The notes under the pieces were generated by a model. It saw nothing but the letters and a program-made list of their open reading frames with translations. It made no database searches and was not told the DNA's origin. A program made the translations under genes and the position numbers. A DNA stretch of 64,000 nucleotides from an uncultured Pseudomonadales bacterium (GTDB lineage: Bacteria > Patescibacteriota > Microgenomatia > UBA1400 > PJMF01). This document shows, one piece after another, positions 1 to 64,000 of the stretch; within the stretch, counting starts at the first letter, position 1; each line of letters begins with the position of its first letter. The stretch spans positions 69,249 to 133,248 of the forward strand of contig CAZVBO010000001.1 in NCBI GenBank assembly GCA_964625685.1, in the 5' to 3' direction.

Positions 1-468
1 AAAAAGTGGGTGATTGATGCTGGTGCCTTGCAAATGCTTAATCCGGGTCTGCTTAATGAAAATTGTATTATTACCCCACATCATCAGGAACTTCACTTTT
101 TAGCAGAAAGATTAAAGTTGTCAGATCAAAAAGCCAGTGATTTTCTGGTTCAACAAGGAGTGACTATTTTACTTAAAGGAGAAATTGACGTAATTTTTTC
201 TCATGATCTAAAACTAGAAATTTCAGGTGGGAATGCGGGCATGACTAAAGGGGGAACAGGTGATGTTTTAGCTGGGTTAGTAGCTGCTCTCTATGCAACT
301 CAAACTCAATTGGTCGCTACAGTAGTGGCAAGTCATGTCTGCAAACAGGCCGGTGACCAGTTGTTTGAGCGAACGGGCTACTACTTTAATGCTTCTGATT
401 TAGTCGATGAAATTCCGACTGTTTTGTGGGACAGAGTCGCAAAGCAATCAAACTCGGTCTCACCCTAG
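1..468 (+). CDS. nnr: NAD(P)H-hydrate dehydratase / YjeF C-terminal carbohydrate-kinase-like domain (5' end cut by window edge)
   Basis: The ORF is open to the window start. The translation contains the glycine-rich YjeF_C/Nnr core ...GGNAGMTKGGTGDVLAGLVAALYA... Confidence 0.6.
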   Translation, partial: KKWVIDAGALQMLNPGLLNENCIITPHHQELHFLAERLKLSDQKASDFLVQQGVTILLKGEIDVIFSHDLKLEISGGNAGMTKGGTGDVLAGLVAALYATQTQLVATVVASHVCKQAGDQLFERTGYYFNASDLVDEIPTVLWDRVAKQSNSVSP

Positions 469-499
469 TCATTGTTGCAGATTATGCAATAATAGACAC

Positions 500-1597
500 A
501 TGTTCCAGCCAAACTTTCAAATTACGAATAACTTGCTTACCTACATTTCACGAATTGAGGCTGCTAAGTCCATGATTGACCAGGCTCCACTAGTTCCAGC
601 CTGGGAAGCAAAATTCAGAGATGATGCTATGGCTCGAACAGTTCATTTTGGGACTAAAATCGAAGGAAATGATTTAACTCAAGATCAGGCTGAAAAAGTA
701 GTTCGGCTCAACGAAATGAGTGATCCTAAGCAAATTTCTGAAGCGGCAGGATTTATTGCTCGCGATCGCGATGTTCAAGAAGTCATTAACTACCGTAATG
801 TGGTGTCGTGGATCGATAATTGGCAGAGCCATGTTCCAAAAAGTGATATTTTTACGGTTGATACGTTAAAAGAATTACATGCATTATCAGTCAAATCAAT
901 TATTGATGATAAGTATGTGGGGGTGTACCGAGACAAACAAGTTATTGTTAAAAGTGCAGTTCGTGGCGAAGTAGTTTTTAGACCACCCGTATATGTAGAA
1001 ATTCCTTTCTTAGTTGATGAATTTTTTGTTTGGCTTGGTCAGGCTCAACAGCAGAAAATCATCCATCCCATTTTTCAAGCCGCGATTACTCATTATCAAT
1101 TGGTTTTTATTCATCCTTTTATTGAGGGAAATGGGCGGACTGCTCGTGCCTTTGCTACTTTAGTTCTCTATGTCTCAGATTATGATTTTAAGAAGTTTTT
1201 CTCAATTGAACAGTACTTTGACAGCGATGTGGAGGCGTACTATCAAGCCTTATTGTCAGTTCAGCAAGACTCTCATCATGATATGACCTATTGGCTAGAA
1301 TATTTTTGTTATGGTTTAGCCATTGAAATTGAGAAAATCAAAGCTCAAGTACTAAAGCTCTCTAAAGATCTGAAAATGAAAAAAGAATTGGGTGAGCAAG
1401 TAGCTTTATCAGAACGTCAAATTATTTTATTAGAGCTTTTACAAAATCAAGGCCGGATTACTTCTCAGGATGCTCAAGAAGTGTTACCTAATATTTCCGT
1501 AGATACTATTTTACGGGATTTAAAAGATTTAATAGAAAAAGGGGTGGTCAAAAAACAGGGAGTCACCAAGGGTGTGACGTATTCATTGAAGGAGTAA
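500..1597 (+). CDS. Fic family protein (Fic/Doc AMPylation-type domain with probable C-terminal winged-helix)
   Basis: The canonical Fic motif HPFIEGNGRTAR (HxFx[DE]GNGRxxR) is present. The internal ATG at 500 avoids overlap with the upstream gene, and the N-terminus NxLxYISRIE is Fic-like. Confidence 0.8.
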   Translation: MFQPNFQITNNLLTYISRIEAAKSMIDQAPLVPAWEAKFRDDAMARTVHFGTKIEGNDLTQDQAEKVVRLNEMSDPKQISEAAGFIARDRDVQEVINYRNVVSWIDNWQSHVPKSDIFTVDTLKELHALSVKSIIDDKYVGVYRDKQVIVKSAVRGEVVFRPPVYVEIPFLVDEFFVWLGQAQQQKIIHPIFQAAITHYQLVFIHPFIEGNGRTARAFATLVLYVSDYDFKKFFSIEQYFDSDVEAYYQALLSVQQDSHHDMTYWLEYFCYGLAIEIEKIKAQVLKLSKDLKMKKELGEQVALSERQIILLELLQNQGRITSQDAQEVLPNISVDTILRDLKDLIEKGVVKKQGVTKGVTYSLKE

Positions 1598-1600
1598 GAG

Positions 1601-1710
1601 CCAAATTCCAAAATCCAAAACTCAAACAAGTTCCAAAATACAAATTTCAACACTCATACACATCTTGATCTTTGAAATTTGTTTGATTTTTGAAATTTGA
1701 AGTTTGTAAT
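1601..1710. repeat. Intergenic A/T heptad repeat locus R1: CAAA-type arm (1601-1650), 20-nt spacer, then TTTG-type arm (1671-1710), forming an inverted pair
   Basis: The left arm reads ccaaattccaaaatccaaaactcaaacaagttccaaaatacaaatttcaa. It is facing tttgaaatttgtttgatttttgaaatttgaagtttg. The same motif family recurs at 27701-27872, 37177-37230, 38684-38722 and 53950-54050. Confidence 0.6.
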
Positions 1711-1788
1711 TTAAAGTCACTTGATAATCTTGGGCACTTGTTATTACTGTGCCTCGACTCATTTTCTGGGGAATGCTACCATCAAACT

Positions 1789-3600
1789 ATGCTTTTTTCT
1801 GATTTCTCTCAATATTTGCAAAAACTGGAATCTATCCCCTCGCGACTAGGAATGACTGAGGTGTTAGCAGAATTATTTCAAAACCTGGAAGGAAAAGAAA
1901 TTTTATTGAGTTGTTACTTTATGCAAGGCAGATTAGTCCCATTGTATGAAAGTTTAGAATTTAATCTGTCAGTCAAAATGGTCATGAGGGCCCTAGCCAG
2001 GTTGGAAAGTTCTCTCTGGAAAGACCATTTAGCTCAGGCAACATCACTGGGTTTATTTGATGAAGATTTTTCGCAAAAAGAAATAGTTGTCCAGCAGCTC
2101 TATAAAAACTTAGGTGATGTGGGATTAGTGGGAGCTGAGCTATTATCGGCAACGAACTCTACAAAAAAACTTACCATTGCAGATGTTTACCAAAAATTAG
2201 TGGTCATTGCTCAAGATGCTGGTGAGGGATCCCAAGATCGCAAAGTAAGTTCACTCGTATCATTACTTCAAGAGTTAGATGATATTTCCGCTAAGTTTGT
2301 GATTCGGATTGTGATCGGCAAACTTCGACTGGGGTTTAGTACCATGACCTTATTGGATGCTTTAAGTTGGGCTGTAGTTGGGGATAAATCCGAGAGCTCA
2401 TTTCTTGAGGATATGTATAACCGTAAAGCAGATATTGGAAGTCTAGCTGAGAATTATTTAGCACTGAAACATGAATCAAGAGAGGGAAGAGAAAAAAAAT
2501 TAGCTCAGCTTTACCAAGTTGAAGCCGGTATTCCGGTAGTTCCGGCTTTGTGTCAACGTCTTAACACTTCTGAAGAAATTATTAAAAAAATGACCAAAGT
2601 AATTGCTGAACCCAAGTATGATGGGATGAGAATTCAGTTGCATCTGTCTAACGATCAGGGACACAAAGAGGTAAGACTTTTTACACGTAATTTGGAAGAT
2701 GTATCAGCCATGTTTCCTGAATTAGTTGAAGGCGCGCTGGAATTAAAATGTCAGTCATGTATTTTGGATGGTGAAGTAATCGGCTACGATAAAAAGACTG
2801 GAAAACTGTTGCTATTCCAAGAAACCATTACACGACGGCGAAAGCATGGGGTGGCCGAACAAGCCGAATCCATTCCGATTAAGATGTATGTGTTTGATAT
2901 TTTAAGTCAAGATGGAAAAAGCTTTATTGATCAGCCGCTGACTGAGCGAAAATCACATTTAGAAAAACTGATCGGTCACCAAGCAGTGTTTACAGTTACA
3001 CCCTATATTGTTACTTCCGATCCAGAAGTATTAAAAAAATTTCATGATGAAGAACTCGCTAAAGGATTAGAGGGTATTGTGTCGAAGCAAGTTCACTCCT
3101 CATATCAAAGTGGGCGAAAAGGTTGGACTTGGGTCAAAACGAAAGAAGCAGAAGGAACCTCAGGGAAATTATCAGACACTTTAGATGTAGTAGTGATGGG
3201 GTATTATTCTGGCAGAGGCAAGAGAACTGAGTTTGGGTTGGGGGCCATTTTAGTTGGCATTTTAGATACTGACGGACACGGCCAAGTAGTTAAGAGTATT
3301 GCCAAAATTGGGACTGGTTTGAGTGATGAGCTTTTAGCTGAGTTACACCAGCAATTACAACAACTTCACAGTGATAGCATTCCGGCTGAATATGCAACAG
3401 TACCTAAAGTCCTACTCCCAGATACTTGGGTAAAGCCTCAATTAGTAATTGAAGTAGCTGCCGACGAAGTGACCAAGTCACCCACTCATGCAGCTGGGTT
3501 AGCTTTGCGGTTTCCTCGATTGGTTCGAGTTCGTAATGATAAGGCCTGGGATCAGGCTACAACTTTATTGGAAGTTAAACAAATTGCTCAGGGAATTTAA
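1789..3600 (+). CDS. lig: ATP-dependent DNA ligase (Lig1/LigB-type with N-terminal DNA-binding domain)
   Basis: The adenylation motif KYDGMRIQLH (KxDG) is present. The protein is about 600 aa and the typical MLFSDF... N-terminus begins at ATG 1789. Confidence 0.85.
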   Translation: MLFSDFSQYLQKLESIPSRLGMTEVLAELFQNLEGKEILLSCYFMQGRLVPLYESLEFNLSVKMVMRALARLESSLWKDHLAQATSLGLFDEDFSQKEIVVQQLYKNLGDVGLVGAELLSATNSTKKLTIADVYQKLVVIAQDAGEGSQDRKVSSLVSLLQELDDISAKFVIRIVIGKLRLGFSTMTLLDALSWAVVGDKSESSFLEDMYNRKADIGSLAENYLALKHESREGREKKLAQLYQVEAGIPVVPALCQRLNTSEEIIKKMTKVIAEPKYDGMRIQLHLSNDQGHKEVRLFTRNLEDVSAMFPELVEGALELKCQSCILDGEVIGYDKKTGKLLLFQETITRRRKHGVAEQAESIPIKMYVFDILSQDGKSFIDQPLTERKSHLEKLIGHQAVFTVTPYIVTSDPEVLKKFHDEELAKGLEGIVSKQVHSSYQSGRKGWTWVKTKEAEGTSGKLSDTLDVVVMGYYSGRGKRTEFGLGAILVGILDTDGHGQVVKSIAKIGTGLSDELLAELHQQLQQLHSDSIPAEYATVPKVLLPDTWVKPQLVIEVAADEVTKSPTHAAGLALRFPRLVRVRNDKAWDQATTLLEVKQIAQGI

Positions 3601-3645
3601 AGAATAAGCATTCCTAAACAAAATGCTTTCCACTACAATGAGAGT

Positions 3646-4581
3646 ATGGTTTTACTATTACTTGTGGTAAGTTTAGCTGGTTTAATTGTAGGAGCTCAGT
3701 TATTGATCCGAGGAGCGTTAGCCATTGCTCAAAAATATAATTTTCCAGAATTTCTGATTGGATTAACTCTACTTACGGTAGGAACCAGCTTGCCGGAGCT
3801 GATGATTACGTTAACTGGCTCTATTGATCGGTTACACAATAATGGAGTTTCAGAATTAATTGTGAGTGAAATTATTGGCTCTGATATTGGCTTGGCAGGC
3901 TTAATTTTGGGGGTCTCAGGTTTGTTTGGAATTTTAAAAATTAATAAAAAAGAACTAAATTTTCAAGGCACCTTTTTAATTGGTTCTATTTTACTATTGT
4001 GGTTTTTTGCTAAAGATGGATTTTTATCCCGACAAGAAGGATTGGTCATGTTAGCGGCTTATGGTTACTATATGTTCCACCTGCTTTTTATGAATAAACA
4101 ACGACCAGTGCCTCATGAGAAGATTAAAATTAATACACGAATGAGTTGGCTCTCTCTGATTGGTGGTTTTATCCTGGTCATTATTACTTCCAATCAAGTG
4201 GTAGAAAATGGAGTATTGCTGGCTAACCAGTGGGGAGTTTCCCAATCAATTATTGGGCTGTTTCTGATTGGTTTAGGGACAAGTTTACCGGAGTTAATCG
4301 TTTCTATTACCTCAGCCTTAAAAAAATCAAATGGTTTAACTGTGGGGAATATTATAGGGAGTAGTATCTTTAATATTTTATTTGCCCTCAGTAGCGGTAC
4401 GATTGTCTCCGGATTTGTGGTTGATAGAGAAATGATTTTAATTGACATTCCTTTTTTACTTTTTATTTCGGCGGTAGCTTTGCTTTTCTTCAAAACTCGA
4501 GGGAAATTTGAAAAAAAAGAATCATTCCTGATCTTGGGAATGTATGCGGTTTTTACTCTTTTTAAAGTTATTTCTGGATAA
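3646..4581 (+). CDS. CaCA-family Na+/Ca2+ (K+-dependent type) exchanger, YrbG-like
   Basis: Two internally repeated alpha-repeat signatures GTSLPEL(M/I) lie about 150 aa apart, and the protein is polytopic and hydrophobic. Confidence 0.75.
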   Translation: MVLLLLVVSLAGLIVGAQLLIRGALAIAQKYNFPEFLIGLTLLTVGTSLPELMITLTGSIDRLHNNGVSELIVSEIIGSDIGLAGLILGVSGLFGILKINKKELNFQGTFLIGSILLLWFFAKDGFLSRQEGLVMLAAYGYYMFHLLFMNKQRPVPHEKIKINTRMSWLSLIGGFILVIITSNQVVENGVLLANQWGVSQSIIGLFLIGLGTSLPELIVSITSALKKSNGLTVGNIIGSSIFNILFALSSGTIVSGFVVDREMILIDIPFLLFISAVALLFFKTRGKFEKKESFLILGMYAVFTLFKVISG

Positions 4582-5461
4582 ACTGTTTATAGGTGGTGAC
4601 TAATTCTTTAAAATGAGTCAGTAAAATTTGATGATGGTTACACGGAAAATTTTCTAAAGTGGCCTGTTTTAAATTTTGAAGAACCTGCTTATTCGTAGTC
4701 ATATTTCGCAAAAAATCGTCAGTTCCACACATCAGGATGACATTAGATTGATCAATCAGTGTGGGTTGTTTCAGGTGCCAGCCCAACAAAGATAAGTAAG
4801 TGAGAAGAAAGTTTCTCAGCCCCAGTGTTCTTATCCCCATGTGCCACATGCGATTAAAGCTTACATCCCAAGTTTGCACATATTCATAGTTTTCGGCGAG
4901 TGAAATTTTGGGTTGGGATGAGCGTTTCGAATTAAAGTGTTGTAAAATTTTCAACCAGAATCGACGACTGAAGACAACAAACCCATTCAAGTAAGGATAA
5001 CTATTGGCTAACACTATAGTATAGGCATCTGAGGGATGAAGAATTTCTAGCCAACTTTGAATAATAATTCCCCCATAGCTATGGCCCCAAATTGTGCCTG
5101 ATTTAAGGTGAAAGTGATCAAGTACTGCTTGCAAATCGCGTGCTCCATAGTACTCAAGAGTGGGACACTCAGGATGAGGTGGATAGAGATTGGTCGATAA
5201 GCCATGACCTCTTAAGTCATAAATGATTACTTGATCTTGAGGAAACTGATTCATAATTTCTGTCACTAAGAGGAGTGTGTTTTGAGAATTAATGCCTAAA
5301 CCGTGTAAAACTAGGTGAGTGTGATGAGGTTTTTTGACTCGGCAATAGGTTTCAGTGTAGAGAGTTTTACCATCAAAAGAGGCGATATATTCTATAGCTT
5401 GAATTTTTTGAAGGCTGGTGACTTGATCAATCAATGACTGATTAATGAGGGTTTTTCTCAT
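4568..5461 (-). CDS. alpha/beta hydrolase fold protein (esterase/lipase-like), paralog 1
   Basis: Nucleophile elbow GHSYGG present. It is about 40-45% identical over the full length to the adjacent 5442-6332 product. Confidence 0.6.
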   Translation of the reverse strand: MRKTLINQSLIDQVTSLQKIQAIEYIASFDGKTLYTETYCRVKKPHHTHLVLHGLGINSQNTLLLVTEIMNQFPQDQVIIYDLRGHGLSTNLYPPHPECPTLEYYGARDLQAVLDHFHLKSGTIWGHSYGGIIIQSWLEILHPSDAYTIVLANSYPYLNGFVVFSRRFWLKILQHFNSKRSSQPKISLAENYEYVQTWDVSFNRMWHMGIRTLGLRNFLLTYLSLLGWHLKQPTLIDQSNVILMCGTDDFLRNMTTNKQVLQNLKQATLENFPCNHHQILLTHFKELVTTYKQFIQK

Positions 5462-6332
5462 GTGTTTGGCGTATTAAGCTTACCAATTCATTAAAATGTG
5501 TAGCCATAATTTGGTGGTGATTACAAGGCATAATTTTTAGAGTTGCTTGGCTAAGTTGCTTCATAAAATTTTGTTGCCATGGTTTCTTTATCAGTAAATC
5601 CTTATTCCCATAAACAAAAATAATGTTTGGTTGGTCAAGATTCTTCTTATGGATATTTTCCCAACCCAGTACCGATAAATATGACAAAATAAAATTTATT
5701 TTTCCCATTGTTTTTAAATCATTATGAAAAATACGAGAAAAGTTCAGGTCTCTGGTGGTAGCAAACTGGTAATCTTCTTTAAATTGAGTTTGATAAGGGA
5801 CATACTTTTTTCCACAGTACTTTTGTAATAAATCAAAACATTTCTGTCGATTGATAAATCGTAGTTTATCTAATTGCGAATAGCTATTGAGTAATATAAT
5901 TTTTGTTTTAGAGTTATTGGGAAAGTGATTATGCCAAGCCTGAATAATGATTCCACCAAAGCTATGTCCCCAAAGAGTAAGTGATAACGGCTTAAAGAAT
6001 TGAATTAATGATTCAAGATCATGGGCGTGGTATTCTTCAATACTGTCTATCTCTGGAGTTTGAATATATTTGATAGATGATAATCCATGTCCACGTAAGT
6101 CATAAATGATCACGGCATGAGTCGGAAAGTGTTTGATAATTTCATTTACTAATAAGAGCGTACTTTGGGAGCTTCCTCCAAGACCATGAAGAATAATATG
6201 AGTTACAGTTGGTTTGCTTGTTCTTTGATAAGTTTCGGTATAGAGTTTTTCTCCATCAAATGAAGACACATACCTGACAGTACGCCACTTTTTTAGCTCG
6301 TTTTCGGAAAACTGGATCATTTTATTTTTCAA
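5442..6332 (-). CDS. alpha/beta hydrolase fold protein (esterase/lipase-like), paralog 2
   Basis: Nucleophile elbow GHSFGG present. It is a tandem duplicate of the downstream gene and shares the SFDG.LYTETY and IIYDLRGHGLS segments. Confidence 0.6.
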   Translation of the reverse strand: MKNKMIQFSENELKKWRTVRYVSSFDGEKLYTETYQRTSKPTVTHIILHGLGGSSQSTLLLVNEIIKHFPTHAVIIYDLRGHGLSSIKYIQTPEIDSIEEYHAHDLESLIQFFKPLSLTLWGHSFGGIIIQAWHNHFPNNSKTKIILLNSYSQLDKLRFINRQKCFDLLQKYCGKKYVPYQTQFKEDYQFATTRDLNFSRIFHNDLKTMGKINFILSYLSVLGWENIHKKNLDQPNIIFVYGNKDLLIKKPWQQNFMKQLSQATLKIMPCNHHQIMATHFNELVSLIRQTHEKNPH

Positions 6333-7440
6333 GAAGCTTTTTAACTTCGGTCAACAGTATTGAAGCTGCTTGCCTATTATATTCAGCTTCTTTCTTAATA
6401 TCCGGCAAGTATTGATCCAATAATTCAGGTTGTTGAATGATTTGAGAGATCTTTTTTTGAATTTTGACAGGATTTTCTTCGACAATTCCCAAATTTTTTT
6501 CTCGAATAATATCAAGATTACCGGTTTCTTGACCCGCAATATGTGTGATGGCAAAAAAGGGTGTCAAAGTGGCTATTGTTTCAAATAAGGTATTTGGGCC
6601 TGCTTTCCCAATCACCAGATCTGCTGCCTGCATATATTGATGTATATCCTTGGTGAAACCTAGTGAAATTAAATTCGTTTTTGATTTGGTATTTTTGATG
6701 AATTTCTGGAGCAATTGAACGCCATTTTTCATACTATTATTGCCACCACAAGCCACAATGATCTGGAGTGGGATATTCCGAGTGATGACAAAAGGAAGGA
6801 CTTTTAGAACCATAGTAGTGCCTTCTGATCCAGAAGCTATCAGAAAAGTTAGTTTGTTAGTTTCTAGCTTTAGCTTTTTACGGACTGCTTGTTTATTGTA
6901 GGGTTCTTGAAACCGACTTCGGACAAACCAACCCGATTCTTTTATGGTTGTGTCAGGACAGAGTTTCTGATATGCATCATGGGCATAATGATCATATTCA
7001 AAATTTAAATCTGCACGAGTAGAAATAATAAGTTGGTGAATACTTTTTGGATCGGTAATTATATTAATAAGAGGCAGCTGATACTCTTTTTTTATTTCTT
7101 CTAAAGAGGGGTTATACATGAAATAAGTATTTATCAAGAGATCTGGTTTATAGCTTTTACAAAAATTGAGCAATTTTTTATGATAATTGTATTTAAAGAT
7201 TTCTAAAATGTAGGGTTGAATTCGTTGATGTTTTCCCAAGGTGAAGGGAATATCAACAGCTTGGGGGATAAATCGGTACAATGGCGTATATAAAGAAAAT
7301 AATGGGTCCTTAGTGTAGAAAACTTTAGTTTTATATCCTTCTTTTTTTAAAATATCTTCAATACTTTCTGAAATACTCAGATGTCCCTCTGAGGAAGTGA
7401 AAATTGCAATCTTTTTTGGTTTGGTAGACTTCTGCTGCAT
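6322..7440 (-). CDS. GT28-family glycosyltransferase (MGDG-synthase / UgtP / MurG-like diacylglycerol glycosyltransferase)
   Basis: The N-terminus KKIAIFTSSEGHLSISESI and the C-terminal GT28 region (ACGGNN...ADLVIGKAGPNT) are characteristic of the MGDG-synthase/UgtP family. Confidence 0.6.
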   Translation of the reverse strand: MQQKSTKPKKIAIFTSSEGHLSISESIEDILKKEGYKTKVFYTKDPLFSLYTPLYRFIPQAVDIPFTLGKHQRIQPYILEIFKYNYHKKLLNFCKSYKPDLLINTYFMYNPSLEEIKKEYQLPLINIITDPKSIHQLIISTRADLNFEYDHYAHDAYQKLCPDTTIKESGWFVRSRFQEPYNKQAVRKKLKLETNKLTFLIASGSEGTTMVLKVLPFVITRNIPLQIIVACGGNNSMKNGVQLLQKFIKNTKSKTNLISLGFTKDIHQYMQAADLVIGKAGPNTLFETIATLTPFFAITHIAGQETGNLDIIREKNLGIVEENPVKIQKKISQIIQQPELLDQYLPDIKKEAEYNRQAASILLTEVKKLLEK

Positions 7441-7465
7441 ACCGCGTATTATATAATGAAACCCT

Positions 7466-8023
7466 ATGAAATATCTTTTTGGTTTAGGAAATCCAGGTGA
7501 ACGCTATCAGTCTTCTCGCCACAATACTGGGTTTTTGTTGGCAGATAAACTCCAGCAGAGATTAGAGTTTCCTGAGTTTAAGCTTCAATCAAAAGTTCAA
7601 GCATTGGTCAGCAAACGGCAGCAACTGATCATAGCCAAGCCTCAAACTTTTATGAATGAATCAGGTAGAGCAGTACAATCAATGCTTAATTTTTATAATG
7701 AATCATCTCTACGAAATGTCTATATAGCCCATGATGATCTTGATTTAGCATTGGGTACTTATAAAATCCAGTTTGGCAAAGGTCCTAAAATTCACAATGG
7801 AGTCAACTCAGTTACCCAATATCTGAAGTCTGATCAATTTTGGCATGTGCGGATTGGGATTGATACTCGACAAAATGACCGTTCCATTCCCAGGCAACCT
7901 GCCTACTCAGGCAGGGATTATGTGCTCTTACCTATGACTAAAGAAGAACAAGTGTTATTGGACCAGACACTTGCTGAAGTTGCTGATCAATTAGTATCTT
8001 CTTTCTCAACAGAATATGACTGA
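7466..8023 (+). CDS. pth: peptidyl-tRNA hydrolase
   Basis: The N-terminus MKYLFGLGNPGERYQSSRHNTGF is the Pth signature, and the protein is about 185 aa. Confidence 0.9.
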   Translation: MKYLFGLGNPGERYQSSRHNTGFLLADKLQQRLEFPEFKLQSKVQALVSKRQQLIIAKPQTFMNESGRAVQSMLNFYNESSLRNVYIAHDDLDLALGTYKIQFGKGPKIHNGVNSVTQYLKSDQFWHVRIGIDTRQNDRSIPRQPAYSGRDYVLLPMTKEEQVLLDQTLAEVADQLVSSFSTEYD

Positions 8024-8339
8024 TCAATCTACCCCAAAAAAGAAAAATCTGGGATTTACTCCTCTAAAAGGTCTATTCGATGATTTTCAGTTGGAGGATA
8101 AGGGGGGGTATATTACTCAAGAGTTTCAAGACTATGGATATCGGCTCGCGGTTGAATTAAATGATCTTGCTCATAAAAGCTTGTACATTAAGATGGCTAA
8201 AGAGGTAGATCGGGCTATTTTGGAACAAGCCAGATCATTTATAATAGATGCTAACGCGAAGAGTAAAGCACGTCTATTTATGTGGAAGGTAAAAGAATTA
8301 AAAAGGGAACGGAAGACACACTCAAAGCAAAAAAAATGA
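8016..8339 (+). CDS. hypothetical protein (107 aa, basic C-terminus)
   Basis: The ORF is translationally coupled to pth (ATGACTGA overlap) and to nagZ (ATGA overlap). No recognisable motif was found. Confidence 0.4.
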   Translation: MTDQSTPKKKNLGFTPLKGLFDDFQLEDKGGYITQEFQDYGYRLAVELNDLAHKSLYIKMAKEVDRAILEQARSFIIDANAKSKARLFMWKVKELKRERKTHSKQKK

Positions 8340-9511
8340 ATAAAGCGACCATCTTACTAATTTTTATCTTGATAATTCTCGCTGGTTTGACTGGGTATAA
8401 TTATTTTTTTCATCCTTTTGAAAATATCAATCAAGAACCAGTTTCCATGGAACCTAGTCCTGTTCCTTCACCCACTCCAGAACCAACACAGGCGGAGAAG
8501 CTACTTGAGCAACTTACTCCAGAACAGAAAGTCGCTCAAGTCTTAGCACTGCCCGTTGAGGTCGATGATATTGCAGAAAGTACTGGGAGTGCTGATCAAA
8601 GTCTCGCTTTCATTCAACAGTTTGATCCAGGTTTTGTTACTTTCTTTGGGACAAATGTGTCGACTGTTTCTGCCCACATGGCTGTTCAAACTGTTCACCA
8701 ACAAACCGCAGATTTCCCCTTATCACCTTTGATTGCAGTGGATCATGAGGGCGGAAATGTACAACGACTTCGAGGAACTGGTTTCACTCGGTTACCTAGC
8801 TGGTCAGCTGTATGTGATTTGGATTCAACAGATCAAATGGAACAATTAACTCAATCTGCTCAAGAGCTACATAGGGTAGGCATTGATCTTGTGTTTGCCC
8901 CAGTCTTAGATTACGGAACCAATTCCATCCTGGGTTCTCGAATTTGTTCCGATAATCCTCAAGTGGTGATACAAGCTGCTCAATTGTACATTCAGATTTT
9001 TCAACAACAATCAATTTTGCCGGTAATTAAACATTTCCCGGGAATTGGCAAAACAGCTAGAGATCTCCATACCCAATTTGATCAAGTCTTAATCACCGAT
9101 CAAGATGCTGATATTTATCGAACTATCTTGGATACCTATCCAAGCATTGGAGTGATGGTGACACACGTGGGTGTGGAAAATCAGTATCAGGATATCCCTT
9201 GTTCTTTAAGCAAAGTTTGTGTGGGTCAATTGACTCAGCAATACCCTCAAGCTCTTATCTTTAGTGATGCTTTGGAAATGAAATCAGCTACTCACGATGT
9301 AAATAGTGACCAACCCAAAGAGATTTATCAGGTAGCCAAAGAAGCAATTTTAGCAGGAGATGAAGTTTTGGTCTTTGGTGAAAAAGTAAGCTTAGAACAA
9401 TTAGAAGGTATTATTCATTATTTAACAAATTCGTATCAAACCAATCAAGAGTTTGCCCAACAGCTTGATCAAGCTGTTCTTAAAATCATAAATTACAAAC
9501 TTCAACCATAA
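8336..9511 (+). CDS. nagZ: beta-N-acetylhexosaminidase, GH3 family (NagZ-like), with N-terminal membrane anchor
   Basis: GH3 signatures IAVDHEGGNVQRL and KHFPGIG are present, and the start MNKATILLIFILIIL is a signal-anchor. Confidence 0.75.
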   Translation: MNKATILLIFILIILAGLTGYNYFFHPFENINQEPVSMEPSPVPSPTPEPTQAEKLLEQLTPEQKVAQVLALPVEVDDIAESTGSADQSLAFIQQFDPGFVTFFGTNVSTVSAHMAVQTVHQQTADFPLSPLIAVDHEGGNVQRLRGTGFTRLPSWSAVCDLDSTDQMEQLTQSAQELHRVGIDLVFAPVLDYGTNSILGSRICSDNPQVVIQAAQLYIQIFQQQSILPVIKHFPGIGKTARDLHTQFDQVLITDQDADIYRTILDTYPSIGVMVTHVGVENQYQDIPCSLSKVCVGQLTQQYPQALIFSDALEMKSATHDVNSDQPKEIYQVAKEAILAGDEVLVFGEKVSLEQLEGIIHYLTNSYQTNQEFAQQLDQAVLKIINYKLQP

Positions 9512-10293
9512 TGAATACGGAGACTGTTTTTCATGGATATGGGTTAATTATTGGTCTTGCTTTAGTAATTGGATGGCAGCTGGCGGAGTATCAACTTCAT
9601 CGTCATCAAGCTCACTTCAAGTATCTCAATAAAATCGGATTATTCCTTTTTATCTGTGGTCTGGCGGGTGCACGAATCTGGCATGTGATGACTGAATGGC
9701 CATACTACCGCGCACACTTATTACAAGTGGGTTTGGTTTGGGATGGTGGTTTAAGTATTTTGGGAGCAATAGGAGGTGGTGTGTTAGGTTTGGGATTAGG
9801 TCTTCGCTGGAAATGGCTAACTCGTTTGCAAGCTGTATCTATTCTTGATGCCACCGCTCTCAGTTTGCCATTTGCTCAGGCTATAGGTAGATGGGGGAAT
9901 TATCTGAATCAAGAATTATATGGTTTGCCTAGTCACCTTCCTTGGGCTATTTACATTGATCCTATTCATCGAATGTCTGGATATGAAAATATCCAGTATT
10001 ACCATCCTTTATTTTTGTATGAGAGTAGTTTGTTGATTGTATTTGCTTTTTTGATGTGGGGGTGGGACTGGTATCAGCAACAGAGACAAAAAGCTCGCTT
10101 TGGCACTGGCAACTACTTTCTTATCTATATGAGTTATTATTGTTTAATTCGATTTGGGCTTGATTTCCTAAGGATTGATAAAAGAATGTTTTTTGACACT
10201 TGGTTGGGGGTGAATCAGGTGGTTTTGTTGGGAGTGTTTGTTGGTTGTTGGGTAATGTTTCAAAAGAAAAAGTCAAAAAAGTTTAAAGATTAA
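9511..10293 (+). CDS. lgt: prolipoprotein diacylglyceryl transferase
   Basis: Lgt signatures GARIWHV and AQAIGRWGNYLNQELYG are present in a polytopic protein. The start overlaps the nagZ stop (TAATG). Confidence 0.85.
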   Translation: MNTETVFHGYGLIIGLALVIGWQLAEYQLHRHQAHFKYLNKIGLFLFICGLAGARIWHVMTEWPYYRAHLLQVGLVWDGGLSILGAIGGGVLGLGLGLRWKWLTRLQAVSILDATALSLPFAQAIGRWGNYLNQELYGLPSHLPWAIYIDPIHRMSGYENIQYYHPLFLYESSLLIVFAFLMWGWDWYQQQRQKARFGTGNYFLIYMSYYCLIRFGLDFLRIDKRMFFDTWLGVNQVVLLGVFVGCWVMFQKKKSKKFKD

Positions 10294-10316
10294 AGAAGAA
10301 AAATAATACTACCGTC

Positions 10317-10348
10317 ATTCCAGATCGAGTCTAACTCGATTCTGGAAT
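10317..10348 (+). terminator. Near-perfect 14-bp hairpin downstream of lgt (attccagatcgagt cta actcgattctggaat); weak T-tract
   Basis: The inverted repeat is visible directly. It shares the GAGTC-N-GACTC core with hairpins at 56393-56419 and 61964-61978. Confidence 0.4.
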
Positions 10349-10454
10349 CTTTAACAATGTAGCTCAGTTTTCCAGATCCCCGCGTTCGCGAGGATGACGT
10401 AAACGTGGCTTTTGGTTTTCGGTTTTTGGCTTCTTCATTTATACTGGTCGTATC

Positions 10455-10970
10455 ATGAAATCTCTCTCGTTATTTTTTCAGAAGCGATTCTCGTTAATCA
10501 CCCTGGTTGTATTGATTACCATATTAGGAGTTGTTGGCTGGTGGCAAAGCAGTCGCTCGACTAAACAAATTTCCTTGAACCAACTTCAAAACCATCAAAT
10601 TGTTCCGGTAATTTTGGGAGAGCAAAAACTTATGGTAGAAATTGTCAAAACTCCTCAGAGTATTTCTCAAGGTTTGAGTGGTAGAACAACTTTGGGAAGT
10701 GATGGAATGCTGTTTTTTCTCCCAGAAACTCAAGTAGCTCATTTTTGGATGAAAGAGATGCAGTTTGGCCTTGACTTTATCTGGTTAAAGGACCAACAAG
10801 TGGTGGATCTGACTCTCAATGTGCCTCCGCCTGATCCAGTTACTCCCTTATCTCAACTTCCTGTCTATTCTCCTAATACTCCAGTTGATATGGTGTTGGA
10901 AGTTGAAGCTGGTCGGGTAAATCAATGGCAAATTGAGAGAGGTGACCTTCTGCATTTTCTCTTGAAATGA
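10455..10970 (+). CDS. DUF192 domain protein (COG1430) with N-terminal signal/anchor
   Basis: The segment GMLFFLPETQVAHFWMKEMQFGLDFIWL matches the conserved DUF192 core. Confidence 0.65.
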   Translation: MKSLSLFFQKRFSLITLVVLITILGVVGWWQSSRSTKQISLNQLQNHQIVPVILGEQKLMVEIVKTPQSISQGLSGRTTLGSDGMLFFLPETQVAHFWMKEMQFGLDFIWLKDQQVVDLTLNVPPPDPVTPLSQLPVYSPNTPVDMVLEVEAGRVNQWQIERGDLLHFLLK

Positions 10971-10982
10971 TATGATATTGTT

Positions 10983-11693
10983 ATGTCAGCGACTGCCCAC
11001 AGTGATTTTTGGAAAAAGATGAATGGTGCTTTTTCAGGTTCAGCTGGAACTACATCATCGCCTGTCTCTTCAAAAGTTCTCCTTCAAGTTCAGCCAGCAG
11101 TTGATCCTACAACTCAGGGTCAGGCGCTCGATGTGTTGGATCAAGTATTAACTGAAGTGGAACAACAGCTTCCAGCTTCTACTTCTCAAACAGATGTGGT
11201 TTCTCAAGTTCCTAACCAACCATCTCCAGATCCATTGGCTAGTATGGCTCAGGTGATGCCGCAAACTATCTCTCAAGCTACGGATACACTCAATCCTACC
11301 GCAGCCGCTTTGCCCGCCAAAGAAAAGTTTACTGAAGGGATGTCCGCTAATATTACTACGGAAGTAGCGGGAAATTCTGGTCCTGTAGAAACTGAGCCAC
11401 CTCGGGAAATGGAAATGCCAGTCGAGGTTGAGTCTTATCTCCAAAAAGTGGATAATAATCCAACACAACTTCCTCAAGAAATCGTGGTAGCAGATGATGG
11501 GCAAACAGTTCATACCAAGGCTTTTCCCAAGCAACCCGTAATTGTATTACCGCTGACTGAGGAACAAATTGAACAAGGAAAGAAGAAATCACTTCATTTT
11601 AGTATTCGGTGGCTGGTTGAATGGAGTGAAAAAATTATGAAAATGTTTAGTGGTAAAGTTATTTATCGACAAGCAGAAGAATCCAGTTCGTAA
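10983..11693 (+). CDS. hypothetical acidic, Ser/Thr/Pro/Gln-rich (predicted disordered) protein
   Basis: This 236-aa ORF is low-complexity and its stop lies 1 nt before the ATPase start at 11695 (TAATATG). Antisense ORFs on the minus strand were judged spurious. Confidence 0.4.
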   Translation: MSATAHSDFWKKMNGAFSGSAGTTSSPVSSKVLLQVQPAVDPTTQGQALDVLDQVLTEVEQQLPASTSQTDVVSQVPNQPSPDPLASMAQVMPQTISQATDTLNPTAAALPAKEKFTEGMSANITTEVAGNSGPVETEPPREMEMPVEVESYLQKVDNNPTQLPQEIVVADDGQTVHTKAFPKQPVIVLPLTEEQIEQGKKKSLHFSIRWLVEWSEKIMKMFSGKVIYRQAEESSS

Positions 11694-11694
11694 T

Positions 11695-14034
11695 ATGCAA
11701 ATGGCAAATCCAGATCTTCTTCTAGCAAAATTGGTGACATGGCTGTTTTCAGCGGTAATAGTGTTGGGTCTGCTCTTAATTGTGGCACTCTGTTTTTATT
11801 TACTTTTTCAATGGTTTAAGCATCGCAATCGTGAATCATATGCTCTTGATTTTGTAACTCTGCTTATTCGATTGCCTCGTGATAATGAGATTAAGATTGA
11901 TGCTGCCGAACAAATGTTTTCGGCTCTCTACTCGTTGAAGAAAAAAGGATGGTTTTCGTGGATGAAAGCTGAGGATATGTTTGCTTTTGAGATTGTAGCT
12001 CTTAAGGAAGATATTGCCTTTTATGTGAGTTGCCCTCGGAAATTGCGGGACATGGTGGAAAAGCAGATCAATGGGGCTTATCCAATGGCTGAGATTAAAG
12101 AAGTAGATGAAGTGAATATTTTTTCAGAGAATGGAAAAGTTGAGTTCACTTCTATTAAACTAGACAAAGCTAATTATTTCCCTCTAAAAACATATAAAGA
12201 ATTACCAACTGATGGTTTATCTCTGGTTACTTCGGCTCTGTCGAAATTGAGTGATGGAGAAGGAGCCATGATTCAAGTTTTGATTCAACCTGCTTCAAAG
12301 AAGTGGCAGAAGCAAGGGCGATCCTATGTAGCTAACGAGAAAAAACGAGAAGCTGATCCTGAAAAAGCTACCTATGGTCATGATCCTAAAGAAATGGAAG
12401 CAGTGACGGGCAAGACGGAAAAACCTGGGTTTCAAGTCTCTATCAGAATTGTGGTTTCGTCACCCAATGAGTACTCGGCTCAATCGCACTTAAGTAACAT
12501 TGTAGGTGCTTTTGCTCAATTCGGTTCTGCTTATAACTCTTTCAAGCGCAATAAAGTTATCTTAAAACACTTCTTTATGATTGATTTTATTTATCGGTAT
12601 ATGCCTATGTTTGGACGGGGAACCTCAGTTCTCAGTTCAGAAGAGTTGGCTACTATCTTTCACCTACCCAATAAAACTGTCGAAACTCATCATATCCAGT
12701 GGTTAAATGCCAAAAATGCACCGGCTCCGAATAATATTCCCAACGATGGTCTTTTCTTGGGGACCTCTGTTTACCGAGGGGAAAGACGCAATATTTACAT
12801 TGGAACCAATGACCGGCGTCGTCACATGTATATTGTAGGAAAGACTGGTACGGGTAAATCTGAGTTTCTGAAAGAGATGATTTTACAAGATATTGAAAAG
12901 GGAAATGGAGTCTGCGCGATTGACCCACACGGTGAATTTGTGGAAGATATTTTACAGTTAATGCCACCCGAAAGAGCAGAAGATGTTATTTACTTCAATC
13001 CTTCAGATTTAGATCGACCTATGGGGATGAATATGATGGAAGCAGATACCGAAGAGCAGCAACATTTTGTGGTCAGTTCAGTTATTGGATTGATGTACAA
13101 ATTGTATGATCCTCATCGCACTGGGATTATTGGACCCCGGTTTGAACATGCCATTCGAAATGCTATGTTGACTATTATGTCACGCGAGGGGGGAACCTTT
13201 ATTGAAATGGTTCGGGTGTTAACGGATCAGAAATTTGTGGAAGAATTATTACCCTATGTCAAAGATCCGGTGGTTAAACGCTACTGGACTGATCAAATTG
13301 CTCAAACCTCTGATTTTCATAAATCAGAAGTCTTAGACTATATTGTGTCAAAATTTGGTCGGTTTGTGACCAATAAAACCATGCGTAATATTATTGGTCA
13401 ACAAAAAAGTGCCTTTAATTTCCGCAAAGCGATGGATGAGAAAAAGATTATTTTATGTAACTTATCCAAAGGTATTTTAGGTGAAGAAGATGCTAAATTT
13501 TTAGGATTAATTTTGGTCCCGAAAGTACTAACAGCTGCCATGAGTCGTCAGGATGTGCCAATGGAACAACGGCATGATTTTTATCTCTATGTCGATGAGT
13601 TCCAGAACTATGCAACGGAAGATTTTGCGGTTATTTTGGCTGAGGCTCGTAAGTATCGTCTTAATTTGATTGTAGCTAACCAGTATATTGGTCAAATTGA
13701 TGAGGAAGTTAAAAACGCCGTTTTTGGTAACGTAGGAACGATGGTATCTTTCCGAGTAGGAGTAACTGACGCAAACTTTTTGCAACATGAATTTGCACCC
13801 GTGTTTAATGATCATGATCTAGCAAATGTTGAGAAATATCATGTATATATTAAAACTATTGTCAATAATGAACCAGTCCCAGCCTTTAGTATGTCATTGG
13901 AGAAGGATATGGATATAGTTCAAGCGCGGATGAACCCTAAGTTAGCTGAAATGATCAAACAACTTTCTCGCTTAAAATATGGTCGAGATCGGCAATCAGT
14001 TGAAGAAGAAATGGCGGTGAGAGCAAGATTGTAA
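11695..14034 (+). CDS. VirD4/TraD/TraG-like type IV secretion coupling-protein-family P-loop ATPase with N-terminal TM anchor
   Basis: Walker A GKTGTGKSEF is followed by CAIDPHGEF. A Walker B-like YLYVDEFQNY is followed by EARKYRLNLIVANQYIGQI. The N-terminal TM helix is LVTWLFSAVIVLGLLLIVALCFYLLF. Confidence 0.55.
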   Translation: MQMANPDLLLAKLVTWLFSAVIVLGLLLIVALCFYLLFQWFKHRNRESYALDFVTLLIRLPRDNEIKIDAAEQMFSALYSLKKKGWFSWMKAEDMFAFEIVALKEDIAFYVSCPRKLRDMVEKQINGAYPMAEIKEVDEVNIFSENGKVEFTSIKLDKANYFPLKTYKELPTDGLSLVTSALSKLSDGEGAMIQVLIQPASKKWQKQGRSYVANEKKREADPEKATYGHDPKEMEAVTGKTEKPGFQVSIRIVVSSPNEYSAQSHLSNIVGAFAQFGSAYNSFKRNKVILKHFFMIDFIYRYMPMFGRGTSVLSSEELATIFHLPNKTVETHHIQWLNAKNAPAPNNIPNDGLFLGTSVYRGERRNIYIGTNDRRRHMYIVGKTGTGKSEFLKEMILQDIEKGNGVCAIDPHGEFVEDILQLMPPERAEDVIYFNPSDLDRPMGMNMMEADTEEQQHFVVSSVIGLMYKLYDPHRTGIIGPRFEHAIRNAMLTIMSREGGTFIEMVRVLTDQKFVEELLPYVKDPVVKRYWTDQIAQTSDFHKSEVLDYIVSKFGRFVTNKTMRNIIGQQKSAFNFRKAMDEKKIILCNLSKGILGEEDAKFLGLILVPKVLTAAMSRQDVPMEQRHDFYLYVDEFQNYATEDFAVILAEARKYRLNLIVANQYIGQIDEEVKNAVFGNVGTMVSFRVGVTDANFLQHEFAPVFNDHDLANVEKYHVYIKTIVNNEPVPAFSMSLEKDMDIVQARMNPKLAEMIKQLSRLKYGRDRQSVEEEMAVRARL

Positions 14035-14042
14035 AGTCTTAC

Positions 14043-15818
14043 TTATCTTAACGTATCAGATAGCAGTTGGTAGTTAATAACAGATACGGGAACAAGACTA
14101 TTTTCACTAGAGTTCGGATCAAAAATTGTAGAATCAATGTTAAGTTGATCAGTATATTTTGAAATTTCTATAGGAAGGTCTGTGATAAGTCTAGTTTTTT
14201 GTTCTGTTAGAGAAAGTAATTTATAGTCATCTCGATTTAGTAATTGTTGGGCAATCAATAAAAGTATTCCTCCCAAAGCTCCTGATGATTCACTACTACT
14301 TTCAAAATCATTTCTATCGAAGTAAATATCAGGACGATAAGAAGAAGCTTGGTTGGTACTTATATAAAATCCGACTAGGATTAAATTGGGTGGTTTTATC
14401 TCTCCCTCCAACTCAAGCTGTTTCATAGCTTGGTCGAAGAAACTACCATAGTTTCCAGCCGCAGCTACAATAAGCTTGTCGGGGTTATGAGAAGCAACAT
14501 AGTACATGTCTTTGAGACCTTGATATGCATTTTCTCCTTGATAGCCCTCAGTGATGTTGGGCAGAGGATGTTCATTCTGTGTTAAAACTGGCTGGAGTTG
14601 ATCATATTGTTCTTGGGTGAGCAAATCACTAGCGGTGATTTGTTTTCGTACAGTTAACTGGGCAGGGAATTGGGCCTCATTACTTTGATCATACTCAAGT
14701 TGCGCCAAATTCCTCATGATTCGAGGATTGGCCCGACTCATTCTCTGATAGTACCCGCTTTCCTGACCTAACGTTTGATATTGATACTTGTCTTTATCAA
14801 AAAACTCAGTTGGAAGAAGTTCAGTGTATTCACGAATTGATAAAAAGGGGCTTTGTGCCAAAAGATGCTGATACTCAGGGTTATCAGAGGTAATTATCTC
14901 GGTTTGTGCAACTGAATACCATTCGCCATCTTGACCATAATCAGAATTTAAAGTTGTTTCAATTTGAGCGACATGATCTCCAGCAGTCGCGTGTCCTGGC
15001 TGAGTAGCTAAATTTTGGGCAGAGTCTTGAATAGAAGTTTCGAGTGAACCATCAGCAAAGAATAATAGTTCTTCTGGAGAATAGAGTGTTTCTCCCTGAA
15101 TGGAATATTCTATATAAGTCTGTTTGGGGTCACGTTCTGATTGTAGTTGGAGGGAAATTGAGTTTTTACCCATTAAAAAGGGTAAAACTGCAATAAATTG
15201 ATCAGCTTTTTGTAAAAAATTTGAGACTAACTCGGGACTAAGGCTGAATGACAAGATAGGATTCCCAAACGAATCGCGGTTAAATTTTGCTTCTCGAATT
15301 GCGTTTTCCACTGGGTAAACTGGCGACGGGGCAAGTTCTCTGCTGCCTCCCAGATCTCGTAAAACCGAATCAGTTACTACTTGTACCACTTGATTATGTG
15401 AAGCATAGGTTTTTTTAATTGAGGCAAGAAGTTGCGTGAGAGCATACTGATCATCAGAAAGAAGCCTCTCTTGATCTATAGGTTGATCTGGTTGCAGATT
15501 TTCTAAATCAAGAGCTAGACTCATTTGAGAATTGAGGAATTCAACCAAATTTTTTGTTACTTCTGATGAAATATCAAGGTAACTAATCCATTCATCTTTT
15601 GGTAACTCTAATTCTGGGGTGCGGGGTGCTTGTTCTAGTTTTGCAGCAGAGACTGGTCTTGTATCTCTTGGGAGCACGGCTTCTCCCGCTACAATTCCCA
15701 TGATTTTTAAAAAATTTCTTCGGGTTACTCCATTGAATAATTTTCGAGTTTTTCCTTCAAATGTTGGTTTCTGAGGTTTACAGTCAGTTTTTGGAGGAAA
15801 AGAAGTTTCGTTAGTCAT
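14043..15818 (-). CDS. hypothetical secreted protein with twin-arginine (Tat) signal
   Basis: The N-region is followed by TRRNFLKIMGIVAGEAVLP, an exact S/T-R-R-x-F-L-K Tat consensus plus a hydrophobic h-region. No catalytic motif was recognised. Confidence 0.5.
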   Translation of the reverse strand: MTNETSFPPKTDCKPQKPTFEGKTRKLFNGVTRRNFLKIMGIVAGEAVLPRDTRPVSAAKLEQAPRTPELELPKDEWISYLDISSEVTKNLVEFLNSQMSLALDLENLQPDQPIDQERLLSDDQYALTQLLASIKKTYASHNQVVQVVTDSVLRDLGGSRELAPSPVYPVENAIREAKFNRDSFGNPILSFSLSPELVSNFLQKADQFIAVLPFLMGKNSISLQLQSERDPKQTYIEYSIQGETLYSPEELLFFADGSLETSIQDSAQNLATQPGHATAGDHVAQIETTLNSDYGQDGEWYSVAQTEIITSDNPEYQHLLAQSPFLSIREYTELLPTEFFDKDKYQYQTLGQESGYYQRMSRANPRIMRNLAQLEYDQSNEAQFPAQLTVRKQITASDLLTQEQYDQLQPVLTQNEHPLPNITEGYQGENAYQGLKDMYYVASHNPDKLIVAAAGNYGSFFDQAMKQLELEGEIKPPNLILVGFYISTNQASSYRPDIYFDRNDFESSSESSGALGGILLLIAQQLLNRDDYKLLSLTEQKTRLITDLPIEISKYTDQLNIDSTIFDPNSSENSLVPVSVINYQLLSDTLR

Positions 15819-16165
15819 TATCGCTGCTCATACGAATCTACTACTTGTTTACAATAGAGGTATTTCCCGTAATCAATTGCTTTTTCGCCTAAGTTTTTTT
15901 CTTTTTCTTGATCATTGACTTGAATACTGTCACCTAATACTTTTTGAGAGTGAGCCGCTACATCTTGAGCCCGAGAGGAGAGATTTTCAACTTGTTGTTG
16001 GGCATCTTCGGCTAGAGGTTGCCACTGAGTGTGTTTGACGGGAATAAGCTGAGTAATCTGATTGGCTAATTCTGCAGCAGAAACTTTACCCATTTTATCC
16101 AGTACGAAGATACTCACCCCAATCAGAATTACTAAAACCAGAGTAATACTCAAAAGTTTTCTCAT
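15818..16165 (-). CDS. hypothetical small membrane-anchored protein
   Basis: An N-terminal TM segment (LLSITLVLVILIGVSIFVL) is present, and the ORF lies in an operon with the efflux genes. Confidence 0.4.
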   Translation of the reverse strand: MRKLLSITLVLVILIGVSIFVLDKMGKVSAAELANQITQLIPVKHTQWQPLAEDAQQQVENLSSRAQDVAAHSQKVLGDSIQVNDQEKEKNLGEKAIDYGKYLYCKQVVDSYEQR

Positions 16166-16353
16166 ATATTAGACTTGCAGTAAAATAATTCAAATTGTTC
16201 TGAAAGTATGTCTTTGAGTTTTTTCATTTCTTTTTTCTCCTCAAGTATACACAGTTACTATCGTCTAAAAAAGATTTGAAAAATTCTCAAATATGTATCT
16301 TCCAGTTCCAATTTTTTATTTCACTACAAGTCTGTTAAGAATAGCACATTTAG

Positions 16354-17562
16354 TTACTCGTAACGCAGTGCTTCAATGGGGGATAGGTCAGCAGCTCGTT
16401 TAGCAGGTGCAGCTCCAAACACTAATCCCACTACTGTCGAAACGCCAAAGGCTAGGGTGACTGCTTCCCAGGTGACTTTGACCGGGAAATAAATTTGTAA
16501 CGCTAAGGAACCTAAATAGGCAATACCTAAGCCAATCAATCCGCCAAAGACCGATAAGAGGGCTGCTTCGATCAGAAATTGAGCCAAAATGGTGTTTGGA
16601 GTAGCACCAAGTGCTTTTCTCAGTCCAATTTCACGAGTACGCTCCGTAACTGAGACCAACATAATATTCATGATTCCAATGCCACCCACAACTAGAGAAA
16701 TGGCCGCAATTCCACCCAAACTAATAGTCAGCACTCCTAAAATTTGATTGATGGTATCAAGAATTTGGGTTTGATCGAAAACGCTAAATTCATCTTCATC
16801 TAATTCTTTTTCCAGTGTTTTTTCCACTGCCTTTTTAGCTTGAGAAATCTCATCCTTACTACGAACTTCGACCAGGATGTTATCGATTAATTCAAAGTTG
16901 AAGTCACTAAACAGGGTATGAAGTGGCACGTAGATGTAATTATCGAAACTTGGTCCTCCAAAACCGCCACCTTTTTCTTCAAGAACTCCCAGAACTTCAT
17001 AACTTTTGCCTTCAATTTTAATTTCTTTATGTACTGGATCAACATCACCAAATAATTCTTCCGCAATTTTTTCCCCCAAAAGGACTACTCGTGCTTTTTT
17101 ATCATCATCAAGCTCAGTGAACCACTCTCCAGTGGCCGCATTAAAATTTTGGATTTCATGATAAGAAGCGGTTGCCCCAATAATAGTAGTTTTTTTAGTA
17201 GTTTCTCGATATTTTGTTTCTCCGACATTCACGGCACTGATAGCTCCGTTTTTAAGCAAATCACGATTATTTCTGAGAATGAGATCTAAATAACGTTCTT
17301 TGAGAACTGGTTTGGTGCTTTCAATCACACTTTCTTGACCTGAAAAACCGCCATTTTCACCAAATGGATTTCCCGGAACAATATAGAGAATATTACTCCC
17401 TAAACTGGCAAATTGATCCTCTACATAGCTTTGTAAGCCAGTACCAATACTAGTCAATAATACTACCGAACCCACTCCAATAATGACACCCAACATAGTG
17501 AGAAAAGAACGACTTTTATTGTTTAACAAAGCCCTGACAGCAATATAAAAAGTAGTTTTCAT
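16354..17562 (-). CDS. ABC transporter permease, FtsX/MacB family
   Basis: The N-terminal TM, large periplasmic loop and C-terminal 3-TM FtsX domain are all present, including ...RTREIGLRKALGAT... The ORF overlaps the upstream ATPase gene by 4 nt. Confidence 0.85.
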   Translation of the reverse strand: MKTTFYIAVRALLNNKSRSFLTMLGVIIGVGSVVLLTSIGTGLQSYVEDQFASLGSNILYIVPGNPFGENGGFSGQESVIESTKPVLKERYLDLILRNNRDLLKNGAISAVNVGETKYRETTKKTTIIGATASYHEIQNFNAATGEWFTELDDDKKARVVLLGEKIAEELFGDVDPVHKEIKIEGKSYEVLGVLEEKGGGFGGPSFDNYIYVPLHTLFSDFNFELIDNILVEVRSKDEISQAKKAVEKTLEKELDEDEFSVFDQTQILDTINQILGVLTISLGGIAAISLVVGGIGIMNIMLVSVTERTREIGLRKALGATPNTILAQFLIEAALLSVFGGLIGLGIAYLGSLALQIYFPVKVTWEAVTLAFGVSTVVGLVFGAAPAKRAADLSPIEALRYE

Positions 17563-18281
17563 GATCGATGCTTTTTCAAGATTTTATCAATATCTTTCAA
17601 ACCGTTAATAGTTTCATCAGCGCGGATAACCCCATCGCGTAAGAGTAAAAATCGTTTAGCAATGCTCGCATCATCAGCCTCGTGTGTGACCATAATTATA
17701 GTTTTTCCTTCTGCATGAAGATCGAGTAAAAGTTGTTTAACATCTTCACTGGCTTTGGTATCTAAGTTTCCGGTGGGTTCATCTGCAAAGATAATACTGG
17801 GTTCATTAATTAAAGCTCGAGCGACCGCGACTCGCTGCTGTTGTCCTCCGGAAAGTTGAGCTGGTGTGTTGTGTAAACGATCCCCCAAGCCAACTCTTTC
17901 CAGCATAACTTGAGCGCGTCGTTTTCGAGCTGATTCGCCTACTCCAGCATAGACCAAAGGCAGGGCAACATTGTCGAGTGCCGAAGTTCGAGCTAATAAA
18001 TTAAATTGTTGAAAAATAAATCCAATTTCTTTATTTCTTAAATGGGCTCGTTCAACTTCATCATAGAGAGTGACATCTTTATCCTTGAGTAAGATTTTTC
18101 CGGAAGAGGGTTGGGCTAACATACTGGAAACTTGCAAAAAGGTAGACTTGCCAGATCCTGATGGGCCCATGACTGACATAAACTCACCTTCCGGCACCTC
18201 CAAATTGATGTCTTTAAGAGCGTGCAGGGTTTGTCCACCTAAAGTGTATTTTTTGCTAACCTGTTTGAGCGTTAATAACAT
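17559..18281 (-). CDS. ABC transporter ATP-binding protein (MacB/LolD-type)
   Basis: Walker [10 protein letters not shown], the ABC signature [10 protein letters not shown] and Walker B IIFADEPT are all present. Confidence 0.9.
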
Positions 18282-18282
18282 A

Positions 18283-19335
18283 CTACTCTGGAATCAAAAC
18301 TTGGTCATCAGTGGTTAAACCAGAGGTGACTTCAATTTTGTCATCTGTTTCTAAACCGGTGGTAATTTCTCGTTCTTCATATGTATTCTCACCTGTTTTT
18401 ACATCTACATAGGTTTTATCATCCCGTTCTCGAGTGGCATCAACCGGAATGCTTAAAACCTGAGGTTTAGACTCGACAATTAAAGAAATGTCTCCATTCA
18501 TTCCAATTTTGTATTTAGTCAAATCTTGGCTTTCAATGGGAAATTCAACCACAAAAACGGTTCCAGTGGAGGATTGACTACTGGAAAATGAAATGTAATT
18601 CACTTTGGTATGAATTATTTCATCAGGATAAGCATCCAACTCCAAATCTGCGGGCTGATCCAAACTAACTTGAGAAATATCAGCCTCATCAATGGCTGCT
18701 TTAAAAATTAAAGTCTGTGGATTCACTAAATCAAACGTGTCACCAGCTGTGAGCTGGACTCCAGGAACATTCGTCGGACTTTTAATTAATACCCCGGCAA
18801 ATGGGGCATAGAGAGCATTATTTTTAATTGCAATATCTCGAATTTCTACATTCAGAACCTGGTTTTCTAAATTCCAATGTTCCTGATCTACTTGACGTTG
18901 CTCTTCCTGAGGAAGGGTTCGATCTTCGGTGTCATCTAAAGTTTGCTCCCAATCCCAGCGTTCTTTCATGTAGTTGTTGAGATCTTGTTGAAGTTGTTTT
19001 TCCAAAGCCGCTTTATCGACGGAAGCTATAGTCTGCCATTTTTTGACCCAGTCACCTTCTTTGGCGCCTAAATATACCACTTTTCCACCTGCTAAAAAGC
19101 GCATGCTAGCTTTTTCTTTAGCATCAATGATTCCGGAAACATCCAGGGTTTTAGTTAGATCTTCTACTTGGGGGTGTTCGAATGTAAGTTCAGTTTTGTT
19201 ATTTTGTTTTCGGGAAAAGTAAATTCCAACAATTCCTAGAATCACTAATACTAAAAGAACGAGTTTCCACCGTCTTTTAAGCCAGTTGAAAATATTTTTT
19301 ACTATTCGTTTCAGTTTTGACATAACCTGTATCAT
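18283..19335 (-). CDS. efflux periplasmic adaptor (membrane fusion protein, HlyD/MacA family)
   Basis: An N-terminal TM anchor, a coiled-coil region and a beta-barrel/lipoyl-like C-terminus are present, upstream of the ABC pair. The start was trimmed to ATG 19335 so that it does not run into the tRNA. Confidence 0.7.
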   Translation of the reverse strand: MIQVMSKLKRIVKNIFNWLKRRWKLVLLVLVILGIVGIYFSRKQNNKTELTFEHPQVEDLTKTLDVSGIIDAKEKASMRFLAGGKVVYLGAKEGDWVKKWQTIASVDKAALEKQLQQDLNNYMKERWDWEQTLDDTEDRTLPQEEQRQVDQEHWNLENQVLNVEIRDIAIKNNALYAPFAGVLIKSPTNVPGVQLTAGDTFDLVNPQTLIFKAAIDEADISQVSLDQPADLELDAYPDEIIHTKVNYISFSSSQSSTGTVFVVEFPIESQDLTKYKIGMNGDISLIVESKPQVLSIPVDATRERDDKTYVDVKTGENTYEEREITTGLETDDKIEVTSGLTTDDQVLIPE

Positions 19336-19413
19336 ACCAAATTTTTTCCCCTGGTAAAATCCAGAGTTTGTCTGGAGATGAAACCGATACTTACTGTTAT
19401 AATAAGTACGCTT

Positions 19414-19487
19414 GCGCGCATAGCTCAATTGGTTAGAGCACAAAGCTTATACCTTTGCGGTTCTAGGTTCGAGTCCTAGTGCGCGCA
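19414..19487 (+). tRNA. tRNA-Ile, anticodon UAU (DNA TAT)
   Basis: The 74-nt sequence folds as a cloverleaf. The acceptor stem is GCGCGCA/TGCGCGC. The D-arm is GCTC-AATTGGTTA-GAGC. The anticodon arm is CAAAG-CTTATAC-CTTTG with U33 and A37. The T-arm is CTAGG-TTCGAGT-CCTAG. No CCA is encoded. Confidence 0.75.
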
Positions 19488-19556
19488 CTTTCTTACTTAG
19501 TTGTGACTTTATTCCGTATCCTTTTAAGTCTTCATTTGATCCAATGAGGTTTGATC

Positions 19557-20642
19557 ATGAAAGGAGAACGAGATTTCCATCTAGGAGAATACAGAAAAAG
19601 CTTTTTTGCCCACCTTCCTGAGTTTTCCAATTTAATTGTAACGATGCTGCTACTTTTCCCAAATTTCCCTTGGGAAGAGATTATCCCAAATAATTCTTAT
19701 TTTGATCAAGTTCTATCATCTGAACTTGAACAGCAACACTACCCTGACCCACATCAAATTTTTCACCAAGCTCTGTCTGATTATGAATACTTGATTACTG
19801 CAGTGTATGGGACCCCTGTTGGTGGCAGCGATCTCCGAGGATGGGGATCTGTAAATAATGGCATCAATAGTCCCAACTATGTTCCAACAGAAAATTTTTA
19901 TGACGGTGCTCGGTATCTTAGACGCCAAGTCCCGGGCAAAAAATATTCTCAACATGCTGACGTGGTGTTGGTGTATGGTTTAAACGAAAGTGGAAAGTTA
20001 AATATTGTGGGAAGTTCTGTGGAGTTTGCAAAGGAGATTCTCACGATGAAGCCTCCTGCTGATTTTGAGGGAACTCCAAATACCATTTCTTTTAACCTTC
20101 GACCGCCAGCTGGATTTTCGGTTGATGATTTATATAACTTAGTTGACTCAATCTGGACGGGACAAGCCACTTATGCTGATGGTACGGTTATTGTTTCACC
20201 AGAATTTATGGCAGAGACAGGGATTCCTTTATCTTTGGATCTAGAAGTTATGTTGGAAAGTTATCCGAACGGTATTCCCGCTACTGCACTAAATCGAGTG
20301 ACTCAACGTTATCGAGAAATTATGGAATCTTATGGATATTCTGACCCGGTCTGGTTGTTGTATGAGAGAGGCCTGGGGGTGGCAGATATGGTAGATGATG
20401 TTAATCAACTTGATAAAGACGGAATTGTGGTAGTGTACTCCGGTTTTGTGGAAAATGGAGATCTTCCTTATAAATTGAAGGCGGGGAAAAGCATTATTTC
20501 GTCGGTGTATCAGCAGACAAGAGGTGGTTGCATGTCTTACATCAATTGGTCACTGCCAGAGGTTGCTAGAGATAACTACTCGAAGAAAGATGATGCTACG
20601 TTTTTGCAACAACCATATTGTGCCCTTGCAATTCTCCAATAG
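19557..20642 (+). CDS. hypothetical cytoplasmic protein
   Basis: This is a long ORF immediately 3' of the tRNA. No motif was recognised, and the first ATG is at 19557. Confidence 0.4.
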   Translation: MKGERDFHLGEYRKSFFAHLPEFSNLIVTMLLLFPNFPWEEIIPNNSYFDQVLSSELEQQHYPDPHQIFHQALSDYEYLITAVYGTPVGGSDLRGWGSVNNGINSPNYVPTENFYDGARYLRRQVPGKKYSQHADVVLVYGLNESGKLNIVGSSVEFAKEILTMKPPADFEGTPNTISFNLRPPAGFSVDDLYNLVDSIWTGQATYADGTVIVSPEFMAETGIPLSLDLEVMLESYPNGIPATALNRVTQRYREIMESYGYSDPVWLLYERGLGVADMVDDVNQLDKDGIVVVYSGFVENGDLPYKLKAGKSIISSVYQQTRGGCMSYINWSLPEVARDNYSKKDDATFLQQPYCALAILQ

Positions 20643-20670
20643 GAATCATCTATAAGTAATTGAGTGGTAA

Positions 20671-21125
20671 TTACAGAATAATTAGCATACTGGCAATACC
20701 CAGCAAGACGGTGCCGATTCCAATGCCTAAGATCTTCAAACCATCGTTGAGACCAGTTTGAGGTAATTGCTCTGGCAGAGTGGGTTGCTGGGCTGGAGCA
20801 GGATTGCCGGCAATGGTAGCTGCAGTACAAGTGGCACTGTTGACATTGGAATCCAATCGGCACCGGCCATTCCAGCAGATGTAACTGGAATTATTACAGT
20901 CGGCATTATTGACACAAGTGTCATTACAGCCAATTGGAGCAGCTGGAGTAGGAGTGGGATTGACGAGTACACAATTGGTTGAGTCACAGGTAGCTCCACT
21001 GATCAGACACGAATCGTAAACACAGCGGCCACTACTACAAGTGTGATTGCTGGGACATTCTGCATTGGTAGAACAAGTATCATTACAGACTTTAGTCATA
21101 GTAGGTGTAGGAGTTACTCCAGGTG
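20671..21125. repeat. About 450-nt direct duplication (~85% nt identity) shared by the 3' ends of genes 20671-21990 and 24239-26050 (second copy at 24239-24695)
   Basis: The nucleotide strings align across this stretch, from ...ggcaatacccag(c/t)aagac(g/a)gt(g/t)cc(g/a)attccaat... through to ...gtatcattaca... Confidence 0.75.
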
Positions 21126-21990
21126 TTGGTGTTATTCCTGGCGTTGGTGTTGGGGTAGTTTTTGGTGTACATTTATCACTTTCACAACTAGCAGCATCAT
21201 CTAAACATTGGTTGAGTACACAGACATTATCGCTACATGTGTGATTAGTGGGACATTGAGAGTCGGCAGTACAGCTTTCACCACAAGCGTTGGAGGTAGT
21301 AACAGTTACTGTAGTCTGGCAACTAGTGGTGAGACTGTTTTCAGTTGAGGTAACATTAGCCGTATTGATGATATTTGTATCGTTGCTGACGGAGCTATTG
21401 ATTTTGACTCGGAAAGCCACTGAATTATCTTGATCTACATCTTGTTGATCACAAATGAGGGTTTTTGTTGAATCATTGTAGGCCTCTTCCCCACAAGTGG
21501 AGTCCAAGAAAGTGACACTACTATCGAGAACATCACTGAGATTAAACGTCAGTGTGGTAATTCCTGATGAGATCATGGCAATTTTATAAACCACAGTATC
21601 ACCTGGGTTAAAGGTTGATTTCTGAGTTAGAAGTGAGTAACTTCCTGCAGAGTTACTGAGTTCATCTTGATAGGCAGTTTTGGTACAACTTAAAGTTGGT
21701 GTTTGAGTTCCCGCAACTACAAAACTTAAGCTACAATTGCCGCTCCCTTCTTCTGAAGCTTGAGATTCACTGGGGGTGGTTGTATAGGTTGTTTGGATTC
21801 GTTGCATTAATGCGACATAGACTCCCACCATCGCTAAAACCAAGAAAGAAGTCAATCCAATCACAGTTAAGATAGCTCGTCGATCAACTCCAAATAGCTT
21901 TTTTTGAGGCTTCATTCCAGGGTTATTTTTCAAAGTTGGAGTAGCTTTGGTGTAATTTGCCTGGGTGGTTGAGTTAGATTCGTTTATCAT
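20671..21990 (-). CDS. cysteine-rich modular surface protein with C-terminal LPQTG sorting signal (paralog A)
   Basis: An N-terminal signal-anchor is followed by (TP)n linkers. Three 8-Cys modules follow, for example CNDTCSTNAECPSNHTCSSGRCVYDSCLISGATCDSTNCV. The C-terminus is LPQTGLNDGLKILGIGIGTVLLGIASMLIIL. Confidence 0.7.
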   Translation of the reverse strand: MINESNSTTQANYTKATPTLKNNPGMKPQKKLFGVDRRAILTVIGLTSFLVLAMVGVYVALMQRIQTTYTTTPSESQASEEGSGNCSLSFVVAGTQTPTLSCTKTAYQDELSNSAGSYSLLTQKSTFNPGDTVVYKIAMISSGITTLTFNLSDVLDSSVTFLDSTCGEEAYNDSTKTLICDQQDVDQDNSVAFRVKINSSVSNDTNIINTANVTSTENSLTTSCQTTVTVTTSNACGESCTADSQCPTNHTCSDNVCVLNQCLDDAASCESDKCTPKTTPTPTPGITPTPGVTPTPTMTKVCNDTCSTNAECPSNHTCSSGRCVYDSCLISGATCDSTNCVLVNPTPTPAAPIGCNDTCVNNADCNNSSYICWNGRCRLDSNVNSATCTAATIAGNPAPAQQPTLPEQLPQTGLNDGLKILGIGIGTVLLGIASMLIIL

Positions 21991-21995
21991 AGTTG

Positions 21996-24113
21996 TTAGT
22001 TCGCAATGCTTTCAAAATCATGACACTGGGTAGTACCACTGACACTGGTACAGATCCGACACTGAGCGATGTATTTACCTGACTGAGTTAGGGTAAATGG
22101 TGAGGAAAGATGATTTCCAGCTCCTTCTTGATAGTTCACTGTGCCATCTGGATAAATAAGTCGGAAGTCATATCGACTGACTCCGTTGACTTGACCACAA
22201 CTCAAGGCCACTTGTTGATTAAGAGCTGGGGTGGCTACTGCTTGACCTTGAGTGTTCACCAAACTTACATTCAAGCAAATTGGCCCAACTGGTGGATTTT
22301 CCGGAACATCTTCATCTTGATCTGCCGGAGTTTGGACTTGAGTGGTACCTTGACAGGGTCCACTACAGTTATATTCGGAATAGCCACAATATGATCCCCA
22401 ATCATTGGCAGTAGTATAGAGATCAACCTGACCACATGCCCCATTCAAAGAAAGAGGAGTAGATGAGTATTCGGCGTTTTCATAACAACGGTACAGTCCA
22501 TCACTATCCTGACGACAGCCATTAGGACAGGTAAACTTCACATACTGAGCTACCGACTGGTTTGACTTTGCCGGATCGGTACACATGTTGGCTCCACCTG
22601 CTGCATTGTTTTGAGCTCCACCAGCATTGGCAGTAGCTGCCCCTTCACACTGTTGTTTGGTACCACTGAATACTGGAGATTCATTTACTCCACACAAGAC
22701 CTTATACTGACCATTAATACAGCAAGGACCGTGTTGAGCCCCTTCACAAAGACCCATATAAACTACTTCTCCGCCTCGATTTCGACAAGCTTCGCCACTA
22801 GAGTATTTTGAATAGGTAGGAGATTCACCAGTATTCATTTCGGCATTGGCCGACAAGTTACAACAAACTTCGGAAGAAGAAGCAACACACGTACAGCTCG
22901 CATCACTCCAAGTGTTGCCGGCATTTTCACAAACCGTTTTATTGGTATTATACGTTGCTCCAAGTTGAGCCTCGCAGGTATTTGCAGCAGTGACACAACT
23001 ACATGTATTCTGATTCCATACTTTTCCTGCTGTCGTATTACACGAGGCCACAGCCGCATTATACTCTCCCTCGGTTCTGAATTTATCTTGACAAGAATAA
23101 AAACCACTAATATGTTGCTGGCAACCTAGTTGGGTAGAATAGGTCGTACTGGAACAAGGGTGAGTATTAGCACTACAGTGATCTTGGGTAGAGTAACACT
23201 TGTTATCAACTCCTACACAGTATTGTTGAGCATCACTCCAGGTATGTCCGCCATTTTGACAAACGGCTTTTTTACAAGCTACTTGACTGGTATAAAGAGC
23301 TGTAAAGGCCTCACAAGTAGCTCGAGCCGCATCTGTCACGGAGTTTGTTTGGGGACTACAGTTGGTCGCCGAATTGTAACAGGTAATTTCCAAGCGGGTA
23401 TTACATACCTCTCCTCTGGTTTTAATTCTGCCGTACTCAACCCCACTGTTACACCGACAGAAGTTGTAGTTACAAGTACTCCCCGAAGCAATGCTGGCTG
23501 GGTTATTCTGAGTATAACCGGTAGGGTTAGTGTTCGTGTTGGTATTCGTATTATTATTGTTAGTATTCGTGTTGGTATTAGTATTGGTGTTATCGCTAGT
23601 GCCACAGGCTTGGCCGGTGGGAATTTCACCTGATCCATCATCAAGACAGCGGACAATTTGATGCATGCCCTCGTTACAGCGTGTAGCGCCAGGACTGCAG
23701 GCAAGAGGTTGGTCGTTATAAACCACACAAGGCCCGACTCTTCCGCCCGAGCCGGTACAGGCTGCCGCAGCCGCAGCCGTGTTTTGTCCCGAGGCTACAC
23801 CGTTGTAACCTCCTCGGCAACAAGTAATCACCACATTGCCATTGCCATCAGTGATGACATCCCCAGGTTCATTTTGAACTGCTGCCTGCTGGCGGATATC
23901 CTGTGATTGCCGCACTAACAGAAAAGCAATACTTCCCCCAATCACCAAAAGAAGTAATAAAGCACCACTGATAAGGTACCTGAGATTTCTTTTGGGTGAG
24001 GGGGGTTTCATAGCTATCTTTTCTTTTGGCTGATGATTTGAGTCTTCCGGAGGGGGAGTAATAGGAGAAGAGGTGGGCTGAGGCGATAAAGGTGAAGGAT
24101 TAGCGTTTATCAT
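21996..24113 (-). CDS. large cysteine-rich secreted/membrane-anchored protein (paralog B) with an (NT)n low-complexity tract
   Basis: The N-terminus MINANPSPLSPQP... plus TM helix is homologous to the N-terminus of paralog C. The 705-aa protein contains about 70 Cys. Its C-terminal third contains the MCTDPAKSNQSVAQYV...PLSLNGACGQVDLYT...GSYCGYSEYNC module, which is found at the N-terminus of paralog C. Confidence 0.65.
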   Translation of the reverse strand: MINANPSPLSPQPTSSPITPPPEDSNHQPKEKIAMKPPSPKRNLRYLISGALLLLLVIGGSIAFLLVRQSQDIRQQAAVQNEPGDVITDGNGNVVITCCRGGYNGVASGQNTAAAAAACTGSGGRVGPCVVYNDQPLACSPGATRCNEGMHQIVRCLDDGSGEIPTGQACGTSDNTNTNTNTNTNNNNTNTNTNTNPTGYTQNNPASIASGSTCNYNFCRCNSGVEYGRIKTRGEVCNTRLEITCYNSATNCSPQTNSVTDAARATCEAFTALYTSQVACKKAVCQNGGHTWSDAQQYCVGVDNKCYSTQDHCSANTHPCSSTTYSTQLGCQQHISGFYSCQDKFRTEGEYNAAVASCNTTAGKVWNQNTCSCVTAANTCEAQLGATYNTNKTVCENAGNTWSDASCTCVASSSEVCCNLSANAEMNTGESPTYSKYSSGEACRNRGGEVVYMGLCEGAQHGPCCINGQYKVLCGVNESPVFSGTKQQCEGAATANAGGAQNNAAGGANMCTDPAKSNQSVAQYVKFTCPNGCRQDSDGLYRCYENAEYSSTPLSLNGACGQVDLYTTANDWGSYCGYSEYNCSGPCQGTTQVQTPADQDEDVPENPPVGPICLNVSLVNTQGQAVATPALNQQVALSCGQVNGVSRYDFRLIYPDGTVNYQEGAGNHLSSPFTLTQSGKYIAQCRICTSVSGTTQCHDFESIAN

Positions 24114-24238
24114 GAATTTTTTCTAAGCAAAATGTACTCATCTCTAAGAATACTGCACTTTTTAAACTCAGGTCAATAATAGATTTTAATTTTTTACTTG
24201 TCCGAAACTTAATTTTAGCTGAAATGAAGGACGAGCCT

Positions 24239-26050
24239 TTATAGAATAAGGAGTAAACTGGCAATACCCAGTAAGACAGTTCCAATTCCAATTCCCAGAA
24301 TCTTGAACCCATCATTCAAACCAGTTTGAGGTAATTGCTCTGGTAAAACTGGTTGCTGGGCTGGAGCAGGACTCCCTGCGATGGTGGCAGCAGTGCAAGT
24401 AGTACTATTAACATTGGAATCTAACCGGCACTGACCATTCCAGCAGATGTAACTGGAATTATTACAGTCAGCATTGTTGACGCAGGTATCGTTACAACCG
24501 ACCGCAGCTGGAGGGGTAGGAGTAGGATTGACCAGCACACAATTGGTAGAGTCACAAGTTGCTCCGCTCAAGAGACAAGAATTATACACACAGCGACCAT
24601 TAGAACAGGTATGATCACTGGGGCATTCAGCATTAGTGGTACAAGTATCATTACAAGCCTTAGGGGTTGGAGTAGGGGTGGGACTAGCTGATGGGCTGGG
24701 TGTTGGCGTCGGCGTTGGAGTCGGAGTAGGAGTAGGTGTTGGGGTAGGAGTAGGTGTTGGAGTTGGGGTGGGTGTTGGGGTGGGGGTAGGAGTGGGTGAG
24801 AGTGAACATGAAACAGCCACATCGTTAGCAACTCCCTCTGGATCAGTCGGATTTACAGAAATAGTCCGAGAAACCCCACCACACGCTGCTTGAATTAAGG
24901 TATAGGCTTTAATATGGTGCATATACACCGATCCGGTTATACCTCCGGCAATATTGAGGACACCCACACCTTCGGTTCTAGGTGAATAGTTTTGCCCAAA
25001 TGTATCAATTTGACAATTACTCTTGGCTGCCCATGAAACTACTACTGATGAATCATAAGGAATGATAATAGGATTAGTGTGGTGATTGGTGGTTCGTCCA
25101 TTGACTAAAACGGTGGGAATTGGCTTTCCCTCACTCGTTACATCTTCAGAGGAATATGGCAGAGCTGGGTGTGGATCTGGAATAGTGGTGGAAGAAATTG
25201 GTCCTACTGTGGCAGTTACCCAATCTGAATAGCAAGTCACATTACTATCCATTTGTCCTTTAGCCCGAATTCGATACTGACCCTCTCGTAAGCCGGTAAT
25301 AATAGTAGAAGTGGGATTGCCTACACGTTTAAGAGAAGCGGGACTGACAGCAGCAATATTTCCAGTTGTTCCAGTGGTAATATTTTGATATTCAAAATTA
25401 ACTGTTTGAACTTTGTGATCATCTTTACCTTCTCGAGTCACACGGGCTGTTGCCAAGATAGTTCCACAAATAGGAATGGTAGGGATACTGTCTAAACTAA
25501 TAGAACAATAGATCTCACCTTCGACTGGTTGACCCTCGTTTCCCGGAGGCGTTGTAGTGTCAGCTCTACAGCCCTCACCACAGTTATATTCTGAATAGCC
25601 ACAATATGAACCATTGTCATCAGCTACGGTATAAAGGTCTACTTGGCCACATTGACCATTAAGGGATAAAGGCTCAGAAGATTTTGTCTCAAGTTCATAA
25701 CATCGGTAAATTCCGTCATTATCTTTGGTACAACCATCGTTACAGACGTATCTCACATATTGGGCTACTCTTTGATCAGATTTAGCAGGATCAGTACACA
25801 TACCACCTGAGGCGCGTTGTCTCACATCTTGACTAGTTCTCATCAAGTAAAACGCTACCAAGCCTCCTAGTATGAGTAATAACAAAATACCTCCACTTAG
25901 GAGATACTTCCAAGTATTTCTCTTTTTTGTGGATTTGATGGGTGGATAAGAGTTTGGTGGTGTTTGAGGGGCTTGTGTTTCCTCAACTGGCATCACTGGA
26001 GACGAATTGGAAACTGGAGGAGTTAAAGGTGTTTGGTTAGCATTAATCAT
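24239..26050 (-). CDS. cysteine-rich modular surface protein with (TP)29-like linker and C-terminal LPQTG sorting signal (paralog C)
   Basis: The order of elements is: N-terminal anchor, the MCTDPAKSDQRVAQYV... module, two beta-sandwich-like regions, a long PTPTPT... linker, two 8-Cys modules and LPQTG plus a hydrophobic tail. Confidence 0.7.
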   Translation of the reverse strand: MINANQTPLTPPVSNSSPVMPVEETQAPQTPPNSYPPIKSTKKRNTWKYLLSGGILLLLILGGLVAFYLMRTSQDVRQRASGGMCTDPAKSDQRVAQYVRYVCNDGCTKDNDGIYRCYELETKSSEPLSLNGQCGQVDLYTVADDNGSYCGYSEYNCGEGCRADTTTPPGNEGQPVEGEIYCSISLDSIPTIPICGTILATARVTREGKDDHKVQTVNFEYQNITTGTTGNIAAVSPASLKRVGNPTSTIITGLREGQYRIRAKGQMDSNVTCYSDWVTATVGPISSTTIPDPHPALPYSSEDVTSEGKPIPTVLVNGRTTNHHTNPIIIPYDSSVVVSWAAKSNCQIDTFGQNYSPRTEGVGVLNIAGGITGSVYMHHIKAYTLIQAACGGVSRTISVNPTDPEGVANDVAVSCSLSPTPTPTPTPTPTPTPTPTPTPTPTPTPTPTPTPSPSASPTPTPTPKACNDTCTTNAECPSDHTCSNGRCVYNSCLLSGATCDSTNCVLVNPTPTPPAAVGCNDTCVNNADCNNSSYICWNGQCRLDSNVNSTTCTAATIAGSPAPAQQPVLPEQLPQTGLNDGFKILGIGIGTVLLGIASLLLIL

Positions 26051-26063
26051 GTCTATTAAAAGG

Positions 26064-27599
26064 CTATGCTGGATACCTCTCTTCTTTCAGCTCATTGGCA
26101 ATCCAGAAGCTCCAACCCCCGGCAATGATAAAGAATAAGCCTCCTACGAGTAAAACTAAAGTCGTACTGACGGAACCAGAGACGGGCAAACTACTACTGG
26201 TAGCAGGTTGAGAAGAGCGAGTAGCAATGGTAGAGCTGGAAGAAGCAGTTGCCTTAGGAGTCGGTGAGGGTGAAGCTGAAGCGGTTCCCTCCATAGGATA
26301 GGGATTTCCTGTTCCATAGGGCCCACTGGTAGAAGTGGTTGTCGTGCTAGCAAGTTGGGTATTTGCTGAAGGATCCTCAACGGTAAAGGTAGTAGTTTTG
26401 GTTACTTCTTTACCGGTATTTGGATCAGTATACGTGTAAGTAACGGTATGTTCTCCCGGTTCTAAGTTTTGGCTGAGTTTACTAATATCTAGGACAAACT
26501 CACCATTTTCATCTGCGGTAATTTCCTGAGTAATGGTGGTATCAGAATGAACCTCAATATTAACTGTGACATTTGGAGCAGCTTTACCTTTAATTGTAGG
26601 TTGACTGGTGGCTACTTTTTGTTCGGTAGTGAGATCGGTATCTACAATCATATTGGTGGTACTAGCTGGCGTGTCCGCTAATAAACTAGTAAGTTCTCCT
26701 GAGGTTCCTGCGGAATCACTAGCGGTAGAATCAGTCATCATTGTTTCTGTAGAGTCACTGGCAGTCATAGTGGTGTCTTCCATAGCAGTAGCCTCTAGAC
26801 TAGTAGTGTTAGTGTCACTAGTCATCGTATTGTCAGGGACAATACTGACGTTGTTTTGACCTAATGTAATGGTAGGAACAGGTTGAGACTGAGCGATAGT
26901 AGTCGTAAGGGAAGAGGTTGAATTTACTGCTGGTCCTTGAACATTGATTAACATGGTTTGGTCATCGGTTAGCGTGGCATAGCCACTCCCATCACTGGTT
27001 CGAGCATTGGACAAAGGTATAGCCCAACTTCCTGAGTTTTTGACTAGAGAAGACATTTCTCCCACTCCTTCAATAGTGACATATACTACTGAGCCTTCTG
27101 CCGGACCGCCACTTTCATTTAGGACGTTTCCGTAAGCCGTTTTAGCAGCTGAGGGAGCTCCACTTCGCTTGGTAGTAGTGACCTTAAAGGCTTGACCATT
27201 ATTATCAAAGGTATTGCGGGAACCGGTACCCAAAAGATAATAATAAGTAGTATTAGCTTGAAGGCCTCGAACGGTAATATGGTGAACATTGAATTCTCCG
27301 ACTGAACCAGAAAGCTGGTCTCGGTCATCACTGGCTTGGGATTTCGTGGAATTTTCTTCTTCGCCATATTTGACGAAACCGGCTGTTTTGTCTGAAGTAA
27401 CAAAAGAAATAGTAAAGCTACTATCGGTAATATTAGTAACTTTTATTTTTTGGGGAGTAGTTTCGGCTGTGGCTCGGGGAGCAAATACTCCGGGACCACC
27501 TCCAATAGTAGTGACATACACACCAGCCATCAAGGCGATGACTAAAATGCCGATACCAATAAAAGTGGGGAGCCGTTTTTGCCAGATTGATTTATTCAT
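26064..27599 (-). CDS. Ser/Thr-rich surface protein with FN3-like domain, C-terminal LPVSG-TM-KEER tail
   Basis: An N-terminal TM helix is followed by an FN3-like domain (VTNITDSSFTISF...YYYLLGTG) and long S/T tracts. The C-terminus reads SSLPVSGSVSTTLVLLVGGLFFIIAGGWSFWIANELKEERYPA. Confidence 0.6.
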   Translation of the reverse strand: MNKSIWQKRLPTFIGIGILVIALMAGVYVTTIGGGPGVFAPRATAETTPQKIKVTNITDSSFTISFVTSDKTAGFVKYGEEENSTKSQASDDRDQLSGSVGEFNVHHITVRGLQANTTYYYLLGTGSRNTFDNNGQAFKVTTTKRSGAPSAAKTAYGNVLNESGGPAEGSVVYVTIEGVGEMSSLVKNSGSWAIPLSNARTSDGSGYATLTDDQTMLINVQGPAVNSTSSLTTTIAQSQPVPTITLGQNNVSIVPDNTMTSDTNTTSLEATAMEDTTMTASDSTETMMTDSTASDSAGTSGELTSLLADTPASTTNMIVDTDLTTEQKVATSQPTIKGKAAPNVTVNIEVHSDTTITQEITADENGEFVLDISKLSQNLEPGEHTVTYTYTDPNTGKEVTKTTTFTVEDPSANTQLASTTTTSTSGPYGTGNPYPMEGTASASPSPTPKATASSSSTIATRSSQPATSSSLPVSGSVSTTLVLLVGGLFFIIAGGWSFWIANELKEERYPA

Positions 27600-27700
27600 A
27601 CAAAATACAGACGTAACTAATCCGTCTTATATAAATTTAGAGAAATTTCAGAGAGAATACAACGCGAAGAACAACCGAAATAGATCAGAATAGAGCAATG

Positions 27701-27872
27701 TCAAAGTTCAAAAATCCAAACAAGTTTAAAGCCAGCCCAAGGCTGGTCCGTCTTGGACGGAAATAAAGAAGAAAGAATAAAAAGGGTTAAAGATATACAG
27801 GGATAAAGCTAAAAGCCTAAAACTGAATTCTGAATTTTGTTTGAAATTTGGATTTTGAGTTTTGAGCTTTTA
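27701..27872. repeat. Intergenic A/T heptad repeat locus R2: CAAA-arm (27701-27730), two GC hairpins (27731-27760), TTTG-arm (27826-27872)
   Basis: The left arm is caaagttcaaaaatccaaacaagtttaaag. It is followed by gccagcccaaggctggtc and ccgtcttggacgg. The right arm is gaattttgtttgaaatttggattttgagttttgagc. Confidence 0.55.
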
Positions 27873-27885
27873 AAATATCAAGCTT

Positions 27886-28320
27886 CTATTGAGTGATATC
27901 TCCACTCTCAGTGACTATTGGTGTCTCCTCAAGCTGAGCTTCTGGAGTGGGACTAGGCTCAACTGTTGGAATAGGAGTTGGGGTGGGTGAAGCTTTGGTA
28001 TAGACATCATCACTCACATCAATAGTGACCTTGGATTCACTTCGACCATCAGCTGAAGGGACCAATTTATAGATGGGAAAGTTAGCTAAGTCAGCTGGGG
28101 TGAAAAATTCCTTTTGTTCTAGTTGCGCAATAACGGTTTCATCAATATTGGGATTAATACTTTGGGCTGCTTTTTTAAGTTCCGCTGAAATACTTGAAGA
28201 GCGCTGAGACCGAAAAAGTTCAAAAGCCACCCACACTACTATAGTAATAAGTGAGAATAATAGAATTTGAAGAATTCTCTGTCGTTGATGAAGTTGATGT
28301 AAGTTTTTTTGAGTGGTCAT
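27886..28320 (-). CDS. hypothetical membrane-anchored protein (possibly PilP-like)
   Basis: It has a single N-terminal TM helix and a PT-rich C-terminus. It sits last in the murJ-pilN-pilO-like gene string. Confidence 0.4.
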   Translation of the reverse strand: MTTQKNLHQLHQRQRILQILLFSLITIVVWVAFELFRSQRSSSISAELKKAAQSINPNIDETVIAQLEQKEFFTPADLANFPIYKLVPSADGRSESKVTIDVSDDVYTKASPTPTPIPTVEPSPTPEAQLEETPIVTESGDITQ

Positions 28321-28323
28321 GAT

Positions 28324-28953
28324 TTATTTCTTGATATCAGTTGAATTTTCAATTCCAAAATAGGGCAGATTAACCGTAATATTAGCCTTCAACTGTTTAT
28401 TATTGTTGACCTCACTGACGGTAAAGATAATGGAGTCTACAAATAAAGTGCGACGGTTTCGCTGGAGACTTTCTACAAAATTACGGATGGCTAGGTAGTC
28501 CCCAGTTACGGAAACGTTAATTGGGACGGTGATTTTTGTTTTTTGGGAAAAAGGTATGGTCTCATCTGCTTCTTGAGGAATTTCATTTACCTGCATAGAG
28601 GTAATCACTAACTCATTGTCACTGGCTGTTTTTTCAATAATTTTTAAGGCATTTTCGAATTCAGGTTGTGAGGGGAGTGCTTGATCTAAGACAAATAATC
28701 GATCTTGTAAATTGAGATATTGAGTCTGAGCAGTCGCCAATGAAGCCGTCTTTTGACGCAATTGCTCATTAAGGTTGGTTTTGTCTTCAATTTCTTTAAT
28801 CAAATCTGACATGGTCAGTAAAGTGGGCCGAATAGCAAAGAGAGCAAAAAACATGACTGCTCCAATGGATAAAAACAATTCCAAAGAAACCTTAGCCACG
28901 GGTTGGTTATAAAACTTGATGAGGGTGGTTCGTATTTCTCGTTGAGTTGGCAT
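28324..28953 (-). CDS. PilO-like type IV pilus assembly protein
   Basis: The short cytoplasmic N-terminus, TM helix, coiled-coil and roughly 100-aa periplasmic domain give a PilO-like architecture. The ORF is adjacent to the PilN-like gene with only 1 nt between them. Confidence 0.5.
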   Translation of the reverse strand: MPTQREIRTTLIKFYNQPVAKVSLELFLSIGAVMFFALFAIRPTLLTMSDLIKEIEDKTNLNEQLRQKTASLATAQTQYLNLQDRLFVLDQALPSQPEFENALKIIEKTASDNELVITSMQVNEIPQEADETIPFSQKTKITVPINVSVTGDYLAIRNFVESLQRNRRTLFVDSIIFTVSEVNNNKQLKANITVNLPYFGIENSTDIKK

Positions 28954-28954
28954 T

Positions 28955-29572
28955 TTATAATCCTTGAGTTCGATCTAACAAACCTTGCTGTGATTCAACT
29001 TGATTGGTGGTGGTCTGTTTTAAAATTGCTTCGCTGGTTCTGGCATGAATTCGAAAGTGAAAACCAGGGTCTTTGGCATCACCAGTTTCAATCTTATCGA
29101 CACTGACATTAAAGAAATCCGATGAAAGTTGCAAGTTATTAATAAGCAAGCTCAATGATTCATTGGAATAGGCCGTACCAGCAAGACTGACCGTATCAGT
29201 TTTAATTGTTAACTCATCCAAACGGATACTGGTAGGAGTAATAGCACTTAATTTAGGAAAGACCTCAGCAATGTTAGTTTGCTGAGAGATTTGTTTGTAC
29301 TGTTCAATTTTTTGCTGAACCTCTTTAACATTTTCTTCCAAGTCTCCATAGGAATTAATAACAGTTTGTTTTTGATAAATGGATTCGTTCAAATCAGTAA
29401 CCTGGCGATCTAGGCTAAAACGCGTCACAAAACTAATAATTACAATCAGCTCAGTAAAAATAACGATATATCTGCCTACCGATAACGCCCATTGCAAAAC
29501 TTTACCCAGTGGGGTTTCAAAAAATGGATCTTTGGGAACCAAGTTAATGTTGACGTCGGCAGGCTTTTTCAT
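28955..29572 (-). CDS. PilN-like type IV pilus assembly protein
   Basis: The N-terminal NINLVP segment matches the PilN INLLP motif. It is followed by a TM helix, a coiled-coil and a periplasmic domain. Confidence 0.55.
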   Translation of the reverse strand: MKKPADVNINLVPKDPFFETPLGKVLQWALSVGRYIVIFTELIVIISFVTRFSLDRQVTDLNESIYQKQTVINSYGDLEENVKEVQQKIEQYKQISQQTNIAEVFPKLSAITPTSIRLDELTIKTDTVSLAGTAYSNESLSLLINNLQLSSDFFNVSVDKIETGDAKDPGFHFRIHARTSEAILKQTTTNQVESQQGLLDRTQGL

Positions 29573-29651
29573 GAATACACTTATTTATACCATTTTTGAA
29601 AGTATAAATTCACTGGGCAAACCATCATTTACAAAATGAAGAATTAGGCCT

Positions 29652-31343
29652 CTACATATCTCCACTCTCAACTGGAGTTTCAACCACCATTTCTTTGGTC
29701 TCTGCCAGAGTTTTGCGCCAGCCGCTAAACTTACTCAAAATACGTACTACTAAGTAAAGTTCTTTGACGTCAAACAATGCTGCAAAATAAAGGTAAACGA
29801 GTAACCCAATGGTTCCAGTGGTCATGGTTAAACCTAAAAGTTCGACAGTTCTGGTGGTATCAAAGACAAGCTCATCCAGAATTTTAAATGGTAGGTAAAG
29901 AAATATTGCCATAAAGAAACCAGCTGCCAAAATTTTAAATTGAGGTAACCAGAAATTTTTCCCAGCGACTCCTGGAACTTTACGATTTAATAGTAGGAGT
30001 AAAAAAAGAAATTCAAGAAGACCGGTGGCGGTAGTGACAATGGCAATTCCTAAAACTCCTCCATGAAAGACAAAAGTAGATAACCAACACATCAATAAAT
30101 AACCAATGGCATCAGAAATAGTAACGAATAAAGGAGTTCGGGTATCTTTGAGTGCATAAAAAGAGCGGATTAAGAGATGTACCATTGATTGAGCGGCAAT
30201 AGAGAGTGACAGAATGGCTAAAACTCGTCCAATGCTTAAAGTAGTTACCCACGGAAATTGAGCAGCTCCGTAGACCAACCGAACCGTAGGAACTCTCAGG
30301 ATCAAGAGTAATACGGAAGCGGGAATGGTTAAGAAGGCAATTTGATGAAGAGATTGGAGTAATAATTCAGAAAATCGGGTTCGACTTTCTTCTTCGGCTT
30401 CATCTGACAGAAAAGGCAGAGAGGCTTGACCAATAGAAACTCCAAAAAAACGAATTGGGATAGTCATCAGGGTCAATCCGTAATCCATAATAATGAAACT
30501 GAGATTTCCTAAAGTCGTGGTAAAGAAGCCTAAAGAAAGTTCCCGAATTTCACTAATGGCTAGAGACAAGGTTCGCGGAGGACTTAATTTAAGGAAGCTT
30601 TTAACTCCGGGTAAAGCCAGATTAAAGGACAATTTGTAGCGAAAGCCCAGTTTGATCACTAAAGGTAATTGCACTATCATGTGGATAAAAGCGCCGATTA
30701 AAACTCCTACTCCGGCGCTGTAAACTCCTAGTGAACCAGAAAAGAAATATACTCCGAGTAAAATTCCAATATTATACAGAAAGGGTGCAAAGGCCGGTAA
30801 AATGAATCGTTGGTAAGATTGAAGAATACCGGTCAGAAAGTTGGACACGGCAAAAAAGAGTTGCGAAATCAACATTAACCGAGTCAGATTTATCACAATC
30901 TGAACTTGTTCTTCGGTAAAAGCTACCCCAGTTCGGAATCGAGTGAGAGGTTCAGCAAAAATATAAATCAAGACTGAGATACCAATAAAGATCAACAATA
31001 AATAATTAAAGATTACGGAACTCATTTTAAATGCTTGAGCTTCATTTTTCTTTTTCTCTTGAGTGAAAATTGGTACCAGTGTGGCAGATAAGGCACCTAA
31101 GATCACAATCTGGAACATGGTGTTGGGTATTTGGAAAGCAACTTTAAAGGCTTCGTAGGCTTGTTGAGAGGTAACACTACTGAAAAAAGTGCTAATCAAG
31201 AGTCGCTCTCTAAAAAGTCCAGCCACTTGGGACATGATATTGGCCACGGCGATAATAGTCGCAGCAGTTAAAATTGAATTTTGCTTTTGTTCAAGCCATT
31301 TTCCATTTTTAAAAAGACTCCCAATGGTGAAATTCAAGGTCAT
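29652..31343 (-). CDS. murJ: lipid II flippase MurJ (MviN)
   Basis: The 563-aa polytopic protein has a MurJ-like N-terminus, ...LTAATIIAVANIMSQVAGLFRERLL. Confidence 0.85.
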   Translation of the reverse strand: MTLNFTIGSLFKNGKWLEQKQNSILTAATIIAVANIMSQVAGLFRERLLISTFFSSVTSQQAYEAFKVAFQIPNTMFQIVILGALSATLVPIFTQEKKKNEAQAFKMSSVIFNYLLLIFIGISVLIYIFAEPLTRFRTGVAFTEEQVQIVINLTRLMLISQLFFAVSNFLTGILQSYQRFILPAFAPFLYNIGILLGVYFFSGSLGVYSAGVGVLIGAFIHMIVQLPLVIKLGFRYKLSFNLALPGVKSFLKLSPPRTLSLAISEIRELSLGFFTTTLGNLSFIIMDYGLTLMTIPIRFFGVSIGQASLPFLSDEAEEESRTRFSELLLQSLHQIAFLTIPASVLLLILRVPTVRLVYGAAQFPWVTTLSIGRVLAILSLSIAAQSMVHLLIRSFYALKDTRTPLFVTISDAIGYLLMCWLSTFVFHGGVLGIAIVTTATGLLEFLFLLLLLNRKVPGVAGKNFWLPQFKILAAGFFMAIFLYLPFKILDELVFDTTRTVELLGLTMTTGTIGLLVYLYFAALFDVKELYLVVRILSKFSGWRKTLAETKEMVVETPVESGDM

Positions 31344-31477
31344 AGGGTGATTATACTAATGTTTATTGATTAATGTCTAATGGTTAATATTCAGTGTTTA
31401 GTCTAAGTGATTTGTGTTAGTGATGATCATGTTTTTTTGGAGTTTGAATGTTGGGCTCTGGTTTTTAAAAAGAAAGA

Positions 31478-31506
31478 TTGATAATTTGTGATTCTTGAGA
31501 TACAAT
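31478..31506 (+). promoter_or_regulatory. sigma70-like promoter upstream of rpsT (TTGATA-17-TACAAT)
   Basis: The hexamers are TTGATA at 31478-31483 and TACAAT at 31501-31506, with a 17-nt spacer, about 45 nt upstream of the rpsT ATG. Confidence 0.4.
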
Positions 31507-31549
31507 AACTTTTCTTAAATAGCAATATTTTAAAGGTCAACTTTCTATT

Positions 31550-31786
31550 ATGCCAATTTTAAAAAACGCCAAAAAGGCCTTGCGAGTCAGTAAACGCAAA
31601 ACACTGGTTAATCGTGCTGTAAAATCAAAGGTGAAAACTGCTATGGATGCTTTTAAAGCCAATCCTAGTGAAGACACCTTAAAAAAAGCTTTTTCAACGG
31701 TTGATAAGTCAGTTAAGAAAAATATTATCCACCGCAATAAAGCCGCTCGAATTAAAGCCCGTTTGGCCAAATCAGTTTCAGCTTAA
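31550..31786 (+). CDS. rpsT: 30S ribosomal protein S20
   Basis: The sequence MPILKNAKKALRVSKRKTLVNRAVKSKVKTA...RNKAARIKARLAK is canonical S20. The antisense 77-aa ORF was rejected. Confidence 0.9.
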   Translation: MPILKNAKKALRVSKRKTLVNRAVKSKVKTAMDAFKANPSEDTLKKAFSTVDKSVKKNIIHRNKAARIKARLAKSVSA

Positions 31787-31821
31787 ATTCTCTAGAGACG
31801 TGCTTGTATAATGAAGTGGAC

Positions 31822-33615
31822 ATGAACCACATTCGAAATTTTTCCATTATTGCCCATATTGATCATGGCAAAACTACTTTGACTGATCAATTTTTACGAC
31901 TGACTCATACGGTTTCAGAACGAAATCATATGGAGCGGATTATGGATAGTAATCCGATTGAACAAGAACGAGGTATTACCATTAAATTGGCTCCAGTTAG
32001 GATGAAGTACACTCGTCAGGAAAATGGACAAAACGTCGAATACATCCTCAACTTAATTGATACCCCTGGACATGTCGACTTTGGATATGAGGTAAATCGG
32101 TCTTTGGCCGCTTGTGAGGGTGTATTGTTGGTGATTGATGCCACACAAGGAATTCAAGCCCAAACTTTGGCCAATTATGAAAAAGCCAAGGAACTTGGTT
32201 TAACTATCCTCTTCGTCTTAAATAAAATTGATTTGCCTTCCGCTGATGTAGAGCTAGTGAGTTTAGAATGCATGGATACTTTTGGAATTGGAGAGTCCGA
32301 TATCTTTCAAGTTTCAGCAAAATCAGGTTTGCATGTGGCTCAATTATTGGATGCCATTGTGGAGCGAATTCCAGCTCCAACTCAAGATTTAGATCTACCA
32401 TTGCGGGCACTCGTTTTTACTTCCCAGTTTGATCAACACAAAGGAGTGGTTGCCTATATTCGAGTAGTTGAAGGCATGTTGACTCGAGATAAATTGAGAT
32501 TATTGTTTACTGGAGCTGAGTTTACCCCTCCTGAAATTGGTACTTTTACTCCGGAGATGAAACCAACGAAGCAGCTGGTCGCCGGAGAAGTGGGGTATAT
32601 TTCCACTGGGCTAAAAGAAGTGTCTTTGATTAAAGTTGGTGATACCTTGACTCGGGCCGAGCACTTTGAAAAAGTAACTCCATTGCCTGGGTATAAAGAA
32701 CCTATTCCGATGGTGTATATGCAGTTTTATCCGATTGATGGAAAAGACTTTGTATTACTGCAAGATGCTGTAGCCAAATTGTCACTTCATGACTCTTCTT
32801 TGGTTTCTAGTGGGGTTCACTCTCCAGCTTTAGGCAATGGATTGAGAATTGGTTTTTTGGGATTGTTACATGCTGAAATTATTCAAGAGCGACTCAATCG
32901 AGAATTCGGATTAGATCTGATTGTAACTACCCCCACAGTGACTTATCAGTTGCAATTATCAAATGGAGAAGAACTGGAAATTTATTCTCCCACTGAAATG
33001 CCAGATCCAAGTTTGATTTCCCAGGTTCGAGAACCTATAACTCGGGCTACTCTGTTTACTCCGGGAGAATATGTGGGCGCGGTAATGAAGCTCTGTCGGG
33101 AACATCGAGGAGAATTGATTGGTGTCGAAAATAAAGGTGTTCGAGCTAAAATGAATTATGAACTGCCACTTTCGGAAATTATTGTGTCTTTTCATGATAA
33201 GTTAAAATCAATTACTTCTGGATTTGCTTCACTAGAATATGAAATTGTTGGTTTTAAACCAGTTGATGCTGTGAAACTCGATATTCTAGTTCATGGAGAA
33301 AAAGTAGAAGCTTTAAGTCAGATTGTAGTTCGAGATCAAGCAGAGCGAATTGGACGAGCCGTAGTTGCAAAATTAAAAGAGGTTTTACCACGACAAATGT
33401 TTGAGGTTCCTGTTCAGGCTGCTTTGGGTGGCAAAATTTTAGCTCGAGAAACTCTCAAAGCTTACCGTAAGGATGTCACTGCTAAACTCTATGGTGGAGA
33501 TGTAACTCGTCGCCAAAAACTATTGAAAAAACAAGCTAAAGGTAAAAAGAAAATGAAAAAGATTGGAAAAGTGGAAATTAATCAGGATGCATTTTTGGCG
33601 GTCCTGGAACGATGA
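31822..33615 (+). CDS. lepA: elongation factor 4 (LepA)
   Basis: The N-terminus MNHIRNFSIIAHIDHGKTTL is LepA-like and the protein carries the unique LepA C-terminal domain. The ORF caller's TTG at 31804 was replaced by ATG 31822. Confidence 0.9.
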   Translation: MNHIRNFSIIAHIDHGKTTLTDQFLRLTHTVSERNHMERIMDSNPIEQERGITIKLAPVRMKYTRQENGQNVEYILNLIDTPGHVDFGYEVNRSLAACEGVLLVIDATQGIQAQTLANYEKAKELGLTILFVLNKIDLPSADVELVSLECMDTFGIGESDIFQVSAKSGLHVAQLLDAIVERIPAPTQDLDLPLRALVFTSQFDQHKGVVAYIRVVEGMLTRDKLRLLFTGAEFTPPEIGTFTPEMKPTKQLVAGEVGYISTGLKEVSLIKVGDTLTRAEHFEKVTPLPGYKEPIPMVYMQFYPIDGKDFVLLQDAVAKLSLHDSSLVSSGVHSPALGNGLRIGFLGLLHAEIIQERLNREFGLDLIVTTPTVTYQLQLSNGEELEIYSPTEMPDPSLISQVREPITRATLFTPGEYVGAVMKLCREHRGELIGVENKGVRAKMNYELPLSEIIVSFHDKLKSITSGFASLEYEIVGFKPVDAVKLDILVHGEKVEALSQIVVRDQAERIGRAVVAKLKEVLPRQMFEVPVQAALGGKILARETLKAYRKDVTAKLYGGDVTRRQKLLKKQAKGKKKMKKIGKVEINQDAFLAVLER

Positions 33616-33627
33616 TATAATACCTTT

Positions 33628-34335
33628 ATGCCTGAAATTTTTAATTCAGCTTCCACTCAACCGAATTCTATCTTTCCTCCTCAAGACATGGTGGATGAGC
33701 AGGCAGAGCATCGACAGAAACGCCGACACAAACATGTTGATGAGTATTCTGATGTGATGCGTCAAGAAAAACCAGCGAGACATGCCTTAGGAGCGTATGC
33801 CCCTAAACCATTTAAAGTTTTTTTTGATTCACAGTTGAGAGAAGAAGAAGTTATTTTGCTCTTACGGCAACATCCTATTACCCAACTGAAGTGGGTGATT
33901 ACTGCTGTAGTGTTAATTTTTTTACCCAGTGTATTTGGCTATATTCATTTATTTGACTTTCTCTATGGAAAATATCTATTGGCTGGGCTAATTAGTTGGT
34001 ATTTGTTAGTAGTAGCGTTTTGTTTAGAGTCTTTCTTGGGGTGGTTTTATAATGTTTACATTATCACAGATGAACGGGTGATTGACATTGATTTTGACAG
34101 TTTAATCTATAAAAATATTTCGGTAGCTAAACTTGATAACATTGAAGATGTCACGGCTACTACCGGTGGAGCAATTCAATCAATCTTTGATTTCGGAACG
34201 ATTAAAATTCAAACTGCTGCCGAAAAACAGGAATTTGAGTTTGGAAATGTTCCTCATCCATCTAAAGTTACTACTTTACTCAATGAATTATTATTGGAAG
34301 AAGAAAAAGAAAAAATTGAAGGCAGAGTAAATTAA
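33628..34335 (+). CDS. membrane protein with C-terminal bacterial PH (bPH_2/YdbS-like) domain
   Basis: Two TM helices are followed by an ~80-aa region ...ITDERVIDIDF...IKIQTAAE... that resembles the membrane-flanked bPH_2 domain. Confidence 0.4.
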   Translation: MPEIFNSASTQPNSIFPPQDMVDEQAEHRQKRRHKHVDEYSDVMRQEKPARHALGAYAPKPFKVFFDSQLREEEVILLLRQHPITQLKWVITAVVLIFLPSVFGYIHLFDFLYGKYLLAGLISWYLLVVAFCLESFLGWFYNVYIITDERVIDIDFDSLIYKNISVAKLDNIEDVTATTGGAIQSIFDFGTIKIQTAAEKQEFEFGNVPHPSKVTTLLNELLLEEEKEKIEGRVN

Positions 34336-34337
34336 TT

Positions 34338-34589
34338 ATGATGTTACAAGTTGGCCTAGTCCTAGGTGATACCATCAATACTTCATGGCAACATGCGTTT
34401 GATAGTTTGCTAAATATAATTTTTAGTATTTTGTTGCTAGTATATATAGTATTTGCTTTTATAGTGATACGTCAGGTAAAAAGCATGAGTAAAACTTTAG
34501 AGACCACTTTTTCTCCAGTCATTCAGCTGTTTAGTTATATTCATTTTGCAGTGGCGGTGATTATTTTTCTACTCTATATGATGCTGTAA
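34338..34589 (+). CDS. hypothetical small 2-TM membrane protein
   Basis: The hydrophobic 83-aa ORF starts 3 nt after the previous stop. Confidence 0.35.
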   Translation: MMLQVGLVLGDTINTSWQHAFDSLLNIIFSILLLVYIVFAFIVIRQVKSMSKTLETTFSPVIQLFSYIHFAVAVIIFLLYMML

Positions 34590-34679
34590 AGATAAAAGCA
34601 CTGATATAACCAAATTTCTTTTTTAAAAATTAAACGTTTCCTCTATAACAATTTACTGCTTAATGGTACAATTGAGATA

Positions 34680-36671
34680 ATGCAACCCATTACCTTGACA
34701 CCCATTGTGGGACTGCCCCAATTTGATGGTTGGTCACAGGTCACTTCCAACGCCGATCATTCATTTGTGTGTGTATTTTCTATTCGAGGAGATAATGCGG
34801 GGAATGTGGGCCGAGATGTAGTTGACATGCTCAACCAGTTTTCGCCTCATGATGCGCATCATTTTCATCAAAATTTAGCTGAAGTGGATCAATTTGTAAC
34901 TGAAAAAGAATGTCGTTTGGCTATAACTGGGGCTTTATTTATCGAAGAAACTTGTTATTTGGGTGCTAAACTAGGGGGTATCTGCCTCAAACGAGGGAGT
35001 AAAGTAGGAAAGTTGGTAGTCGCTGATTCAGCCATTGCGGTGGTAGAAGGTACTTATAAAAAAGAAGACGTGTTTGTCTTATATACCCAAGAAGCTGAAT
35101 CTTTTTATGGGGAAATTCAACAAAAATTATCTCAAGGTTATGATGTGGATACCATCATTACTTCTATTGTTCCTGGTTTAAGAAGTCTGGAAAACTCAGC
35201 CCTGTGTGCATTGGGTTTCCTCCAAGTGTCTCCCGTTGAGACTGAGCCAAGTGTAGCTGTAGCTCCAGTAGATGAGGATGATATTGTACTTGATGAAGAT
35301 ACCCACAGTCAGGCTGAACCAGAAGCAGAGAACGCAACAGCAGTTCACACCACCTATGATCCTACGAGTGATAAATACTTTGATGGCAGTGAAATTTTGC
35401 AAAAGACGAGTGTGGTCTCAACTCCTAAACAGTCTCTGGTGGGTCGGTTGAAACGTTTTTTTTTAACACTTTTCAACTCAAGAGAAAAAATTAAATTAAC
35501 CTCTTCTAAAAAAAAATTAGCTGAATCTCGGCTAGCGTTTAAAAAAAAATTCACTTTTTCTGGCTCTCAAAAAAAGAAAATCATTCTGATTTTAACTAGC
35601 TTAGTGGTTATAGGAGGAATAGGAGGCGGAGCATTATACTGGCATTATAGTCAAGTTCAAGCCGAAGTTACCGCTGAGACTCAAAAATTGGCCCCTTATC
35701 GTCAACGTTTAGAAGCAGCTAAAACTCAAGCAGAGACCGATCCAATTGTTGTTCGAGATGAGGTGAGCTCAATTTTATCTGATTTAACTGCTGAAACTCA
35801 GCGTGTAGAGCAGAACAAGCCAGTTTTAGAAGTGGCCCAGGAATTACTAACTGAAACTCAAACATTTTATGATTCGATTGCGGGACAAGAAGAGGTCAAT
35901 CAACTGCCTCTTTTTTATGACCTCAGATTGGTTGAGTCTGACTTTGTAGCCCAGTCTGCTCAAGTGAGTGAAGGTAAAGCCTATTTTTTTGATGCGGAAA
36001 AAGGGCACATTATTCAGTTAGATTTAGCTTCTAAGCAATCTGAACCATTTGAAGTTAAAGATGGCAGTAATGCTCGAGATTTTGGGGTAAACGGGAATTC
36101 AGCTTTTATTTTGAAAGAGGGCATATTGCGGTTTGGTTTAAAGGATCAGACTACGGTTAAAATTATTCCTGAAAGCGATACCAATCGGGCTGCGACTGAG
36201 TTACGTACTTTTGGTAGTTTTCTTTATTTGTTGGTACCTGAGAGTCGTAATATTTATAAGTATACAGATGATGAGGATGGAACGTATGCAGACCCAGTTT
36301 CGTGGATACGATCGGCCAAAGGCATTGACATGGATCAAGTATTATCATTTGCAGTCGATGGTGATATTTGGCTAACTGATAAAGAAGGACACATTTATCG
36401 GCTCCGAAGTGGGAACAGGATTGATTTTGAAGTTAAAGGATTACCAGAACCATTTGAAAATAGTCTTTTAATTGAAACGAAAGAAGATGATCAGTATATG
36501 TATATTTTGGAAGCGAATAAACAGCGGTTAGTAGTTATAGATAAAGATGGGCAATTTATTAAAGAAGTAAAAAGCAATTCGTTAGCTTCAGGCACAGTGC
36601 TGATGGTGGATGAACCGAATCACACGGCTTATGTGGTAAGTGGTTCTGAAGTCTTTTCAATCCAGTTATAA
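34680..36671 (+). CDS. hypothetical large protein: N-terminal globular domain, central TM helix, C-terminal repeat (beta-propeller-like) region
   Basis: The 663-aa protein has a central TM helix (KKIILILTSLVVIGGIGGGALYW). Its C-terminal half contains repeated Gly-hydrophobic blade-like segments. No catalytic motif was identified confidently. Confidence 0.45.
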   Translation: MQPITLTPIVGLPQFDGWSQVTSNADHSFVCVFSIRGDNAGNVGRDVVDMLNQFSPHDAHHFHQNLAEVDQFVTEKECRLAITGALFIEETCYLGAKLGGICLKRGSKVGKLVVADSAIAVVEGTYKKEDVFVLYTQEAESFYGEIQQKLSQGYDVDTIITSIVPGLRSLENSALCALGFLQVSPVETEPSVAVAPVDEDDIVLDEDTHSQAEPEAENATAVHTTYDPTSDKYFDGSEILQKTSVVSTPKQSLVGRLKRFFLTLFNSREKIKLTSSKKKLAESRLAFKKKFTFSGSQKKKIILILTSLVVIGGIGGGALYWHYSQVQAEVTAETQKLAPYRQRLEAAKTQAETDPIVVRDEVSSILSDLTAETQRVEQNKPVLEVAQELLTETQTFYDSIAGQEEVNQLPLFYDLRLVESDFVAQSAQVSEGKAYFFDAEKGHIIQLDLASKQSEPFEVKDGSNARDFGVNGNSAFILKEGILRFGLKDQTTVKIIPESDTNRAATELRTFGSFLYLLVPESRNIYKYTDDEDGTYADPVSWIRSAKGIDMDQVLSFAVDGDIWLTDKEGHIYRLRSGNRIDFEVKGLPEPFENSLLIETKEDDQYMYILEANKQRLVVIDKDGQFIKEVKSNSLASGTVLMVDEPNHTAYVVSGSEVFSIQL

Positions 36672-36681
36672 TAGAAAAATC

Positions 36682-37134
36682 ATGTTACTGTTAAAAAATA
36701 AAACGGCACATCGGGAGTTTGAGATTCAGCAAACCTATACGGCTGGGGTTGTTTTGACAGGTCCAGAAGTGAAAAGCTTGCGTTTGAAGCATGGCAGTTT
36801 TGCTGGTAGCTTCGTCAAAATTGTAAATGGAGAAGCTTGGTTACTGAATGCCCAAATTAATCCTTACTCATTTGCCGATAATCGTAACTATGATCCTAAA
36901 CGAAGTCGAAAATTGTTGTTATCCAAGAAAGAAATTGATCATTTGACTCAAGCAGATCAACAAAAACGAATCAGTATTATCCCTCTTTCTTTTGAAAGCA
37001 TAGGGAAAAAAATTAAGCTGATAATTGGAATTGGCCGGGGTAAAAAAGAATTTGAAAAACGAGCTGATTTGAAAGCGAGGGCGATACAACGTGATGTAGA
37101 ACGGGAGTTAAAGTCAAGAAAGATCCACTATTAA
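36682..37134 (+). CDS. smpB: SsrA-binding protein SmpB
   Basis: The SmpB segments NKTAHREFEI, VLTGPEVKSL and DPKRSRKLLLSKKEI are present. The start was set at ATG 36682 to avoid overlap. Confidence 0.85.
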   Translation: MLLLKNKTAHREFEIQQTYTAGVVLTGPEVKSLRLKHGSFAGSFVKIVNGEAWLLNAQINPYSFADNRNYDPKRSRKLLLSKKEIDHLTQADQQKRISIIPLSFESIGKKIKLIIGIGRGKKEFEKRADLKARAIQRDVERELKSRKIHY

Positions 37135-37176
37135 AGCTAAAGGAGCAAAGAAGAAAGATTATCGTTGCTAGTGACT

Positions 37177-37230
37177 GAATTTTGGAAATTGGATTTTGTT
37201 TGAGCTTTGGAATTTGAAGTTTGGTTTTTT
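37177..37230 (+). repeat. Intergenic A/T heptad repeat locus R3 (TTTG-type)
   Basis: The sequence gaattttggaaattggattttgtttgagctttggaatttgaagtttgg shows about 7-nt periodicity. Confidence 0.55.
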
Positions 37231-37311
37231 TATTTTTTCACTGCCCCTTGTGTGAAGCTGATTTTTCGAGTTTAATAGAAGGAAAGTTACATAATCAACA
37301 AGGAGTTACGT

Positions 37312-37572
37312 ATGCCCAAACGAGTCTTCTGGCCAGCGTCATTGGTAGTGATGGGACTAATTTTTTTAGCCTCAAATCTTGGTTTACTACCAGCTATTTT
37401 TTGGAATTTATGGCCACTGATTCTGATTATCGTAGGGTTGGGAGGATTACTGATTTCTGATCGAGAAGATTGGGATTCAACTTCCAAAAAGAGAGCTTCT
37501 TCTTCCAAAAAGGTAAGTAAAAAAGCTGCTTCTAAGAAACCTGCCCGCAGTGGCGGGAAAGCCAAAAAATAA
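37312..37572 (+). CDS. hypothetical small membrane protein with lysine-rich tail (DUF5668/LiaF-N-like pattern)
   Basis: The ORF begins with MPKRVFWPASLVVMGLIFLASNLGLLP...WPLILIIVGLGGLLI and continues into a K/S-rich tail. Its stop lies 4 nt before the cmk ATG. It was preferred over the 177-aa antisense ORF. Confidence 0.45.
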   Translation: MPKRVFWPASLVVMGLIFLASNLGLLPAIFWNLWPLILIIVGLGGLLISDREDWDSTSKKRASSSKKVSKKAASKKPARSGGKAKK

Positions 37573-37576
37573 TCAT

Positions 37577-38266
37577 ATGCCGTTTCATATTGCGATTGAT
37601 GGTCCTGTAGCCGCAGGAAAAGGGACTGTATCTCGGTTAGTTGCTCAACGTTTGGGTTTTTTATATGTGGATACCGGTGCAATGTACCGAATGGTGGCTT
37701 ATTTAGCACTTCAACATGACGTTCCCTACGATCAAGAGTCCAGATTATGTGAATTGATTGAACAGTCGCAAATGGAGATGCGTAATCCCAGTGATGAGGA
37801 AAAGGATGGTCGATTAACAACTGTTTTTTTGAATGGAGAAGATGTTTCTTGGAAAATTCGAACTGAAGAAGTAAGTGATGGTTCTTCTAAAGTAGCTATT
37901 TTGTCACAAGTCAGAAAGTTACTGGTTAAGAAACAGCAAGAAATTGCTTTTCGTCAAAATGTGATTATGGAAGGGAGAGACATTACTTATCGGGTGTTGC
38001 CTGAGGCAGATTTGAAAATCTTTTTAACTGCATCGAATTTAGTACGAGCCAAACGACGTCATTTACAGCTTCAAACCAAAGGGGAAGATGTCTCTTATGA
38101 CCAGGTATTGACCGACCTAAAACAACGAGACCAACGAGACTTTACCCGCCAGACTGATCCTTTGCAAATAGGGGAAGATGTATGGGTCATAGATGCTAGT
38201 GATTTATCAATTGAGAAAGTGGTTAGAATGATTGTGGATCGAGTCAGGATGATGCAGCGAGGTTAA
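37577..38266 (+). CDS. cmk: cytidylate kinase
   Basis: The N-terminal IAIDGPVAAGKGTVSRLVAQRLGFLYVDTGAMYR is the Cmk signature. Confidence 0.85.
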   Translation: MPFHIAIDGPVAAGKGTVSRLVAQRLGFLYVDTGAMYRMVAYLALQHDVPYDQESRLCELIEQSQMEMRNPSDEEKDGRLTTVFLNGEDVSWKIRTEEVSDGSSKVAILSQVRKLLVKKQQEIAFRQNVIMEGRDITYRVLPEADLKIFLTASNLVRAKRRHLQLQTKGEDVSYDQVLTDLKQRDQRDFTRQTDPLQIGEDVWVIDASDLSIEKVVRMIVDRVRMMQRG

Positions 38267-38267
38267 T

Positions 38268-38486
38268 ATGAAAGATAGTTTTCGAGATGCTCAAACTGAT
38301 TATGATAAATTTCGCCGCCATGCTGAAGAAATTGAGTCCGAAAAAGAGCGTAAAAGAGCTGAGCGTGAAGCTAAAAAAAAAGAGAAAGAGTTGAAGAAAA
38401 AACGAGAAAAACAAGAGAAATTAGTGGCTCCGATTCTACTTTTGATTACGATTTTGATCGCGATGATGTTATATGCTTTCCGGTAA
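38268..38486 (+). CDS. hypothetical K/E-rich small protein with C-terminal TM
   Basis: The ORF starts 2 nt after the cmk stop. It has a charged helical N-terminus and a hydrophobic C-terminus. Confidence 0.4.
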   Translation: MKDSFRDAQTDYDKFRRHAEEIESEKERKRAEREAKKKEKELKKKREKQEKLVAPILLLITILIAMMLYAFR

Positions 38487-38683
38487 AAAATCCTATAATT
38501 ACCCCTTCAGAAAATAAAAATTAGACAAACTGCTCACCGGAGTCGTCCGGCGCCTTCTCCGGACTCGGCAAATCACTTCCCATAGATGAATGTGAATATT
38601 CTTCAGTCAGTAGTGGTCAGTGCTTTGACGCTCCTTTTGATCAGTTTGTCTGGGATTTTTATTCTGTTGATTCTTAAACTTGG

Positions 38684-38722
38684 ATTGTGTTTGAGATTTG
38701 GATTTTGGAATTTATCTACAGT
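38684..38722 (+). repeat. Intergenic A/T heptad repeat locus R4 (TTTG-type)
   Basis: The sequence cttaaacttggattgtgtttgagatttggattttggaattt lies at the convergent gene junction. Confidence 0.5.
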
Positions 38723-41106
38723 ATCTGTCCTCGGCCGCGTTGTTGAATATTGGGAGTGGGGGTCGGGATAAACATTTCAGGAGTACAAGCTCGGGTTGGT
38801 TCTTTACCTTGCTCAAAAACTTCTTCAATAACTTTAGGACAGCTAGCACAGGGTAGTGTCCCAGTTGAGGCACAAATTTTGACTTTGATGAGATTATCAG
38901 GTTTGGCTAAAACACTAGGATTAGTTTCCGATAATAATCCTCTCATAATTTCATTCCAAATAGGTGAAGCACCCGTTATACCTGAAGCGACATAACTCAT
39001 AGGTGTATTGTCATTATTTCCTACCCAGGTGGCAACTAACCGATCATTGGTATAACCAATGGTCCAGTTATCGCGAAGATTATTGGTCGTTCCAGTTTTT
39101 ACGGCTACTTGTTGCCCAGGAATATTAAGTACCGACTGGGGTCCAAAAGCAGGAGTTCTCGCAGTATTATCAGACAAGATATCGGTGATTTGATAAGCAG
39201 TAGCTGAAGAGAGAGTTTGAGTTCCCGGACATTGTTCTTGGTTAATGGCACAAGTATTGTAATACAAAACTTTATTTTTATAGTTACGCACATATAAAAT
39301 AGGATTAAGTGGAACCGTAGTTCCACCATTGGCAAAGGTGCCATAGACTTGGGTCATATCAGTCATTAAGACCTCACCACCGCCCAAAGTCAGAGATAAA
39401 CCGAATCGTTTGCGGTCGGTCCAAGTACTGATACCCATACTGGTAGCTTTATCAATCATGGTGTTAATGCCAATTGAAGCCAATGTTTTAACAGCGGGAA
39501 TGTTATAAGAAGAGGCTAATGCCTCCCGCGCAGTCACATTTCCATGAAACTTTCCATCGTAATTCTGAGGACTATAAGGTGGACTGCCCACCACTTGATA
39601 GGTAATAGGAGCATCTTGAATGATTGAACTGGGGGTTAATTTCCCCAGTTCAAAGGCTGTGGCATAGGTAATAGGTTTGATAGAACTTCCTGGCTGGCGA
39701 GGCCGAGTGGCGACGTTGACTTGACCATCGTGCTCAAAATCAAAATAATTAACACTGCCTACCATCGCCAGAATTTCGCCTGTTTTGGGATTGGTGACCA
39801 TGGCAGCTCCATTGGTCACATGAAGATTTTTGAGTTTACTGATTTCTGTTTGTACTGCCGCTTCTGCTTGATGTTGAACATCTAAATCAAGAGTTGTCCG
39901 AACTTCGAGTCCCCCCTGAGTCAAGGCTTCTTCTCCGTATAAATTAGCTAGGAGAGTACGAATATACATCACAAAGTGTGGGGCTTGGATATCGGTTTTG
40001 TCTTGAACAAAACTGAGTTTTTCTTGGCGAGCTTGTTCGGCTTCTTCAGAAGTAATATAACCATCTTCGATCATACGGCGAAGCACTTCGGCTTGACGAG
40101 CATAGGCCCGTTCAGGATTGGTACCGAATGGAGTATAGGCGGATGGAGCTGCTGGCAATCCCGCCAGCATGGCACTTTCTGCTAAATCAAGCTCCGAAGC
40201 GTGTTTACCAAAGTAACGTTGAGCGGCTTCTTCCACACCGTAGGTAGAGCCACCATAGGGAATTTCGTTAAAGTACATTTCTAAAATTTGATCTTTGGTA
40301 TAGGTGCCATCTACCACAATGGCTAAGACTACCTCTCGCAATTTTCGTTTGAGGGTTTGTTCGGGTGTGAGTAGAGTGTTTTTAACAAGTTGCTGAGTAA
40401 TGGTTGAACCACCTTGCTGAATAGATTCCCCTTTCATATTGGCGATGGCGGATCGGATAATTCCTTTGATCGAAAAACCATGGTGGTTGTAAAATTCCTG
40501 GTCTTCAATAGCCACGGTGGCATGAATCATATCTTCAGACACCGCGGACAAGGGAATAATGGTTCGGTTTTCATCTTTGTAAATGTTATAGAGCAAGCGT
40601 CCTTTCCGATCTAAAATTTTAGTACTCACTTTTTGATCAATAGTAGTTAAATCACTTGCTTGGGGAAGATCTTTAAAGACAAGGTCATAGGTGAGATAGG
40701 CAAAAAGGACAATCACCAGAGTTAAACTAAATGAAAAAAAAGTTCGCCACGGGTAACTTTTTAGAGCTGAAAAAATATTGAGCTGAGACCAAGAAAACTG
40801 AAAAGTTGGTTTGTGTAGTTTTGGTATCCTTTTTAGATAATGAGAGATTTTAAGCCTGAATTGCCACAGAGTAAAAATGACTTCTTTTACGAAACGAAAT
40901 AAAACATCAAATAGAGTTTGATGACTGTAAATAATGGCATTTGTTTTTTTGACAGTAATGGTTCTTTTTTTAGGGGATGTGAGATGAGAAGAATAGATTA
41001 GTTTATCAATCCATTTTGAGAAATAATAATGGGTGCGTACTCCAATGAGCCCAAAATATTTGAGAAAGTTTGTCAAAGACTGATAGAAAAACAACCGGAA
41101 AGACAT
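38716..41106 (-). CDS. class A penicillin-binding protein (bifunctional GT51 transglycosylase / transpeptidase), paralog 1
   Basis: The GT51 motifs are EDQEFYNHHGF and GGSTITQQL. The transpeptidase motifs are SSIKP and KTGTTN. An N-terminal TM helix is also present. Confidence 0.85.
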   Translation of the reverse strand: MSFRLFFYQSLTNFLKYFGLIGVRTHYYFSKWIDKLIYSSHLTSPKKRTITVKKTNAIIYSHQTLFDVLFRFVKEVIFTLWQFRLKISHYLKRIPKLHKPTFQFSWSQLNIFSALKSYPWRTFFSFSLTLVIVLFAYLTYDLVFKDLPQASDLTTIDQKVSTKILDRKGRLLYNIYKDENRTIIPLSAVSEDMIHATVAIEDQEFYNHHGFSIKGIIRSAIANMKGESIQQGGSTITQQLVKNTLLTPEQTLKRKLREVVLAIVVDGTYTKDQILEMYFNEIPYGGSTYGVEEAAQRYFGKHASELDLAESAMLAGLPAAPSAYTPFGTNPERAYARQAEVLRRMIEDGYITSEEAEQARQEKLSFVQDKTDIQAPHFVMYIRTLLANLYGEEALTQGGLEVRTTLDLDVQHQAEAAVQTEISKLKNLHVTNGAAMVTNPKTGEILAMVGSVNYFDFEHDGQVNVATRPRQPGSSIKPITYATAFELGKLTPSSIIQDAPITYQVVGSPPYSPQNYDGKFHGNVTAREALASSYNIPAVKTLASIGINTMIDKATSMGISTWTDRKRFGLSLTLGGGEVLMTDMTQVYGTFANGGTTVPLNPILYVRNYKNKVLYYNTCAINQEQCPGTQTLSSATAYQITDILSDNTARTPAFGPQSVLNIPGQQVAVKTGTTNNLRDNWTIGYTNDRLVATWVGNNDNTPMSYVASGITGASPIWNEIMRGLLSETNPSVLAKPDNLIKVKICASTGTLPCASCPKVIEEVFEQGKEPTRACTPEMFIPTPTPNIQQRGRGQIL

Positions 41107-41198
41107 CTTTACTAATAATATCGAAAAGGATCGTTTTGGGAATAACTGAAATTTTCATGGTCAGAGTACACTTTTCCTCCAAAAGGAGCAAAATGACC

Positions 41199-42413
41199 TT
41201 ACAGAGAAAGTTTTCGCAAAATAACATCCCACAGTTCTTGGTAATTTCCTTCATACCCAAGAGCCCAAATCGCTATTCCACCAAGATCAAGTTGATTCAC
41301 AAAATCTAGCTTATAAGAAAGTGAACGGGAGTTATCGTAATAAATGACATGGGTTTGGTCATCTTCGGTATACACTAAATAAGGTGAAAGTGCTTCTTCA
41401 TTCCAATGCTCTTCCACTTGAAGTTCATTTTTGTTAGCCAAAACTTCTTGAACCCGTTGGTAACTAGCGGTAGCTCCGGTATTAGGAATGGTAGTTGCTA
41501 ATTCATCGTCGCTGGTTGTTTGCCATTCATACCCATAAAAGGGAACTCCCAGCAATAATTTGTCTGCAGGAACTACTTTAATAAAATCCTTTAAGTGGTC
41601 ACTAATATCACTATCCCACAAAGTTTTCCCGCCAAATAAAGGGGCAACTGGTCCAGCGATAGGTGATGACTGTCGGTGAAAGTCATAGGCCATGATGACG
41701 ATATAGTCTACTTGTTTCCCAATAGCCTCCACATCCCAGATTAATGGTCTGGAAGCTGCTGAGGAATACATATCAATTGAAAGGGGAATCCCCGCATACT
41801 TTTGAGTGAGATGATTATGAAGCTTGGTCACAAAAGCGACCAAGTTTTGACGAAGATGGTCAGTCACTTCACCAGAATATTCAATATCAACATTTACGCC
41901 CTCAATAGGATAAGCCAGTAAAATAGAATCAAGAGAAGTGATCAAGCTCTGTTGGGCGGTCTCAGAATTTAAAAAACTGACAATGTCATCATTGTTGAAT
42001 TGTGTCAGTGCAATCTCCATTTTCCCTTTATTATGACTTACTTGTTGGGCAATCTGTAAAAATTCATCAGAGTTGAGTTTATTAAATCCAGGTTCGGTAT
42101 ATCCATCTTCACCGACTGTAATCAATTTGCCATCTCCCCCGATGGTCAGACCAAAATAAGCCAGGTTAGTCAGTTCTGGATGAACCGTTACTTTATTTAG
42201 GTTCCAATAGGGTAAGAAGCCATAGACAACTTTTTTGGGATGTGGTGAAGGATTGGAAAAAAATTGAAAGGTAGGATTATCGGATAAAGGGGAAAGTAGA
42301 GGTTGATCTTGTAAATAACGAAAAGTGAGCCAGCTAATTATCAGCAGACTGAAAAGAAGTAAAACCAATCCAATTTTTCGTCGCCAGGTACGCTTATTCA
42401 TGATCACTACCAA
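41199..42413 (-). CDS. GH18-family glycoside hydrolase (chitinase / YaaH-like peptidoglycan hydrolase)
   Basis: The GH18 catalytic region GVNVDIEY (DxDxE) is present with an N-terminal TM anchor. The ORF lies between two PBP genes. Confidence 0.6.
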   Translation of the reverse strand: MVVIMNKRTWRRKIGLVLLLFSLLIISWLTFRYLQDQPLLSPLSDNPTFQFFSNPSPHPKKVVYGFLPYWNLNKVTVHPELTNLAYFGLTIGGDGKLITVGEDGYTEPGFNKLNSDEFLQIAQQVSHNKGKMEIALTQFNNDDIVSFLNSETAQQSLITSLDSILLAYPIEGVNVDIEYSGEVTDHLRQNLVAFVTKLHNHLTQKYAGIPLSIDMYSSAASRPLIWDVEAIGKQVDYIVIMAYDFHRQSSPIAGPVAPLFGGKTLWDSDISDHLKDFIKVVPADKLLLGVPFYGYEWQTTSDDELATTIPNTGATASYQRVQEVLANKNELQVEEHWNEEALSPYLVYTEDDQTHVIYYDNSRSLSYKLDFVNQLDLGGIAIWALGYEGNYQELWDVILRKLSL

Positions 42414-44841
42414 TTACATAATCTTGTGATACATTGTGTTGTTCATAGATTATTTTGCCATCTTCAGTAGTAGCTCGGGTACAGTCAGCACAGTATTGGG
42501 GTGTAACCGGATCAGAGTAAATAGTTTTATGTTCCAGAACTAAATTATCAGCTTGCTCTCCATAAACAGGGGGAACACCGGTATCTGCTTTTACCCAAAT
42601 ATCTTTAGTTTCTACGTCAGACTCAGAGGGATTGCCTTTTTCCCAATACAGGTCATTACCTACTAAAGCACAACTCTGACCTGGTTGGGGTGGCATCCCA
42701 GTAGCACAAACTTGACCGGAAGTCACATCACTTGGTTTCTCTTGCCACACAGGTTCTTGATCACGTAGTACATAAGACATAATGTCATTCCAAATTGGGG
42801 CGGCTCCCGTAACTCCAGAAACCAGTGACTGATTCATGGGACTGCCATCATTGTTACCAACCCAAGTGATAGTTAAAAATTCAGGAGTAAAACCAACCGT
42901 CCAGTTATCTTTTAGGTTATTGGTAGTTCCTGTCTTAGCACTGACGATTTGATTCGGGATGACCAGCTGAGATCTTGACCCAAATGCTTCTACTCGAGCA
43001 CTGTTGTCTTGCATGATGTGAGAAACCATATAGGCAGGTGCCTGGTCCATAACTCGCTGCAAATCATTTCGCTTTGTATCTTCATAATCACTCAAGTATT
43101 GAAGGTCATCCTTACGTTGCTGAATATCTGTTTCTTCTAAAACATTGCCTTGATAATCTTCAATTTTGAGAATGGGAGTGAGAGGAACTTTGACACCTTT
43201 ATTAGCTAAAACACTAAAGGCTTGAGCCATATCAATCATTCGGACGGAACCACCGCCTAATGTGAGTGACAGCCCATATTGAGAAGGATCAGTCCAAGTC
43301 GTAATACCCATTTTGGTGGCTTGATCCATAAAGTCTTTCACCCCAATGGTTCGGAGTGCTTTGACTGCCGGGATATTCAAGGAGTTTCCTAAAGCTTTTC
43401 TAACCGTGACAGGACCTTTAAAGGTGCCATCATAGTTTTTAGGACAGTATGGTTCCTGACCTGCTTGTGTAAAACAAGTGGGAATATCGAGTAATAGAGA
43501 ACCAGGATTCAGAAGTTTCTTTTGAAAAGCTGTCGCGTACATAATAGGTTTGATGGAACTTCCTGGCTGGCGGTTTGAGGATAGCGTGACATTGACGTTC
43601 CCATCATGTTCTACATCAAAATAATCTCTGGAACCAATCATGGCTAAAATTTCACCAGTATTGGGTTTGACCACCATGGCAGCCCCATTGCCAACTTTAT
43701 AAGCACCCAGTTTATCAATTTCAGCTGAGAGAGAAGCTTGGGCCGCATTTTGGAGATCCAGATCTAAACTCGTGGTTACTCTGAGGCCACCTTTTTCGAC
43801 AGTATCTATCCCATATTGTTGTTCAAGAAGGTCTTTCACATAAAAGACAAAATGAGGCGCTTGAATATCGGTTTGAGAGAGGGCGTAGTTGAGAACTTCT
43901 GATTTGGCCTCTTCAGCTTGAAGGTCGGTAATATAGCCATCTTCTACCATCCGACGCAGTACCTCGGCTTGGCGAGCTTTGGCTTGCTCAGGGTTGGAGC
44001 CAAATGGAGAATACCGACTGGGTGCCTGAGGTAGCCCTACCAACAATGAAGCCTCCGCTAGAGTTAAATCACTGGCATGTTTATCAAAGTAACGTTGTGA
44101 GGCGGCTTCAATCCCTACTGAAGTTCCGCCATACGAAATGTAATTGAGATACATCTCGAGGATTTCTTTTTTAGAATAGATAACTTCAGTCGCCACGGCT
44201 AAAACCGCCTCTTTCATTTTTCTAGTCAAAGATTTTTCAGAACTGAGTAGGGCGTTTTTAACCAATTGTTGGGTAATCGTAGAGCCTCCCTCAACACTAT
44301 CTCCTTTAAGATTATTGATAAAAGCTCGAGTAATACCTACGACATCAAAACCAAAGTGGTGATAAAAATTCTTGTCCTCGATGGCAATGGTAGCTTCAGT
44401 TACATAAGGAGGCAGAGTATCAATATCGATTGGAATTCGATTTTCGTCGCCAAAAATCTCATAGAGAAGTTTGCCATTTCGATCAAAAATTTGGGTACTG
44501 ACAGGGTAATTTTCTTTAGAAGTTAAACGTCGAGGTGACGGTAAATCGCGTAAAATATAAATAACGGCAGCCGTAAAGACAATAAATCCAATAATCAGAA
44601 GCGTTCGCACATACACATTCATCAGCGGAAATAGCACAATATTCCGAATCTTTTTTAAAGTTGGATGCATTTTTTTAGGAGTTCCTTGATGTGACTTTTT
44701 GGACTGTTTTTTGGTAAACAGTTTGTTCCACCGGTTTGGTTTGAAAGATTTAGGTGAAATATTCATAGTTTTTCCGGCGAAAATTTGTTTGGTACGTGAG
44801 CTCCAATTTTGGTTAGTGGGTTGCTGACGATCTTGTTTCAT
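42394..44841 (-). CDS. class A penicillin-binding protein (GT51 + transpeptidase), paralog 2
   Basis: The GT51 motifs are EDKNFYHHFGF and GGSTITQQL. The transpeptidase motifs are SSIKP and KTGTTN. The cytoplasmic N-tail is long and lysine-rich. Confidence 0.85.
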   Translation of the reverse strand: MKQDRQQPTNQNWSSRTKQIFAGKTMNISPKSFKPNRWNKLFTKKQSKKSHQGTPKKMHPTLKKIRNIVLFPLMNVYVRTLLIIGFIVFTAAVIYILRDLPSPRRLTSKENYPVSTQIFDRNGKLLYEIFGDENRIPIDIDTLPPYVTEATIAIEDKNFYHHFGFDVVGITRAFINNLKGDSVEGGSTITQQLVKNALLSSEKSLTRKMKEAVLAVATEVIYSKKEILEMYLNYISYGGTSVGIEAASQRYFDKHASDLTLAEASLLVGLPQAPSRYSPFGSNPEQAKARQAEVLRRMVEDGYITDLQAEEAKSEVLNYALSQTDIQAPHFVFYVKDLLEQQYGIDTVEKGGLRVTTSLDLDLQNAAQASLSAEIDKLGAYKVGNGAAMVVKPNTGEILAMIGSRDYFDVEHDGNVNVTLSSNRQPGSSIKPIMYATAFQKKLLNPGSLLLDIPTCFTQAGQEPYCPKNYDGTFKGPVTVRKALGNSLNIPAVKALRTIGVKDFMDQATKMGITTWTDPSQYGLSLTLGGGSVRMIDMAQAFSVLANKGVKVPLTPILKIEDYQGNVLEETDIQQRKDDLQYLSDYEDTKRNDLQRVMDQAPAYMVSHIMQDNSARVEAFGSRSQLVIPNQIVSAKTGTTNNLKDNWTVGFTPEFLTITWVGNNDGSPMNQSLVSGVTGAAPIWNDIMSYVLRDQEPVWQEKPSDVTSGQVCATGMPPQPGQSCALVGNDLYWEKGNPSESDVETKDIWVKADTGVPPVYGEQADNLVLEHKTIYSDPVTPQYCADCTRATTEDGKIIYEQHNVSQDYVIGSDHE

Positions 44842-44892
44842 AAAAAACTAAACAATGATAGGATCAACATTATCTACTATTATACTGACCTT

Positions 44893-45387
44893 ATGCAACG
44901 ACTCCGTTTAAAACTGGAAGAGGAATGGTTTACTTTCCTGTCTGAAGACCAGCAACTGTTGGTAAAAACTGCTATCAGCTTGTATGAATTTGTGGATACC
45001 TCTGGTCAAGAGTTCTTTGATTATTCATTCATTGTATTTCCAATGGCTAAGGCTTATGAAGGTTTTTTAAAGCGCTATCTCCATCGAGTGGGACTGATTT
45101 CTCAAGAAGTATATGAAAGTAATCGTTTCCGAATTGGTCGAGCACTTAATCCTGATTTAAATAATCATTATCAAGATGAGCATTGGTATTATGATGATAT
45201 TGAACAGGTTTGTGGCAAAGAAGTAGGCCGAGAGATGTGGAATACTTGGTTAACGTGTCGGAATCGGGTTTTTCATTACTTTCCCAAAAAAGATCACTTT
45301 TTAAGTAAAGAAAAAGCTCAGCAATATTTAGTAATGATGATGGACTCAATGGATCATTTAATAAATTGTAAGGAGATGCATGACTGA
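44893..45387 (+). CDS. hypothetical protein
   Basis: This 164-aa ORF from ATG 44893 has no recognised motif. It is divergent from the PBP gene. Confidence 0.35.
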   Translation: MQRLRLKLEEEWFTFLSEDQQLLVKTAISLYEFVDTSGQEFFDYSFIVFPMAKAYEGFLKRYLHRVGLISQEVYESNRFRIGRALNPDLNNHYQDEHWYYDDIEQVCGKEVGREMWNTWLTCRNRVFHYFPKKDHFLSKEKAQQYLVMMMDSMDHLINCKEMHD

Positions 45388-46012
45388 TCTTCATGATTAT
45401 CGTTATAAAAATATTACGATTTCTGGTTTGCCGGGTGGCGGATCAACTACTTTACTCAGTTTGCTCAAACAAGAATTGTCTCTTGATGGATGGCGAGGAT
45501 TTAGCGGCGGTGAATTTATGCGAGCCTACGCGTTGGAGAAAGGACTGTTTGCGGAAAATGCGGGCATTCATCATGATGCTCGTCACTATGAAGATGACTT
45601 TGACCGTCAGGTAGATATGGGGATGCGGGATAAATTGGCGAATGAAAATCATTGGATTATTGAATCATGGCTTTCGGGATTTTTAGCTCAGGGAGTTCCT
45701 CAGGTTTTGAAAGTTTTAGTGCACTGTAGTGATGACTCAGTGCGAATTGATCGAATTGTCAATCGAGACAAAGTGACGGTAGATGAGGCAAAGCAGAATA
45801 TGTTGGACCGGTATGAAGCCAACAAATCCAAGTGGGCTCGAATGTACGCTAATGAATGGAAGCAATGGGTAGTTGATGCTGGAACTCGTTCTGCTGAGAG
45901 TGAGATTGATTTTTGGCATCCAGATCTCTATGATTTAGTTATTGATACCTATTCAACGAATCAACAACAAACATTACAAATGGTTCTCAATGCCATCAAA
46001 AAAGAAACCTAA
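45380..46012 (+). CDS. P-loop nucleoside-monophosphate-kinase-like protein (cytidylate-kinase-like/AAA_17-type)
   Basis: It has an N-terminal Walker A ITISGLPGGGSTTLL and is about 210 aa. A bona fide cmk is present elsewhere (37577-38266), so this is a paralog. Confidence 0.45.
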   Translation: MTDLHDYRYKNITISGLPGGGSTTLLSLLKQELSLDGWRGFSGGEFMRAYALEKGLFAENAGIHHDARHYEDDFDRQVDMGMRDKLANENHWIIESWLSGFLAQGVPQVLKVLVHCSDDSVRIDRIVNRDKVTVDEAKQNMLDRYEANKSKWARMYANEWKQWVVDAGTRSAESEIDFWHPDLYDLVIDTYSTNQQQTLQMVLNAIKKET

Positions 46013-46682
46013 AAAATCTACAGTTTCAGCTAAAGCCATTACTTCACCAATGGTTTTTGGTCCATTGTTAATTTTAGCCTTTATTCTGTGGGTGCTTTAT
46101 CGGGCAATTTTTCGATTTCCAGTGTGGTTTGATGAGACTATTGGGAAAGCAATTTTCTTTGGTTTGCCGGTTTGGATCTATCTCTCTCTAACTCAAGACG
46201 AAGCCATCATTGAAACGTTCTCGATCAAAAAAGTGAACAAAGGTTTGTTGTTAGGTTTGGCTTTAGGCGGACTCTATGGATTTGCAGGGGCCTTAATGGG
46301 TACCATTCAAGCAAAGGGAAATGTTCAAGCGGTGAATTTATTTGTCAGTACTCGATTTTGGTGGGAATTTTTTCTCGCTTTAATGACCAGTTTTTGGGAA
46401 ACCTTGTTTTTTTTCAGTTGGATCATGACTGTTTTGCAACAGCAGGTATTAAAAAAGAAAGTAGGAGGAGCTATAGTACTGAGTGCCTTAATTTTTATGA
46501 TTTTTCATATTCCCAACAGTATTTTACGATTTGATACTCCCTTTTTGATTTCATCCCAAATTATCTTGTTGTTCTTCTTTGCCTTAGGTCAAGCTTTTAT
46601 TTTTAGTCGATGGAAAAACTTCTATACTCTAGTAATTTCTCAAACAATTTGGGGAATGGTACTGTTGGTTCACCTGATGTAG
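45990..46682 (+). CDS. CPBP-family intramembrane metalloprotease (CAAX protease / Abi-like)
   Basis: The polytopic protein carries the CPBP motifs ...WEFF...FWETLFFF... (EExxxR-like region) and MIFHIPN (H...N). Confidence 0.55.
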   Translation: MPSKKKPKKSTVSAKAITSPMVFGPLLILAFILWVLYRAIFRFPVWFDETIGKAIFFGLPVWIYLSLTQDEAIIETFSIKKVNKGLLLGLALGGLYGFAGALMGTIQAKGNVQAVNLFVSTRFWWEFFLALMTSFWETLFFFSWIMTVLQQQVLKKKVGGAIVLSALIFMIFHIPNSILRFDTPFLISSQIILLFFFALGQAFIFSRWKNFYTLVISQTIWGMVLLVHLM

Positions 46683-46728
46683 GAAGCTTTACAAATTGGT
46701 AAAAATTTACTAAGATAGTAACTTCGGT

Positions 46729-47280
46729 ATGCAGACTTTAATTCATTTTAAAAGATTCATTCTTTCTTTTCTGTCGGTTTTAATCGGATTTATGATTGTT
46801 TTGTTTTCTTTGTTTCGGGTCTCGTCTGCTCGAGCCATTTCTGCTACTGCCAATGCTCCGTCTTCTGAACTTTCAATGTATTTAAATCAACCAATTCGAC
46901 CTGACCATGTCTTTTACCCGCTAGTGGCTGCTAAGGATAAAATGGAGTGTTCATTATTACCTCCTGAAGATAGGTTAGAAAAACAGCTTCAGTTGGCCAA
47001 TGAACGGTTCAATGATGTGGAAATTTTGGTTCAAAATCCAGAAAAACGAGAAATTGCATTGGCGTCACTCATGAAAGCTGAACAGTATTTGCAGGATGCG
47101 GCTCAACTTTTACCAGAATTGAATGATGTCTCGTCTCATCAAATCCAACTTAAATTAGCGATTGAAGATCATTTGCACCGAATGGAGCAACTTAGCCCCA
47201 ATTTAACTACCGAACAGCTCCAAATAGTGAATAATATTAGGGCGAAGCAGCAAGCTTTATTGGTATCTCTCTCTGAATAA
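46729..47280 (+). CDS. hypothetical secreted protein
   Basis: An N-terminal signal/TM segment is followed by a helical, Gln-rich region. Confidence 0.4.
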   Translation: MQTLIHFKRFILSFLSVLIGFMIVLFSLFRVSSARAISATANAPSSELSMYLNQPIRPDHVFYPLVAAKDKMECSLLPPEDRLEKQLQLANERFNDVEILVQNPEKREIALASLMKAEQYLQDAAQLLPELNDVSSHQIQLKLAIEDHLHRMEQLSPNLTTEQLQIVNNIRAKQQALLVSLSE

Positions 47281-47370
47281 AATCTGAGAGTTTTGGGTAA
47301 GATTGATATTGTTTGTATCATTGACTCCATCCCCCTAAATGTGCGATTCTATTAACCCTCACTGAGTTAT

Positions 47371-47418
47371 ACACAACATCTTGTGGTTGTAATCTCAATT
47401 TTGCACAACAAGTTGTTA
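47371..47418 (+). promoter_or_regulatory. Two tandem NrdR-box-like palindromes upstream of nrdR-nrdJ
   Basis: The boxes are ACACAACATCTTGTGG (47371-47386) and GCACAACAAGTTGTTA (47403-47418), compared with the NrdR box consensus acaCwAtATaTwGtgt. The box starts are 32 bp apart, about three helical turns. Confidence 0.5.
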
Positions 47419-47438
47419 TTCTTAACAGAAAGTCGGAA

Positions 47439-47888
47439 ATGAAATGCCCGTATTGTTTTAGTCCCAACACTAGTGTTGTTGACTCCAGAGAGGCGGAGGA
47501 TCAATCATCGATTCGACGACGTCGGAAGTGTGATGAGTGTAATAAACGCTTTACCACCTATGAACGAATCGAGGGGATTGATTTAAAAGTAATCAAGAAA
47601 GATGGATCAAAGGAGGACTTTAATCGCGAAAAATTACGGCGAGGTTTAGTAAAAGCTACTTGGAAACGACCAATTTCGATGGCGGATATTGAAGACCTGA
47701 TGGATGAGATTGAAATCAAACTTCGTCAGAAAAAAACAAATCAGGTCAAAAGCTGGGAAATAGGCAATTTGGTAATTAATCGATTGCGGAAACTGGATCC
47801 TTTATCTTACTTACTGTATGCCAGTGTTTATCGTGATTTTGAATCAATTGAAGATTTTAGCAAAGAAATTAATAAATTACTTGAATAA
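47439..47888 (+). CDS. nrdR: transcriptional repressor NrdR
   Basis: The zinc ribbon MKCPYCFSPNTSVVDSRE...CDECNKRFTTYERIE is followed by an ATP-cone. Confidence 0.9.
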   Translation: MKCPYCFSPNTSVVDSREAEDQSSIRRRRKCDECNKRFTTYERIEGIDLKVIKKDGSKEDFNREKLRRGLVKATWKRPISMADIEDLMDEIEIKLRQKKTNQVKSWEIGNLVINRLRKLDPLSYLLYASVYRDFESIEDFSKEINKLLE

Positions 47889-47905
47889 GACAGACTGGAG
47901 GTAGT

Positions 47906-50113
47906 ATGTCAGCACTTTTTAAAGGATCCCTGAAATCCAGTGATAAAGGGAAATTGCCCAAAAAACCAGTAAAGTTTATCGAGCGAAAGCTGGCAAAGGG
48001 TTTGGGAGAAGCTGTGGCAAAACGTACTTACCTCCGGGTGGATGAAAAAGGCCATCTCGAACCTTGGGCAGATGTGGCCAAAAGAGTAGCTGAAGGAAAC
48101 ACCGCTTTAATTCCTGATAGATTTAAAGCTGACCGAAAAGAAGAGTATGAAATTTTACGAAAGCATATTGCTACCGGTTCGTTGTTAATGAGTGGCCGTC
48201 ACCTCCAGCATGGAGATGCTTCTCAACCAGAACGGAACATGGAAGTTTTTACTAACTGTTCGACTGCGTCAAGTTCATTTCTTTTGTTTTATTTACTCCT
48301 CAATGGTTCCGGTGTAGGTCGAGCCTATGATGATGATTTAATGCTAGTGGATTGGGATAATATGCCCATTATTCACTGTGTACTAGATGAAAATCATGCT
48401 GATTTTATTTGGGGTGAGGATGAGAGTGTCCGAGATGCCAAACATAAATATGCCAAAGCATTTTGGTTTGAAGTGCCTGATACCCGTGAAGGTTGGGCGG
48501 AGGCTATTGAGAAGATTGAAACCATGTCTTATGAGAAAAAATATAAAGATGACATTCTCATTCTTGATTTCAGTAAAGTTCGTCCTAAAGGTTCCCCGAT
48601 TGGTGGCATGCAAAACCGGCCTGCTTCTGGGCCTCGACCTTTGATTCGTTCAATTCAGAAATTGGCTACGGTGAAAAACGCAGGGCTAGAACCCTGGAAG
48701 CAAACCATCTTTGTGGACCACTATCTAAGTGAATGTGTCTTGGTGGGCGGAGCTCGTCGAGCAGCTCGAATCGCGACCAAAACTTGGACTGATTCTGGTA
48801 TTTTTGATTTTATTTCCATTAAACGGGGGGGGTTCTTGTGGTCAGCGAATAACTCGGTAGCGGTGGATGATAAATTCTGGAAACAAAAAACTAAACACTC
48901 TCAAAAAGTTCTCGAGGCTATTTTGAAAGCCAGTTACTATGATAAAACTGGTGAACCGGGTTTTGTGAATCAACACAAACTGGTACAGAATGATGATGGC
49001 TTTGATGGATATCTGGATGGAAAATTTGCTCGAAGTAAGAAGTACAAACCAGCTCCTAAAACTGAAAAAATGTTAGCGGCCATTGCCAAGCATGCCAACT
49101 CCAAGTACTACACCCAAATTCCCAATCCTTGTGGTGAAATTACGCTGAATATGTTGGGTGGATACTGTGTGATTGCTGATGTAGTGCCTTACTTTGCGCC
49201 GGACGTGGATGCCGCTGAAGAAGCCTTCCGAGCAGCCACCAGAGCCTTAATTCGGGTCAATACCATGGATTGTTTATATACTCGTGAAGTGAAACGAACC
49301 AACCGAATTGGCGTAGGTATGACCGGGATTCATGAATATGCTTGGAATATGTTTGGCTATGGCTTTCGAGATCTGATTAACGAGAAAAAATCTCAAGATT
49401 TTTGGGATACGATTGCTCGCTTTAAAAGAGCCGTAGTGGAAGAGGCCGAAACCTATTCTAAAAAACTAGGTGTCAATGTACCTCATACCAATACCACCAT
49501 TAAACCCAGTGGAACGGTGTCTAAGCTCTTTGCTTTGTCTGAAGGAGCCCATTTACCGGCGATGCGCGAGTATATTCGGTGGGTTCAGTTTAGGTCAGAT
49601 GATCCAGTTATTAAAAAATATAAAAAATTAGGGTACCCCGTTAAAGAACTGAAAAGCTACCAAGGAACCACAGCGGTCGGTTTTCCCACTCAGCCTGAAA
49701 TTTGTAAATTAGGAATGAATGGAGAATTGGTCACAGCCAGTGAGGCTACTCCAGAGGAGCAATTCAAATGGTTAATGCTCTTGGAAAAATACTGGATTGT
49801 GGGAGTTGATGAAAATGGGAAACCTATGGAAGATACGGGAAATCAAGTTTCGTATACCTTGAAATATGATCCCACTAAGGTCAGTTTCAAAAAATTCTCT
49901 AATATGATTCGCAAATACCAGCCGTTGATCAAAACTTGTAGTGTCATGCCCCGAATTGATGTGACTGCCTATGAGTATCAACCGGAAGAGGCCGTCACGA
50001 TTGGTGATTTTATGAAAGTGATTCGTGAGATTTCGGCCAATGGTGATGCCGATATTTTAGAGGATATCAGTATGGAACAGTTGAAATGTGATAGCGGAGC
50101 TTGCCCGATTTAA
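47906..50113 (+). CDS. nrdJ: adenosylcobalamin-dependent (class II) ribonucleoside-triphosphate reductase, monomeric RTPR-like
   Basis: The 735-aa protein is similar in size and N-terminal pattern to the Lactobacillus leichmannii monomeric class II RNR, for example ...KRTYLRVDEKGHLEPWADVAKRVAEGN... It lies immediately downstream of nrdR. Confidence 0.7.
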   Translation: MSALFKGSLKSSDKGKLPKKPVKFIERKLAKGLGEAVAKRTYLRVDEKGHLEPWADVAKRVAEGNTALIPDRFKADRKEEYEILRKHIATGSLLMSGRHLQHGDASQPERNMEVFTNCSTASSSFLLFYLLLNGSGVGRAYDDDLMLVDWDNMPIIHCVLDENHADFIWGEDESVRDAKHKYAKAFWFEVPDTREGWAEAIEKIETMSYEKKYKDDILILDFSKVRPKGSPIGGMQNRPASGPRPLIRSIQKLATVKNAGLEPWKQTIFVDHYLSECVLVGGARRAARIATKTWTDSGIFDFISIKRGGFLWSANNSVAVDDKFWKQKTKHSQKVLEAILKASYYDKTGEPGFVNQHKLVQNDDGFDGYLDGKFARSKKYKPAPKTEKMLAAIAKHANSKYYTQIPNPCGEITLNMLGGYCVIADVVPYFAPDVDAAEEAFRAATRALIRVNTMDCLYTREVKRTNRIGVGMTGIHEYAWNMFGYGFRDLINEKKSQDFWDTIARFKRAVVEEAETYSKKLGVNVPHTNTTIKPSGTVSKLFALSEGAHLPAMREYIRWVQFRSDDPVIKKYKKLGYPVKELKSYQGTTAVGFPTQPEICKLGMNGELVTASEATPEEQFKWLMLLEKYWIVGVDENGKPMEDTGNQVSYTLKYDPTKVSFKKFSNMIRKYQPLIKTCSVMPRIDVTAYEYQPEEAVTIGDFMKVIREISANGDADILEDISMEQLKCDSGACPI

Positions 50114-50137
50114 ATCGTACGGAGTGAATATTAAAAA

Positions 50138-50165
50138 AAGAGCTTCCGAAAGGAAGCTCTTTTAG
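50138..50165 (+). terminator. Rho-independent terminator after nrdJ
   Basis: The hairpin AAGAGCTTCC-gaaa-GGAAGCTCTT is followed by TTAG after an A-tract, so it may be bidirectional. Confidence 0.6.
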
Positions 50166-50238
50166 TATCTAGATTGTATCAAAAGAAAGTTTGTGATTAG
50201 ATAAAGTGTAGTAGCAATATTTTGAGAAAAAGGAAAAT

Positions 50239-50595
50239 ATGGGAGAAGTAATCCCAGCACCGAGCGAAGTAAGTAGTAACATTTCAGCTCGTGAACAACT
50301 GACTCAAGAAGGATATCTCTATCTGATAACCGAGAAAGTTCAATCTGGTACTATTATTGGTAGAAGTTCAGATGACAAGATAAGCAATTTTATAAATCTC
50401 ATGGAACTTCCTGAAGAAGTTCGTGGCGGAGTGAATTTTATTTCTCATGAGCATGCTAAGTTAGAAATACAGACCAATGGATCCTGGTATTTATGGAATT
50501 TAGGAAGATATGGAACCAAACTTGAAGAGAAACAAATTGAAACAGCTCAAATTTTACACAATACTGATGTTTATACTTTAGCGGGTTTTTTTTGA
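50239..50595 (+). CDS. FHA-domain protein
   Basis: The FHA pattern is present: IGRSSD...ISHEHAKLEIQTNGSWYLWNLGRYGTKL...DVYTLAG. Confidence 0.5.
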   Translation: MGEVIPAPSEVSSNISAREQLTQEGYLYLITEKVQSGTIIGRSSDDKISNFINLMELPEEVRGGVNFISHEHAKLEIQTNGSWYLWNLGRYGTKLEEKQIETAQILHNTDVYTLAGFF

Positions 50596-50667
50596 ACTGA
50601 AAGTGAAACTGGATCAAGATAATAATTTGACAATTGGTTTTAAACCAGTTAAGCAATCAGTAAAAAG

Positions 50668-51786
50668 CTAAAGTCTCTTCCTCGGCTCACGATCAAGCTG
50701 GTTCACGTCTATCACAAACTCTTTTTTCAGATATTGGTAGTAACCGGCAAGGCCAATCATGGCGGCATTGTCACCACAGAGTCGTTTGGTGTAAGGGACT
50801 TTGAGTGTAAGTTGAGGCTGAGCAGAATTTCGTAATGTGTGACGGATCATGGCCCGAAGAGTCACATTCCCAGCAACACCACCACCCAACCAAACTTGAC
50901 CCGAAATAGGGGCAGTTTCTAATATTTTACTCAATTTATGAAGTAAATGCCTAAAGACCGCATATTGAAAGCTTGCACATAAATCATATATTTCTTGTTT
51001 TGTCAGTGGGTGATCCGCTTCTTCAGTTTCGATTAAGTTTCGGGCGTAAGTTTTGAGTCCCGAAAAACTCAGATTGTAATCATCAGAAGTAGTCATAGGT
51101 AGTGGAAAAGGATATTTCTGAGAGTTCCCTAATTTTGCAAACTCTTCCATCACCGGCCCAGCCGGATATCCTAAATCCAACATGCGACCAATTTTATCTA
51201 AGGCCTCTCCTGCCGCATCATCAATGGTGGTGCCCAGAATTTCGTAGCTCCCAATGTCCTTCACCAAAACAAACTCAGTGTGTTTTCCCGACACGACAAT
51301 ACTTAAAATGGGAAATAACGTATCGTCATCCTGATCCCGTTCTACAACGGGACAGGCTTGTTTCAGGATCTTCTGAGTTACAGAGTGTTTTTTTTCTTTC
51401 CTTTTTGCCAAAACTGATAAGATATGTCCTTCAACATGGTTAACCGCGATCAGAGGTTTGTCAGTTTTGATAGCTAAGTCTTGAGCGGCTTGAATTCCCA
51501 CCTCCAAAGCCGGTGCCAATCCCGGACCTTGGGTGACGGCAATAGCATCAATTTTAGCTAATTCTACTCGAGCTCTTTTGAGTGCCATTTGAATAGTTGG
51601 TTGGATATTTTCTTTATGGGCTTGTTTGGCCACGGTGGGGAAAACCCCTCCAAAAGGTTTGTGCAATTCAGTTTGAGAAGCGACGATGTTACTTAAAACA
51701 GTAACTCCTTGGGTGACAGCGGCAGAAGTATCATCACAAGAAGTATCAATACTGAGGAGGAGCGGTTCATTTGACATGTGATTCAC
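50668..51786 (-). CDS. tsaD: tRNA N6-adenosine threonylcarbamoyltransferase TsaD
   Basis: The segments LLLSIDTSCDDTSAAV and VAVNHVEGHIL are present, with the Kae1/TsaD fold motifs. Confidence 0.9.
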   Translation of the reverse strand: MNHMSNEPLLLSIDTSCDDTSAAVTQGVTVLSNIVASQTELHKPFGGVFPTVAKQAHKENIQPTIQMALKRARVELAKIDAIAVTQGPGLAPALEVGIQAAQDLAIKTDKPLIAVNHVEGHILSVLAKRKEKKHSVTQKILKQACPVVERDQDDDTLFPILSIVVSGKHTEFVLVKDIGSYEILGTTIDDAAGEALDKIGRMLDLGYPAGPVMEEFAKLGNSQKYPFPLPMTTSDDYNLSFSGLKTYARNLIETEEADHPLTKQEIYDLCASFQYAVFRHLLHKLSKILETAPISGQVWLGGGVAGNVTLRAMIRHTLRNSAQPQLTLKVPYTKRLCGDNAAMIGLAGYYQYLKKEFVIDVNQLDREPRKRL

Positions 51787-52927
51787 TCTCCTCGTGAATT
51801 GCTAACAGACGATCTTGTCCAGTTTCAGAAAAATCAATAATCAGTTGAGGCTGAATTTGAGGTAAAGCAAACTCAGCAATTTGATTCCACCATTCTATAA
51901 GCAGAATATTGTGGGGTTGAATTAACGGTGGGATTTCTAAACGGTCGAAGGTAGTTTGATCATCCACTTTCCACAAATCCAAGTGATAAAATTTGCCAGA
52001 CGTTTGATGACGAGTGTAATCGTATTCTTCAATGTAAGAGTAGGTGGGAGACTTAATTATATACTCAATTTTTAAAAATTTAGCGGATCCTTTAGCAAAA
52101 ATTGTCTTACCTATTCCTAGTGGTCCGTTGAGTCCAATCACCAATCCAGTCTCTTGAATTTGATTCCAATTTTTCAATAATAACCGTCCAGCAATATCTT
52201 CGGTTTCACTTGGACTGTGACTGGTGAGAGTAAAGGTAGGTTGATTATGGAGTTCGGCATCAGTGGTTTGCCGATCGCGCATGACGACCGGAGTTGAGAG
52301 GGTGGTATCAATGACCGTAGAAGGCGGATTGTGAGGTAGTTCGCCCGCATCTAAAACAAGATCAATGAGGTTTTGTTGCTTTTGGGAAAGACGATCGAAA
52401 ATATCTTGAACGGTGTAAGGCCTTTTTTCACCAGAAGCATTGGCCGAAGTTGCTGTGATGGGTTTGCCATAGGCTTCGACAATATCCAAGATGAGTTGAT
52501 AATCAGGAATTCGAATGCCTAACGTTCCAAACTCTGAGGCAACTCCAGTGGCAACTTTGTTTTTTGATTGGCAAACCACTGTGACTGGACCAGGCAGAAA
52601 CCGATCAAACAGTTTTTGAGCAGAAGGATTGACTTCAACATATTTGGCTGCCTCGGCTTGATTGGGGACAGCAATGGACATCGGTTTACCTTCTCGGCGA
52701 GATTTATAGGAGAGGAGTCTATCAACCGCCTGTTGATTAGTCGCATCTACTCCGGCCCCATAGGTAGTTTCAGTGGGGAAAATGACAATTCCCCCTGCTT
52801 GTAAAACTTCAACAGTTCGGGCAATGATTTTATCGGGTGAAGTTGAGTTGATGTCAATAATTTTCACTTGAGTATTATACAACGATGGGGTAGACCTGCC
52901 TGCTATAATAAATTCATGCATATACAT
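51767..52927 (-). CDS. fusion protein: threonylcarbamoyl-AMP synthase (TsaC/Sua5/YrdC domain) + TsaE P-loop domain
   Basis: The N-terminal YrdC-like region is IVIFPTETTYGAGVDATNQQAVDRLLSYKSR. The C-terminal TsaE-like region is LVIGLNGPLGIGKTIFAKG...YHLDLWKV. The ORF overlaps the tsaD start. Confidence 0.7.
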   Translation of the reverse strand: MYMHEFIIAGRSTPSLYNTQVKIIDINSTSPDKIIARTVEVLQAGGIVIFPTETTYGAGVDATNQQAVDRLLSYKSRREGKPMSIAVPNQAEAAKYVEVNPSAQKLFDRFLPGPVTVVCQSKNKVATGVASEFGTLGIRIPDYQLILDIVEAYGKPITATSANASGEKRPYTVQDIFDRLSQKQQNLIDLVLDAGELPHNPPSTVIDTTLSTPVVMRDRQTTDAELHNQPTFTLTSHSPSETEDIAGRLLLKNWNQIQETGLVIGLNGPLGIGKTIFAKGSAKFLKIEYIIKSPTYSYIEEYDYTRHQTSGKFYHLDLWKVDDQTTFDRLEIPPLIQPHNILLIEWWNQIAEFALPQIQPQLIIDFSETGQDRLLAIHEESESHVK

Positions 52928-52987
52928 GATGATTTGTTCTCACTTTTAAATTCAAACTCTACCTCATCTCTCAAGTCAGATTTATTT

Positions 52988-53257
52988 ATGAAGATCAATC
53001 AAATTCGAGGGATGTTGGATGAATTAGAAAAAGTGATGTTGCTTCCCAAAAAGAAAAAAGACAAGTGGGTGACTCAAAATTATGCTTTTTTGCAAGAGCT
53101 GATGGATGAATATTTAGATGACAGTGAAATGGTGTTTGAAGGGATTACACTCGACACTCAATCTCGAGAGTTGGCGGTGGAATACGTGACGAACTTACGT
53201 GACATGATTACTATTATGAAAAGCATCCTCCAGGGGAAAAACCAGCTGAGAGGATAG
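52988..53257 (+). CDS. hypothetical small protein
   Basis: The 89-aa ORF from ATG 52988 is helical and charged. An earlier start would overlap the divergent tsaC-tsaE start. Confidence 0.3.
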   Translation: MKINQIRGMLDELEKVMLLPKKKKDKWVTQNYAFLQELMDEYLDDSEMVFEGITLDTQSRELAVEYVTNLRDMITIMKSILQGKNQLRG

Positions 53258-53294
53258 GTATACTTTCAAGTAAGGAAAGTTTATAATCATTTTT

Positions 53295-53945
53295 ATGGAA
53301 CTTGATCGCTTAGTTGTCTCATTTTTTGTAGATGAAGTCGTAGGAGGCTTTTTTATTTCGGTACCACCAGGACACGTAGCCTGTGTGTATGATCGGGGTC
53401 GAGGTGTTTTACCCTATGTTTGGGGTCCTGGGCTGCATTTAAAAATTCCTTTTTGGCAAGTGGCTAAATTATTCAATGCGCAAGTGTTAGAGTTTTCGAT
53501 TCATAAGGGGTTTGATGCCTCTCGGAATAAAGAAGCTTTGGGTGATGAAGAGATTATGACCAGCACTCAAGATGGGCATGATATTACAATCGAAGGGTCC
53601 ATTCTTTTCCGGATAGACAAACAGAATGCTCCAGAACTGTGGGAAAATTTAGGTGACAATGTAGTATCTAAAGTGGTTCGCCCCTTTTCTCGAAGTCGAA
53701 TTTCAGCGGTGTTTTCTCAATTAACGTTAGATCAGATTAAGCAAAACCGAGCTCAAGTTGAGTTAATGGTCAAAGATGATCTTAATCATCATTTCCAAGA
53801 TCGAGGCTTAAACTGTGAAGGTTTCTTACTTTCCAAAATTGGAGTAATTGAAAAAGGCGGTCGGGAGAAAACTATTTTTGAAGAAGAAGTTAAACCGACA
53901 GCCCAAGAAGTGGCAGCTGATATTTTCCAAGCAGATGGAGAATAA
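53295..53945 (+). CDS. SPFH/Band-7 (prohibitin/stomatin-like) domain protein
   Basis: The SPFH core is present: VPPGHVACVYDRGRGVLPYVWGPGLHLKIPFWQVAKLFNAQ, followed by ...ITIEGSILFRIDKQNAPELWENLG. Confidence 0.6.
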   Translation: MELDRLVVSFFVDEVVGGFFISVPPGHVACVYDRGRGVLPYVWGPGLHLKIPFWQVAKLFNAQVLEFSIHKGFDASRNKEALGDEEIMTSTQDGHDITIEGSILFRIDKQNAPELWENLGDNVVSKVVRPFSRSRISAVFSQLTLDQIKQNRAQVELMVKDDLNHHFQDRGLNCEGFLLSKIGVIEKGGREKTIFEEEVKPTAQEVAADIFQADGE

Positions 53946-53949
53946 TTTC

Positions 53950-54050
53950 TTAAACTCCAAATCTCAAAATTCACCTGCCCGCAATGTTTTCAGCATAGCT
54001 GATGCAGGCGGGAATTCCAAACAAACTTCAAACTCCAAGTTCCAATCTTC
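53950..54050. repeat. Intergenic A/T heptad repeat locus R5: two CAAA-type arms (53950-53972, 54013-54050) flanking a GC-rich imperfect hairpin (53974-54012)
   Basis: The left arm is cttaaactccaaatctcaaaattc. The central hairpin is acctgcccgcaatg...gatgcaggcggg. The right arm is aattccaaacaaacttcaaactccaagttccaatc. Confidence 0.55.
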
Positions 54051-54191
54051 TGTAAACCTGTAACCTTTTAAACCTTGTTTGGTTTCTGGTTAGAATTCCC
54101 CTTTTCTAAAATGGGAATCAAGTGAGTAAAACGAACCTGATGGGGTATTTAAGTAGCTCCTTAAACACCTCTATCAAGCTTGCGCTTGATG

Positions 54192-54220
54192 TCTCCTCTT
54201 TAAGAAGAGGAGATTTTTAG
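54192..54220 (+). terminator. Rho-independent terminator (TCTCCTCTT-taag-AAGAGGAGA + TTTTT)
   Basis: A perfect 9-bp stem followed by a T5 run is visible between the SPFH gene/repeat R5 and the groES promoter. Confidence 0.5.
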
Positions 54221-54260
54221 CTTTTTGCTTCTGGTCTTACATTTTTTATTAATTCCCCTC

Positions 54261-54298
54261 TTGACTCTCAGTTAGCAGTCAATTAGGATAACTGCTAC
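54261..54298 (+). promoter_or_regulatory. groESL promoter (-35 TTGACT) overlapping a CIRCE-like inverted repeat (TTAGCAGTC-N9-AACTGCTAC)
   Basis: The CIRCE consensus is TTAGCACTC-N9-GAGTGCTAA, and 7 of 9 positions of each arm are compatible here. The -35 TTGACT lies at 54261-54266, about 60 nt upstream of the strong SD (AAGGAGAAAGCT) of groES. Confidence 0.5.
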
Positions 54299-54358
54299 TA
54301 TGACCGTATGGCGATCATAGTTTCTCTGTATTAATTTTTATCAAAAAAGGAGAAAGCT

Positions 54359-54667
54359 ATGTCTGATGACATGAATGTTTCTCAACTTCAACCCTTAGCT
54401 GGCTATGTGTTGGTGAAACCAGCCGAAGTTCAAAAGAAAACAGCTTCAGGAATTTATTTGCCTGAAAATGATTCCGAAAAACCACAGCATGGAGAAGTCT
54501 TAGCCTGTGGAGATGCAGTCTGGGAAAGTGGAGTGAAAGAGATCAAATGTCCAGTCAAAAAGGGTGATCACGTCATTTATAAAAAATGGGGTGGCAATGA
54601 TGTCAAAATTGGTGATGTCGAATACCAATTTTTGAAATTCGAAGATATTTTAGCAATAGTTAAATAG
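54359..54667 (+). CDS. groES: co-chaperonin GroES
   Basis: The GroES mobile loop/core LQPLAGYVLVKPAEVQKKTASGIYLPE is present in a protein of about 100 aa. Confidence 0.9.
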   Translation: MSDDMNVSQLQPLAGYVLVKPAEVQKKTASGIYLPENDSEKPQHGEVLACGDAVWESGVKEIKCPVKKGDHVIYKKWGGNDVKIGDVEYQFLKFEDILAIVK

Positions 54668-54728
54668 GTATTATCCCGCCTTCATTTCACTTCGGCGGGA
54701 TGACTTTCTCACTTAAAAATTGTAGTGA

Positions 54729-56378
<1,650 letters not shown>

Positions 56379-56392
56379 TTATGAATTGTCAT

Positions 56393-56460
56393 CCTGAACC
56401 GAGTCAGACTCGGTTCAGGATCTCATCGAGGCCCCTTGCCGTGAGTGGTGAGGGGCTTTT
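56393..56460 (+). terminator. Tandem hairpins after groEL: a 13-bp GAGTC-centred palindrome (56393-56419) then a GC-stem terminator with T-tract (56431-56460)
   Basis: The first hairpin is CCTGAACCGAGTC-aga-GACTCGGTTCAGG. The second is GCCCCT-tgccgtgagtggtg-AGGGGC followed by TTTTG. Confidence 0.6.
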
Positions 56461-56496
56461 GTATATTTCACCTTGAATCAGTATAATCAGAACACT

Positions 56497-56972
56497 ATGA
56501 GCCAAATTAAAGTAGAGAAACCAAGTCTCAACCAAATCCCAGAACTGATAGAACTGTGGAAAGCTCAATATCAATTCCATCATGACATTGATAGCGAGTA
56601 TCATGTAGCGGTTTCACCTCAGCTCGTCACAGAATTTGAGAGTTACTTCACTACAGCCATTCAAAAAGATGAGCCACATATTTTAATTACTCAAGATGAT
56701 ACTCAGATTGTTGGTTTTATTACTTTTAAAAAAGAGACGAATGAGTATCTTGATTCAAAGAGTATGGTGATATCTTAGAAGTGTTTGTTGATGATCATTA
56801 CCGGTACCAGGGAATTGGGAAGTTACTACTAGAACATGCAGAAAAGTTCTTCAAAGAAGAAGGTTTAAGTGTGTTGAGTTTGGAATGCTCTAGCATTAAT
56901 CCAAATGCCCTTTTGTTTTATGAACATTTAGGATTGGTAAATCGACAAACAGTGTTATACAAGCAGATTTAG
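56497..56972 (+). pseudogene. GNAT-family N-acetyltransferase interrupted by a single-nucleotide frameshift (two ORFs 56473-56778 and 56781-56972)
   Basis: Frame A ends at ...FITFKKETNEYLDSKSMVIS*. The -1/+1 frame reads FKEYGDILEVFVDDHYRYQGIGKLLLEHAEKF..., which is GNAT motif A (Q/R-x-x-G-x-G/A). The shift lies at about 56745-56760. Confidence 0.5.
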
Positions 56973-56973
56973 T

Positions 56974-57624
56974 TTATTTGTCTAATCTGATAACTCCATA
57001 GTTCATAGGAGTACCACTGCCTTCTCGACGATAAGAATAGAAAGTTTCGTTTTGATGGGCGGTACAGGCTTGAGCATCTAAAATGGTAACTTGATTGGGT
57101 TGAAAAACTTCCAGTATTTGGTTTTCGTTTTCGGTAATTAAATCATAATGTTCATTTGTGTGGCGATTAATTTGATAACACTCTTCACAAATTCTTGGTC
57201 CCAGCCAAATGGTCAGATTGCTATTGATATTCCAGGTACTTTTCATAATCTCTAAAGTTTTTTGCAAAATATGTTGCTGAGTGCCTTTTCTGCCAGCATG
57301 AACCACTCCAATCAGAGGCAACGGATGATAGAGTAGGATTGGGGTACAGTCAGCAACTCGAACGACTAAATTTACATCTTTCAAAGTAGTCAGCATGGCA
57401 TCGGTCTGGAGCAGTTTGAGGTGTGGGGGAAGTTGTTGAATAATTTCAATATGATCGCCATGCACTTGCTGCATTTGCAAAGTTCGGTGTGGATCTAATT
57501 TTTGATTTAGTAAGTTGTCCAGATCAATAAATTTATTGGTGAAGTAAGTGGAAAGTTGAGGGGCGGGGATGAAATTAGTAAGCATGGTGGAAAAAAAGTA
57601 GCAAGGGTGGGAGTTGTCAGCCAA
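56974..57624 (-). CDS. pgeF: YfiH/PgeF-family (DUF152) purine-nucleoside phosphorylase / peptidoglycan editing factor
   Basis: The conserved segments VADCTPILLY, VVHAGRKGT and C...CYQ are present in a protein of about 216 aa. Confidence 0.7.
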   Translation of the reverse strand: MADNSHPCYFFSTMLTNFIPAPQLSTYFTNKFIDLDNLLNQKLDPHRTLQMQQVHGDHIEIIQQLPPHLKLLQTDAMLTTLKDVNLVVRVADCTPILLYHPLPLIGVVHAGRKGTQQHILQKTLEIMKSTWNINSNLTIWLGPRICEECYQINRHTNEHYDLITENENQILEVFQPNQVTILDAQACTAHQNETFYSYRREGSGTPMNYGVIRLDK

Positions 57625-57680
57625 AGGCTGATCCCGCTTTGCGGGAAACCCCTACCTGTCTGTAGCAGCTTAATAATTTG

Positions 57681-57754
57681 TACCAGGGGAGAGATTCGAA
57701 CTCTCGACCTTTGGTTTATGAATCCAATGCTCTAACCAGCTGAGCTACCCTGGC
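57681..57754 (-). tRNA. tRNA-Met (anticodon CAU), probably elongator
   Basis: The reverse complement folds as a cloverleaf. The acceptor stem is GCCAGGG/CCCTGGT with a G1-U72 pair. The D-arm is GCTC-AGCTGGTTA-GAGC. The anticodon loop is TTCATAA. The T-arm is GAGAG-TTCGAAT-CTCTC. No CCA is encoded. Confidence 0.75.
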
Positions 57755-57823
57755 TCAATTCATGCTGCTTTGGTAGATGGGTGAATCTGATGCCATCGAT
57801 TGCGTATGAATTATATCAAAACT

Positions 57824-57852
57824 TTGACGAAAATCAGGAGAGAGTTTATAAT
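57824..57852 (+). promoter_or_regulatory. Near-consensus sigma70 promoter (TTGACG-17-TATAAT) driving the downstream tRNA
   Basis: The hexamers are TTGACG at 57824-57829 and TATAAT at 57847-57852 with an exact 17-nt spacer. A divergent extended -10 (TGATATAAT) for the minus-strand tRNA overlaps the region. Confidence 0.45.
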
Positions 57853-57981
57853 ACAGTCTTGTTGTTTTAACAATCAACTGAAATCGTCCACCTTCACAAC
57901 GCTATTTTGCACTTTTAGGCTTATTCAGCCATATTGCAAATAGGTTGTTTCGATGGACTGCGTTCTGTAAAACAGAACTTG

Positions 57982-58050
57982 CGCGGGATAGTGTAGGGTG
58001 CACGTGAGGCTCATAATCTCACAGGCTAGGTTCGACTCCTAGTCCCGCAA
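57982..58050 (+). tRNA. compact tRNA with CAU anticodon, initiator-like (tRNA-fMet candidate)
   Basis: The acceptor stem CGCGGGA/TCCCGCA has a C1xA72 mismatch, which is the bacterial initiator hallmark. The anticodon loop is CTCATAA. The T-arm is CTAGG-TTCGACT-CCTAG. The D-arm is short (3-4 bp stem) and the variable loop is 4 nt, giving about 69 nt. The exact ends are uncertain. Confidence 0.6.
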
Positions 58051-58102
58051 CAATGTAAAAGGATCCCGTTTATCGGGGTCTTTTTTATTTTTAGAAAGAG
58101 AT

Positions 58103-58525
58103 ATGGCGTTTGTAGACAGAGAATATCAGCCTCCATATAGATGTTTGGCAGGAGAACCACCAATTCCTGGTCCTAGGAGTAATGAAACTTCATTTCATCG
58201 TTCTTTAATAGAAATAATTCAAGAGTATGAACAGTCTCCAGTTATGGGATTTAAATGTCTGGAGAAACACGCATCACTTCTGGGAAAAAGTTTATTAGAC
58301 ATTATGACATCATGTCTAAAATTTATGGTTTTAGACGAAAATTGGAGCAATTCAGAAACTTTTTGGGTAATGGTAAATGAAACTAGAAGAGCCAGTTTAA
58401 CAATGGAAGAAGATGATAGAGCCTTGGTGGAACAAAGATTAGAAAAAATTATTCAGTTATACAAACAAGATAGTTTCAGGAGAAAATTAGTGGTAGCTTT
58501 TCAGAAAGTTGTGGCTGGGGTTTAA
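58103..58525 (+). CDS. hypothetical protein
   Basis: This 140-aa ORF lies immediately 3' of the tRNA and has no recognised motif. Confidence 0.35.
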   Translation: MAFVDREYQPPYRCLAGEPPIPGPRSNETSFHRSLIEIIQEYEQSPVMGFKCLEKHASLLGKSLLDIMTSCLKFMVLDENWSNSETFWVMVNETRRASLTMEEDDRALVEQRLEKIIQLYKQDSFRRKLVVAFQKVVAGV

Positions 58526-58541
58526 GTGTTACACTTACCTC

Positions 58542-58787
58542 ATGTGGTTTGTTTATGTTTTACTGTGCCAAGATGGAAGTTTGTATACGGGCATTTCACC
58601 TGATCCTGAAAAAAGATTTGAGCAGCATCTTTCAGGGAAAGGAGCCAAGTATACCCGATCTCATAAGCCAGTTAAAATTGTTTACCAAGAAAAATTTAAA
58701 TCTCGCTCAGAAGCGTTGAAAAGAGAAGCGGAGATTAAGGGATGGAGACGAGAAAGGAAAATTAGGGAATTAAAATTTCTAAAATGA
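58542..58787 (+). CDS. small GIY-YIG nuclease family protein (YhbQ/UPF0213-like)
   Basis: The N-terminus WFVYVLLCQDGSLYTGISPDPEKRFEQH matches the GIY-YIG core (GIY here as FVY ... YTG). Conserved R and E residues follow in a protein of about 81 aa from ATG 58542. Confidence 0.65.
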   Translation: MWFVYVLLCQDGSLYTGISPDPEKRFEQHLSGKGAKYTRSHKPVKIVYQEKFKSRSEALKREAEIKGWRRERKIRELKFLK

Positions 58788-59059
58788 CCATTTACCTTTT
58801 CCTCAAAGTTAGCCTTCATTTTTAAGTTTATTCTTTTTTTCTTATTTTTTCTCTTTTGCCACCAGTGTTTATCCATGATGTTTACGTCAATGCCCTCTAA
58901 TGTAATCTTTGTTCCCTTTCTTCCAGTTTCATCTGTAAATCGACGAATTCTTGTCCCAACTAGACCCAGGAAAACAGCTTTTGTTTCCTCAGCTATTTGT
59001 CTTAAGAGAGATGGAGGAGCTTTTTCAGGTTCTGATTGATGGGGATAGTGTTCATACAT
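58682..59059 (-). CDS. hypothetical protein (extent uncertain; 3' 106 nt overlap the convergent GIY-YIG gene)
   Basis: The N-terminal 80 aa look protein-like and are not low-complexity. The overlapping tail may be a non-coding read-through of the ORF. Confidence 0.25.
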   Translation of the reverse strand: MYEHYPHQSEPEKAPPSLLRQIAEETKAVFLGLVGTRIRRFTDETGRKGTKITLEGIDVNIMDKHWWQKRKNKKKRINLKMKANFEEKVNGHFRNFNSLIFLSRLHPLISASLFNASERDLNFSW

Positions 59060-59112
59060 AGAAGTAGTTTACCAGTTTTTTTCTTTTAATAGCAATTGTT
59101 TTTACTATCCAA

Positions 59113-59727
59113 TTATAATTTTACTAAGAAGTTAATTTGAGGGTGATAATAACGTTTTAATTTTTTCATTAGAAATTTGCGACTTCCGACTAAGACAAGT
59201 GGAGTGATAGTCGTTAGCCTCGAGTTATAAGTACGACTATTGTGAGGGTCATAGAGGGTACGGATGGGCAGAGTGGGATCAATAATGACTGTATTTGAAG
59301 TGTGCGTTGTTCTTAAAACTGAATGGGATTGGCCTTTTTGTAGTAAGCCAGAATCTGTGATAGAAAACCGTCTGTGTTCAATTCCCATTTCTGTTGCGAT
59401 TCTACGGCAGGTAGTATGACAGGTATTGCTCAAATCAAAACCGTTGATTTGAAGTGATTGTAAATCGAGATTAATGATTTTTGAGAAAAAAGGAGATAGA
59501 AAACTTTGTAAATTGAACAAGTCTTCATTTGACATTTCCTCCGATAAAAGAAGAAGGAAAATATAGTTTTGAAAATCAATAATTTTTAAAAATGCTTCGG
59601 TTCTTAATATTTCAATGAGTTGAATACCATTGAGTCGTGAAGAGTATTTGTCTATCAGCGTTGTTACTTCAGTTGGAGGTAAAATTTCTAACGGGTTTAT
59701 AATAACAGCTCCTTCCACTCCTCCCAA
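59113..59727 (-). CDS. hypothetical protein
   Basis: This 204-aa ORF has no recognised motif. Confidence 0.35.
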   Translation of the reverse strand: MGGVEGAVIINPLEILPPTEVTTLIDKYSSRLNGIQLIEILRTEAFLKIIDFQNYIFLLLLSEEMSNEDLFNLQSFLSPFFSKIINLDLQSLQINGFDLSNTCHTTCRRIATEMGIEHRRFSITDSGLLQKGQSHSVLRTTHTSNTVIIDPTLPIRTLYDPHNSRTYNSRLTTITPLVLVGSRKFLMKKLKRYYHPQINFLVKL

Positions 59728-60044
59728 GGGGTTTTGGGTTGAGTGACTTCTGGTAAATCACTTTCTTGAAGGGGCGGAAGCTGGAGAACTGTCTCCCCTG
59801 GTTTTTGCATGAGTAACTCATCTCGAGCGATTTTTTCTTTGCTAATAGGCAGTTGGGCTGTTTCTAAGTCTTGTTGAGATTGTGAAACTTCACTTGAGAT
59901 TTTATCCACTTCTTGTTCTAATAAGTGAATAGTTTCACTGGAGCGGCTGATTTCATTTTTATTGGTTCTCAGGGACATTACAAAAATTATAGTCAAGACA
60001 GTTAAGATGAGAGCAGTGAGAGGATGAAAGAGCAGTGATTTCAT
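59697..60044 (-). CDS. hypothetical membrane-anchored coiled-coil protein (FtsB/DivIC-like architecture)
   Basis: The N-terminal TM helix LTALILTVLTIIFVMSL is followed by a coiled-coil (IHLLEQEVDKISSEVSQSQQDLE). Only the architecture supports the call. Confidence 0.3.
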   Translation of the reverse strand: MKSLLFHPLTALILTVLTIIFVMSLRTNKNEISRSSETIHLLEQEVDKISSEVSQSQQDLETAQLPISKEKIARDELLMQKPGETVLQLPPLQESDLPEVTQPKTPWEEWKELLL

Positions 60045-60213
60045 TGACTATGAACCCAGAATGTGATATTATAAGACCTTAAATTATACAGAAACGTCAA
60101 GATAATATTTCTGTTAGAAAGTGACATATTCTAGAATTTAAAGAAGAAAAATTGCGTTTGTTTCTCTCTAATTCTTCGATTTTGATTGTCTAATATGTTT
60201 ATAACAAAAAATT

Positions 60214-61080
60214 ATGCAACCTGTACTAACTGAACTTCACCAACAGTTTACCCAGAGTTTAATTGATGCTGGTAAAGCCAATGCCACGGTTATTGCGTAT
60301 AGCAAAGACATTGAGCAGTTAATTGAGTATGTGGCCAAAAAAGGAAAAACTCAACCCCAAGAAGTTACTTCTGAGGACATTGATGAGTTTAAAGATTTAC
60401 TTAAAAAACAACGTTATACCAGTAAATCAATTTCGCGAAAAATTAACTCTATTAAGTCCTTTTTCCGTTATTTGATTCAGCAAAATGTGTTAGAGACCAA
60501 TCCGGCGGAAGTTATTATCCATCCCAAATTGGAACAATTACCTCCTCGGATTTTATCAAAAATGGAATACCGCGCCTTGCGTGATGCCTGTCGTGGTGAC
60601 TCCCGAATGCGAGCCATTGTAGAAGTTTTACTCCAAACCGGAATGCGGATTAGTGAACTTTCTTCTCTACAACTGACAGATATTGATTTTGATCATAATG
60701 TGATTCATATTGGTGCTCAAAATTCTCGTGAAGCCAGAAAAGTGCCGATGAACCAGGCAGCTAAAACAGCTCTGCAAGATTATCTTTCAGTTCGTCCTCG
60801 TGCTCGAGAAAAAACAGTGTTTTTAACCAAAACCTGTCGACCATTTTTAGTCAGAAATATTCGCACAGCTATTGATCGCTATTTTCGTTTGGCAGGAATT
60901 AAAGATGCTAAAGTCAATGATTTACGCCATACATTTATCGTCGAACAGCTCAAAGCTGGTACTCCTTTAGTCTATATTTCTCAATTGGTGGGTCATAAAC
61001 GTATTACCACTACTGAAAAATATCTGAAATTGATTGACGCTCCTGATATGAACCCGAGTGTTCAGATTGAAGAGCTGTAA
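60214..61080 (+). CDS. tyrosine site-specific recombinase (XerC/XerD-like)
   Basis: The C-terminal catalytic signature is present: ...LRHTFIVEQL...LVGHKRITTTEKYLKL (R...H-x-x-R...Y). The N-terminus is a SAM-like core-binding domain. Confidence 0.8.
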   Translation: MQPVLTELHQQFTQSLIDAGKANATVIAYSKDIEQLIEYVAKKGKTQPQEVTSEDIDEFKDLLKKQRYTSKSISRKINSIKSFFRYLIQQNVLETNPAEVIIHPKLEQLPPRILSKMEYRALRDACRGDSRMRAIVEVLLQTGMRISELSSLQLTDIDFDHNVIHIGAQNSREARKVPMNQAAKTALQDYLSVRPRAREKTVFLTKTCRPFLVRNIRTAIDRYFRLAGIKDAKVNDLRHTFIVEQLKAGTPLVYISQLVGHKRITTTEKYLKLIDAPDMNPSVQIEEL

Positions 61081-61094
61081 ATTTTCCTATTTCT

Positions 61095-61793
61095 ATGAAA
61101 GAAAAAAGCTCATCTTTTTACAAAGAACTGATGCTTTTTTATATATGTCGGCTGCTTGCAATTGCTTCTCTGAATTGGGCACGTCAAGATTATGAATACA
61201 GTATGAACGGTAGAAATCACTCCTATAAAGCAGGAGGATTATTATCTTCTTACGAGATATTTTTACGAACACATTTCCCTGTATTACCTTCTAATGGAAT
61301 TTTTCTTGATTTAGGTTGTGGCACTGGGCAACTAAAAGATTATTTAAAACAGCAAGCGCCTGATCTTCACTATGTTGGTATTGATTCCTCAGCAGCTGGT
61401 TTAGCGATGCAACTAAGACAAGACCAGGGCTCAACAGTTGTTCAGTCAAAAGCTGAAGAGCTCCCTTTACAAGATAAGTCTATCACTTTTATTCATTGTA
61501 AAGATTTATTACCACATATTGGAAACCTTGGAATTTTTTTCGGTGAAATTAGCAGGGTTTTAAAACCAGAAGGTATTGGCATTTTCGTTTTTGCCACTTC
61601 TTATTCTCATTTTCGTGGGTATTATGTAACTTTCCCAGAAATAGTAAAGAAAAAAATCAGAGACGCACATTTGCAGGTAATCGGATTAGATACTTGGAGA
61701 CCCCCCGATCAAGAAATAAATTTTGACTGGTATAAAGAATCATTCAATAGTGGAGGGGTGCGAAGGCATGTTATAATTCTTCGAAAGCCATAA
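61095..61793 (+). CDS. class I SAM-dependent methyltransferase
   Basis: SAM-binding motif I LDLGCGTGQL is present, with acidic motif II downstream. Confidence 0.65.
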   Translation: MKEKSSSFYKELMLFYICRLLAIASLNWARQDYEYSMNGRNHSYKAGGLLSSYEIFLRTHFPVLPSNGIFLDLGCGTGQLKDYLKQQAPDLHYVGIDSSAAGLAMQLRQDQGSTVVQSKAEELPLQDKSITFIHCKDLLPHIGNLGIFFGEISRVLKPEGIGIFVFATSYSHFRGYYVTFPEIVKKKIRDAHLQVIGLDTWRPPDQEINFDWYKESFNSGGVRRHVIILRKP

Positions 61794-61896
61794 ACTTATG
61801 ATTGATAATACTTTCTCTCACACCGCCTGGCAAAGCTCTTCAAAGTAAGAGTTTCTTGGTGTGGTAAAAAGTAAGGCAAATTTTTTTGAATTCTCA

Positions 61897-61926
61897 CCCC
61901 GTACCAAGAAAGGACGGGGTTTTTTA
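61897..61926 (+). terminator. Rho-independent terminator (CCCCGT-accaagaaagg-ACGGGG + T7)
   Basis: The stem and a TTTTTT run are seen directly after the methyltransferase gene. Confidence 0.6.
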
Positions 61927-61994
61927 GTCAAAAGTACGTTACAATAGCAATACGACAAAGGAAAATCCGAGTCTGACTCGGATGACAAAAAAAT

Positions 61995-62993
61995 ATGAAA
62001 AAAAGAATAGTATCAGGCATTACGCCCAGTGGTAACTCACTCCATATTGGAAATTATTTCGGAGCGATCAAACCACAAATTGAATTACAAAATAATGATA
62101 CCTATGAAACGTATTATTTCGTAGCCGATTTACATGCTTTAACCACGATTAAAGATCAAGCCCAACTTCAAAAAAATGTAGAGGGAGTAGTGTTAGATTA
62201 TTTATCGCTGGGCCTTGATCCAGAGAAATGTATTTTCTTTCGTCAGTCAGAAGTGCCAGGCCATTCTCAGTTAGCGGTTGTCTTAGCCAATTACATTTCA
62301 TACGGCCAGATGAAACGGATGCATGCCTTTAAAGACAAACTTGAAAAAGGAACGAGCGTAGAGTCAATCAATATGGGTTTGTTTAACTATCCCATTTTGA
62401 TGGCAGCAGATATTTTACTGTATCGAGCAGTGGGTGTGCCGGTAGGAGAAGATCAACGCCAACATGTAGAACTCACCCGAGATATTGCTGAGAGTTTTAA
62501 TGGAGCTTATCATCAGGATTTCTTTCCTTTACCCAAACCGATGATCAACAAAACTACGGCTAAAGTAGTCGGAACTGATGGTAGTCGTAAGATGAGTAAG
62601 TCATTAGGCAATATTATTGGGATTTTTGATAACGAGGAAGTGATCAAACAACAAATTATGAAATCTTTTACTGATCCCAATCGGAAAAAAGCAACTGATC
62701 CGGGCACAGTCGAGGGTAATCCAGTTTTTATGTATCATGACTTGTTAAATCAAAACGAAGCAGAAGTCGCTGAATTAAAAGAACGTTATCGCCAGGGGAA
62801 AGTAGGTGACGTGGAAGTGAAACAAAAATTGTTTGAAGCTCACCAAACTTACTTTGCTGAGGCTATTGAACGTCGCCGTGAATTAGCCACTAATCAGCAA
62901 CTTCTCAGGGAAATTTTAGAAAATGGAGCGGAAAGAGCCAATCAAGTGGCTCAACAAACTTTAGCAGAAGCGTATGAATTGATTGGAGAGTGA
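61995..62993 (+). CDS. trpS: tryptophan--tRNA ligase
   Basis: The class I motifs are present: the HIGN variant SGITPSGNSLHIGNYFG and KMSKS. The protein is about 332 aa. Confidence 0.9.
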   Translation: MKKRIVSGITPSGNSLHIGNYFGAIKPQIELQNNDTYETYYFVADLHALTTIKDQAQLQKNVEGVVLDYLSLGLDPEKCIFFRQSEVPGHSQLAVVLANYISYGQMKRMHAFKDKLEKGTSVESINMGLFNYPILMAADILLYRAVGVPVGEDQRQHVELTRDIAESFNGAYHQDFFPLPKPMINKTTAKVVGTDGSRKMSKSLGNIIGIFDNEEVIKQQIMKSFTDPNRKKATDPGTVEGNPVFMYHDLLNQNEAEVAELKERYRQGKVGDVEVKQKLFEAHQTYFAEAIERRRELATNQQLLREILENGAERANQVAQQTLAEAYELIGE

Positions 62994-63334
62994 CAATTAT
63001 GAAACCGACCATCGAGTACTCAGATTTTGAAAAACTAGAATTAAGAGTGGGCAAAATTACTGAAGCGAGCGCCCCAGAATGGAGCAATAAGTTACTCCAG
63101 TTTACTGTTGATTTTGGAGGTGAGATAGGAACTAAAACTATTTTATCTGGGGTAAAGCAATGGTATTCACCAGAAGCATTTTTAGGAAAAAACTTTCCTT
63201 TTGTGATTAATTTAGCCGAACGTAAAATGGGTGAAGGAGTCAGTCAAGGAATGATGATTATGGCAGATACTAAAGATCAGCCAACCCTCTTCCCGCTAGC
63301 TCTAGAGATTGCACCTGGTACAATTATTCGCTAG
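62990..63334 (+). CDS. csaA: tRNA-binding protein (CsaA/Trbp111-like, EMAP/Myf domain)
   Basis: The segment FEKLELRVGKITEA...GEGVSQGMMI is the OB-fold tRNA-binding domain found at the MetRS C-terminus or in CsaA. The ORF overlaps the trpS stop by 4 nt. Confidence 0.75.
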   Translation: MTIMKPTIEYSDFEKLELRVGKITEASAPEWSNKLLQFTVDFGGEIGTKTILSGVKQWYSPEAFLGKNFPFVINLAERKMGEGVSQGMMIMADTKDQPTLFPLALEIAPGTIIR

Positions 63335-63379
63335 AATAGCGTTTCGCTTTACTTACAATATCAGCTAGCAAGGAATGTT

Positions 63380-64000
63380 ATGGCAGACGCCTCACAAGAC
63401 AATAAATCCACTCAACCCAAAAATACGAAACGACCGCTGACTCCTCAACAGATGAAAAAAATTGAAGTGAAATTTGATGTCAATAAATTTTTCAATAAGT
63501 CTTTTGTTTATATTATTGTGGGCTTACTCTTTTTGCCACTGATTCTGTCCTTATTTCAAGGCGGGGTAGAGGATATTTCTTTATCACAACTGGTTTCCGA
63601 TATTCGATCGGAAAAAATTGAAAGTATTGAAGTGGCTGGACCAGAATTGAGAGCGCACTACAAAGATTCCACCGAGAAACATGCTCGTAAAGAAGATACC
63701 CAGGAAGTCGTTCCTCTGTTAGAAGCAGCAGGAATTGATTTAACGGCCGTAGATGTTGAGGTAAAAGATTTATCAACGGGTCAAATGATTTGGGAAGTGT
63801 TGGTGAACTTTTTGCCGTTGGTAGCAATGGTTATCCTGTTTTTGTTCTTTTTCCGTCAAGCTCGAGGCTCTGATGGCATTATGGGTTTTGGTAAAAGTAA
63901 AGCCAAACTGTTTGTCAAAGGCAAACAGGATGTGAAGTTTGCTGATGTAGGTGGGATGGATGAAGCCAAGCAAGAATTAGAAGAGATTGTGGACTTCTTA
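63380..64000 (+). CDS. ftsH: ATP-dependent zinc metalloprotease FtsH (N-terminal 207 codons; 3' end beyond window)
   Basis: An RBS AGGAA lies 5 nt upstream of ATG 63380. Two TM helices flank a periplasmic domain. The FtsH-specific segment IMGFGKSKAKLF...VKFADVGGMDEAKQELEEIVDFL precedes the AAA domain. Confidence 0.85.
   Translation, partial: MADASQDNKSTQPKNTKRPLTPQQMKKIEVKFDVNKFFNKSFVYIIVGLLFLPLILSLFQGGVEDISLSQLVSDIRSEKIESIEVAGPELRAHYKDSTEKHARKEDTQEVVPLLEAAGIDLTAVDVEVKDLSTGQMIWEVLVNFLPLVAMVILFLFFFRQARGSDGIMGFGKSKAKLFVKGKQDVKFADVGGMDEAKQELEEIVDFL

Follow-up and report, generated by a model that had tools for sequence, protein, structure and literature searches.

The window, by which we mean the whole 64-kb stretch of DNA that was analysed, carries five array loci, about one per 13 kb, in which heptanucleotide units form eight arm copies of about 30–55 nt each. 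The features are listed below; the first E-value is that of a profile built from the eight arms (nhmmer) and the second, where given, that of a profile built from arms of other phyla.

1597–1650, minus strand: left arm of locus 1, CAAA-type on the plus strand, beginning 3 nt past the stop codon (1595–1597) of a Fic-family gene and holding two chains of TTG at a 7-nt period (E 3e-8; 2.9e-8).
1651–1661, no strand: spacer between the facing arms of locus 1 (from the sequence; inverted repeat I6).
1662–1712, plus strand: right arm of locus 1, TTTG-type, about 75 nt ahead of an ATP-dependent DNA ligase gene (likely ATG at about 1789); its flanking genes were identified by Pfam (E 1.7e-7; 7.3e-6).
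27690–27733, minus strand: arm of locus 2, TTTG-type on the minus strand (the coding sense of both neighbouring genes) and upstream of gene 27599–26064 (E 6.7e-5; 2.2e-3).
27732–27760, no strand: two adjacent GC-rich hairpins of locus 2, beside the preceding arm, CCAGCC-CAA-GGCTGG and CCGTC-TTG-GACGG (hairpin scan; fold of the minus strand).
27761–27818, no strand: A-rich spacer of locus 2 (from the sequence).
27819–27872, plus strand: arm of locus 2, TTTG-type on the plus strand and CAAA-type in the sense of gene 28320–27886, whose stop codon is 13 nt off (E 4.3e-8; 8.7e-6).
37175–37228, plus strand: single TTTG arm of locus 3, 40 nt past the smpB stop codon and about 80 nt ahead of a LiaF-like gene, continuing into a T7AT6 tract (E 1.9e-7; 7.2e-7).
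38669–38715, plus strand: single arm of locus 4, adjoining the stop codon (38718–38716) of the minus-strand PBP1 gene and CAAA-type in PBP1 sense (E 1.4e-8; 2.5e-4; also from the sequence).
53946–53973, minus strand: first half-arm of locus 5, CAAA-type on the plus strand, directly 3′ of the stop codon (53943–53945) of a Band7/SPFH gene (E 5.4e-3, profile positions 24–56).
53974–54012, no strand: GC-rich nested hairpin dividing the locus 5 array (fold; sequence of sister-species contig L132).
54013–54045, minus strand: second half-arm of locus 5, CAAA-type on the plus strand (E 9.9e-5, profile positions 2–37; 4.5e-3).

The five intergenic heptad arrays reported in a first-pass annotation were all found as described, and the five loci are, with little doubt, copies of an element built as a degenerate array of heptanucleotides. 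Chains of at least four units with TTG spaced exactly 7 nt apart (TTGN4TTGN4TTGN4TTG) occur six times in the window versus 0.05 expected (sd 0.22; 100 dinucleotide-preserving shuffles), so that such arrays are far rarer in shuffled sequence; an independent chain scan with block shuffles as control gave 6 versus 0.03. All six chains fall in loci 1, 2, 3, and 5 and none in genes, and the same scan of the window gave no chains at other periods (4–11) or with other triplets, except for the overlapping TTT, AAA, and CAA. The profile from the eight arms retrieved exactly eight matches in the window (E 1e-8 to 5e-3; next E 2.5), none of them in a coding region. Likewise, an unbiased lag-7 self-identity scan singled out only the five loci plus another heptad locus at 31353–31408, as well as a borderline one at 58809–58857, whose score is within the range reached by shuffles. 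The arms align as copies of about 45 nt with consensus TTGGAWYTTGTTTGAGNTTTGGAWTTTGRARTTTG, and are thus more ordered than loose heptads, with no three identical units in succession in any window array. The coordinates and strands of the arms also bear out the facing CAAA and TTTG arms noticed at loci 1 and 2, and the GC-rich hairpins noticed at loci 2 and 5 were recovered at 27732–27746, 27748–27760, and 53974–54012.

The repeat unit is (A/G)TTTG(G/A)(A/T), or about ATTTGGA, with C avoided on the TTTG strand. Each arm consists of a variable inner run of units, a TTTGTTTG phase step and an outer module of about four units, the consensus of the arm profile being TTTGTTTGGAATTTGGTNTTTGGAATTTGGAATTT plus inner units. 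In the alignment, the TTGTTTG phase step is present in all five full-length window arms, and it was found in 52 of the 86 non-window arms that the search pattern had not picked out, most often followed by four units. The median arm length is about 46 nt, and both element length and unit order differ from locus to locus. Arms occur singly or as inverted pairs, at times with GC hairpins between or within them; in three of the five window loci the arms have one orientation only, while loci 1 and 2 obey a strict polarity rule: among inverted neighbours within 200 nt, the CAAA arm was 5′ and the TTTG arm 3′ in 64 cases and the opposite order in none (48:0 in an earlier count). This rule reads alike on either strand, always with an A/C-rich CAAA arm 5′ and a T/G-rich TTTG arm 3′, and the spacers between facing arms range from 3 to 168 nt. 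Base composition is markedly asymmetric (T.485, G.26, A.20, and C.05 on the TTTG strand; C.26 and G.05 on the CAAA strand), and where genomic GC exceeds 55%, the variable positions gain G and not C, except for position −1. On one strand, three of the four degenerate positions shun C, high-GC genomes included. Adjacent units are identical in only 8% of cases, with a likeness of 0.48 versus 0.42 for units of different loci, and the resemblance is slightly higher between every second unit than between neighbours (0.515 vs. 0.483), which hints at a 14-nt super-period.

A core-pattern scan returned at least 118 loci in genomes of 28–67% GC, and the heptad layout is present in at least a dozen bacterial phyla as well as in one archaeal contig (L030), which is genuine and contains two complete arm pairs. 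The window itself belongs to a Patescibacteria genome, and the suggestion of a lineage-specific element thus no longer holds. The other-phyla profile, made with 46 arms of which none contains the search pattern, retrieved seven of the eight window arms in register (E 2.9e-8 to 4.5e-3; next E 0.22). With the same unit, end module and polarity from 28 to 67% GC, this is one degenerate family. Among cultivated bacteria, Flavobacterium akiainvivens IK-1 was confirmed as a carrier and Algibacter sp. 2305UL17-15 gave a weak match; the community sequenced as SRR13617028-47 is a further source of carriers. The core-pattern scan gave only six matches in viral contigs and the element therefore does not look virus-borne; with BLASTN, plasmid and phage collections yielded nothing similar to a complete planctomycete element, a negative outcome to which the low-complexity filter may contribute. 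In a sister species of the window genome, arrays occupy two matching intergenic sites with their sequence turned over: the orthologue of the locus 3 arm is at 7629–7674 of contig L135, and the array at the locus 5 site (L132) is uninterrupted and lacks the GC hairpin. Arrays were wholly absent from relatives with 64–72% identity in cytidylate kinase (cmk), two of them with 91% GroEL identity, and are therefore dispensable. Among the sister lineages, the SRR29076162 relative has arrays and GCA_015657875.1 has none. The shared layout, together with this patchy occurrence in close relatives, suggests that the arrays have a reader, or a way of being generated, in common.

A patchy, multi-copy and exclusively intergenic element, found in the window species and its sister and missing from the next relatives, could be a REPIN- or MITE-like mobile element that is not autonomous, with the outer modules as terminal inverted repeats for a transposase whose gene lies elsewhere and single arms as decayed halves. 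The single polarity of the pairs is the one that terminal inverted repeats would give, the conserved module lies at the outer ends, and, compared with the sister species, the locus 5 array has a GC hairpin inserted. We nevertheless consider this origin quite unlikely: arm copies within a genome (identity 0.528) are no closer than copies from different genomes (0.502), cross-phylum copies included, with no sign of a recent copy burst; length and unit order vary at every locus; the arms are not self-pairing hairpins, unlike REPs; and no target-site duplication is visible, by eye only, on comparing the filled and empty sites of locus 3. Additionally, there was no transposase family common to the loci among the ORFs of the 118 loci, and no autonomous, ORF-carrying version was found, with only one arm pair in CAAA-then-TTTG order at separations of 500–4000 nt.

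The arrays might also be a largely neutral by-product, that is, heptanucleotide repeats made by slippage, tolerated between genes and decaying by point mutation. In many prokaryotes, heptanucleotides are described as the commonest long simple-sequence repeats, and as sporadic in their occurrence among taxa (Mrazek 2007, as relayed in PMC4679880), and both the near-homogeneous units of some loci (e.g., L072 and L099) and the rapid turnover between sister species would fit such an origin. We regard it as very unlikely, however, in view of the scarce identity of adjacent units, barely more alike than units across loci, of the persistence of these AT-rich arrays in genomes of 60–67% GC, and of the constant array length among near-identical strains. 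Moreover, unrelated phyla have in common the phase step with its four units as well as the 64:0 polarity, and TTG is fixed amid varying flanks, as far as this can be judged with a detection that itself required TTG.

No linked protein family emerged from the 118 loci. When 3108 of their ORFs were clustered all against all, the only clusters were of spurious ORFs reading through the arrays and of histidine kinases and response regulators, and no DNA-binding gene was linked to the arrays in these loci. This last result, and the variable spacing of facing arms (from 3 to 168 nt), count against the proposal that the arrays are iterons of double-stranded DNA in which each 7-bp unit is the site of a multimerising DNA-binding protein, in the manner of the omega repressor of pSM19035 on its heptads, perhaps as architectural or silencing sites for the product of a horizontally moving accessory gene. 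The conservation of primary sequence without covariation, the footprint-like outer module fixed at about four units past the phase step, the lack of a significant orientation bias of single arms relative to genes and the patchy occurrence among close relatives would all suit iterons, and a study of Nostoc heptamers likewise posits an unnamed binding partner (10.1101/2022.06.06.494920). Still, avoidance of C on one strand in high-GC genomes resembles a property of a single strand rather than of base-specific contacts with the duplex, and we consider iterons unlikely.

As to structured RNA, a role put forward in the first-pass annotation, the data speak against it. Complementarity was 0.383 for partner arms versus 0.360 for non-partner arms (p =.06), without pair-specific pairing; mismatches compatible with G·U numbered 39 in the sense and 39 in the antisense direction, with neither a G·U excess nor a sense bias, and transversions dominated; and single arms folded no better than shuffles (z = +0.6 for locus 3 and −1.05 for locus 4). 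The same annotation had recognised no known motif and had set DnaA boxes aside; Rfam agrees with the lack of a known motif: at gathering thresholds only three tRNAs were retrieved from the window, and an E-value search with ten array-rich loci gave only spurious hits, below threshold, to plant miRNA precursors. GC hairpins adjoin some of the arms (31 + 37 contacts for 235 arms), although most arms lack one, and those of the window do not form one repeat family; at locus 2 the hairpins are followed by CUUUAAACUUG. A scan with the intrinsic-terminator consensus called none of the five loci, while it called terminators elsewhere in the window (50136–50163, 54191–54214, 56428–56459, and 58057–58085); an ordinary intrinsic terminator lies about 140 nt past locus 5, and normal terminators occur elsewhere in the genome.

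Across loci, and using crude ORF calls, 185 of 249 arms were intergenic, and the first arm past a stop codon was in CAAA sense in 65 cases versus 19 in TTTG sense (p = 5e-7), or 40 versus 10 when taken by genome majority; for pairs, the polarity rule itself produces this bias. Nearly half of these CAAA-sense arms (29/65) lie within 15 nt of the stop codon, and in all four window loci with a CAAA-sense arm it lies 0–13 nt past it; TTTG-sense arms mostly end 9–35 nt ahead of a start codon. Single-orientation arms between co-directional genes were in CAAA sense in 23 cases versus 15 in TTTG sense, which is not significant. Arrays were also seen where the neighbouring genes converge, and likewise where they diverge (9 out of 64 such regions). 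A family of UP elements, another of the early suggestions, is at odds with CAAA arms that abut stop codons, with arrays between convergent genes and with the archaeal occurrence. Sigma-70 promoters were discarded on a motif misfit, judged by eye, and on a promoter scan without enrichment, and integron attC sites were rejected by eye as their motifs do not fit.

Arms that end shortly before start codons, with strand-asymmetric, structure-poor alphabets, might serve as docking arrays for a single-strand RNA-binding protein that contacts about 7 nt per domain and, instead of ending transcription, tunes translation or mRNA decay of the adjacent genes; the candidates would be cold-shock domain, S1 or Sm/Hfq proteins, or CsrA through GGA motifs. 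TAACTGA repeats (PMC4679880) and Nostoc heptamers (10.1101/2022.06.06.494920) are similarly placed, and S1, Csp, and CsrA have been put forward as readers of the former (PMC4679880). This role appears improbable to us, since single arms have no clear sense-strand preference and no candidate protein family is known to us that all carrier groups (Bacteroidota, Patescibacteria and archaea) have in common; likewise, a six-frame translation of the 64-kb window revealed no convincing cold-shock, Hfq or Rho motif, only an isolated KWFN match in a stop-interrupted frame, which is weak evidence in a window of that size.

Our tentative preference, held at rather less than even probability, is that the arrays are a gene-boundary module read as single-stranded nucleic acid in both directions. 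We favour a single-stranded reading because C is shunned on one strand and G on its complement, even above 55% GC, and the reading would most plausibly take place at the transcript level. A polymerase arriving from either side would first transcribe, just past the stop codon, a C-rich, G-poor and structure-poor RNA, which can be likened to a rut site or an entry platform; it would then transcribe a U/G-rich RNA with a TTGTTT tract, which may resemble the TTNTTT NusG-dependent pause motif, and this second arm might pair loosely with the first. Gene boundaries could in this way become sites of pausing, termination or RNA processing, possibly through a reader whose binding keeps a 7-nt (or 14-nt) register. 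The intergenic position, the 64:0 polarity, the post-stop CAAA bias, the TTTG-sense arms ahead of start codons, the strand composition, the GC hairpins, the hint of a 14-nt super-period and the matching sites in the sister species support this gene-boundary module. Conversely, the lack of an RNA-helix signature, the archaeal pairs, the arrays between divergent genes, the relatives without arrays, the nonsignificant bias of single arms (23 vs. 15), the fact that for pairs the post-stop bias is a consequence of polarity, and the terminator about 140 nt past locus 5 count against it. To our knowledge archaea lack Rho, and the occurrence on contig L030 therefore argues against Rho as a general reader. 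The positive descriptors of rut sites are an excess of C over G, the percentages of AAC, ACA, and CAC, and YC dimers with linkers of 9–13 nt (PMC6144790), and in heterocystous cyanobacteria, which are Rho-less, RUT-like sequences from 3′ ends cut read-through when placed in E. coli (PMC13613805).

It is also conceivable, though we think it rather unlikely, that Bacteria and Archaea share a separate class of non-coding element, represented by these arrays, with a layout imposed by one reader, which might be a universal transcription component (e.g., NusG/Spt5, through the T-rich non-template strand) or a horizontally mobile single-strand-binding protein; the STRR and heptamer repeats would then be its homogeneous form. 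Intergenic heptamer repeats have been noticed in cyanobacteria, Beggiatoaceae, and Geobacter, and the published accounts covered identify neither a function nor a reader; our searches of the literature with repeat-sequence strings gave no relevant description of the heptad family. The family is now detectable with a profile, so that array presence can be compared with the gene content of sister lineages and, if the arrays mark transcript boundaries, operon and terminator prediction would improve in uncultivated groups such as Patescibacteria.

Several known systems share part of these features. The omega repressor of pSM19035 binds contiguous 7-bp units (WATCACW), one per protein dimer, whose relative orientation matters; its operators are few, plasmid-borne and beside the regulator's own genes, whereas the heptad family recurs along the chromosome. 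REP, BIME and REPIN sequences are short extragenic repeats, often just past stop codons, that occur as singlets and inverted doublets, form mosaics with other short modules and vary in presence between related genomes. A REP, however, is a GC-rich imperfect palindrome, genome-specific and co-inherited with a RAYT transposase, whereas heptad arms do not self-pair, having an alphabet without C or G, their sequence is common across phyla, their copies within a genome are not closer, and no RAYT gene was seen in the loci examined. With MITEs the heptad pairs have in common terminal inverted repeats of fixed orientation (64:0, with a conserved outer module), but not a uniform length, an autonomous relative or, as judged by eye, a target-site duplication.

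The CAAA arm is rut-like in being richer in C than in G, G-poor, unstructured and right behind the stop codon, with YC dimers at a distance of 14 nt if alternate units are taken, and its make-up of AAC, ACA, and CAC fits the positive descriptors (PMC6144790); nevertheless, the median arm is shorter than the 57 nt of a full Rho primary binding site (PMC6144790). An A-rich arm, a GC hairpin and a T-rich arm, in that order, also recall a bidirectional terminator, but most arms have no adjacent GC hairpin and the five loci went uncalled in the terminator scan. The heptad family, unlike rut sites and these terminators, is also in an archaeon.

The closest known systems are the cyanobacterial STRR and Nostoc heptamer repeats, together with the TAACTGA repeats. 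The latter are direct repeats of marine Beggiatoaceae, Cyanobacteria and Bacteroidetes (MacGregor 2015, PMC4679880) and, like the heptad family, are intergenic heptamers, sporadic across phyla and missing in close relatives, with no evident transfer mechanism (PMC4679880). They differ in unit sequence and in being nearly all direct, in ‘forward’ orientation just upstream of start codons, and neither inverted pairs of fixed polarity nor a phase step or a link to GC hairpins has been reported for them (PMC4679880). STRR and Nostoc heptamers are, like the window arrays, tandem 7-nt intergenic units with many loci per genome, and lie near start codons or promoters. The repeats of this group, including those of Nostoc PCC 7120, are (TTTTGAA)n and GAC(C/T)AAT, the reverse complement of the latter being ATTGGTC. 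Both TTTTGAA and ATTGGTC fit the NNTTGNN unit of the window family, and units of the TTGGTCA type occur within arrays of the present data set. Whereas STRR and Nostoc arrays repeat one identical unit and have been described in cyanobacteria, the window family has degenerate units (92% of neighbours differ) in many phyla, and its heptamer arrays also have a phase step, an outer module of four units and inverted pairs of fixed polarity.

Reading of the window sequence bore out the heptad arrays that the first-pass annotation had claimed at five loci, and the case for them is stronger than first stated. Repeat finding and alignment showed that the window copies go beyond loose heptads: they are alignable over ca. 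45 nt, with consensus TTGGAWYTTGTTTGAGNTTTGGAWTTTGRARTTTG. Array copies make up repeat families D4, D8 and D10, together with inverted pairs I2-I4, I6 and I8. A profile built from them retrieved exactly eight arms in the window (E-values from 1e-8 to 5e-3; next match, 2.5), with 0/8 in coding regions. TTG repeated at an exact 7-nt period over four units occurs six times in the window, versus 0.05 in dinucleotide-preserving shuffles and 0.03 in block shuffles, and no other period or unrelated triplet showed TTG-like chaining in the window scan. A lag-7 scan without motif bias recovered the heptad loci together with another heptad locus (31353-31408) and segment 58809-58857, which is borderline, its lag-7 score being no higher than shuffles reach. 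The profile, shuffle and lag-7 results therefore gave neither outcome named beforehand as contrary to the claim, namely shuffled sequences equally rich in heptad arrays or a similar density inside coding regions. An Rfam search of the window returned three tRNAs only and no array match. The genes flanking the five loci are unrelated housekeeping genes.

Heptad arrays of the window (approximate coordinates) and their flanking genes
1601-1710 (locus 1): inverted pair; Fic-family gene and ATP-dependent DNA ligase gene
27701-27872 (locus 2): inverted pair; hypothetical gene and purple-acid-phosphatase-like gene
37177-37230 (locus 3): lone TTTG-sense arm; smpB and LiaF-like gene, then cmk (cytidylate kinase gene)
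38684-38722 (locus 4): single arm; small conserved ORF after cmk and PBP1 gene
53950-54050 (locus 5): single array interrupted by a GC hairpin; Band7 gene and groES

At loci 1, 2, 4 and 5 the CAAA reading runs in the same sense as the upstream gene and lies 0-13 nt past its stop codon, and the arm of locus 3 sits between smpB and the next gene. The window genome (ca. 39% GC) is patescibacterial (CPR), as its GroEL has homologues at 80-82% identity named Pacebacteria, Woesebacteria or Patescibacteria; it also contains ordinary intrinsic terminators, one of them ca. 140 nt downstream of locus 5. The ORF after cmk (38268-38487), which cuts the intergenic region of locus 4 to ca. 228 nt, encodes a segment rich in lysine and glutamate and, at the C terminus, a hydrophobic helix; its position is conserved in contigs L135, L129, L130, L136 and L137 from other genomes. 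Two class A penicillin-binding protein genes (38716-41106 and 42394-44841), 1.3 kb apart, are paralogs and share several DNA segments of 70-86% identity (families D5, D9, D11, D18 and D19). Two neighboring minus-strand genes carry in-frame tandem repeats of 6, 12 or 18 nt, of the GGTGTTGGAGTA type (24649-24808 and 21094-21174), and look paralogous because their 3′-terminal 300 nt (20671-20970 and 24239-24538) are 81% identical. A tRNA-Ile with anticodon TAT, uncommon among bacteria, at 19414-19488 overlaps the predicted start region of the minus-strand ORF 18283-19443.

An exact scan with the core pattern TGTTTGARNTTTGGAWTTTGR, using one genome per species, matched at least 118 loci, with ca. 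nine chance matches estimated by information content under uniform base composition. Among the matches listed, ca. 103 of 118 loci have heptad arrays of the same kind around the pattern and ca. 15 resemble chance or coding matches. By record titles, the matches listed come from Desulfobacterota, Bacteroidota, Planctomycetota, Lentisphaerae, Verrucomicrobiota, Omnitrophota, many Patescibacteria groups, Gammaproteobacteria, Acidobacteriota, Nitrospirae, KSB1 and others; contigs of 0.6-4.5 Mb and the isolate Flavobacterium akiainvivens IK-1 are among them, and their locus GC spans 0.28-0.67. In viral contigs the pattern was matched only six times. Two complete arm pairs occur on contig L030, which is genuinely archaeal by its ORFs, identified by eye (ribosomal protein L15e, diphthamide synthase-like and MfnA-like). 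Contig L012, from a record labelled Candidatus Pacearchaeota, shows by eye an apparent bacterial-type DNA polymerase III alpha (DnaE) and a ThrRS; the contig is probably bacterial (CPR-like) and mis-binned and, since both genes look bacterial, was left out of the archaeal count. The suggestion that the arrays are specific to this lineage was thus wrong, as they occur in many phyla and on L030. A profile from 46 arms of other phyla, taken without selection by the search pattern, matched 7/8 window arms in register and nothing else, so that the window arms are members of this cross-phylum family. The five loci are part of a genuine, widely distributed family whose layout follows defined rules.

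The unit is (A/G)(T)TTG(G/A)(A/T), most commonly ATTTGGA (499 units outside the search pattern). On the TTTG strand, C makes up 5% of arm bases; in genomes above 55% GC the free unit positions move towards G on this strand, with C at ≤5% in three of the four. Inverted neighbors ≤200 nt apart are always ordered CAAA arm then TTTG arm (64 versus 0), whereas in pairs 0.5-4 kb apart the order is reversed (13 to 1), as expected if compact elements stand apart with genes in between. Of 86 arms outside search-pattern selection, 52 contain a 4-nt phase step, TTGTTTG in nearly every case, which is most often followed by four units and the end of the array. The outer string TTGTTTG-NN-ATTTGGTGCTTGGAATTT is shared by arms from Desulfobacterales, Pirellulales, Planctomycetota, Verrucomicrobiae, Paceibacterota and Pseudomonadales. 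Four loci (L070, L073, L076 and L084; planctomycete, Saprospiraceae) have TTCG variant units (ATTTCGG and ATTTCGA) in place of TTTG units, with the architecture unchanged.

A sister species from sample SRR29076162 (95% GroEL and 80% cmk identity to the window) has arrays, reshaped, at two window sites. After Band7 (sister contig L132, 9272-9345) the CAAA array is unbroken and without GC hairpin. The GC-rich nested hairpin splitting the locus 5 array (53974-54012) has no second copy in the window; its absence from the L132 array points to insertion in the window lineage or loss in the sister. From smpB to the LiaF-like gene (sister contig L135), a 95-nt CAAA arm adjoining the stop codon is followed by a 190-nt spacer and then by the TTTG ortholog of the locus 3 arm. 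That spacer contains a 26-nt pyrimidine-rich string, CTTTGTTCTTTCTTCTTTAAACTTTT, twice (7475-7500 and 7575-7600), and the string recurs in another intergenic region after cmk (L135, ca. 8985-9010). The MurJ/S20 region of the sister has an array of the same kind, and that of the window is without one. Relatives at 64-72% cmk identity (two at 91% GroEL) keep the gene order and lack arrays in the 3-21 kb segments compared. From these comparisons, array presence persists over short range while the sequence turns over, and is gained or lost slightly further away. A second, distinct heptad family, with unit NTTARTG (TAATGTT, TCTAATG, TTTAGTG), lies in the window between a MurJ-like gene (minus strand) and the S20 gene (plus strand) at 31353-31408, where Tandem Repeats Finder gave period 7 and 6.3 copies. 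NTTARTG arrays also occur in L135 (95-117, 268-330 and 8920-8975) and L132 (ca. 9470-9510); in the sister species they flank a CAAA array, in the order TAATG-type then CATTA-type.

The first arm past a stop codon, often ≤15 nt away, is CAAA-sense in 65 cases versus TTTG-sense in 19 (p = 5e-7; 40 versus 10 by genome majority), and TTTG-sense arms mostly end 9-35 nt 5′ of start codons. In pairs, the post-stop bias is entailed by the polarity rule; between co-directional genes, arms in a single orientation showed no significant bias (CAAA-sense 23 versus TTTG-sense 15). Among matched loci, the share of intergenic regions with arrays is 24% where the genes are co-directional, 22% where they converge and 14% where they diverge. 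Of 235 arms, 31 have a GC hairpin on one side and 37 on the other. In one planctomycete MAG of 64% GC, arms and several GC hairpins form a regular mosaic of ca. 250 nt (L101, 3040-3310 and 4640-4860, and other VGYL01 contigs), in which a purine-rich insert, AAAAGGGAAGAAAA, can lie on one or the other side of the centre.

Because one strand avoids C and the other G whatever the genome GC, and because arm order is fixed for any polymerase crossing the element, we tentatively favor a role at the single-strand level, which would most plausibly be that of a module marking transcript boundaries. The RNA emerging past the stop codon would be rich in C and poor in G, and the stretch after it would be U/G-rich with a TTGTTT tract. 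Against a boundary module, a helix signature is absent, single arms are not clearly biased in sense, the element is present in an archaeon and close relatives lack it. A rival reading, docking arrays for an RNA-binding protein, seems improbable.

Complementarity between partner arms did not exceed that between arms of different loci, and G·U-compatible arm mismatches showed no enrichment or sense-strand bias (39 versus 39), which rules out a conserved helix. The arrays could also be duplex heptad iterons bound by an accessory DNA-binding protein, which we consider somewhat unlikely. Free-column identity was 0.528 within genomes versus 0.502 between them, ruling out a recent copy-and-paste burst; no array-linked protein family was found and no ORF-carrying version of the element was seen. 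It is unlikely that the arrays are REPIN/MITE-like elements mobilised in trans. Adjacent units are identical in only 8% of cases, and their similarity hardly exceeds that of units taken from different loci, peaking slightly at a distance of two units; locus 5 did not change in length among four near-identical strain contigs; this dissimilarity and constant length rule out fresh slippage products. Decaying slippage products are quite improbable.

The array repeat strings were not found in published papers. The CAAA arm fits the published descriptors of rut sites (C>G, AAC/ACA/CAC, YC dimers with 9-13 nt linkers; PMC6144790) when every second unit is used, and in E. coli, RUT-like 3′-end sequences from heterocystous cyanobacteria that lack Rho reduced read-through (PMC13613805). 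The closest descriptions are the contiguous heptamers of Nostoc PCC 7120, (TTTTGAA)3 and eight copies of GAC(C/T)AAT, which match NNTTGNN unit by unit and for which that study invokes an unidentified binding partner (10.1101/2022.06.06.494920); the TAACTGA repeats of Beggiatoaceae, Cyanobacteria and Bacteroidetes (PMC4679880), with a like sporadic cross-phylum distribution; and heptanucleotide elements described from Geobacter. We would class the element as a new variant, degenerate and with a defined architecture, of these poorly understood intergenic heptamer repeats.

Follow-up and report, generated by a model that had tools for sequence, protein, structure and literature searches.

An isoleucine tRNA gene with a DNA-encoded UAU anticodon, of a kind common among CPR bacteria, as a candidate for AUA decoding without lysidine

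The window, the whole stretch of 64,000 nucleotides that was analyzed, has a GC content of about 39%, and ARAGORN found three tRNA genes in it, one of which was called as tRNA-Ile(tat) at positions 19414-19488 (+). Rfam RF00005 gave a full-length match at 19414-19487 (+) with 72.3 bits (E=7e-14), the gathering score of this model being 29. Read directly from the sequence, the tRNA is 74 nt long and has an acceptor stem of 7 bp (GCGCGCA/TGCGCGC), a D arm GCTC/GAGC, an anticodon stem CAAAG/CTTTG, an anticodon loop C-T-T-A-T-A-C with U33 and A37, a T arm CTAGG-TTCGAGT-CCTAG and the discriminator A73, while CCA is absent from the gene. The anticodon T34 A35 T36 is located at 19447-19449. The clean cloverleaf described in the original prediction was recovered with the same stems and loops, in agreement with both programs, and ARAGORN assigned the same TAT anticodon to the window sequence. 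The same 75 bases were present in three independent Logan assemblies from different sequencing runs (L001-L003), so that T34 is no assembly or sequencing error. The exact 74-nt tRNA had no match in the GTDB species-representative genomes, to which the source genome does not belong. As judged from its sequence, the gene is a real isoleucine tRNA that looks functional. The features of the window that are relevant here are compiled in Table 1.

Table 1. Position, strand and basis of assignment of features in the window
Feature	Position	Strand	Basis or remark
DUF87/TrwB-type ATPase	11650-14034		
MacA-like periplasmic adaptor, 346 aa in L001	18283-19323	-	NCBIfam, Pfam
Extended -10-like box TGTTATAAT	19395-19403	+	10 nt upstream of tRNA 5' end
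tRNA-Ile with gene-encoded UAU anticodon	19414-19487	+	ARAGORN, Rfam, sequence, identity in L001-L003, family covariation
Protein without family match, 363 aa	19551-20642	+	Just downstream of tRNA
TsaD	50668-51786	-	Pfam PF00814
TsaC(Sua5/YrdC)-TsaE fusion	51767-52927	-	Pfam PF01300 and PF02367
Elongator tRNA-Met(CAU)	57680-57754	-	ARAGORN/Rfam; G1.U72, C3:G70, A4:U69, A73
Initiator-like tRNA(CAU), C1xA72 mismatch	57982-58051	+	ARAGORN; Rfam 48.7 bits
Small GIY-YIG ORF	58542-58787		Called in L216
Tyrosine recombinase (phage-integrase family)	60214-61080	+	
TrpRS	61995-62993	+	Pfam
tRNA-binding-domain protein	62990-63334	+	Pfam
ftsH, start	from about 63380, off the window end (64000)	+	

The divergent neighbor of the tRNA is the MacA-like gene, which heads a macA-ABC ATPase-macB operon extending to 16354. 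In locus L101 the orthologous tRNA is preceded, at a similarly short distance, by a box like that of the window, GTTATAAT. A scan with consensus promoters, which required a -35 box, called no promoter on the + strand at the tRNA; it missed TGTTATAAT because there is no -35 box at this site. The box is probably the tRNA's own promoter, of the TGnTATAAT type. For the 363-aa protein encoded on the other side of the tRNA, a set of 5.8 billion clustered proteins contained only three homologues, the protein itself and two that are 44% identical to it, and the close complete genome contained none; the protein is therefore useless as a synteny anchor.

The chromosome represented by the window carries a sparse, CPR-like gene set, and many of the proteins had no family match. 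It encodes an ATP-dependent DNA ligase, Pth, Lgt, MurJ, two class-A PBPs, PilN/PilO, LepA, SmpB, Cmk, NrdR together with a class II ribonucleotide reductase, TsaD, a TsaC-TsaE fusion, GroES/GroEL and TrpRS. The LepA protein was 100% identical to one encoded on a 234-kb contig in NCBI and Logan, and 80% identical to that of GCA_015657875.1, a single contig of 1.08 Mb in which the gene order matches that of the window, and the named LepA homologues were all from 'Patescibacteria group bacterium'. The organism is an uncultured member of the Patescibacteria (CPR), probably on the Microgenomates side. TsaC and TsaE are joined in one ORF of 386 aa, which shares some 20 nt with the beginning of TsaD and forms a compact t6A operon with it; TsaB was not seen near these genes.

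According to Silva et al. (PMC1635315), C3:G70 is typical of tRNA-Met and tRNA-fMet, while G3, A3, C70 or T70 point to tRNA-Ile(CAT), in which C4:G69 is also frequent. The body of the tRNA-Ile(UAU) is Ile2-like, with G3:C70, C4:G69, U12:A23, C32, A37 and A73. Among these and neighboring positions, the features of isoleucine identity are A73, A37 following U36 (the t6A site), acceptor and D stems of the Ile type, and a 3:70 pair that is directed against Met. The assignment to isoleucine made in the original prediction agrees with the published discriminators in G3:C70, C4:G69, U12:A23, A37 and A73 (PMC1635315). Judged by these positions, the tRNA body looks like that of a tRNA-Ile2 whose C34 became U.

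The other two tRNA genes of the window both have a CAU anticodon and were detected by ARAGORN and Rfam, as had been expected. The combination of G1.U72, C3:G70 and A4:U69 seen in one of them also occurs in the elongator tRNA-Met located beside tilS in ordinary bacteria and in the elongator tRNA-Met of other CPR loci. A C1xA72 mismatch as in the second gene is a feature of bacterial initiator tRNAs. These marks support the earlier reading of the pair as one Met and one fMet tRNA. The Ile2 marks G3/A3:C70/T70 were present in none of 13 CAU tRNAs of CPR-type loci, and neither CAU tRNA of the window fits Ile2 by the published discriminators (PMC1635315). The 31:39 pair of the elongator tRNA-Met is not of the Watson-Crick type, being A.A in the window and in L087:3603-3678 and A.C in L018:330-404, and the loop U32-U33-C-A-U-A-A is found in the elongator of all three. 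Three consecutive G:C pairs in the anticodon stem are considered a hallmark of initiator tRNAs. The initiator-like tRNA of the window has A29:U41, G30:C40 and G31.U39 instead of three G:C pairs, and a D loop of 5 nt. Three other CPR-type loci (L018:98-168, L042:1153-1223 and L124:729-802) share these anticodon-stem pairs and also have a shortened D loop, the initiator arm sequence being identical between L018 and L042.

Codon usage was determined for the 41 long ORFs of the window. These contained 100 ATA codons versus 851 ATT and 238 ATC, which corresponds to 5.8 ATA per 1000 codons and to 8% of the isoleucine codons; the codon is rare, and the supposition of many ATA codons did not hold. To assess the meaning of ATA, codon alignments were made between genes of the window and the orthologous genes of L013, an 80%-related genome. 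The ATA codons of the window (n=29) faced Ile 13 times, Val and Leu 6 times each and Met once, and in the reverse direction the ATA codons of L013 (n=62) faced Ile 30 times, Val 13 times, Leu 9 times and Met once. In both directions together, ATA stood opposite Ile in 43 of 91 cases and opposite Met in 2 of 91. As ATA faces Ile, Val or Leu and seldom Met, AUA is, though rare, a genuine codon for isoleucine, which supports the reading assumed for it. The lone ATA of LepA falls in a column with Met (69) or Ile (42) in the homologues and is uninformative, because this column is Met/Ile-variable.

The surroundings of the tRNA are conserved in related genomes. In L101 and L065 it lies beside the same macA-ABC ATPase-macB operon, the proteins having 52-68% amino-acid identity, and in L106, L067, L105, L124 and L042 it is within a few kb of the DUF87/TrwB-type ATPase that the window also encodes, with 68-83% amino-acid identity. 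Since relatives share the synteny of the window, the tRNA gene is old and vertically inherited. A location in a mobile element was not found, the neighborhood being kept in all of these loci, and the 59-nt tRNA core had no exact match in IMG/VR. Judged from these comparisons, the tRNA-Ile(UAU) gene is chromosomal, vertically inherited and typical of the phylum, and is not peculiar to the genome of the window. The orientation at the site differs: in the window, and likewise in the Logan contigs that belong to its species, macA and the tRNA with its TATAAT box point away from each other, and the tRNA is co-directional with macA and upstream of it in L101 (L101:4050-4300) and L065. From this arrangement it is evident that a small cassette inversion has occurred at the conserved tRNA-macA site.

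To cover the wider distribution, the degenerate pattern AGAGC-N6-YTTATA-N14-GGTTCNANTCC was searched in the GTDB species genomes, which gave at least 120 matches. ARAGORN called tRNA-Ile(tat) in 120 of the 120 matches listed. At least 71 of the matches listed were CPR-named according to their record titles, namely 29 'Saccharibacteria' and 42 others, among them Woese-, Davies-, Levyi-, Dojka-, Kaiser-, Nomura-, Taylor-, Uhr-, Falkow-, Kuenen-, Niyogi-, Morani- and Peri-bacteria, Parcubacteria and Paceibacterota. Several more of the matches listed, with the name 'bacterium' or with doubtful names, had CPR-type sequences and synteny. The others listed were Planctomycete tRNA arrays, Chloroflexota, Ignavibacteria, Dormibacterota, two cultured bacteria and a few archaea, including L024, L077 and L109. 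Among the 71 CPR-named genes of the matches listed, the acceptor stem was fully paired in 68, R3:Y70 was present in 69 and A73 in 70, and C32 and A37 occurred in every one. From an alignment of 40 sequences (the window gene and 39 CPR-named genes), RNAalifold recovered the cloverleaf; at 15 of the 21 stem pairs both bases had changed in a compensatory manner, and the D stem was invariant. The covarying stems and the conserved features indicate a conserved and selected tRNA-Ile(UAU) family.

The closest relatives of the window tRNA among the matches listed were CPR chromosomal genes, which agreed at 66-68 of 74 positions, and the closest tRNA relatives and syntenic loci among these matches were labelled Woesebacteria, Levyibacteria, Daviesbacteria and Paceibacterota. 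With at least 71 CPR-named species among the 120 GTDB matches listed, the gene can no longer be regarded as the oddity that it had been taken for; by the sequence comparisons, tRNA-Ile(UAU) is common in the CPR phylum and normal for this lineage.

In many CPR loci (L030, L075, L129, L100, L080, L086, L127 and others) the tRNA-Ile(UAU) forms a pair with tRNA-Val(GAC), which lies beside ValRS in those checked (L030, L075, L129 and L100). A recurrent CPR tRNA block following the Ile(UAU)/Val pair has the order Val(GAC)-Leu(GAG)-Val(UAC)-Phe-Gly. The class-I synthetases encoded beside CPR tRNA-Ile(tat) genes were ValRS and not IleRS, and no IleRS was found in the window or in the fetched CPR loci. 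The Planctomycete matches (L044, L054, L055, L058 and L111) are arrays in which 8-35 tRNA genes stand close together; they hold tRNA-Ile(tat), odd short tRNAs and calls with four-base anticodons and look mobile or accessory.

The search for tilS in the source genome covered the window and 5.4 kb past its right end, about 69 kb of a genome of about 1 Mb. No PP-loop motif and no match to the TilS family was found in any ORF of the window. An HMM built from 80 metagenomic TilS gave no match (E<=10) in the window, in the 5.4 kb beyond its right end, in the Logan contigs, in L013 or in the DNA flanking the tRNA at the 71 CPR-named loci, and the CPR flanks that were searched without finding tilS amounted to about 0.6 Mb. 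A tblastn search with TilS of E. coli, Geobacillus and Aquifex over about 1.0 Mb of DNA was also negative, which is weak evidence because 1.0 Mb is about one genome-equivalent. The 80 metagenomic TilS loci were of the ordinary, Firmicutes-like tilS-hpt-ftsH type, with no CPR TilS among them. As a control, FtsH was encoded within 3 kb downstream in 33 of 45 TilS loci with enough flank.

Upstream of ftsH the window encodes a methyltransferase, TrpRS and the tRNA-binding-domain protein, and neither tilS nor hpt was found at this place. Logan contigs L216-L218 reach past the window end; FtsH is full-length in them, and the genes after it encode Ion_trans, a 5'-3' exonuclease, GT4 and GH39. No TilS was encoded upstream of ftsH in about 18 CPR loci with that region sequenced; Pfam analysis of 10 ORFs upstream of CPR ftsH gave patatin, S1, EF-P, radical-SAM, pilin-like proteins or unknowns, and no TilS. 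That tilS and ftsH are not linked in CPR is no proof that tilS itself is missing. Among the matches listed, 34 of the 71 CPR-named loci had an FtsH gene within a stretch of 8 kb, and in 25 of these 34 the tRNA-Ile(UAU) followed ftsH directly, in the same orientation and at a distance of less than 800 nt and often of 5-40 nt. Examples are L128:1744-3710, L080:3153-5131, L108:1-2065, L132:3775-5824, L039, L072 and L041. This adjacency could be a coincidence or the trace of a replacement.

Taken as a whole, it appears probable that the gene is a functional minor tRNA-Ile with a UAU anticodon written in the DNA, vertically inherited and likely the sole decoder of AUA. That the UAU tRNA is the only AUA decoder, tilS and tRNA-Ile2(CAU) being absent from this small genome, we would put at somewhat better than an even chance. 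The gene would be transcribed from its own TGnTATAAT-type promoter, the transcript would be trimmed, and CCA would be added post-transcriptionally, because none is encoded in the gene. The TsaC, TsaD and TsaE proteins encoded in the window may install t6A37. IleRS would then charge the UAU tRNA, and the rare AUA codons would be read as isoleucine by U34-A pairing without lysidine. Since position 34 is T in the DNA, a conversion of C to lysidine is neither possible nor needed. Misreading of AUG may be limited by an adaptation of IleRS or the ribosome together with competition by tRNA-Met. An IleRS adapted to U34 would have Arg or Lys at the position of E. coli Trp905 or would be a type-2 IleRS.

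Textbooks describe tRNA-Ile(UAU) as rare in bacteria. Mycoplasma mobile has a tRNA-Ile(UAU) with unmodified U34 and no tilS (Taniguchi et al. 2013, PMC3575796), and its tRNA carries t6A37, which was needed in isoleucylation assays (PMC3575796). Since U34 is unmodified in that organism, the U34 modification that had been postulated for the window tRNA is not a necessary prediction. AUA decoding of the M. mobile type appears to be the best-supported mechanism for the window tRNA: both organisms have a gene-encoded UAU on an Ile tRNA with A37, a small reduced genome, AUA as an isoleucine codon and no need for lysidine. In M. mobile, however, the loss of tilS and tRNA-Ile(CAT), the unmodified U34, Arg865 of IleRS and the discrimination against AUG by the ribosome were demonstrated experimentally. 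The M. mobile case is also recent and isolated in the Tenericutes, whereas the tRNA described here is common to the whole phylum. Further tRNA-Ile(UAU) were described without tilS in Mycoplasma, Bifidobacterium and Neorickettsia, and together with tilS in Lactobacillus, Cyanothece and Ferrimonas (PMC3575796). The latter bacteria (Lactobacillus casei/plantarum, Cyanothece PCC 7424 and Ferrimonas balearica; PMC3575796) differ in that tilS is demonstrably kept there.

With the system of tRNA-Ile2(CAU) and TilS, the window tRNA has in common that it is a minor reader of AUA with G3:C70, C4:G69, A37 and A73 in its body. It differs in that the C34 which TilS requires is replaced by T34 in all three assemblies, and in that there is no tilS at its usual place upstream of ftsH. 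In archaea, tRNA-Ile(UAU) occurs in lineages without TiaS, the enzyme for agmatidine, for example in Nanoarchaeota/DPANN. These resemble the present case in having an ultra-small genome of the episymbiont type and in using a UAU tRNA instead of one with a modified C. In two archaeal MAGs (L077:1427-3860 and L109:7045-7978) the tRNA-Ile(UAU) adjoins the IleRS gene (NCBIfam ileS, 757 bits in L077), whereas in the window it does not.

The main competing explanation is that tilS and tRNA-Ile2(CAU) are located elsewhere in the genome, and that the UAU tRNA is a second and possibly minor reader of AUA. The coexistence of both systems is documented in Lactobacillus casei/plantarum, Cyanothece and Ferrimonas (PMC3575796), tilS is reported for some 98% of the bacterial genomes that are annotated (PMC12514573), and more than 90% of the genome lies beyond the roughly 69 kb searched. 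On the other hand, CPR genomes are small with a pared-down gene set, none of the 13 CAU tRNAs of CPR-type loci had Ile2 marks, and the searches of the window, of its extension, of the ftsH locus and of the flanks of 71 CPR-named loci gave no TilS. On balance we regard such a redundant decoder as rather unlikely, and the UAU tRNA as sole AUA reader as the preferred interpretation.

Much less can be said for the other explanations. Were the gene a tRNA-Ile2(CAU) or tRNA-Met in which C34 had turned into T by error or mutation, it would be functionless or decaying, and TAT and CAT are indeed only one base apart; the gene is nevertheless identical in three independent assemblies and its cloverleaf is perfect, while the TAT anticodon recurs in at least 120 genomes with compensatory stem changes, which makes an artefact hardly credible. 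A recent acquisition from a phage or island, outside the core translation set, is almost as improbable. Although phages often carry tRNA-Ile(TAT), the Planctomycete matches are large tRNA arrays of mobile look and a tyrosine-recombinase gene is present, this only integrase of the window is 40 kb away from the tRNA. The tRNA itself is flanked by chromosomal genes in a neighborhood conserved in related genomes, its closest relatives among the matches listed are the CPR chromosomal genes mentioned above, the GC content is unremarkable and its 59-nt core was not found in IMG/VR. Equally remote is a recoding of AUA, by which the UAU tRNA would be charged with an amino acid other than Ile, such as Met as in some mitochondria. 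The only ATA of LepA, at its Met/Ile-variable column, would be compatible with this, but the orthologue pairs with ATA opposite Ile in 43 and Met in just 2 of 91 cases and the anti-Met G3:C70 pair in the acceptor stem speak against it. Artefact, mobile tRNA and AUA-to-Met recoding were rejected on the basis of assembly identity, conserved synteny and the alignment of ATA with Ile, respectively.

Bacterial tRNA-Ile(UAU) have been reported since 2006-2013; the lists comprise nine tilS-less species in three clades, 19 species in tRNADB-CE and 371 metagenomic sequences. Papers up to 2026 still refer to 'rare cases' of the tRNA in bacteria and to tilS in about 98% of genomes (98%: PMC12514573), and a search of open-access full text found no paper linking CPR with tilS, lysidine, AUA decoding or tRNA-Ile. 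The window gene alone changes little, since such an AUA-reading tRNA is what one expects in a CPR bacterium. What is under-reported is the phylum-wide spread of tRNA-Ile(UAU), not this single gene. In many CPR classes the tRNA lies directly behind ftsH, which travels with tilS in other bacteria. Somewhat short of an even chance, we tentatively propose that the CPR phylum replaced tilS and tRNA-Ile2(CAU) by a gene-encoded tRNA-Ile(UAU). If this is true, no other bacterial lineage that decodes AUA without lysidine would come near the CPR in size, which would contradict both the 'rare cases' and the view of tilS as near-universal and essential. If the CPR are generally without tilS, TilS would not be a universal bacterial target, the IleRS and ribosome of a huge uncultured radiation would have solved the discrimination of AUA and AUG differently, and the cultivable Saccharibacteria would offer a direct experimental system.

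Two minor observations concern the records and the surroundings of the genes. The tyrosine recombinase and the GIY-YIG ORF are located within about 2 kb of both CAU tRNA genes, and this region may be an integration hotspot. Several MAGs labelled Pseudomonadales, Gammaproteobacteria or archaeon had CPR-type features (L065, L042, L017, L040, L082, L104, L116 and L100): L065 shares the macAB synteny, L042 has the CPR-type initiator and a DUF87 ATPase of 69% identity, and in L100 ValRS occurs together with the Val/Leu/Val block. These records were probably deposited under a wrong taxonomy.

Follow-up and report, generated by a model that had tools for sequence, protein, structure and literature searches.

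The closest described systems are the fibrillar adhesins and pilins that Gram-positive bacteria anchor by sortase (for instance BcpA, EbpB/EbpC, SpaD and the AgI/II family), which combine an export signal, low-complexity spacers and Ig-like stalk domains of the CLIPPER/DUF11 or CnaA/CnaB type with an LPxTG motif and a hydrophobic segment, and which carry no enzymatic domain. Fibrillar adhesins use CLIPPER as a stalk domain (bioRxiv 10.1101/2025.04.25.650565). The MdbA/VKOR-dependent sortase substrates of actinobacteria, such as Actinomyces oris FimA, are likewise exported and wall-anchored, and fold via extracytoplasmic disulfides; homologous MdbA-like oxidoreductases are enriched in CPR, and VKOR is often encoded beside MdbA (PMC6744442). 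Small disulfide modules are also found in eukaryotic extracellular-matrix proteins, namely the DPY module of Dumpy (PF21164, PDB 1OIG) and the nematode EB module (PF01683). To our knowledge, little has been learned of the means by which ultra-small episymbiotic bacteria recognise their hosts and stay attached to them, with type IV pili as the main structures linked to it so far.

We analysed a 64-kb stretch of DNA (hereafter the window) in which a sequence-only reading had placed four consecutive genes for large surface proteins on the minus strand, here termed A to D. The ORF list agrees exactly with these genes in coordinates and strand. The features, all on the minus strand, are as follows.

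20671-21990, gene A, 439 aa, 27 Cys
aa 1-62 of A, MINESN tail and TM segment
21295-21705, aa 96-232 of A, CLIPPER/DUF11-like beta-sandwich as predicted by AF2 and Foldseek
20821-21285, aa 236-390 of A, three small Cys modules with TP linkers between them
20674-20784, aa 403-439 of A, LPQTG sorting signal
21996-24113, gene B, 705 aa, 51 Cys, without a C-terminal anchor
aa 1-77 of B, MINA tail, TM segment and SQDIRQQA
22617-23873, aa 81-499 of B, hypervariable region on a Cys scaffold, containing an (NT)n tract
22338-22598, aa 506-592 of B, 8-Cys CGQVD module
21999-22292, aa 608-705 of B, terminal FN3-like domain
24114-24238, spacer of 125 nt between C and B (sequence read)
24239-26050, gene C, 603 aa, 28 Cys, strain-specific mosaic
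aa 1-81 of C, B-type N-terminus, TM segment and SQDVRQRA
25541-25801, aa 84-170 of C, 8-Cys CGQVD module
aa 171-404 of C, middle region
24662-24799, (TP)16 linker of C
24389-24661, aa 464-554 of C, two small Cys modules
24242-24352, LPQTG sorting signal of C
26064-27599, gene D, 511 aa, 0 Cys
27210-27458, aa 48-130 of D, FN3-like domain (PF16656) behind an N-terminal signal/TM segment
aa 335-408 of D, second beta-sandwich-like segment
26067-26189, aa 471-511 of D, [LI]PVSG, TM segment and charged tail
27732-27759, GC-rich hairpin pair with a T-rich run, between the pilN-pilO-small gene block and D
27886-28320, small gene upstream of D, 144-aa TM/Pro-rich protein
28324-28953, PilO-like, upstream of D (PF04350, E 3e-11)
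28955-29572, PilN-like, upstream of D (PF05137, E 4e-13)

The genes are separated by 13 nt (D-C), 125 nt (C-B) and 5 nt (B-A). An operon of four had been proposed; the four genes are there, but a single operon is uncertain, and the C-B spacer is conserved in a relative. Between this spacer and the D-B spacer of the relative L001 the identity is 83%, against ~75% for the coding flanks; it may contain a promoter of its own, or a regulatory region, for B-A. On the minus strand at ~27759-27732, direct reading shows a pair of short, neighbouring GC-rich hairpins, CCGTCcaaGACGG and CCAGCCttgGGCTGG, ahead of a T-rich run; the sequence-only reading had noticed the hairpins. To the eye they look like a terminator between the pil block and D, although a generic consensus terminator scan made no call at 27732-27759. 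The lack of a Shine-Dalgarno sequence (SD), formerly set against its presence in groES and ftsH, is shared by ~45 of the 51 ORFs in the window; ORFs without an SD are the norm of this genome, and hence the missing SD is uninformative for A-D. The GC content of the locus is slightly raised (0.42-0.46 versus ~0.39). Horizontal transfer was rejected as the cause, since the Cys/Thr/Pro/Gly/Ala composition accounts for the GC and the locus is syntenic in relatives.

In agreement with the previous description, A-D are predicted to be exported cell-surface proteins, and no catalytic domain was detected in them with Pfam and NCBIfam. Each has a single N-terminal hydrophobic segment of the kind expected of an export signal (cleavage putative). 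A, B and C start with MINESN, MINANP and MINANQ, respectively, and continue with a Pro/Ser/Thr-rich tail and one TM segment, as had been noted; a SQD[IV]RQ[QR]A motif follows the TM segment in B and C. In contrast with the Gram-positive adhesins, the export signal thus carries a long conserved MINA... extension. The (TP)n linkers were also found, with (TP)16 in C and shorter ones in A. Two other statements had to be corrected. A, B and C are not three paralogues but mosaics that share segments pairwise: the C-terminus of A is 84% identical to that of C, the module and N-terminus of B resemble those of C, and A and B are barely related. The 705-aa protein has 51 Cys and not about 70, and Cys makes up 4.6-7.2% of the three Cys-rich proteins. 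FimA-type pilins have one or a few disulfides, whereas the present proteins have 27-51 Cys each, and the window shows no gene for this organism's oxidoreductase. The locus proteins yielded no binding domain or adhesin head of known specificity.

The link to the Gram-positive proteins is seen in A. The AF2 model of aa 99-230 had a pLDDT of ~80-89, and its top Foldseek match was the CLIPPER domain of 9ifr (E 1.4e-6, TM (target) 0.71), followed by the sortase pilins BcpA, EbpB, EbpC, SpaD and GBS80, with the matches in the range of E 1e-6 to 1e-5. By this model, the domain is a CLIPPER/DUF11-like beta-sandwich of CnaA-like fold, as in pilins and fibrillar-adhesin stalks. A thus carries a recognisable, well-known adhesin/pilin stalk fold; the small Cys modules match families only below threshold. 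The corresponding families PF01345 and TIGR01451 did not match A itself in Pfam and NCBIfam, and were detected in the relatives P0002, P0005, P0017 and L007; the A orthologue P0002 has a weak precomputed match, while P0017 (TIGR01451, 9e-12) and L007:8219-10288 (PF01345, 4.5e-8) pass. A PDB sequence search gave no match to the beta-sandwich. The CSLSF motif of A is invariant, and candidate residues for a Lys-Asn isopeptide bond with a catalytic Asp/Glu may be read in CTKTA..., ...SDVLD... and ...NTANV.... In an exact look-up, protein A was absent as a called gene product. The differences from the Gram-positive proteins are that A has one CLIPPER-like domain and not tandem arrays, that no pilin motif or pilus-specific sortase was found at this locus, and that most of the stalk is made up of small disulfide modules, an uncommon feature among Gram-positive wall proteins.

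Both A and C end in LPQTG followed by 26 mostly hydrophobic residues; the two endings had been called identical, but differ at 3 positions. The motif is not coincidental, since every A-like relative has LPQ[TS]G, LPKTG, LPETG or LPVAG, equally far from a hydrophobic C-terminus. However, tails of the A/C type end in ...MLIIL or ...LLLLL without a terminal Arg or Lys, and, unlike the signals of Gram-positive wall proteins, they are not recognised by the anchor models: neither Gram_pos_anchor (PF00746) nor the LPXTG anchor (TIGR01167) is among the matches listed, which extend to E 0.1 in Pfam and to E 1 in NCBIfam. Genes for a sortase, DsbA/MdbA or VKOR were absent from the 64-kb window (Pfam on almost all ORFs, and the TLxTC motif), and sortase, Dsb and VKOR were absent from ~150 kb of related flanks at 9 loci. 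A blastp search with an S. aureus SrtA query revealed no co-located sortase. The window encodes MurJ and two class A PBPs for a peptidoglycan wall, and an Rce1-like/CPBP protease (45942-46682) 20 kb from the locus.

These data leave some room, though not much, for a reading in which the LPQTG end is a plain C-terminal membrane anchor, or a tag of another sorting protease (such as an intramembrane CPBP/Rce1-like or rhomboid-type enzyme), so that A and C would stay in the membrane or be released. The classical basic tail is missing in all relatives, the anchor models are silent, no sortase lies near any of the 9 loci, and a CPBP protease is encoded in the window; this gene, however, is unlinked to the locus, the variation of the motif is exactly what sortase signals tolerate, and the hydrophobic segment follows directly after the motif, as it does in proteins cut by sortases. 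Housekeeping sortases (class A, class E) are usually not encoded beside their substrates. Moreover, a sortase has been reported in more than half of CPR and in nearly all Microgenomates (PMC6744442), the latter figure applying only indirectly to this organism, whose placement reaches no further than Patescibacteria. With no sortase found in the window or the flanks, and a signal that lacks the usual basic tail, wall anchoring of A and C is inferred, and has the published prevalence as support. The conserved pair of export and anchor signals is not described in current databases.

At least 10 relatives have the A-like architecture, in which a signal precedes a variable domain, a TP linker, Cys modules, QP.LP.ELPQ[TS]G and a hydrophobic end. 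In at least 8 Patescibacteria loci, one or two anchored A-like genes come after a B-like gene, and the order B-like to A-like is seen in L005, L006, L007, L009, L010, L011, L012, the window and L001. The genome scan for A-like loci was performed with a trimmed alignment, the full-family alignment being too divergent. One named homologue is from Woesebacteria. That the locus might vary between relatives was borne out: C is absent from L001, a contig that begins at D (D-B-A), and aa 1-499 of B diverge fast.

The synteny also bears on whether A-D belong as accessory components to the type IV pilus machinery whose genes lie just upstream, for example as adhesins associated with the pilus or as alignment proteins that span the envelope, and do not form a surface-protein system of their own. 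PilN, PilO, the small protein, D and the array come in this order both in the window and in L005, and type IV pili are described as central to CPR-host contact in PMC6744442 and PMC11623550. Such a role is nevertheless improbable: the terminator-like hairpin pair splits the pil genes from D, a prepilin-type N-terminus was found in none of the four proteins, and Pfam matches to Pil or pilin families were confined to the upstream ORFs (PilN, PilO). In L006, L007, L009 and L010 the B/A array comes after a gene for phosphoglycerate kinase instead and has no pil gene in its vicinity, and therefore the linkage to pil genes holds at most for D. PilN, PilO and the 144-aa protein are treated here as neighbours of the locus, and not as members of the system.

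B is the fast-changing member of the array. The dN of its aa 1-499 is 0.5-0.6, whereas that of A, D, ABC and FtsX is 0.10-0.14; despite this, 76% of the Cys columns are conserved in the region. Since dS was saturated (>1.5 or undefined), dN alone was used, so that the values denote a faster change of B and do not extend to positive selection. Self-BLAST detected no internal repeats in B. A word-indexed search had presented B as an orphan with one homologue, and yielded only 7 short matches with the terminal-domain profile; this was overturned by an exhaustive HMMER search, in which the C-terminal half of B was common to at least 172 clusters. Among B-like proteins, 111 of 145 have the terminal FN3-like domain and 3 of 145 have an anchor. 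In the look-up, B itself was found only on three 3-kb Logan contigs, which break at the A/C repeat; contigs with B occur in the samples SRR13617031-43. The module designated MCTDPAKS in the sequence-only reading is common to B (506-592) and C (84-170), with 53% identity. This CGQVD module, of ~85 residues with 8 Cys, has a high-confidence predicted structure, for which no structural match was obtained; it is a domain not described in current databases.

Gene C is present in the window and absent from the syntenic relative. Its exact product was absent from the protein collection and is not on record as a called gene product, and its middle region had no match in a PDB sequence search. In a word-indexed homologue search with C, ~14 of 253 matches were real, the rest being TP-linker noise. 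D, in contrast with the Cys-rich three, has domains joined by Ser/Thr-rich linkers and zero Cys, and the FN3 assignment proposed for it was confirmed (PF16656, E 3e-11; fn3, E 0.008); in the PDB it matched the N-domain of purple acid phosphatase (E 0.0015). Its orthologues have 84% identity in L001, and 50% (BLASTP local) or 55% (MAFFT) in L005. Both keep the [LI]PVSGSV tail, an ending that had previously been missed.

The small Cys modules of A and C had been described as repeated 8-Cys units of eukaryote-like type throughout the three proteins. The exact pattern occurs once in A, once in C and not in B; when the pattern is relaxed, three modules can be counted in A (two 8-Cys and one 6-Cys) and two in C, but still none in B. 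The resemblance to DPY/EB modules is real, as both have the C-x3-C-x5-C...C-x4-C spacing and the N-[AS]-[DEQ]-C core, which DUF7107 also has, but all matches were below the family thresholds. Among 50 modules, such Pfam matches were to DUF7107 (17/50), DPY (9/50) and EB (7/50), the best single-module score being 21.3 bits against a DPY/EB gathering cut-off of 27; in the PDB, the best match of the module profile was Dumpy DPY 1OIG (E 0.0015). The bacterial module differs in its greater length, its 6 or 8 Cys and its conserved CRLDSNP...C extension, and in sitting between TP linkers of sortase-type proteins. Convergence of small disulfide hairpins is likely, and homology is not established; the 6/8-Cys stalk module is not described in current databases. 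That the modules are knottin-like protease inhibitors or toxins neutralising host or competitor enzymes is very unlikely, as the profile matches to potato metallocarboxypeptidase inhibitor and cystine-knot peptides (E 0.1-0.3) and the weak Pfam matches to CarbpepA_inh, WAP and conotoxin in a few modules are all below significance, the best match is a structural module of an extracellular-matrix protein, and the position between TP spacers beside a wall anchor is that of a stalk and not of an exposed effector.

We favour, with moderate confidence, the view that the locus encodes a set of cell-surface proteins, two of them anchored by sortase, in a cassette that is specific to its lineage and diversifies rapidly. 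The probable role of the proteins is adhesion to, or recognition of, another cell or surface. A-D would be exported through the N-terminal hydrophobic segment, which in A-C lies behind the unusual conserved Pro/Ser/Thr-rich tail, and their Cys would be oxidised outside the cell to give disulfide-knotted modules. A and C would then be cut at LPQT|G by a housekeeping sortase and attached to peptidoglycan, with the extended (TP)n spacers keeping the distal domains off the wall, that is, the CLIPPER-type sandwich in A and the 8-Cys and further domains in C. B would be retained by its N-terminal segment or released, and would show a hypervariable region carried by a conserved disulfide scaffold, with the conserved 8-Cys module and the FN3-like end domain behind it. 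Because a B-like gene always adjoins A-like genes, B is most likely a binding partner, or a variable ligand-recognition component, of the anchored A-like proteins. D may belong to the same surface layer as a conserved membrane or wall protein with an FN3 domain. Host attachment, as suggested earlier, is a plausible candidate role of these proteins.

A bolder proposal, which we put forward tentatively and consider rather doubtful, is that the B-like and A-like pair forms a host-recognition system specific to Patescibacteria. B, unanchored and with hypervariable loops, would dock via its CGQVD module and FN3-like end on the wall-anchored A/C stalks, and gain, loss and recombination of cassette genes such as C would set or shift the host range. 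The export signal (MINA...TM...SQDIRQQA) would be of a kind not described so far, and the sortase signal, without a basic tail, would be non-canonical.

The locus offers concrete, testable candidates in uncultivated Patescibacteria: a recurrent pair of surface-protein genes, of which one product is predicted to be anchored and the other is hypervariable. If the anchoring and binding roles are true, these could serve as markers with which to predict host interaction and strain variation from CPR genomes.

Four consecutive minus-strand ORFs lie at exactly the coordinates claimed by the sequence-only reading; the genes and their products are termed A to D:

20671-21990, minus: gene A, 439 aa, 27 Cys (N-terminal region 21883-21990, minus)
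21996-24113, minus: gene B, 705 aa, 51 Cys (N-terminal region 23883-24113, minus)
24239-26050, minus: gene C, 603 aa, 28 Cys (N-terminal region 25808-26050, minus)
26064-27599, minus: gene D, 511 aa, no Cys

The intergenic distances are 13 nt (D-C), 125 nt (C-B) and 5 nt (B-A). That all four genes form one operon, as proposed, is not established. In the 125-nt stretch ahead of B (24114-24238), identity to the spacer between D and B in L001, a syntenic relative's contig that begins at gene D, is 83%, versus ~75% in the adjoining coding DNA; this stretch may serve as a conserved promoter or regulatory sequence. Both hairpins of the terminator-like pair are readable by eye at ~27759-27732, but a consensus terminator scan made no call. 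The missing Shine-Dalgarno sequence had been presented as a special trait of these genes; ~45 of the 51 window ORFs likewise lack one, so its absence at A-D is uninformative. The ORF at 47906-50113 (plus), which has a GGAGG Shine-Dalgarno sequence, is not ftsH; it encodes a class II (B12-dependent) ribonucleotide reductase and follows NrdR.

The supposed three paralogues are better described as mosaics. The last 166 residues of A are 84% identical to those of C, and B and C have common N-termini and share an 8-Cys module (B aa 501-613 and C aa 77-195, 53% identity; formerly "MCTDPAKS", here the CGQVD module), whereas A and B are barely alignable. B contains 51 Cys, not the "about 70" first counted. 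Repeated small 8-Cys modules hold for A and C but not for B: the exact pattern has a single occurrence each in A (aa 302-340) and C (aa 466-504) and none in B, and a relaxed pattern yields three in A (two 8-Cys, one 6-Cys), two in C and none in B. The shared start of the three proteins was confirmed (MINESN in A, MINANP in B and MINANQ in C, then a tail rich in Pro, Ser and Thr and one hydrophobic segment). Family-wide, the N-terminus comprises MI[ND]A..., a tail of 30-110 aa rich in Pro, Ser, Thr and Asn, a single TM segment and SQD[IV]RQQA, and looks like an undescribed lineage-specific export signal. In both A and C, LPQTG does stand near the C-terminus, with 26 largely hydrophobic residues after it, but the two ends, which had been called identical, differ at 3 positions. 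D has an FN3-like domain resembling the N-terminal domain of purple acid phosphatases and is well conserved, its two orthologues being 84% and 50% identical. It ends in LPVSG, a TM segment and KEERYPA; this end, kept as [LI]PVSGSV in both orthologues, had been overlooked.

In the AlphaFold model of A (ten family members), aa 99-230 form a confident beta-sandwich, and the small Cys modules are confident too. The top Foldseek PDB match was the CLIPPER (formerly DUF11) domain 9ifr (E 1.4e-6, TM 0.71), followed by the sortase-assembled pilins BcpA, EbpB, EbpC, CppA, SpaD and GBS80, and by AgI/II adhesin C-domains. In fibrillar adhesins CLIPPER serves as a CnaA-like stalk domain, often with an isopeptide bond (bioRxiv 10.1101/2025.04.25.650565). 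A itself falls under the Pfam/NCBIfam thresholds, but relatives pass.

On balance we favour a model of exported, disulfide-rich surface proteins. The N-terminal hydrophobic segment would export all four, extracytoplasmic disulfides would form from the cysteines, and a sortase would cut A and C between the T and G of LPQTG and attach them to peptidoglycan. TP spacers and knotted modules would give a protease-resistant stalk, B would be a variable unanchored partner or ligand-binding component, and D a conserved protein of the membrane or wall with an FN3 domain. Of this picture, the architecture, folds, synteny and divergence are shown, and the inferred steps, namely disulfide formation, sortase processing, the B-A partnership and adhesion, draw indirect support from published prevalence in the Candidate Phyla Radiation (CPR): over half of CPR genomes and nearly all Microgenomates have sortase, and an MdbA-like oxidoreductase is enriched in CPR, often with VKOR encoded beside it (PMC6744442). 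Two class A PBPs are encoded near the locus, so the organism makes peptidoglycan.

The main weakness of the sortase reading is that the sorting signal of A and C has no basic tail; neither PF00746 nor TIGR01167 was among the matches listed for it. Pfam on almost all remaining window ORFs revealed no sortase, DsbA/MdbA or VKOR, no window ORF has TLxTC in a plausible context, and no sortase is encoded near any of nine further related loci. These ends might instead be C-terminal anchors independent of sortase, or targets of another sorting protease, which we consider unlikely given the prevalence of sortase in CPR. A Rce1-like/CPBP intramembrane protease (45942-46682, plus; PF02517, E 2.7e-7), not linked to the locus, is a conceivable processor of the signal, since some family members act as C-terminal sorting proteases.

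Directly upstream of D, on the same strand, lie genes for a 144-aa TM protein, PilO-like and PilN-like proteins and MurJ. That A-D are accessory proteins of a type IV pilus would fit these neighbours; pil-gene linkage is confined to the closest relatives, and we regard this explanation as quite improbable. Downstream of the array, and towards the window ends, are:

19414-19487, plus: tRNA, with a strain-specific 363-aa ORF immediately after (together 19414-20642, plus; no Pfam or NCBIfam match for the ORF)
16354-19300, minus: HlyD-like/ABC/FtsX (MacB-type) transporter, a few kb downstream of the array, likewise in L001, L006, L008 and L009; the listed HlyD ORF, with a TTG start at 19443, runs into the tRNA and is probably annotated too long
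14043-15818, minus: 591-aa ORF, twin-arginine-like N-terminus TRRNFLKIMGIVAG, no Pfam match
11650-14034, plus: 794-aa DUF87/TrwB-like ATPase, similar to type IV secretion coupling proteins, kept near the locus in L001, L006 and L008
407-1597, plus: Fic/DOC protein with an HTH domain, near one window end
60214-61080, plus: tyrosine recombinase (phage-integrase family), near the other

L001 (~75% nucleotide identity) has the order D-B-A-HlyD-ABC-FtsX and lacks gene C and the 363-aa and 591-aa ORFs. Since C is missing there, we take it to be a strain-specific chimera that joins B-type to A-type parts. The 363-aa ORF directly abuts gene A; its absence from L001 and its position beside the tRNA suggest a small strain-specific insertion. 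Scans of a one-genome-per-species set and of metagenome contigs gave the nine further loci, the genome-derived ones (6/6) being from Patescibacteria-type MAGs; three of these are titled 'uncultured Pseudomonadales', probably by mislabelling. L005 has the order PilN-PilO-small-D-[A-like]-[B-like]-[A-like]; in L006/L011, L007, L009 and L010/L012 an unanchored B-like gene is followed directly by one or two anchored A-like genes. In the four L006-L010 loci to which Pfam was applied (L006, L007, L009, L010), the array is preceded by a gene for phosphoglycerate kinase. This recurrence makes the B-like plus A-like pair the conserved unit.

The suspected variability of the locus among relatives is evident in the presence or absence of C and in the divergence of B. 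Between the window and L001, dN was 0.10 in both A and D and 0.12-0.14 in ABC and FtsX; in B it was 0.5-0.6 for aa 1-499 (41-50% aa identity, many indels) versus 0.12 for aa 500-705. dS was saturated, hence no positive selection is claimed. Of the 42 Cys columns in B aa 81-499, 32 are conserved, against only 40% identity at the remaining residues, as would be expected of a disulfide scaffold that is kept while its loops change fast.

A word-indexed search with B returned one homologue only. Exhaustive HMMER search of 1.84 billion cluster representatives returned 172 at E <= 1e-3 (57 at E <= 1e-10), nearly all aligning to aa 500-705 only. Among the 145 B-like representatives listed, 111 share B's terminal domain at the C-terminus (...AQC[RQ]IC...C..[FW]E), 41 carry the CGQVD module and only 3 have an LPxTG-like end; the median Cys content is 6.7%. 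Q[DE][IV]RQQA follows the TM segment in 60 of the 110 full-length ones, and 37 start with MI[ND]. AlphaFold of B aa 500-705 (19 homologues) gave a mean pLDDT of 83.5, with both domains near 90. The CGQVD module has ten invariant columns, eight of them Cys, and the HMM and structure searches that had been proposed for it found no Pfam, PDB sequence or significant Foldseek match.

The small Cys modules (consensus CN..C.TN.QC........C....CRL..NP.S..C, 50-sequence alignment) likewise have no family match at threshold. Their commonest sub-threshold Pfam matches are DUF7107 (17/50), Dumpy DPY (9/50) and EB (7/50), and the best PDB match of their profile is the Dumpy DPY module 1OIG (E 0.0015). These DPY, EB and 1OIG resemblances make the label "eukaryote-like" easy to understand, though they do not establish homology. 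Next among the PDB matches are potato carboxypeptidase inhibitor and knottins (E 0.1-0.3); that the proteins are knottin-like inhibitors or toxins seems very improbable.

In its presumed mode of working the locus can be likened to the fibrillar adhesins and pilins that Gram-positive bacteria anchor by sortase, and A has the same stalk fold as these. It differs from them in five respects: there is only one CLIPPER-like domain, small disulfide modules make up the stalk, the Cys content is very high, the N-terminal extension is long and conserved, and the anchor signal has no basic tail. It is also paired with an unanchored hypervariable protein bearing two undescribed domains. Full-text literature searches found sortase, LPXTG and Candidate Phyla Radiation together only in a type IV secretion review; LPXTG alongside Patescibacteria terms was absent from the top-ranked papers of a later search, and for cysteine-rich surface proteins the only match was an unrelated paper. 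Surface proteins that are probably sortase substrates are, as a general idea, expected in a CPR bacterium; what is new and testable is the recurrent B/A gene pair, the hypervariable, putatively disulfide-bonded scaffold and the unmatched CGQVD domain.
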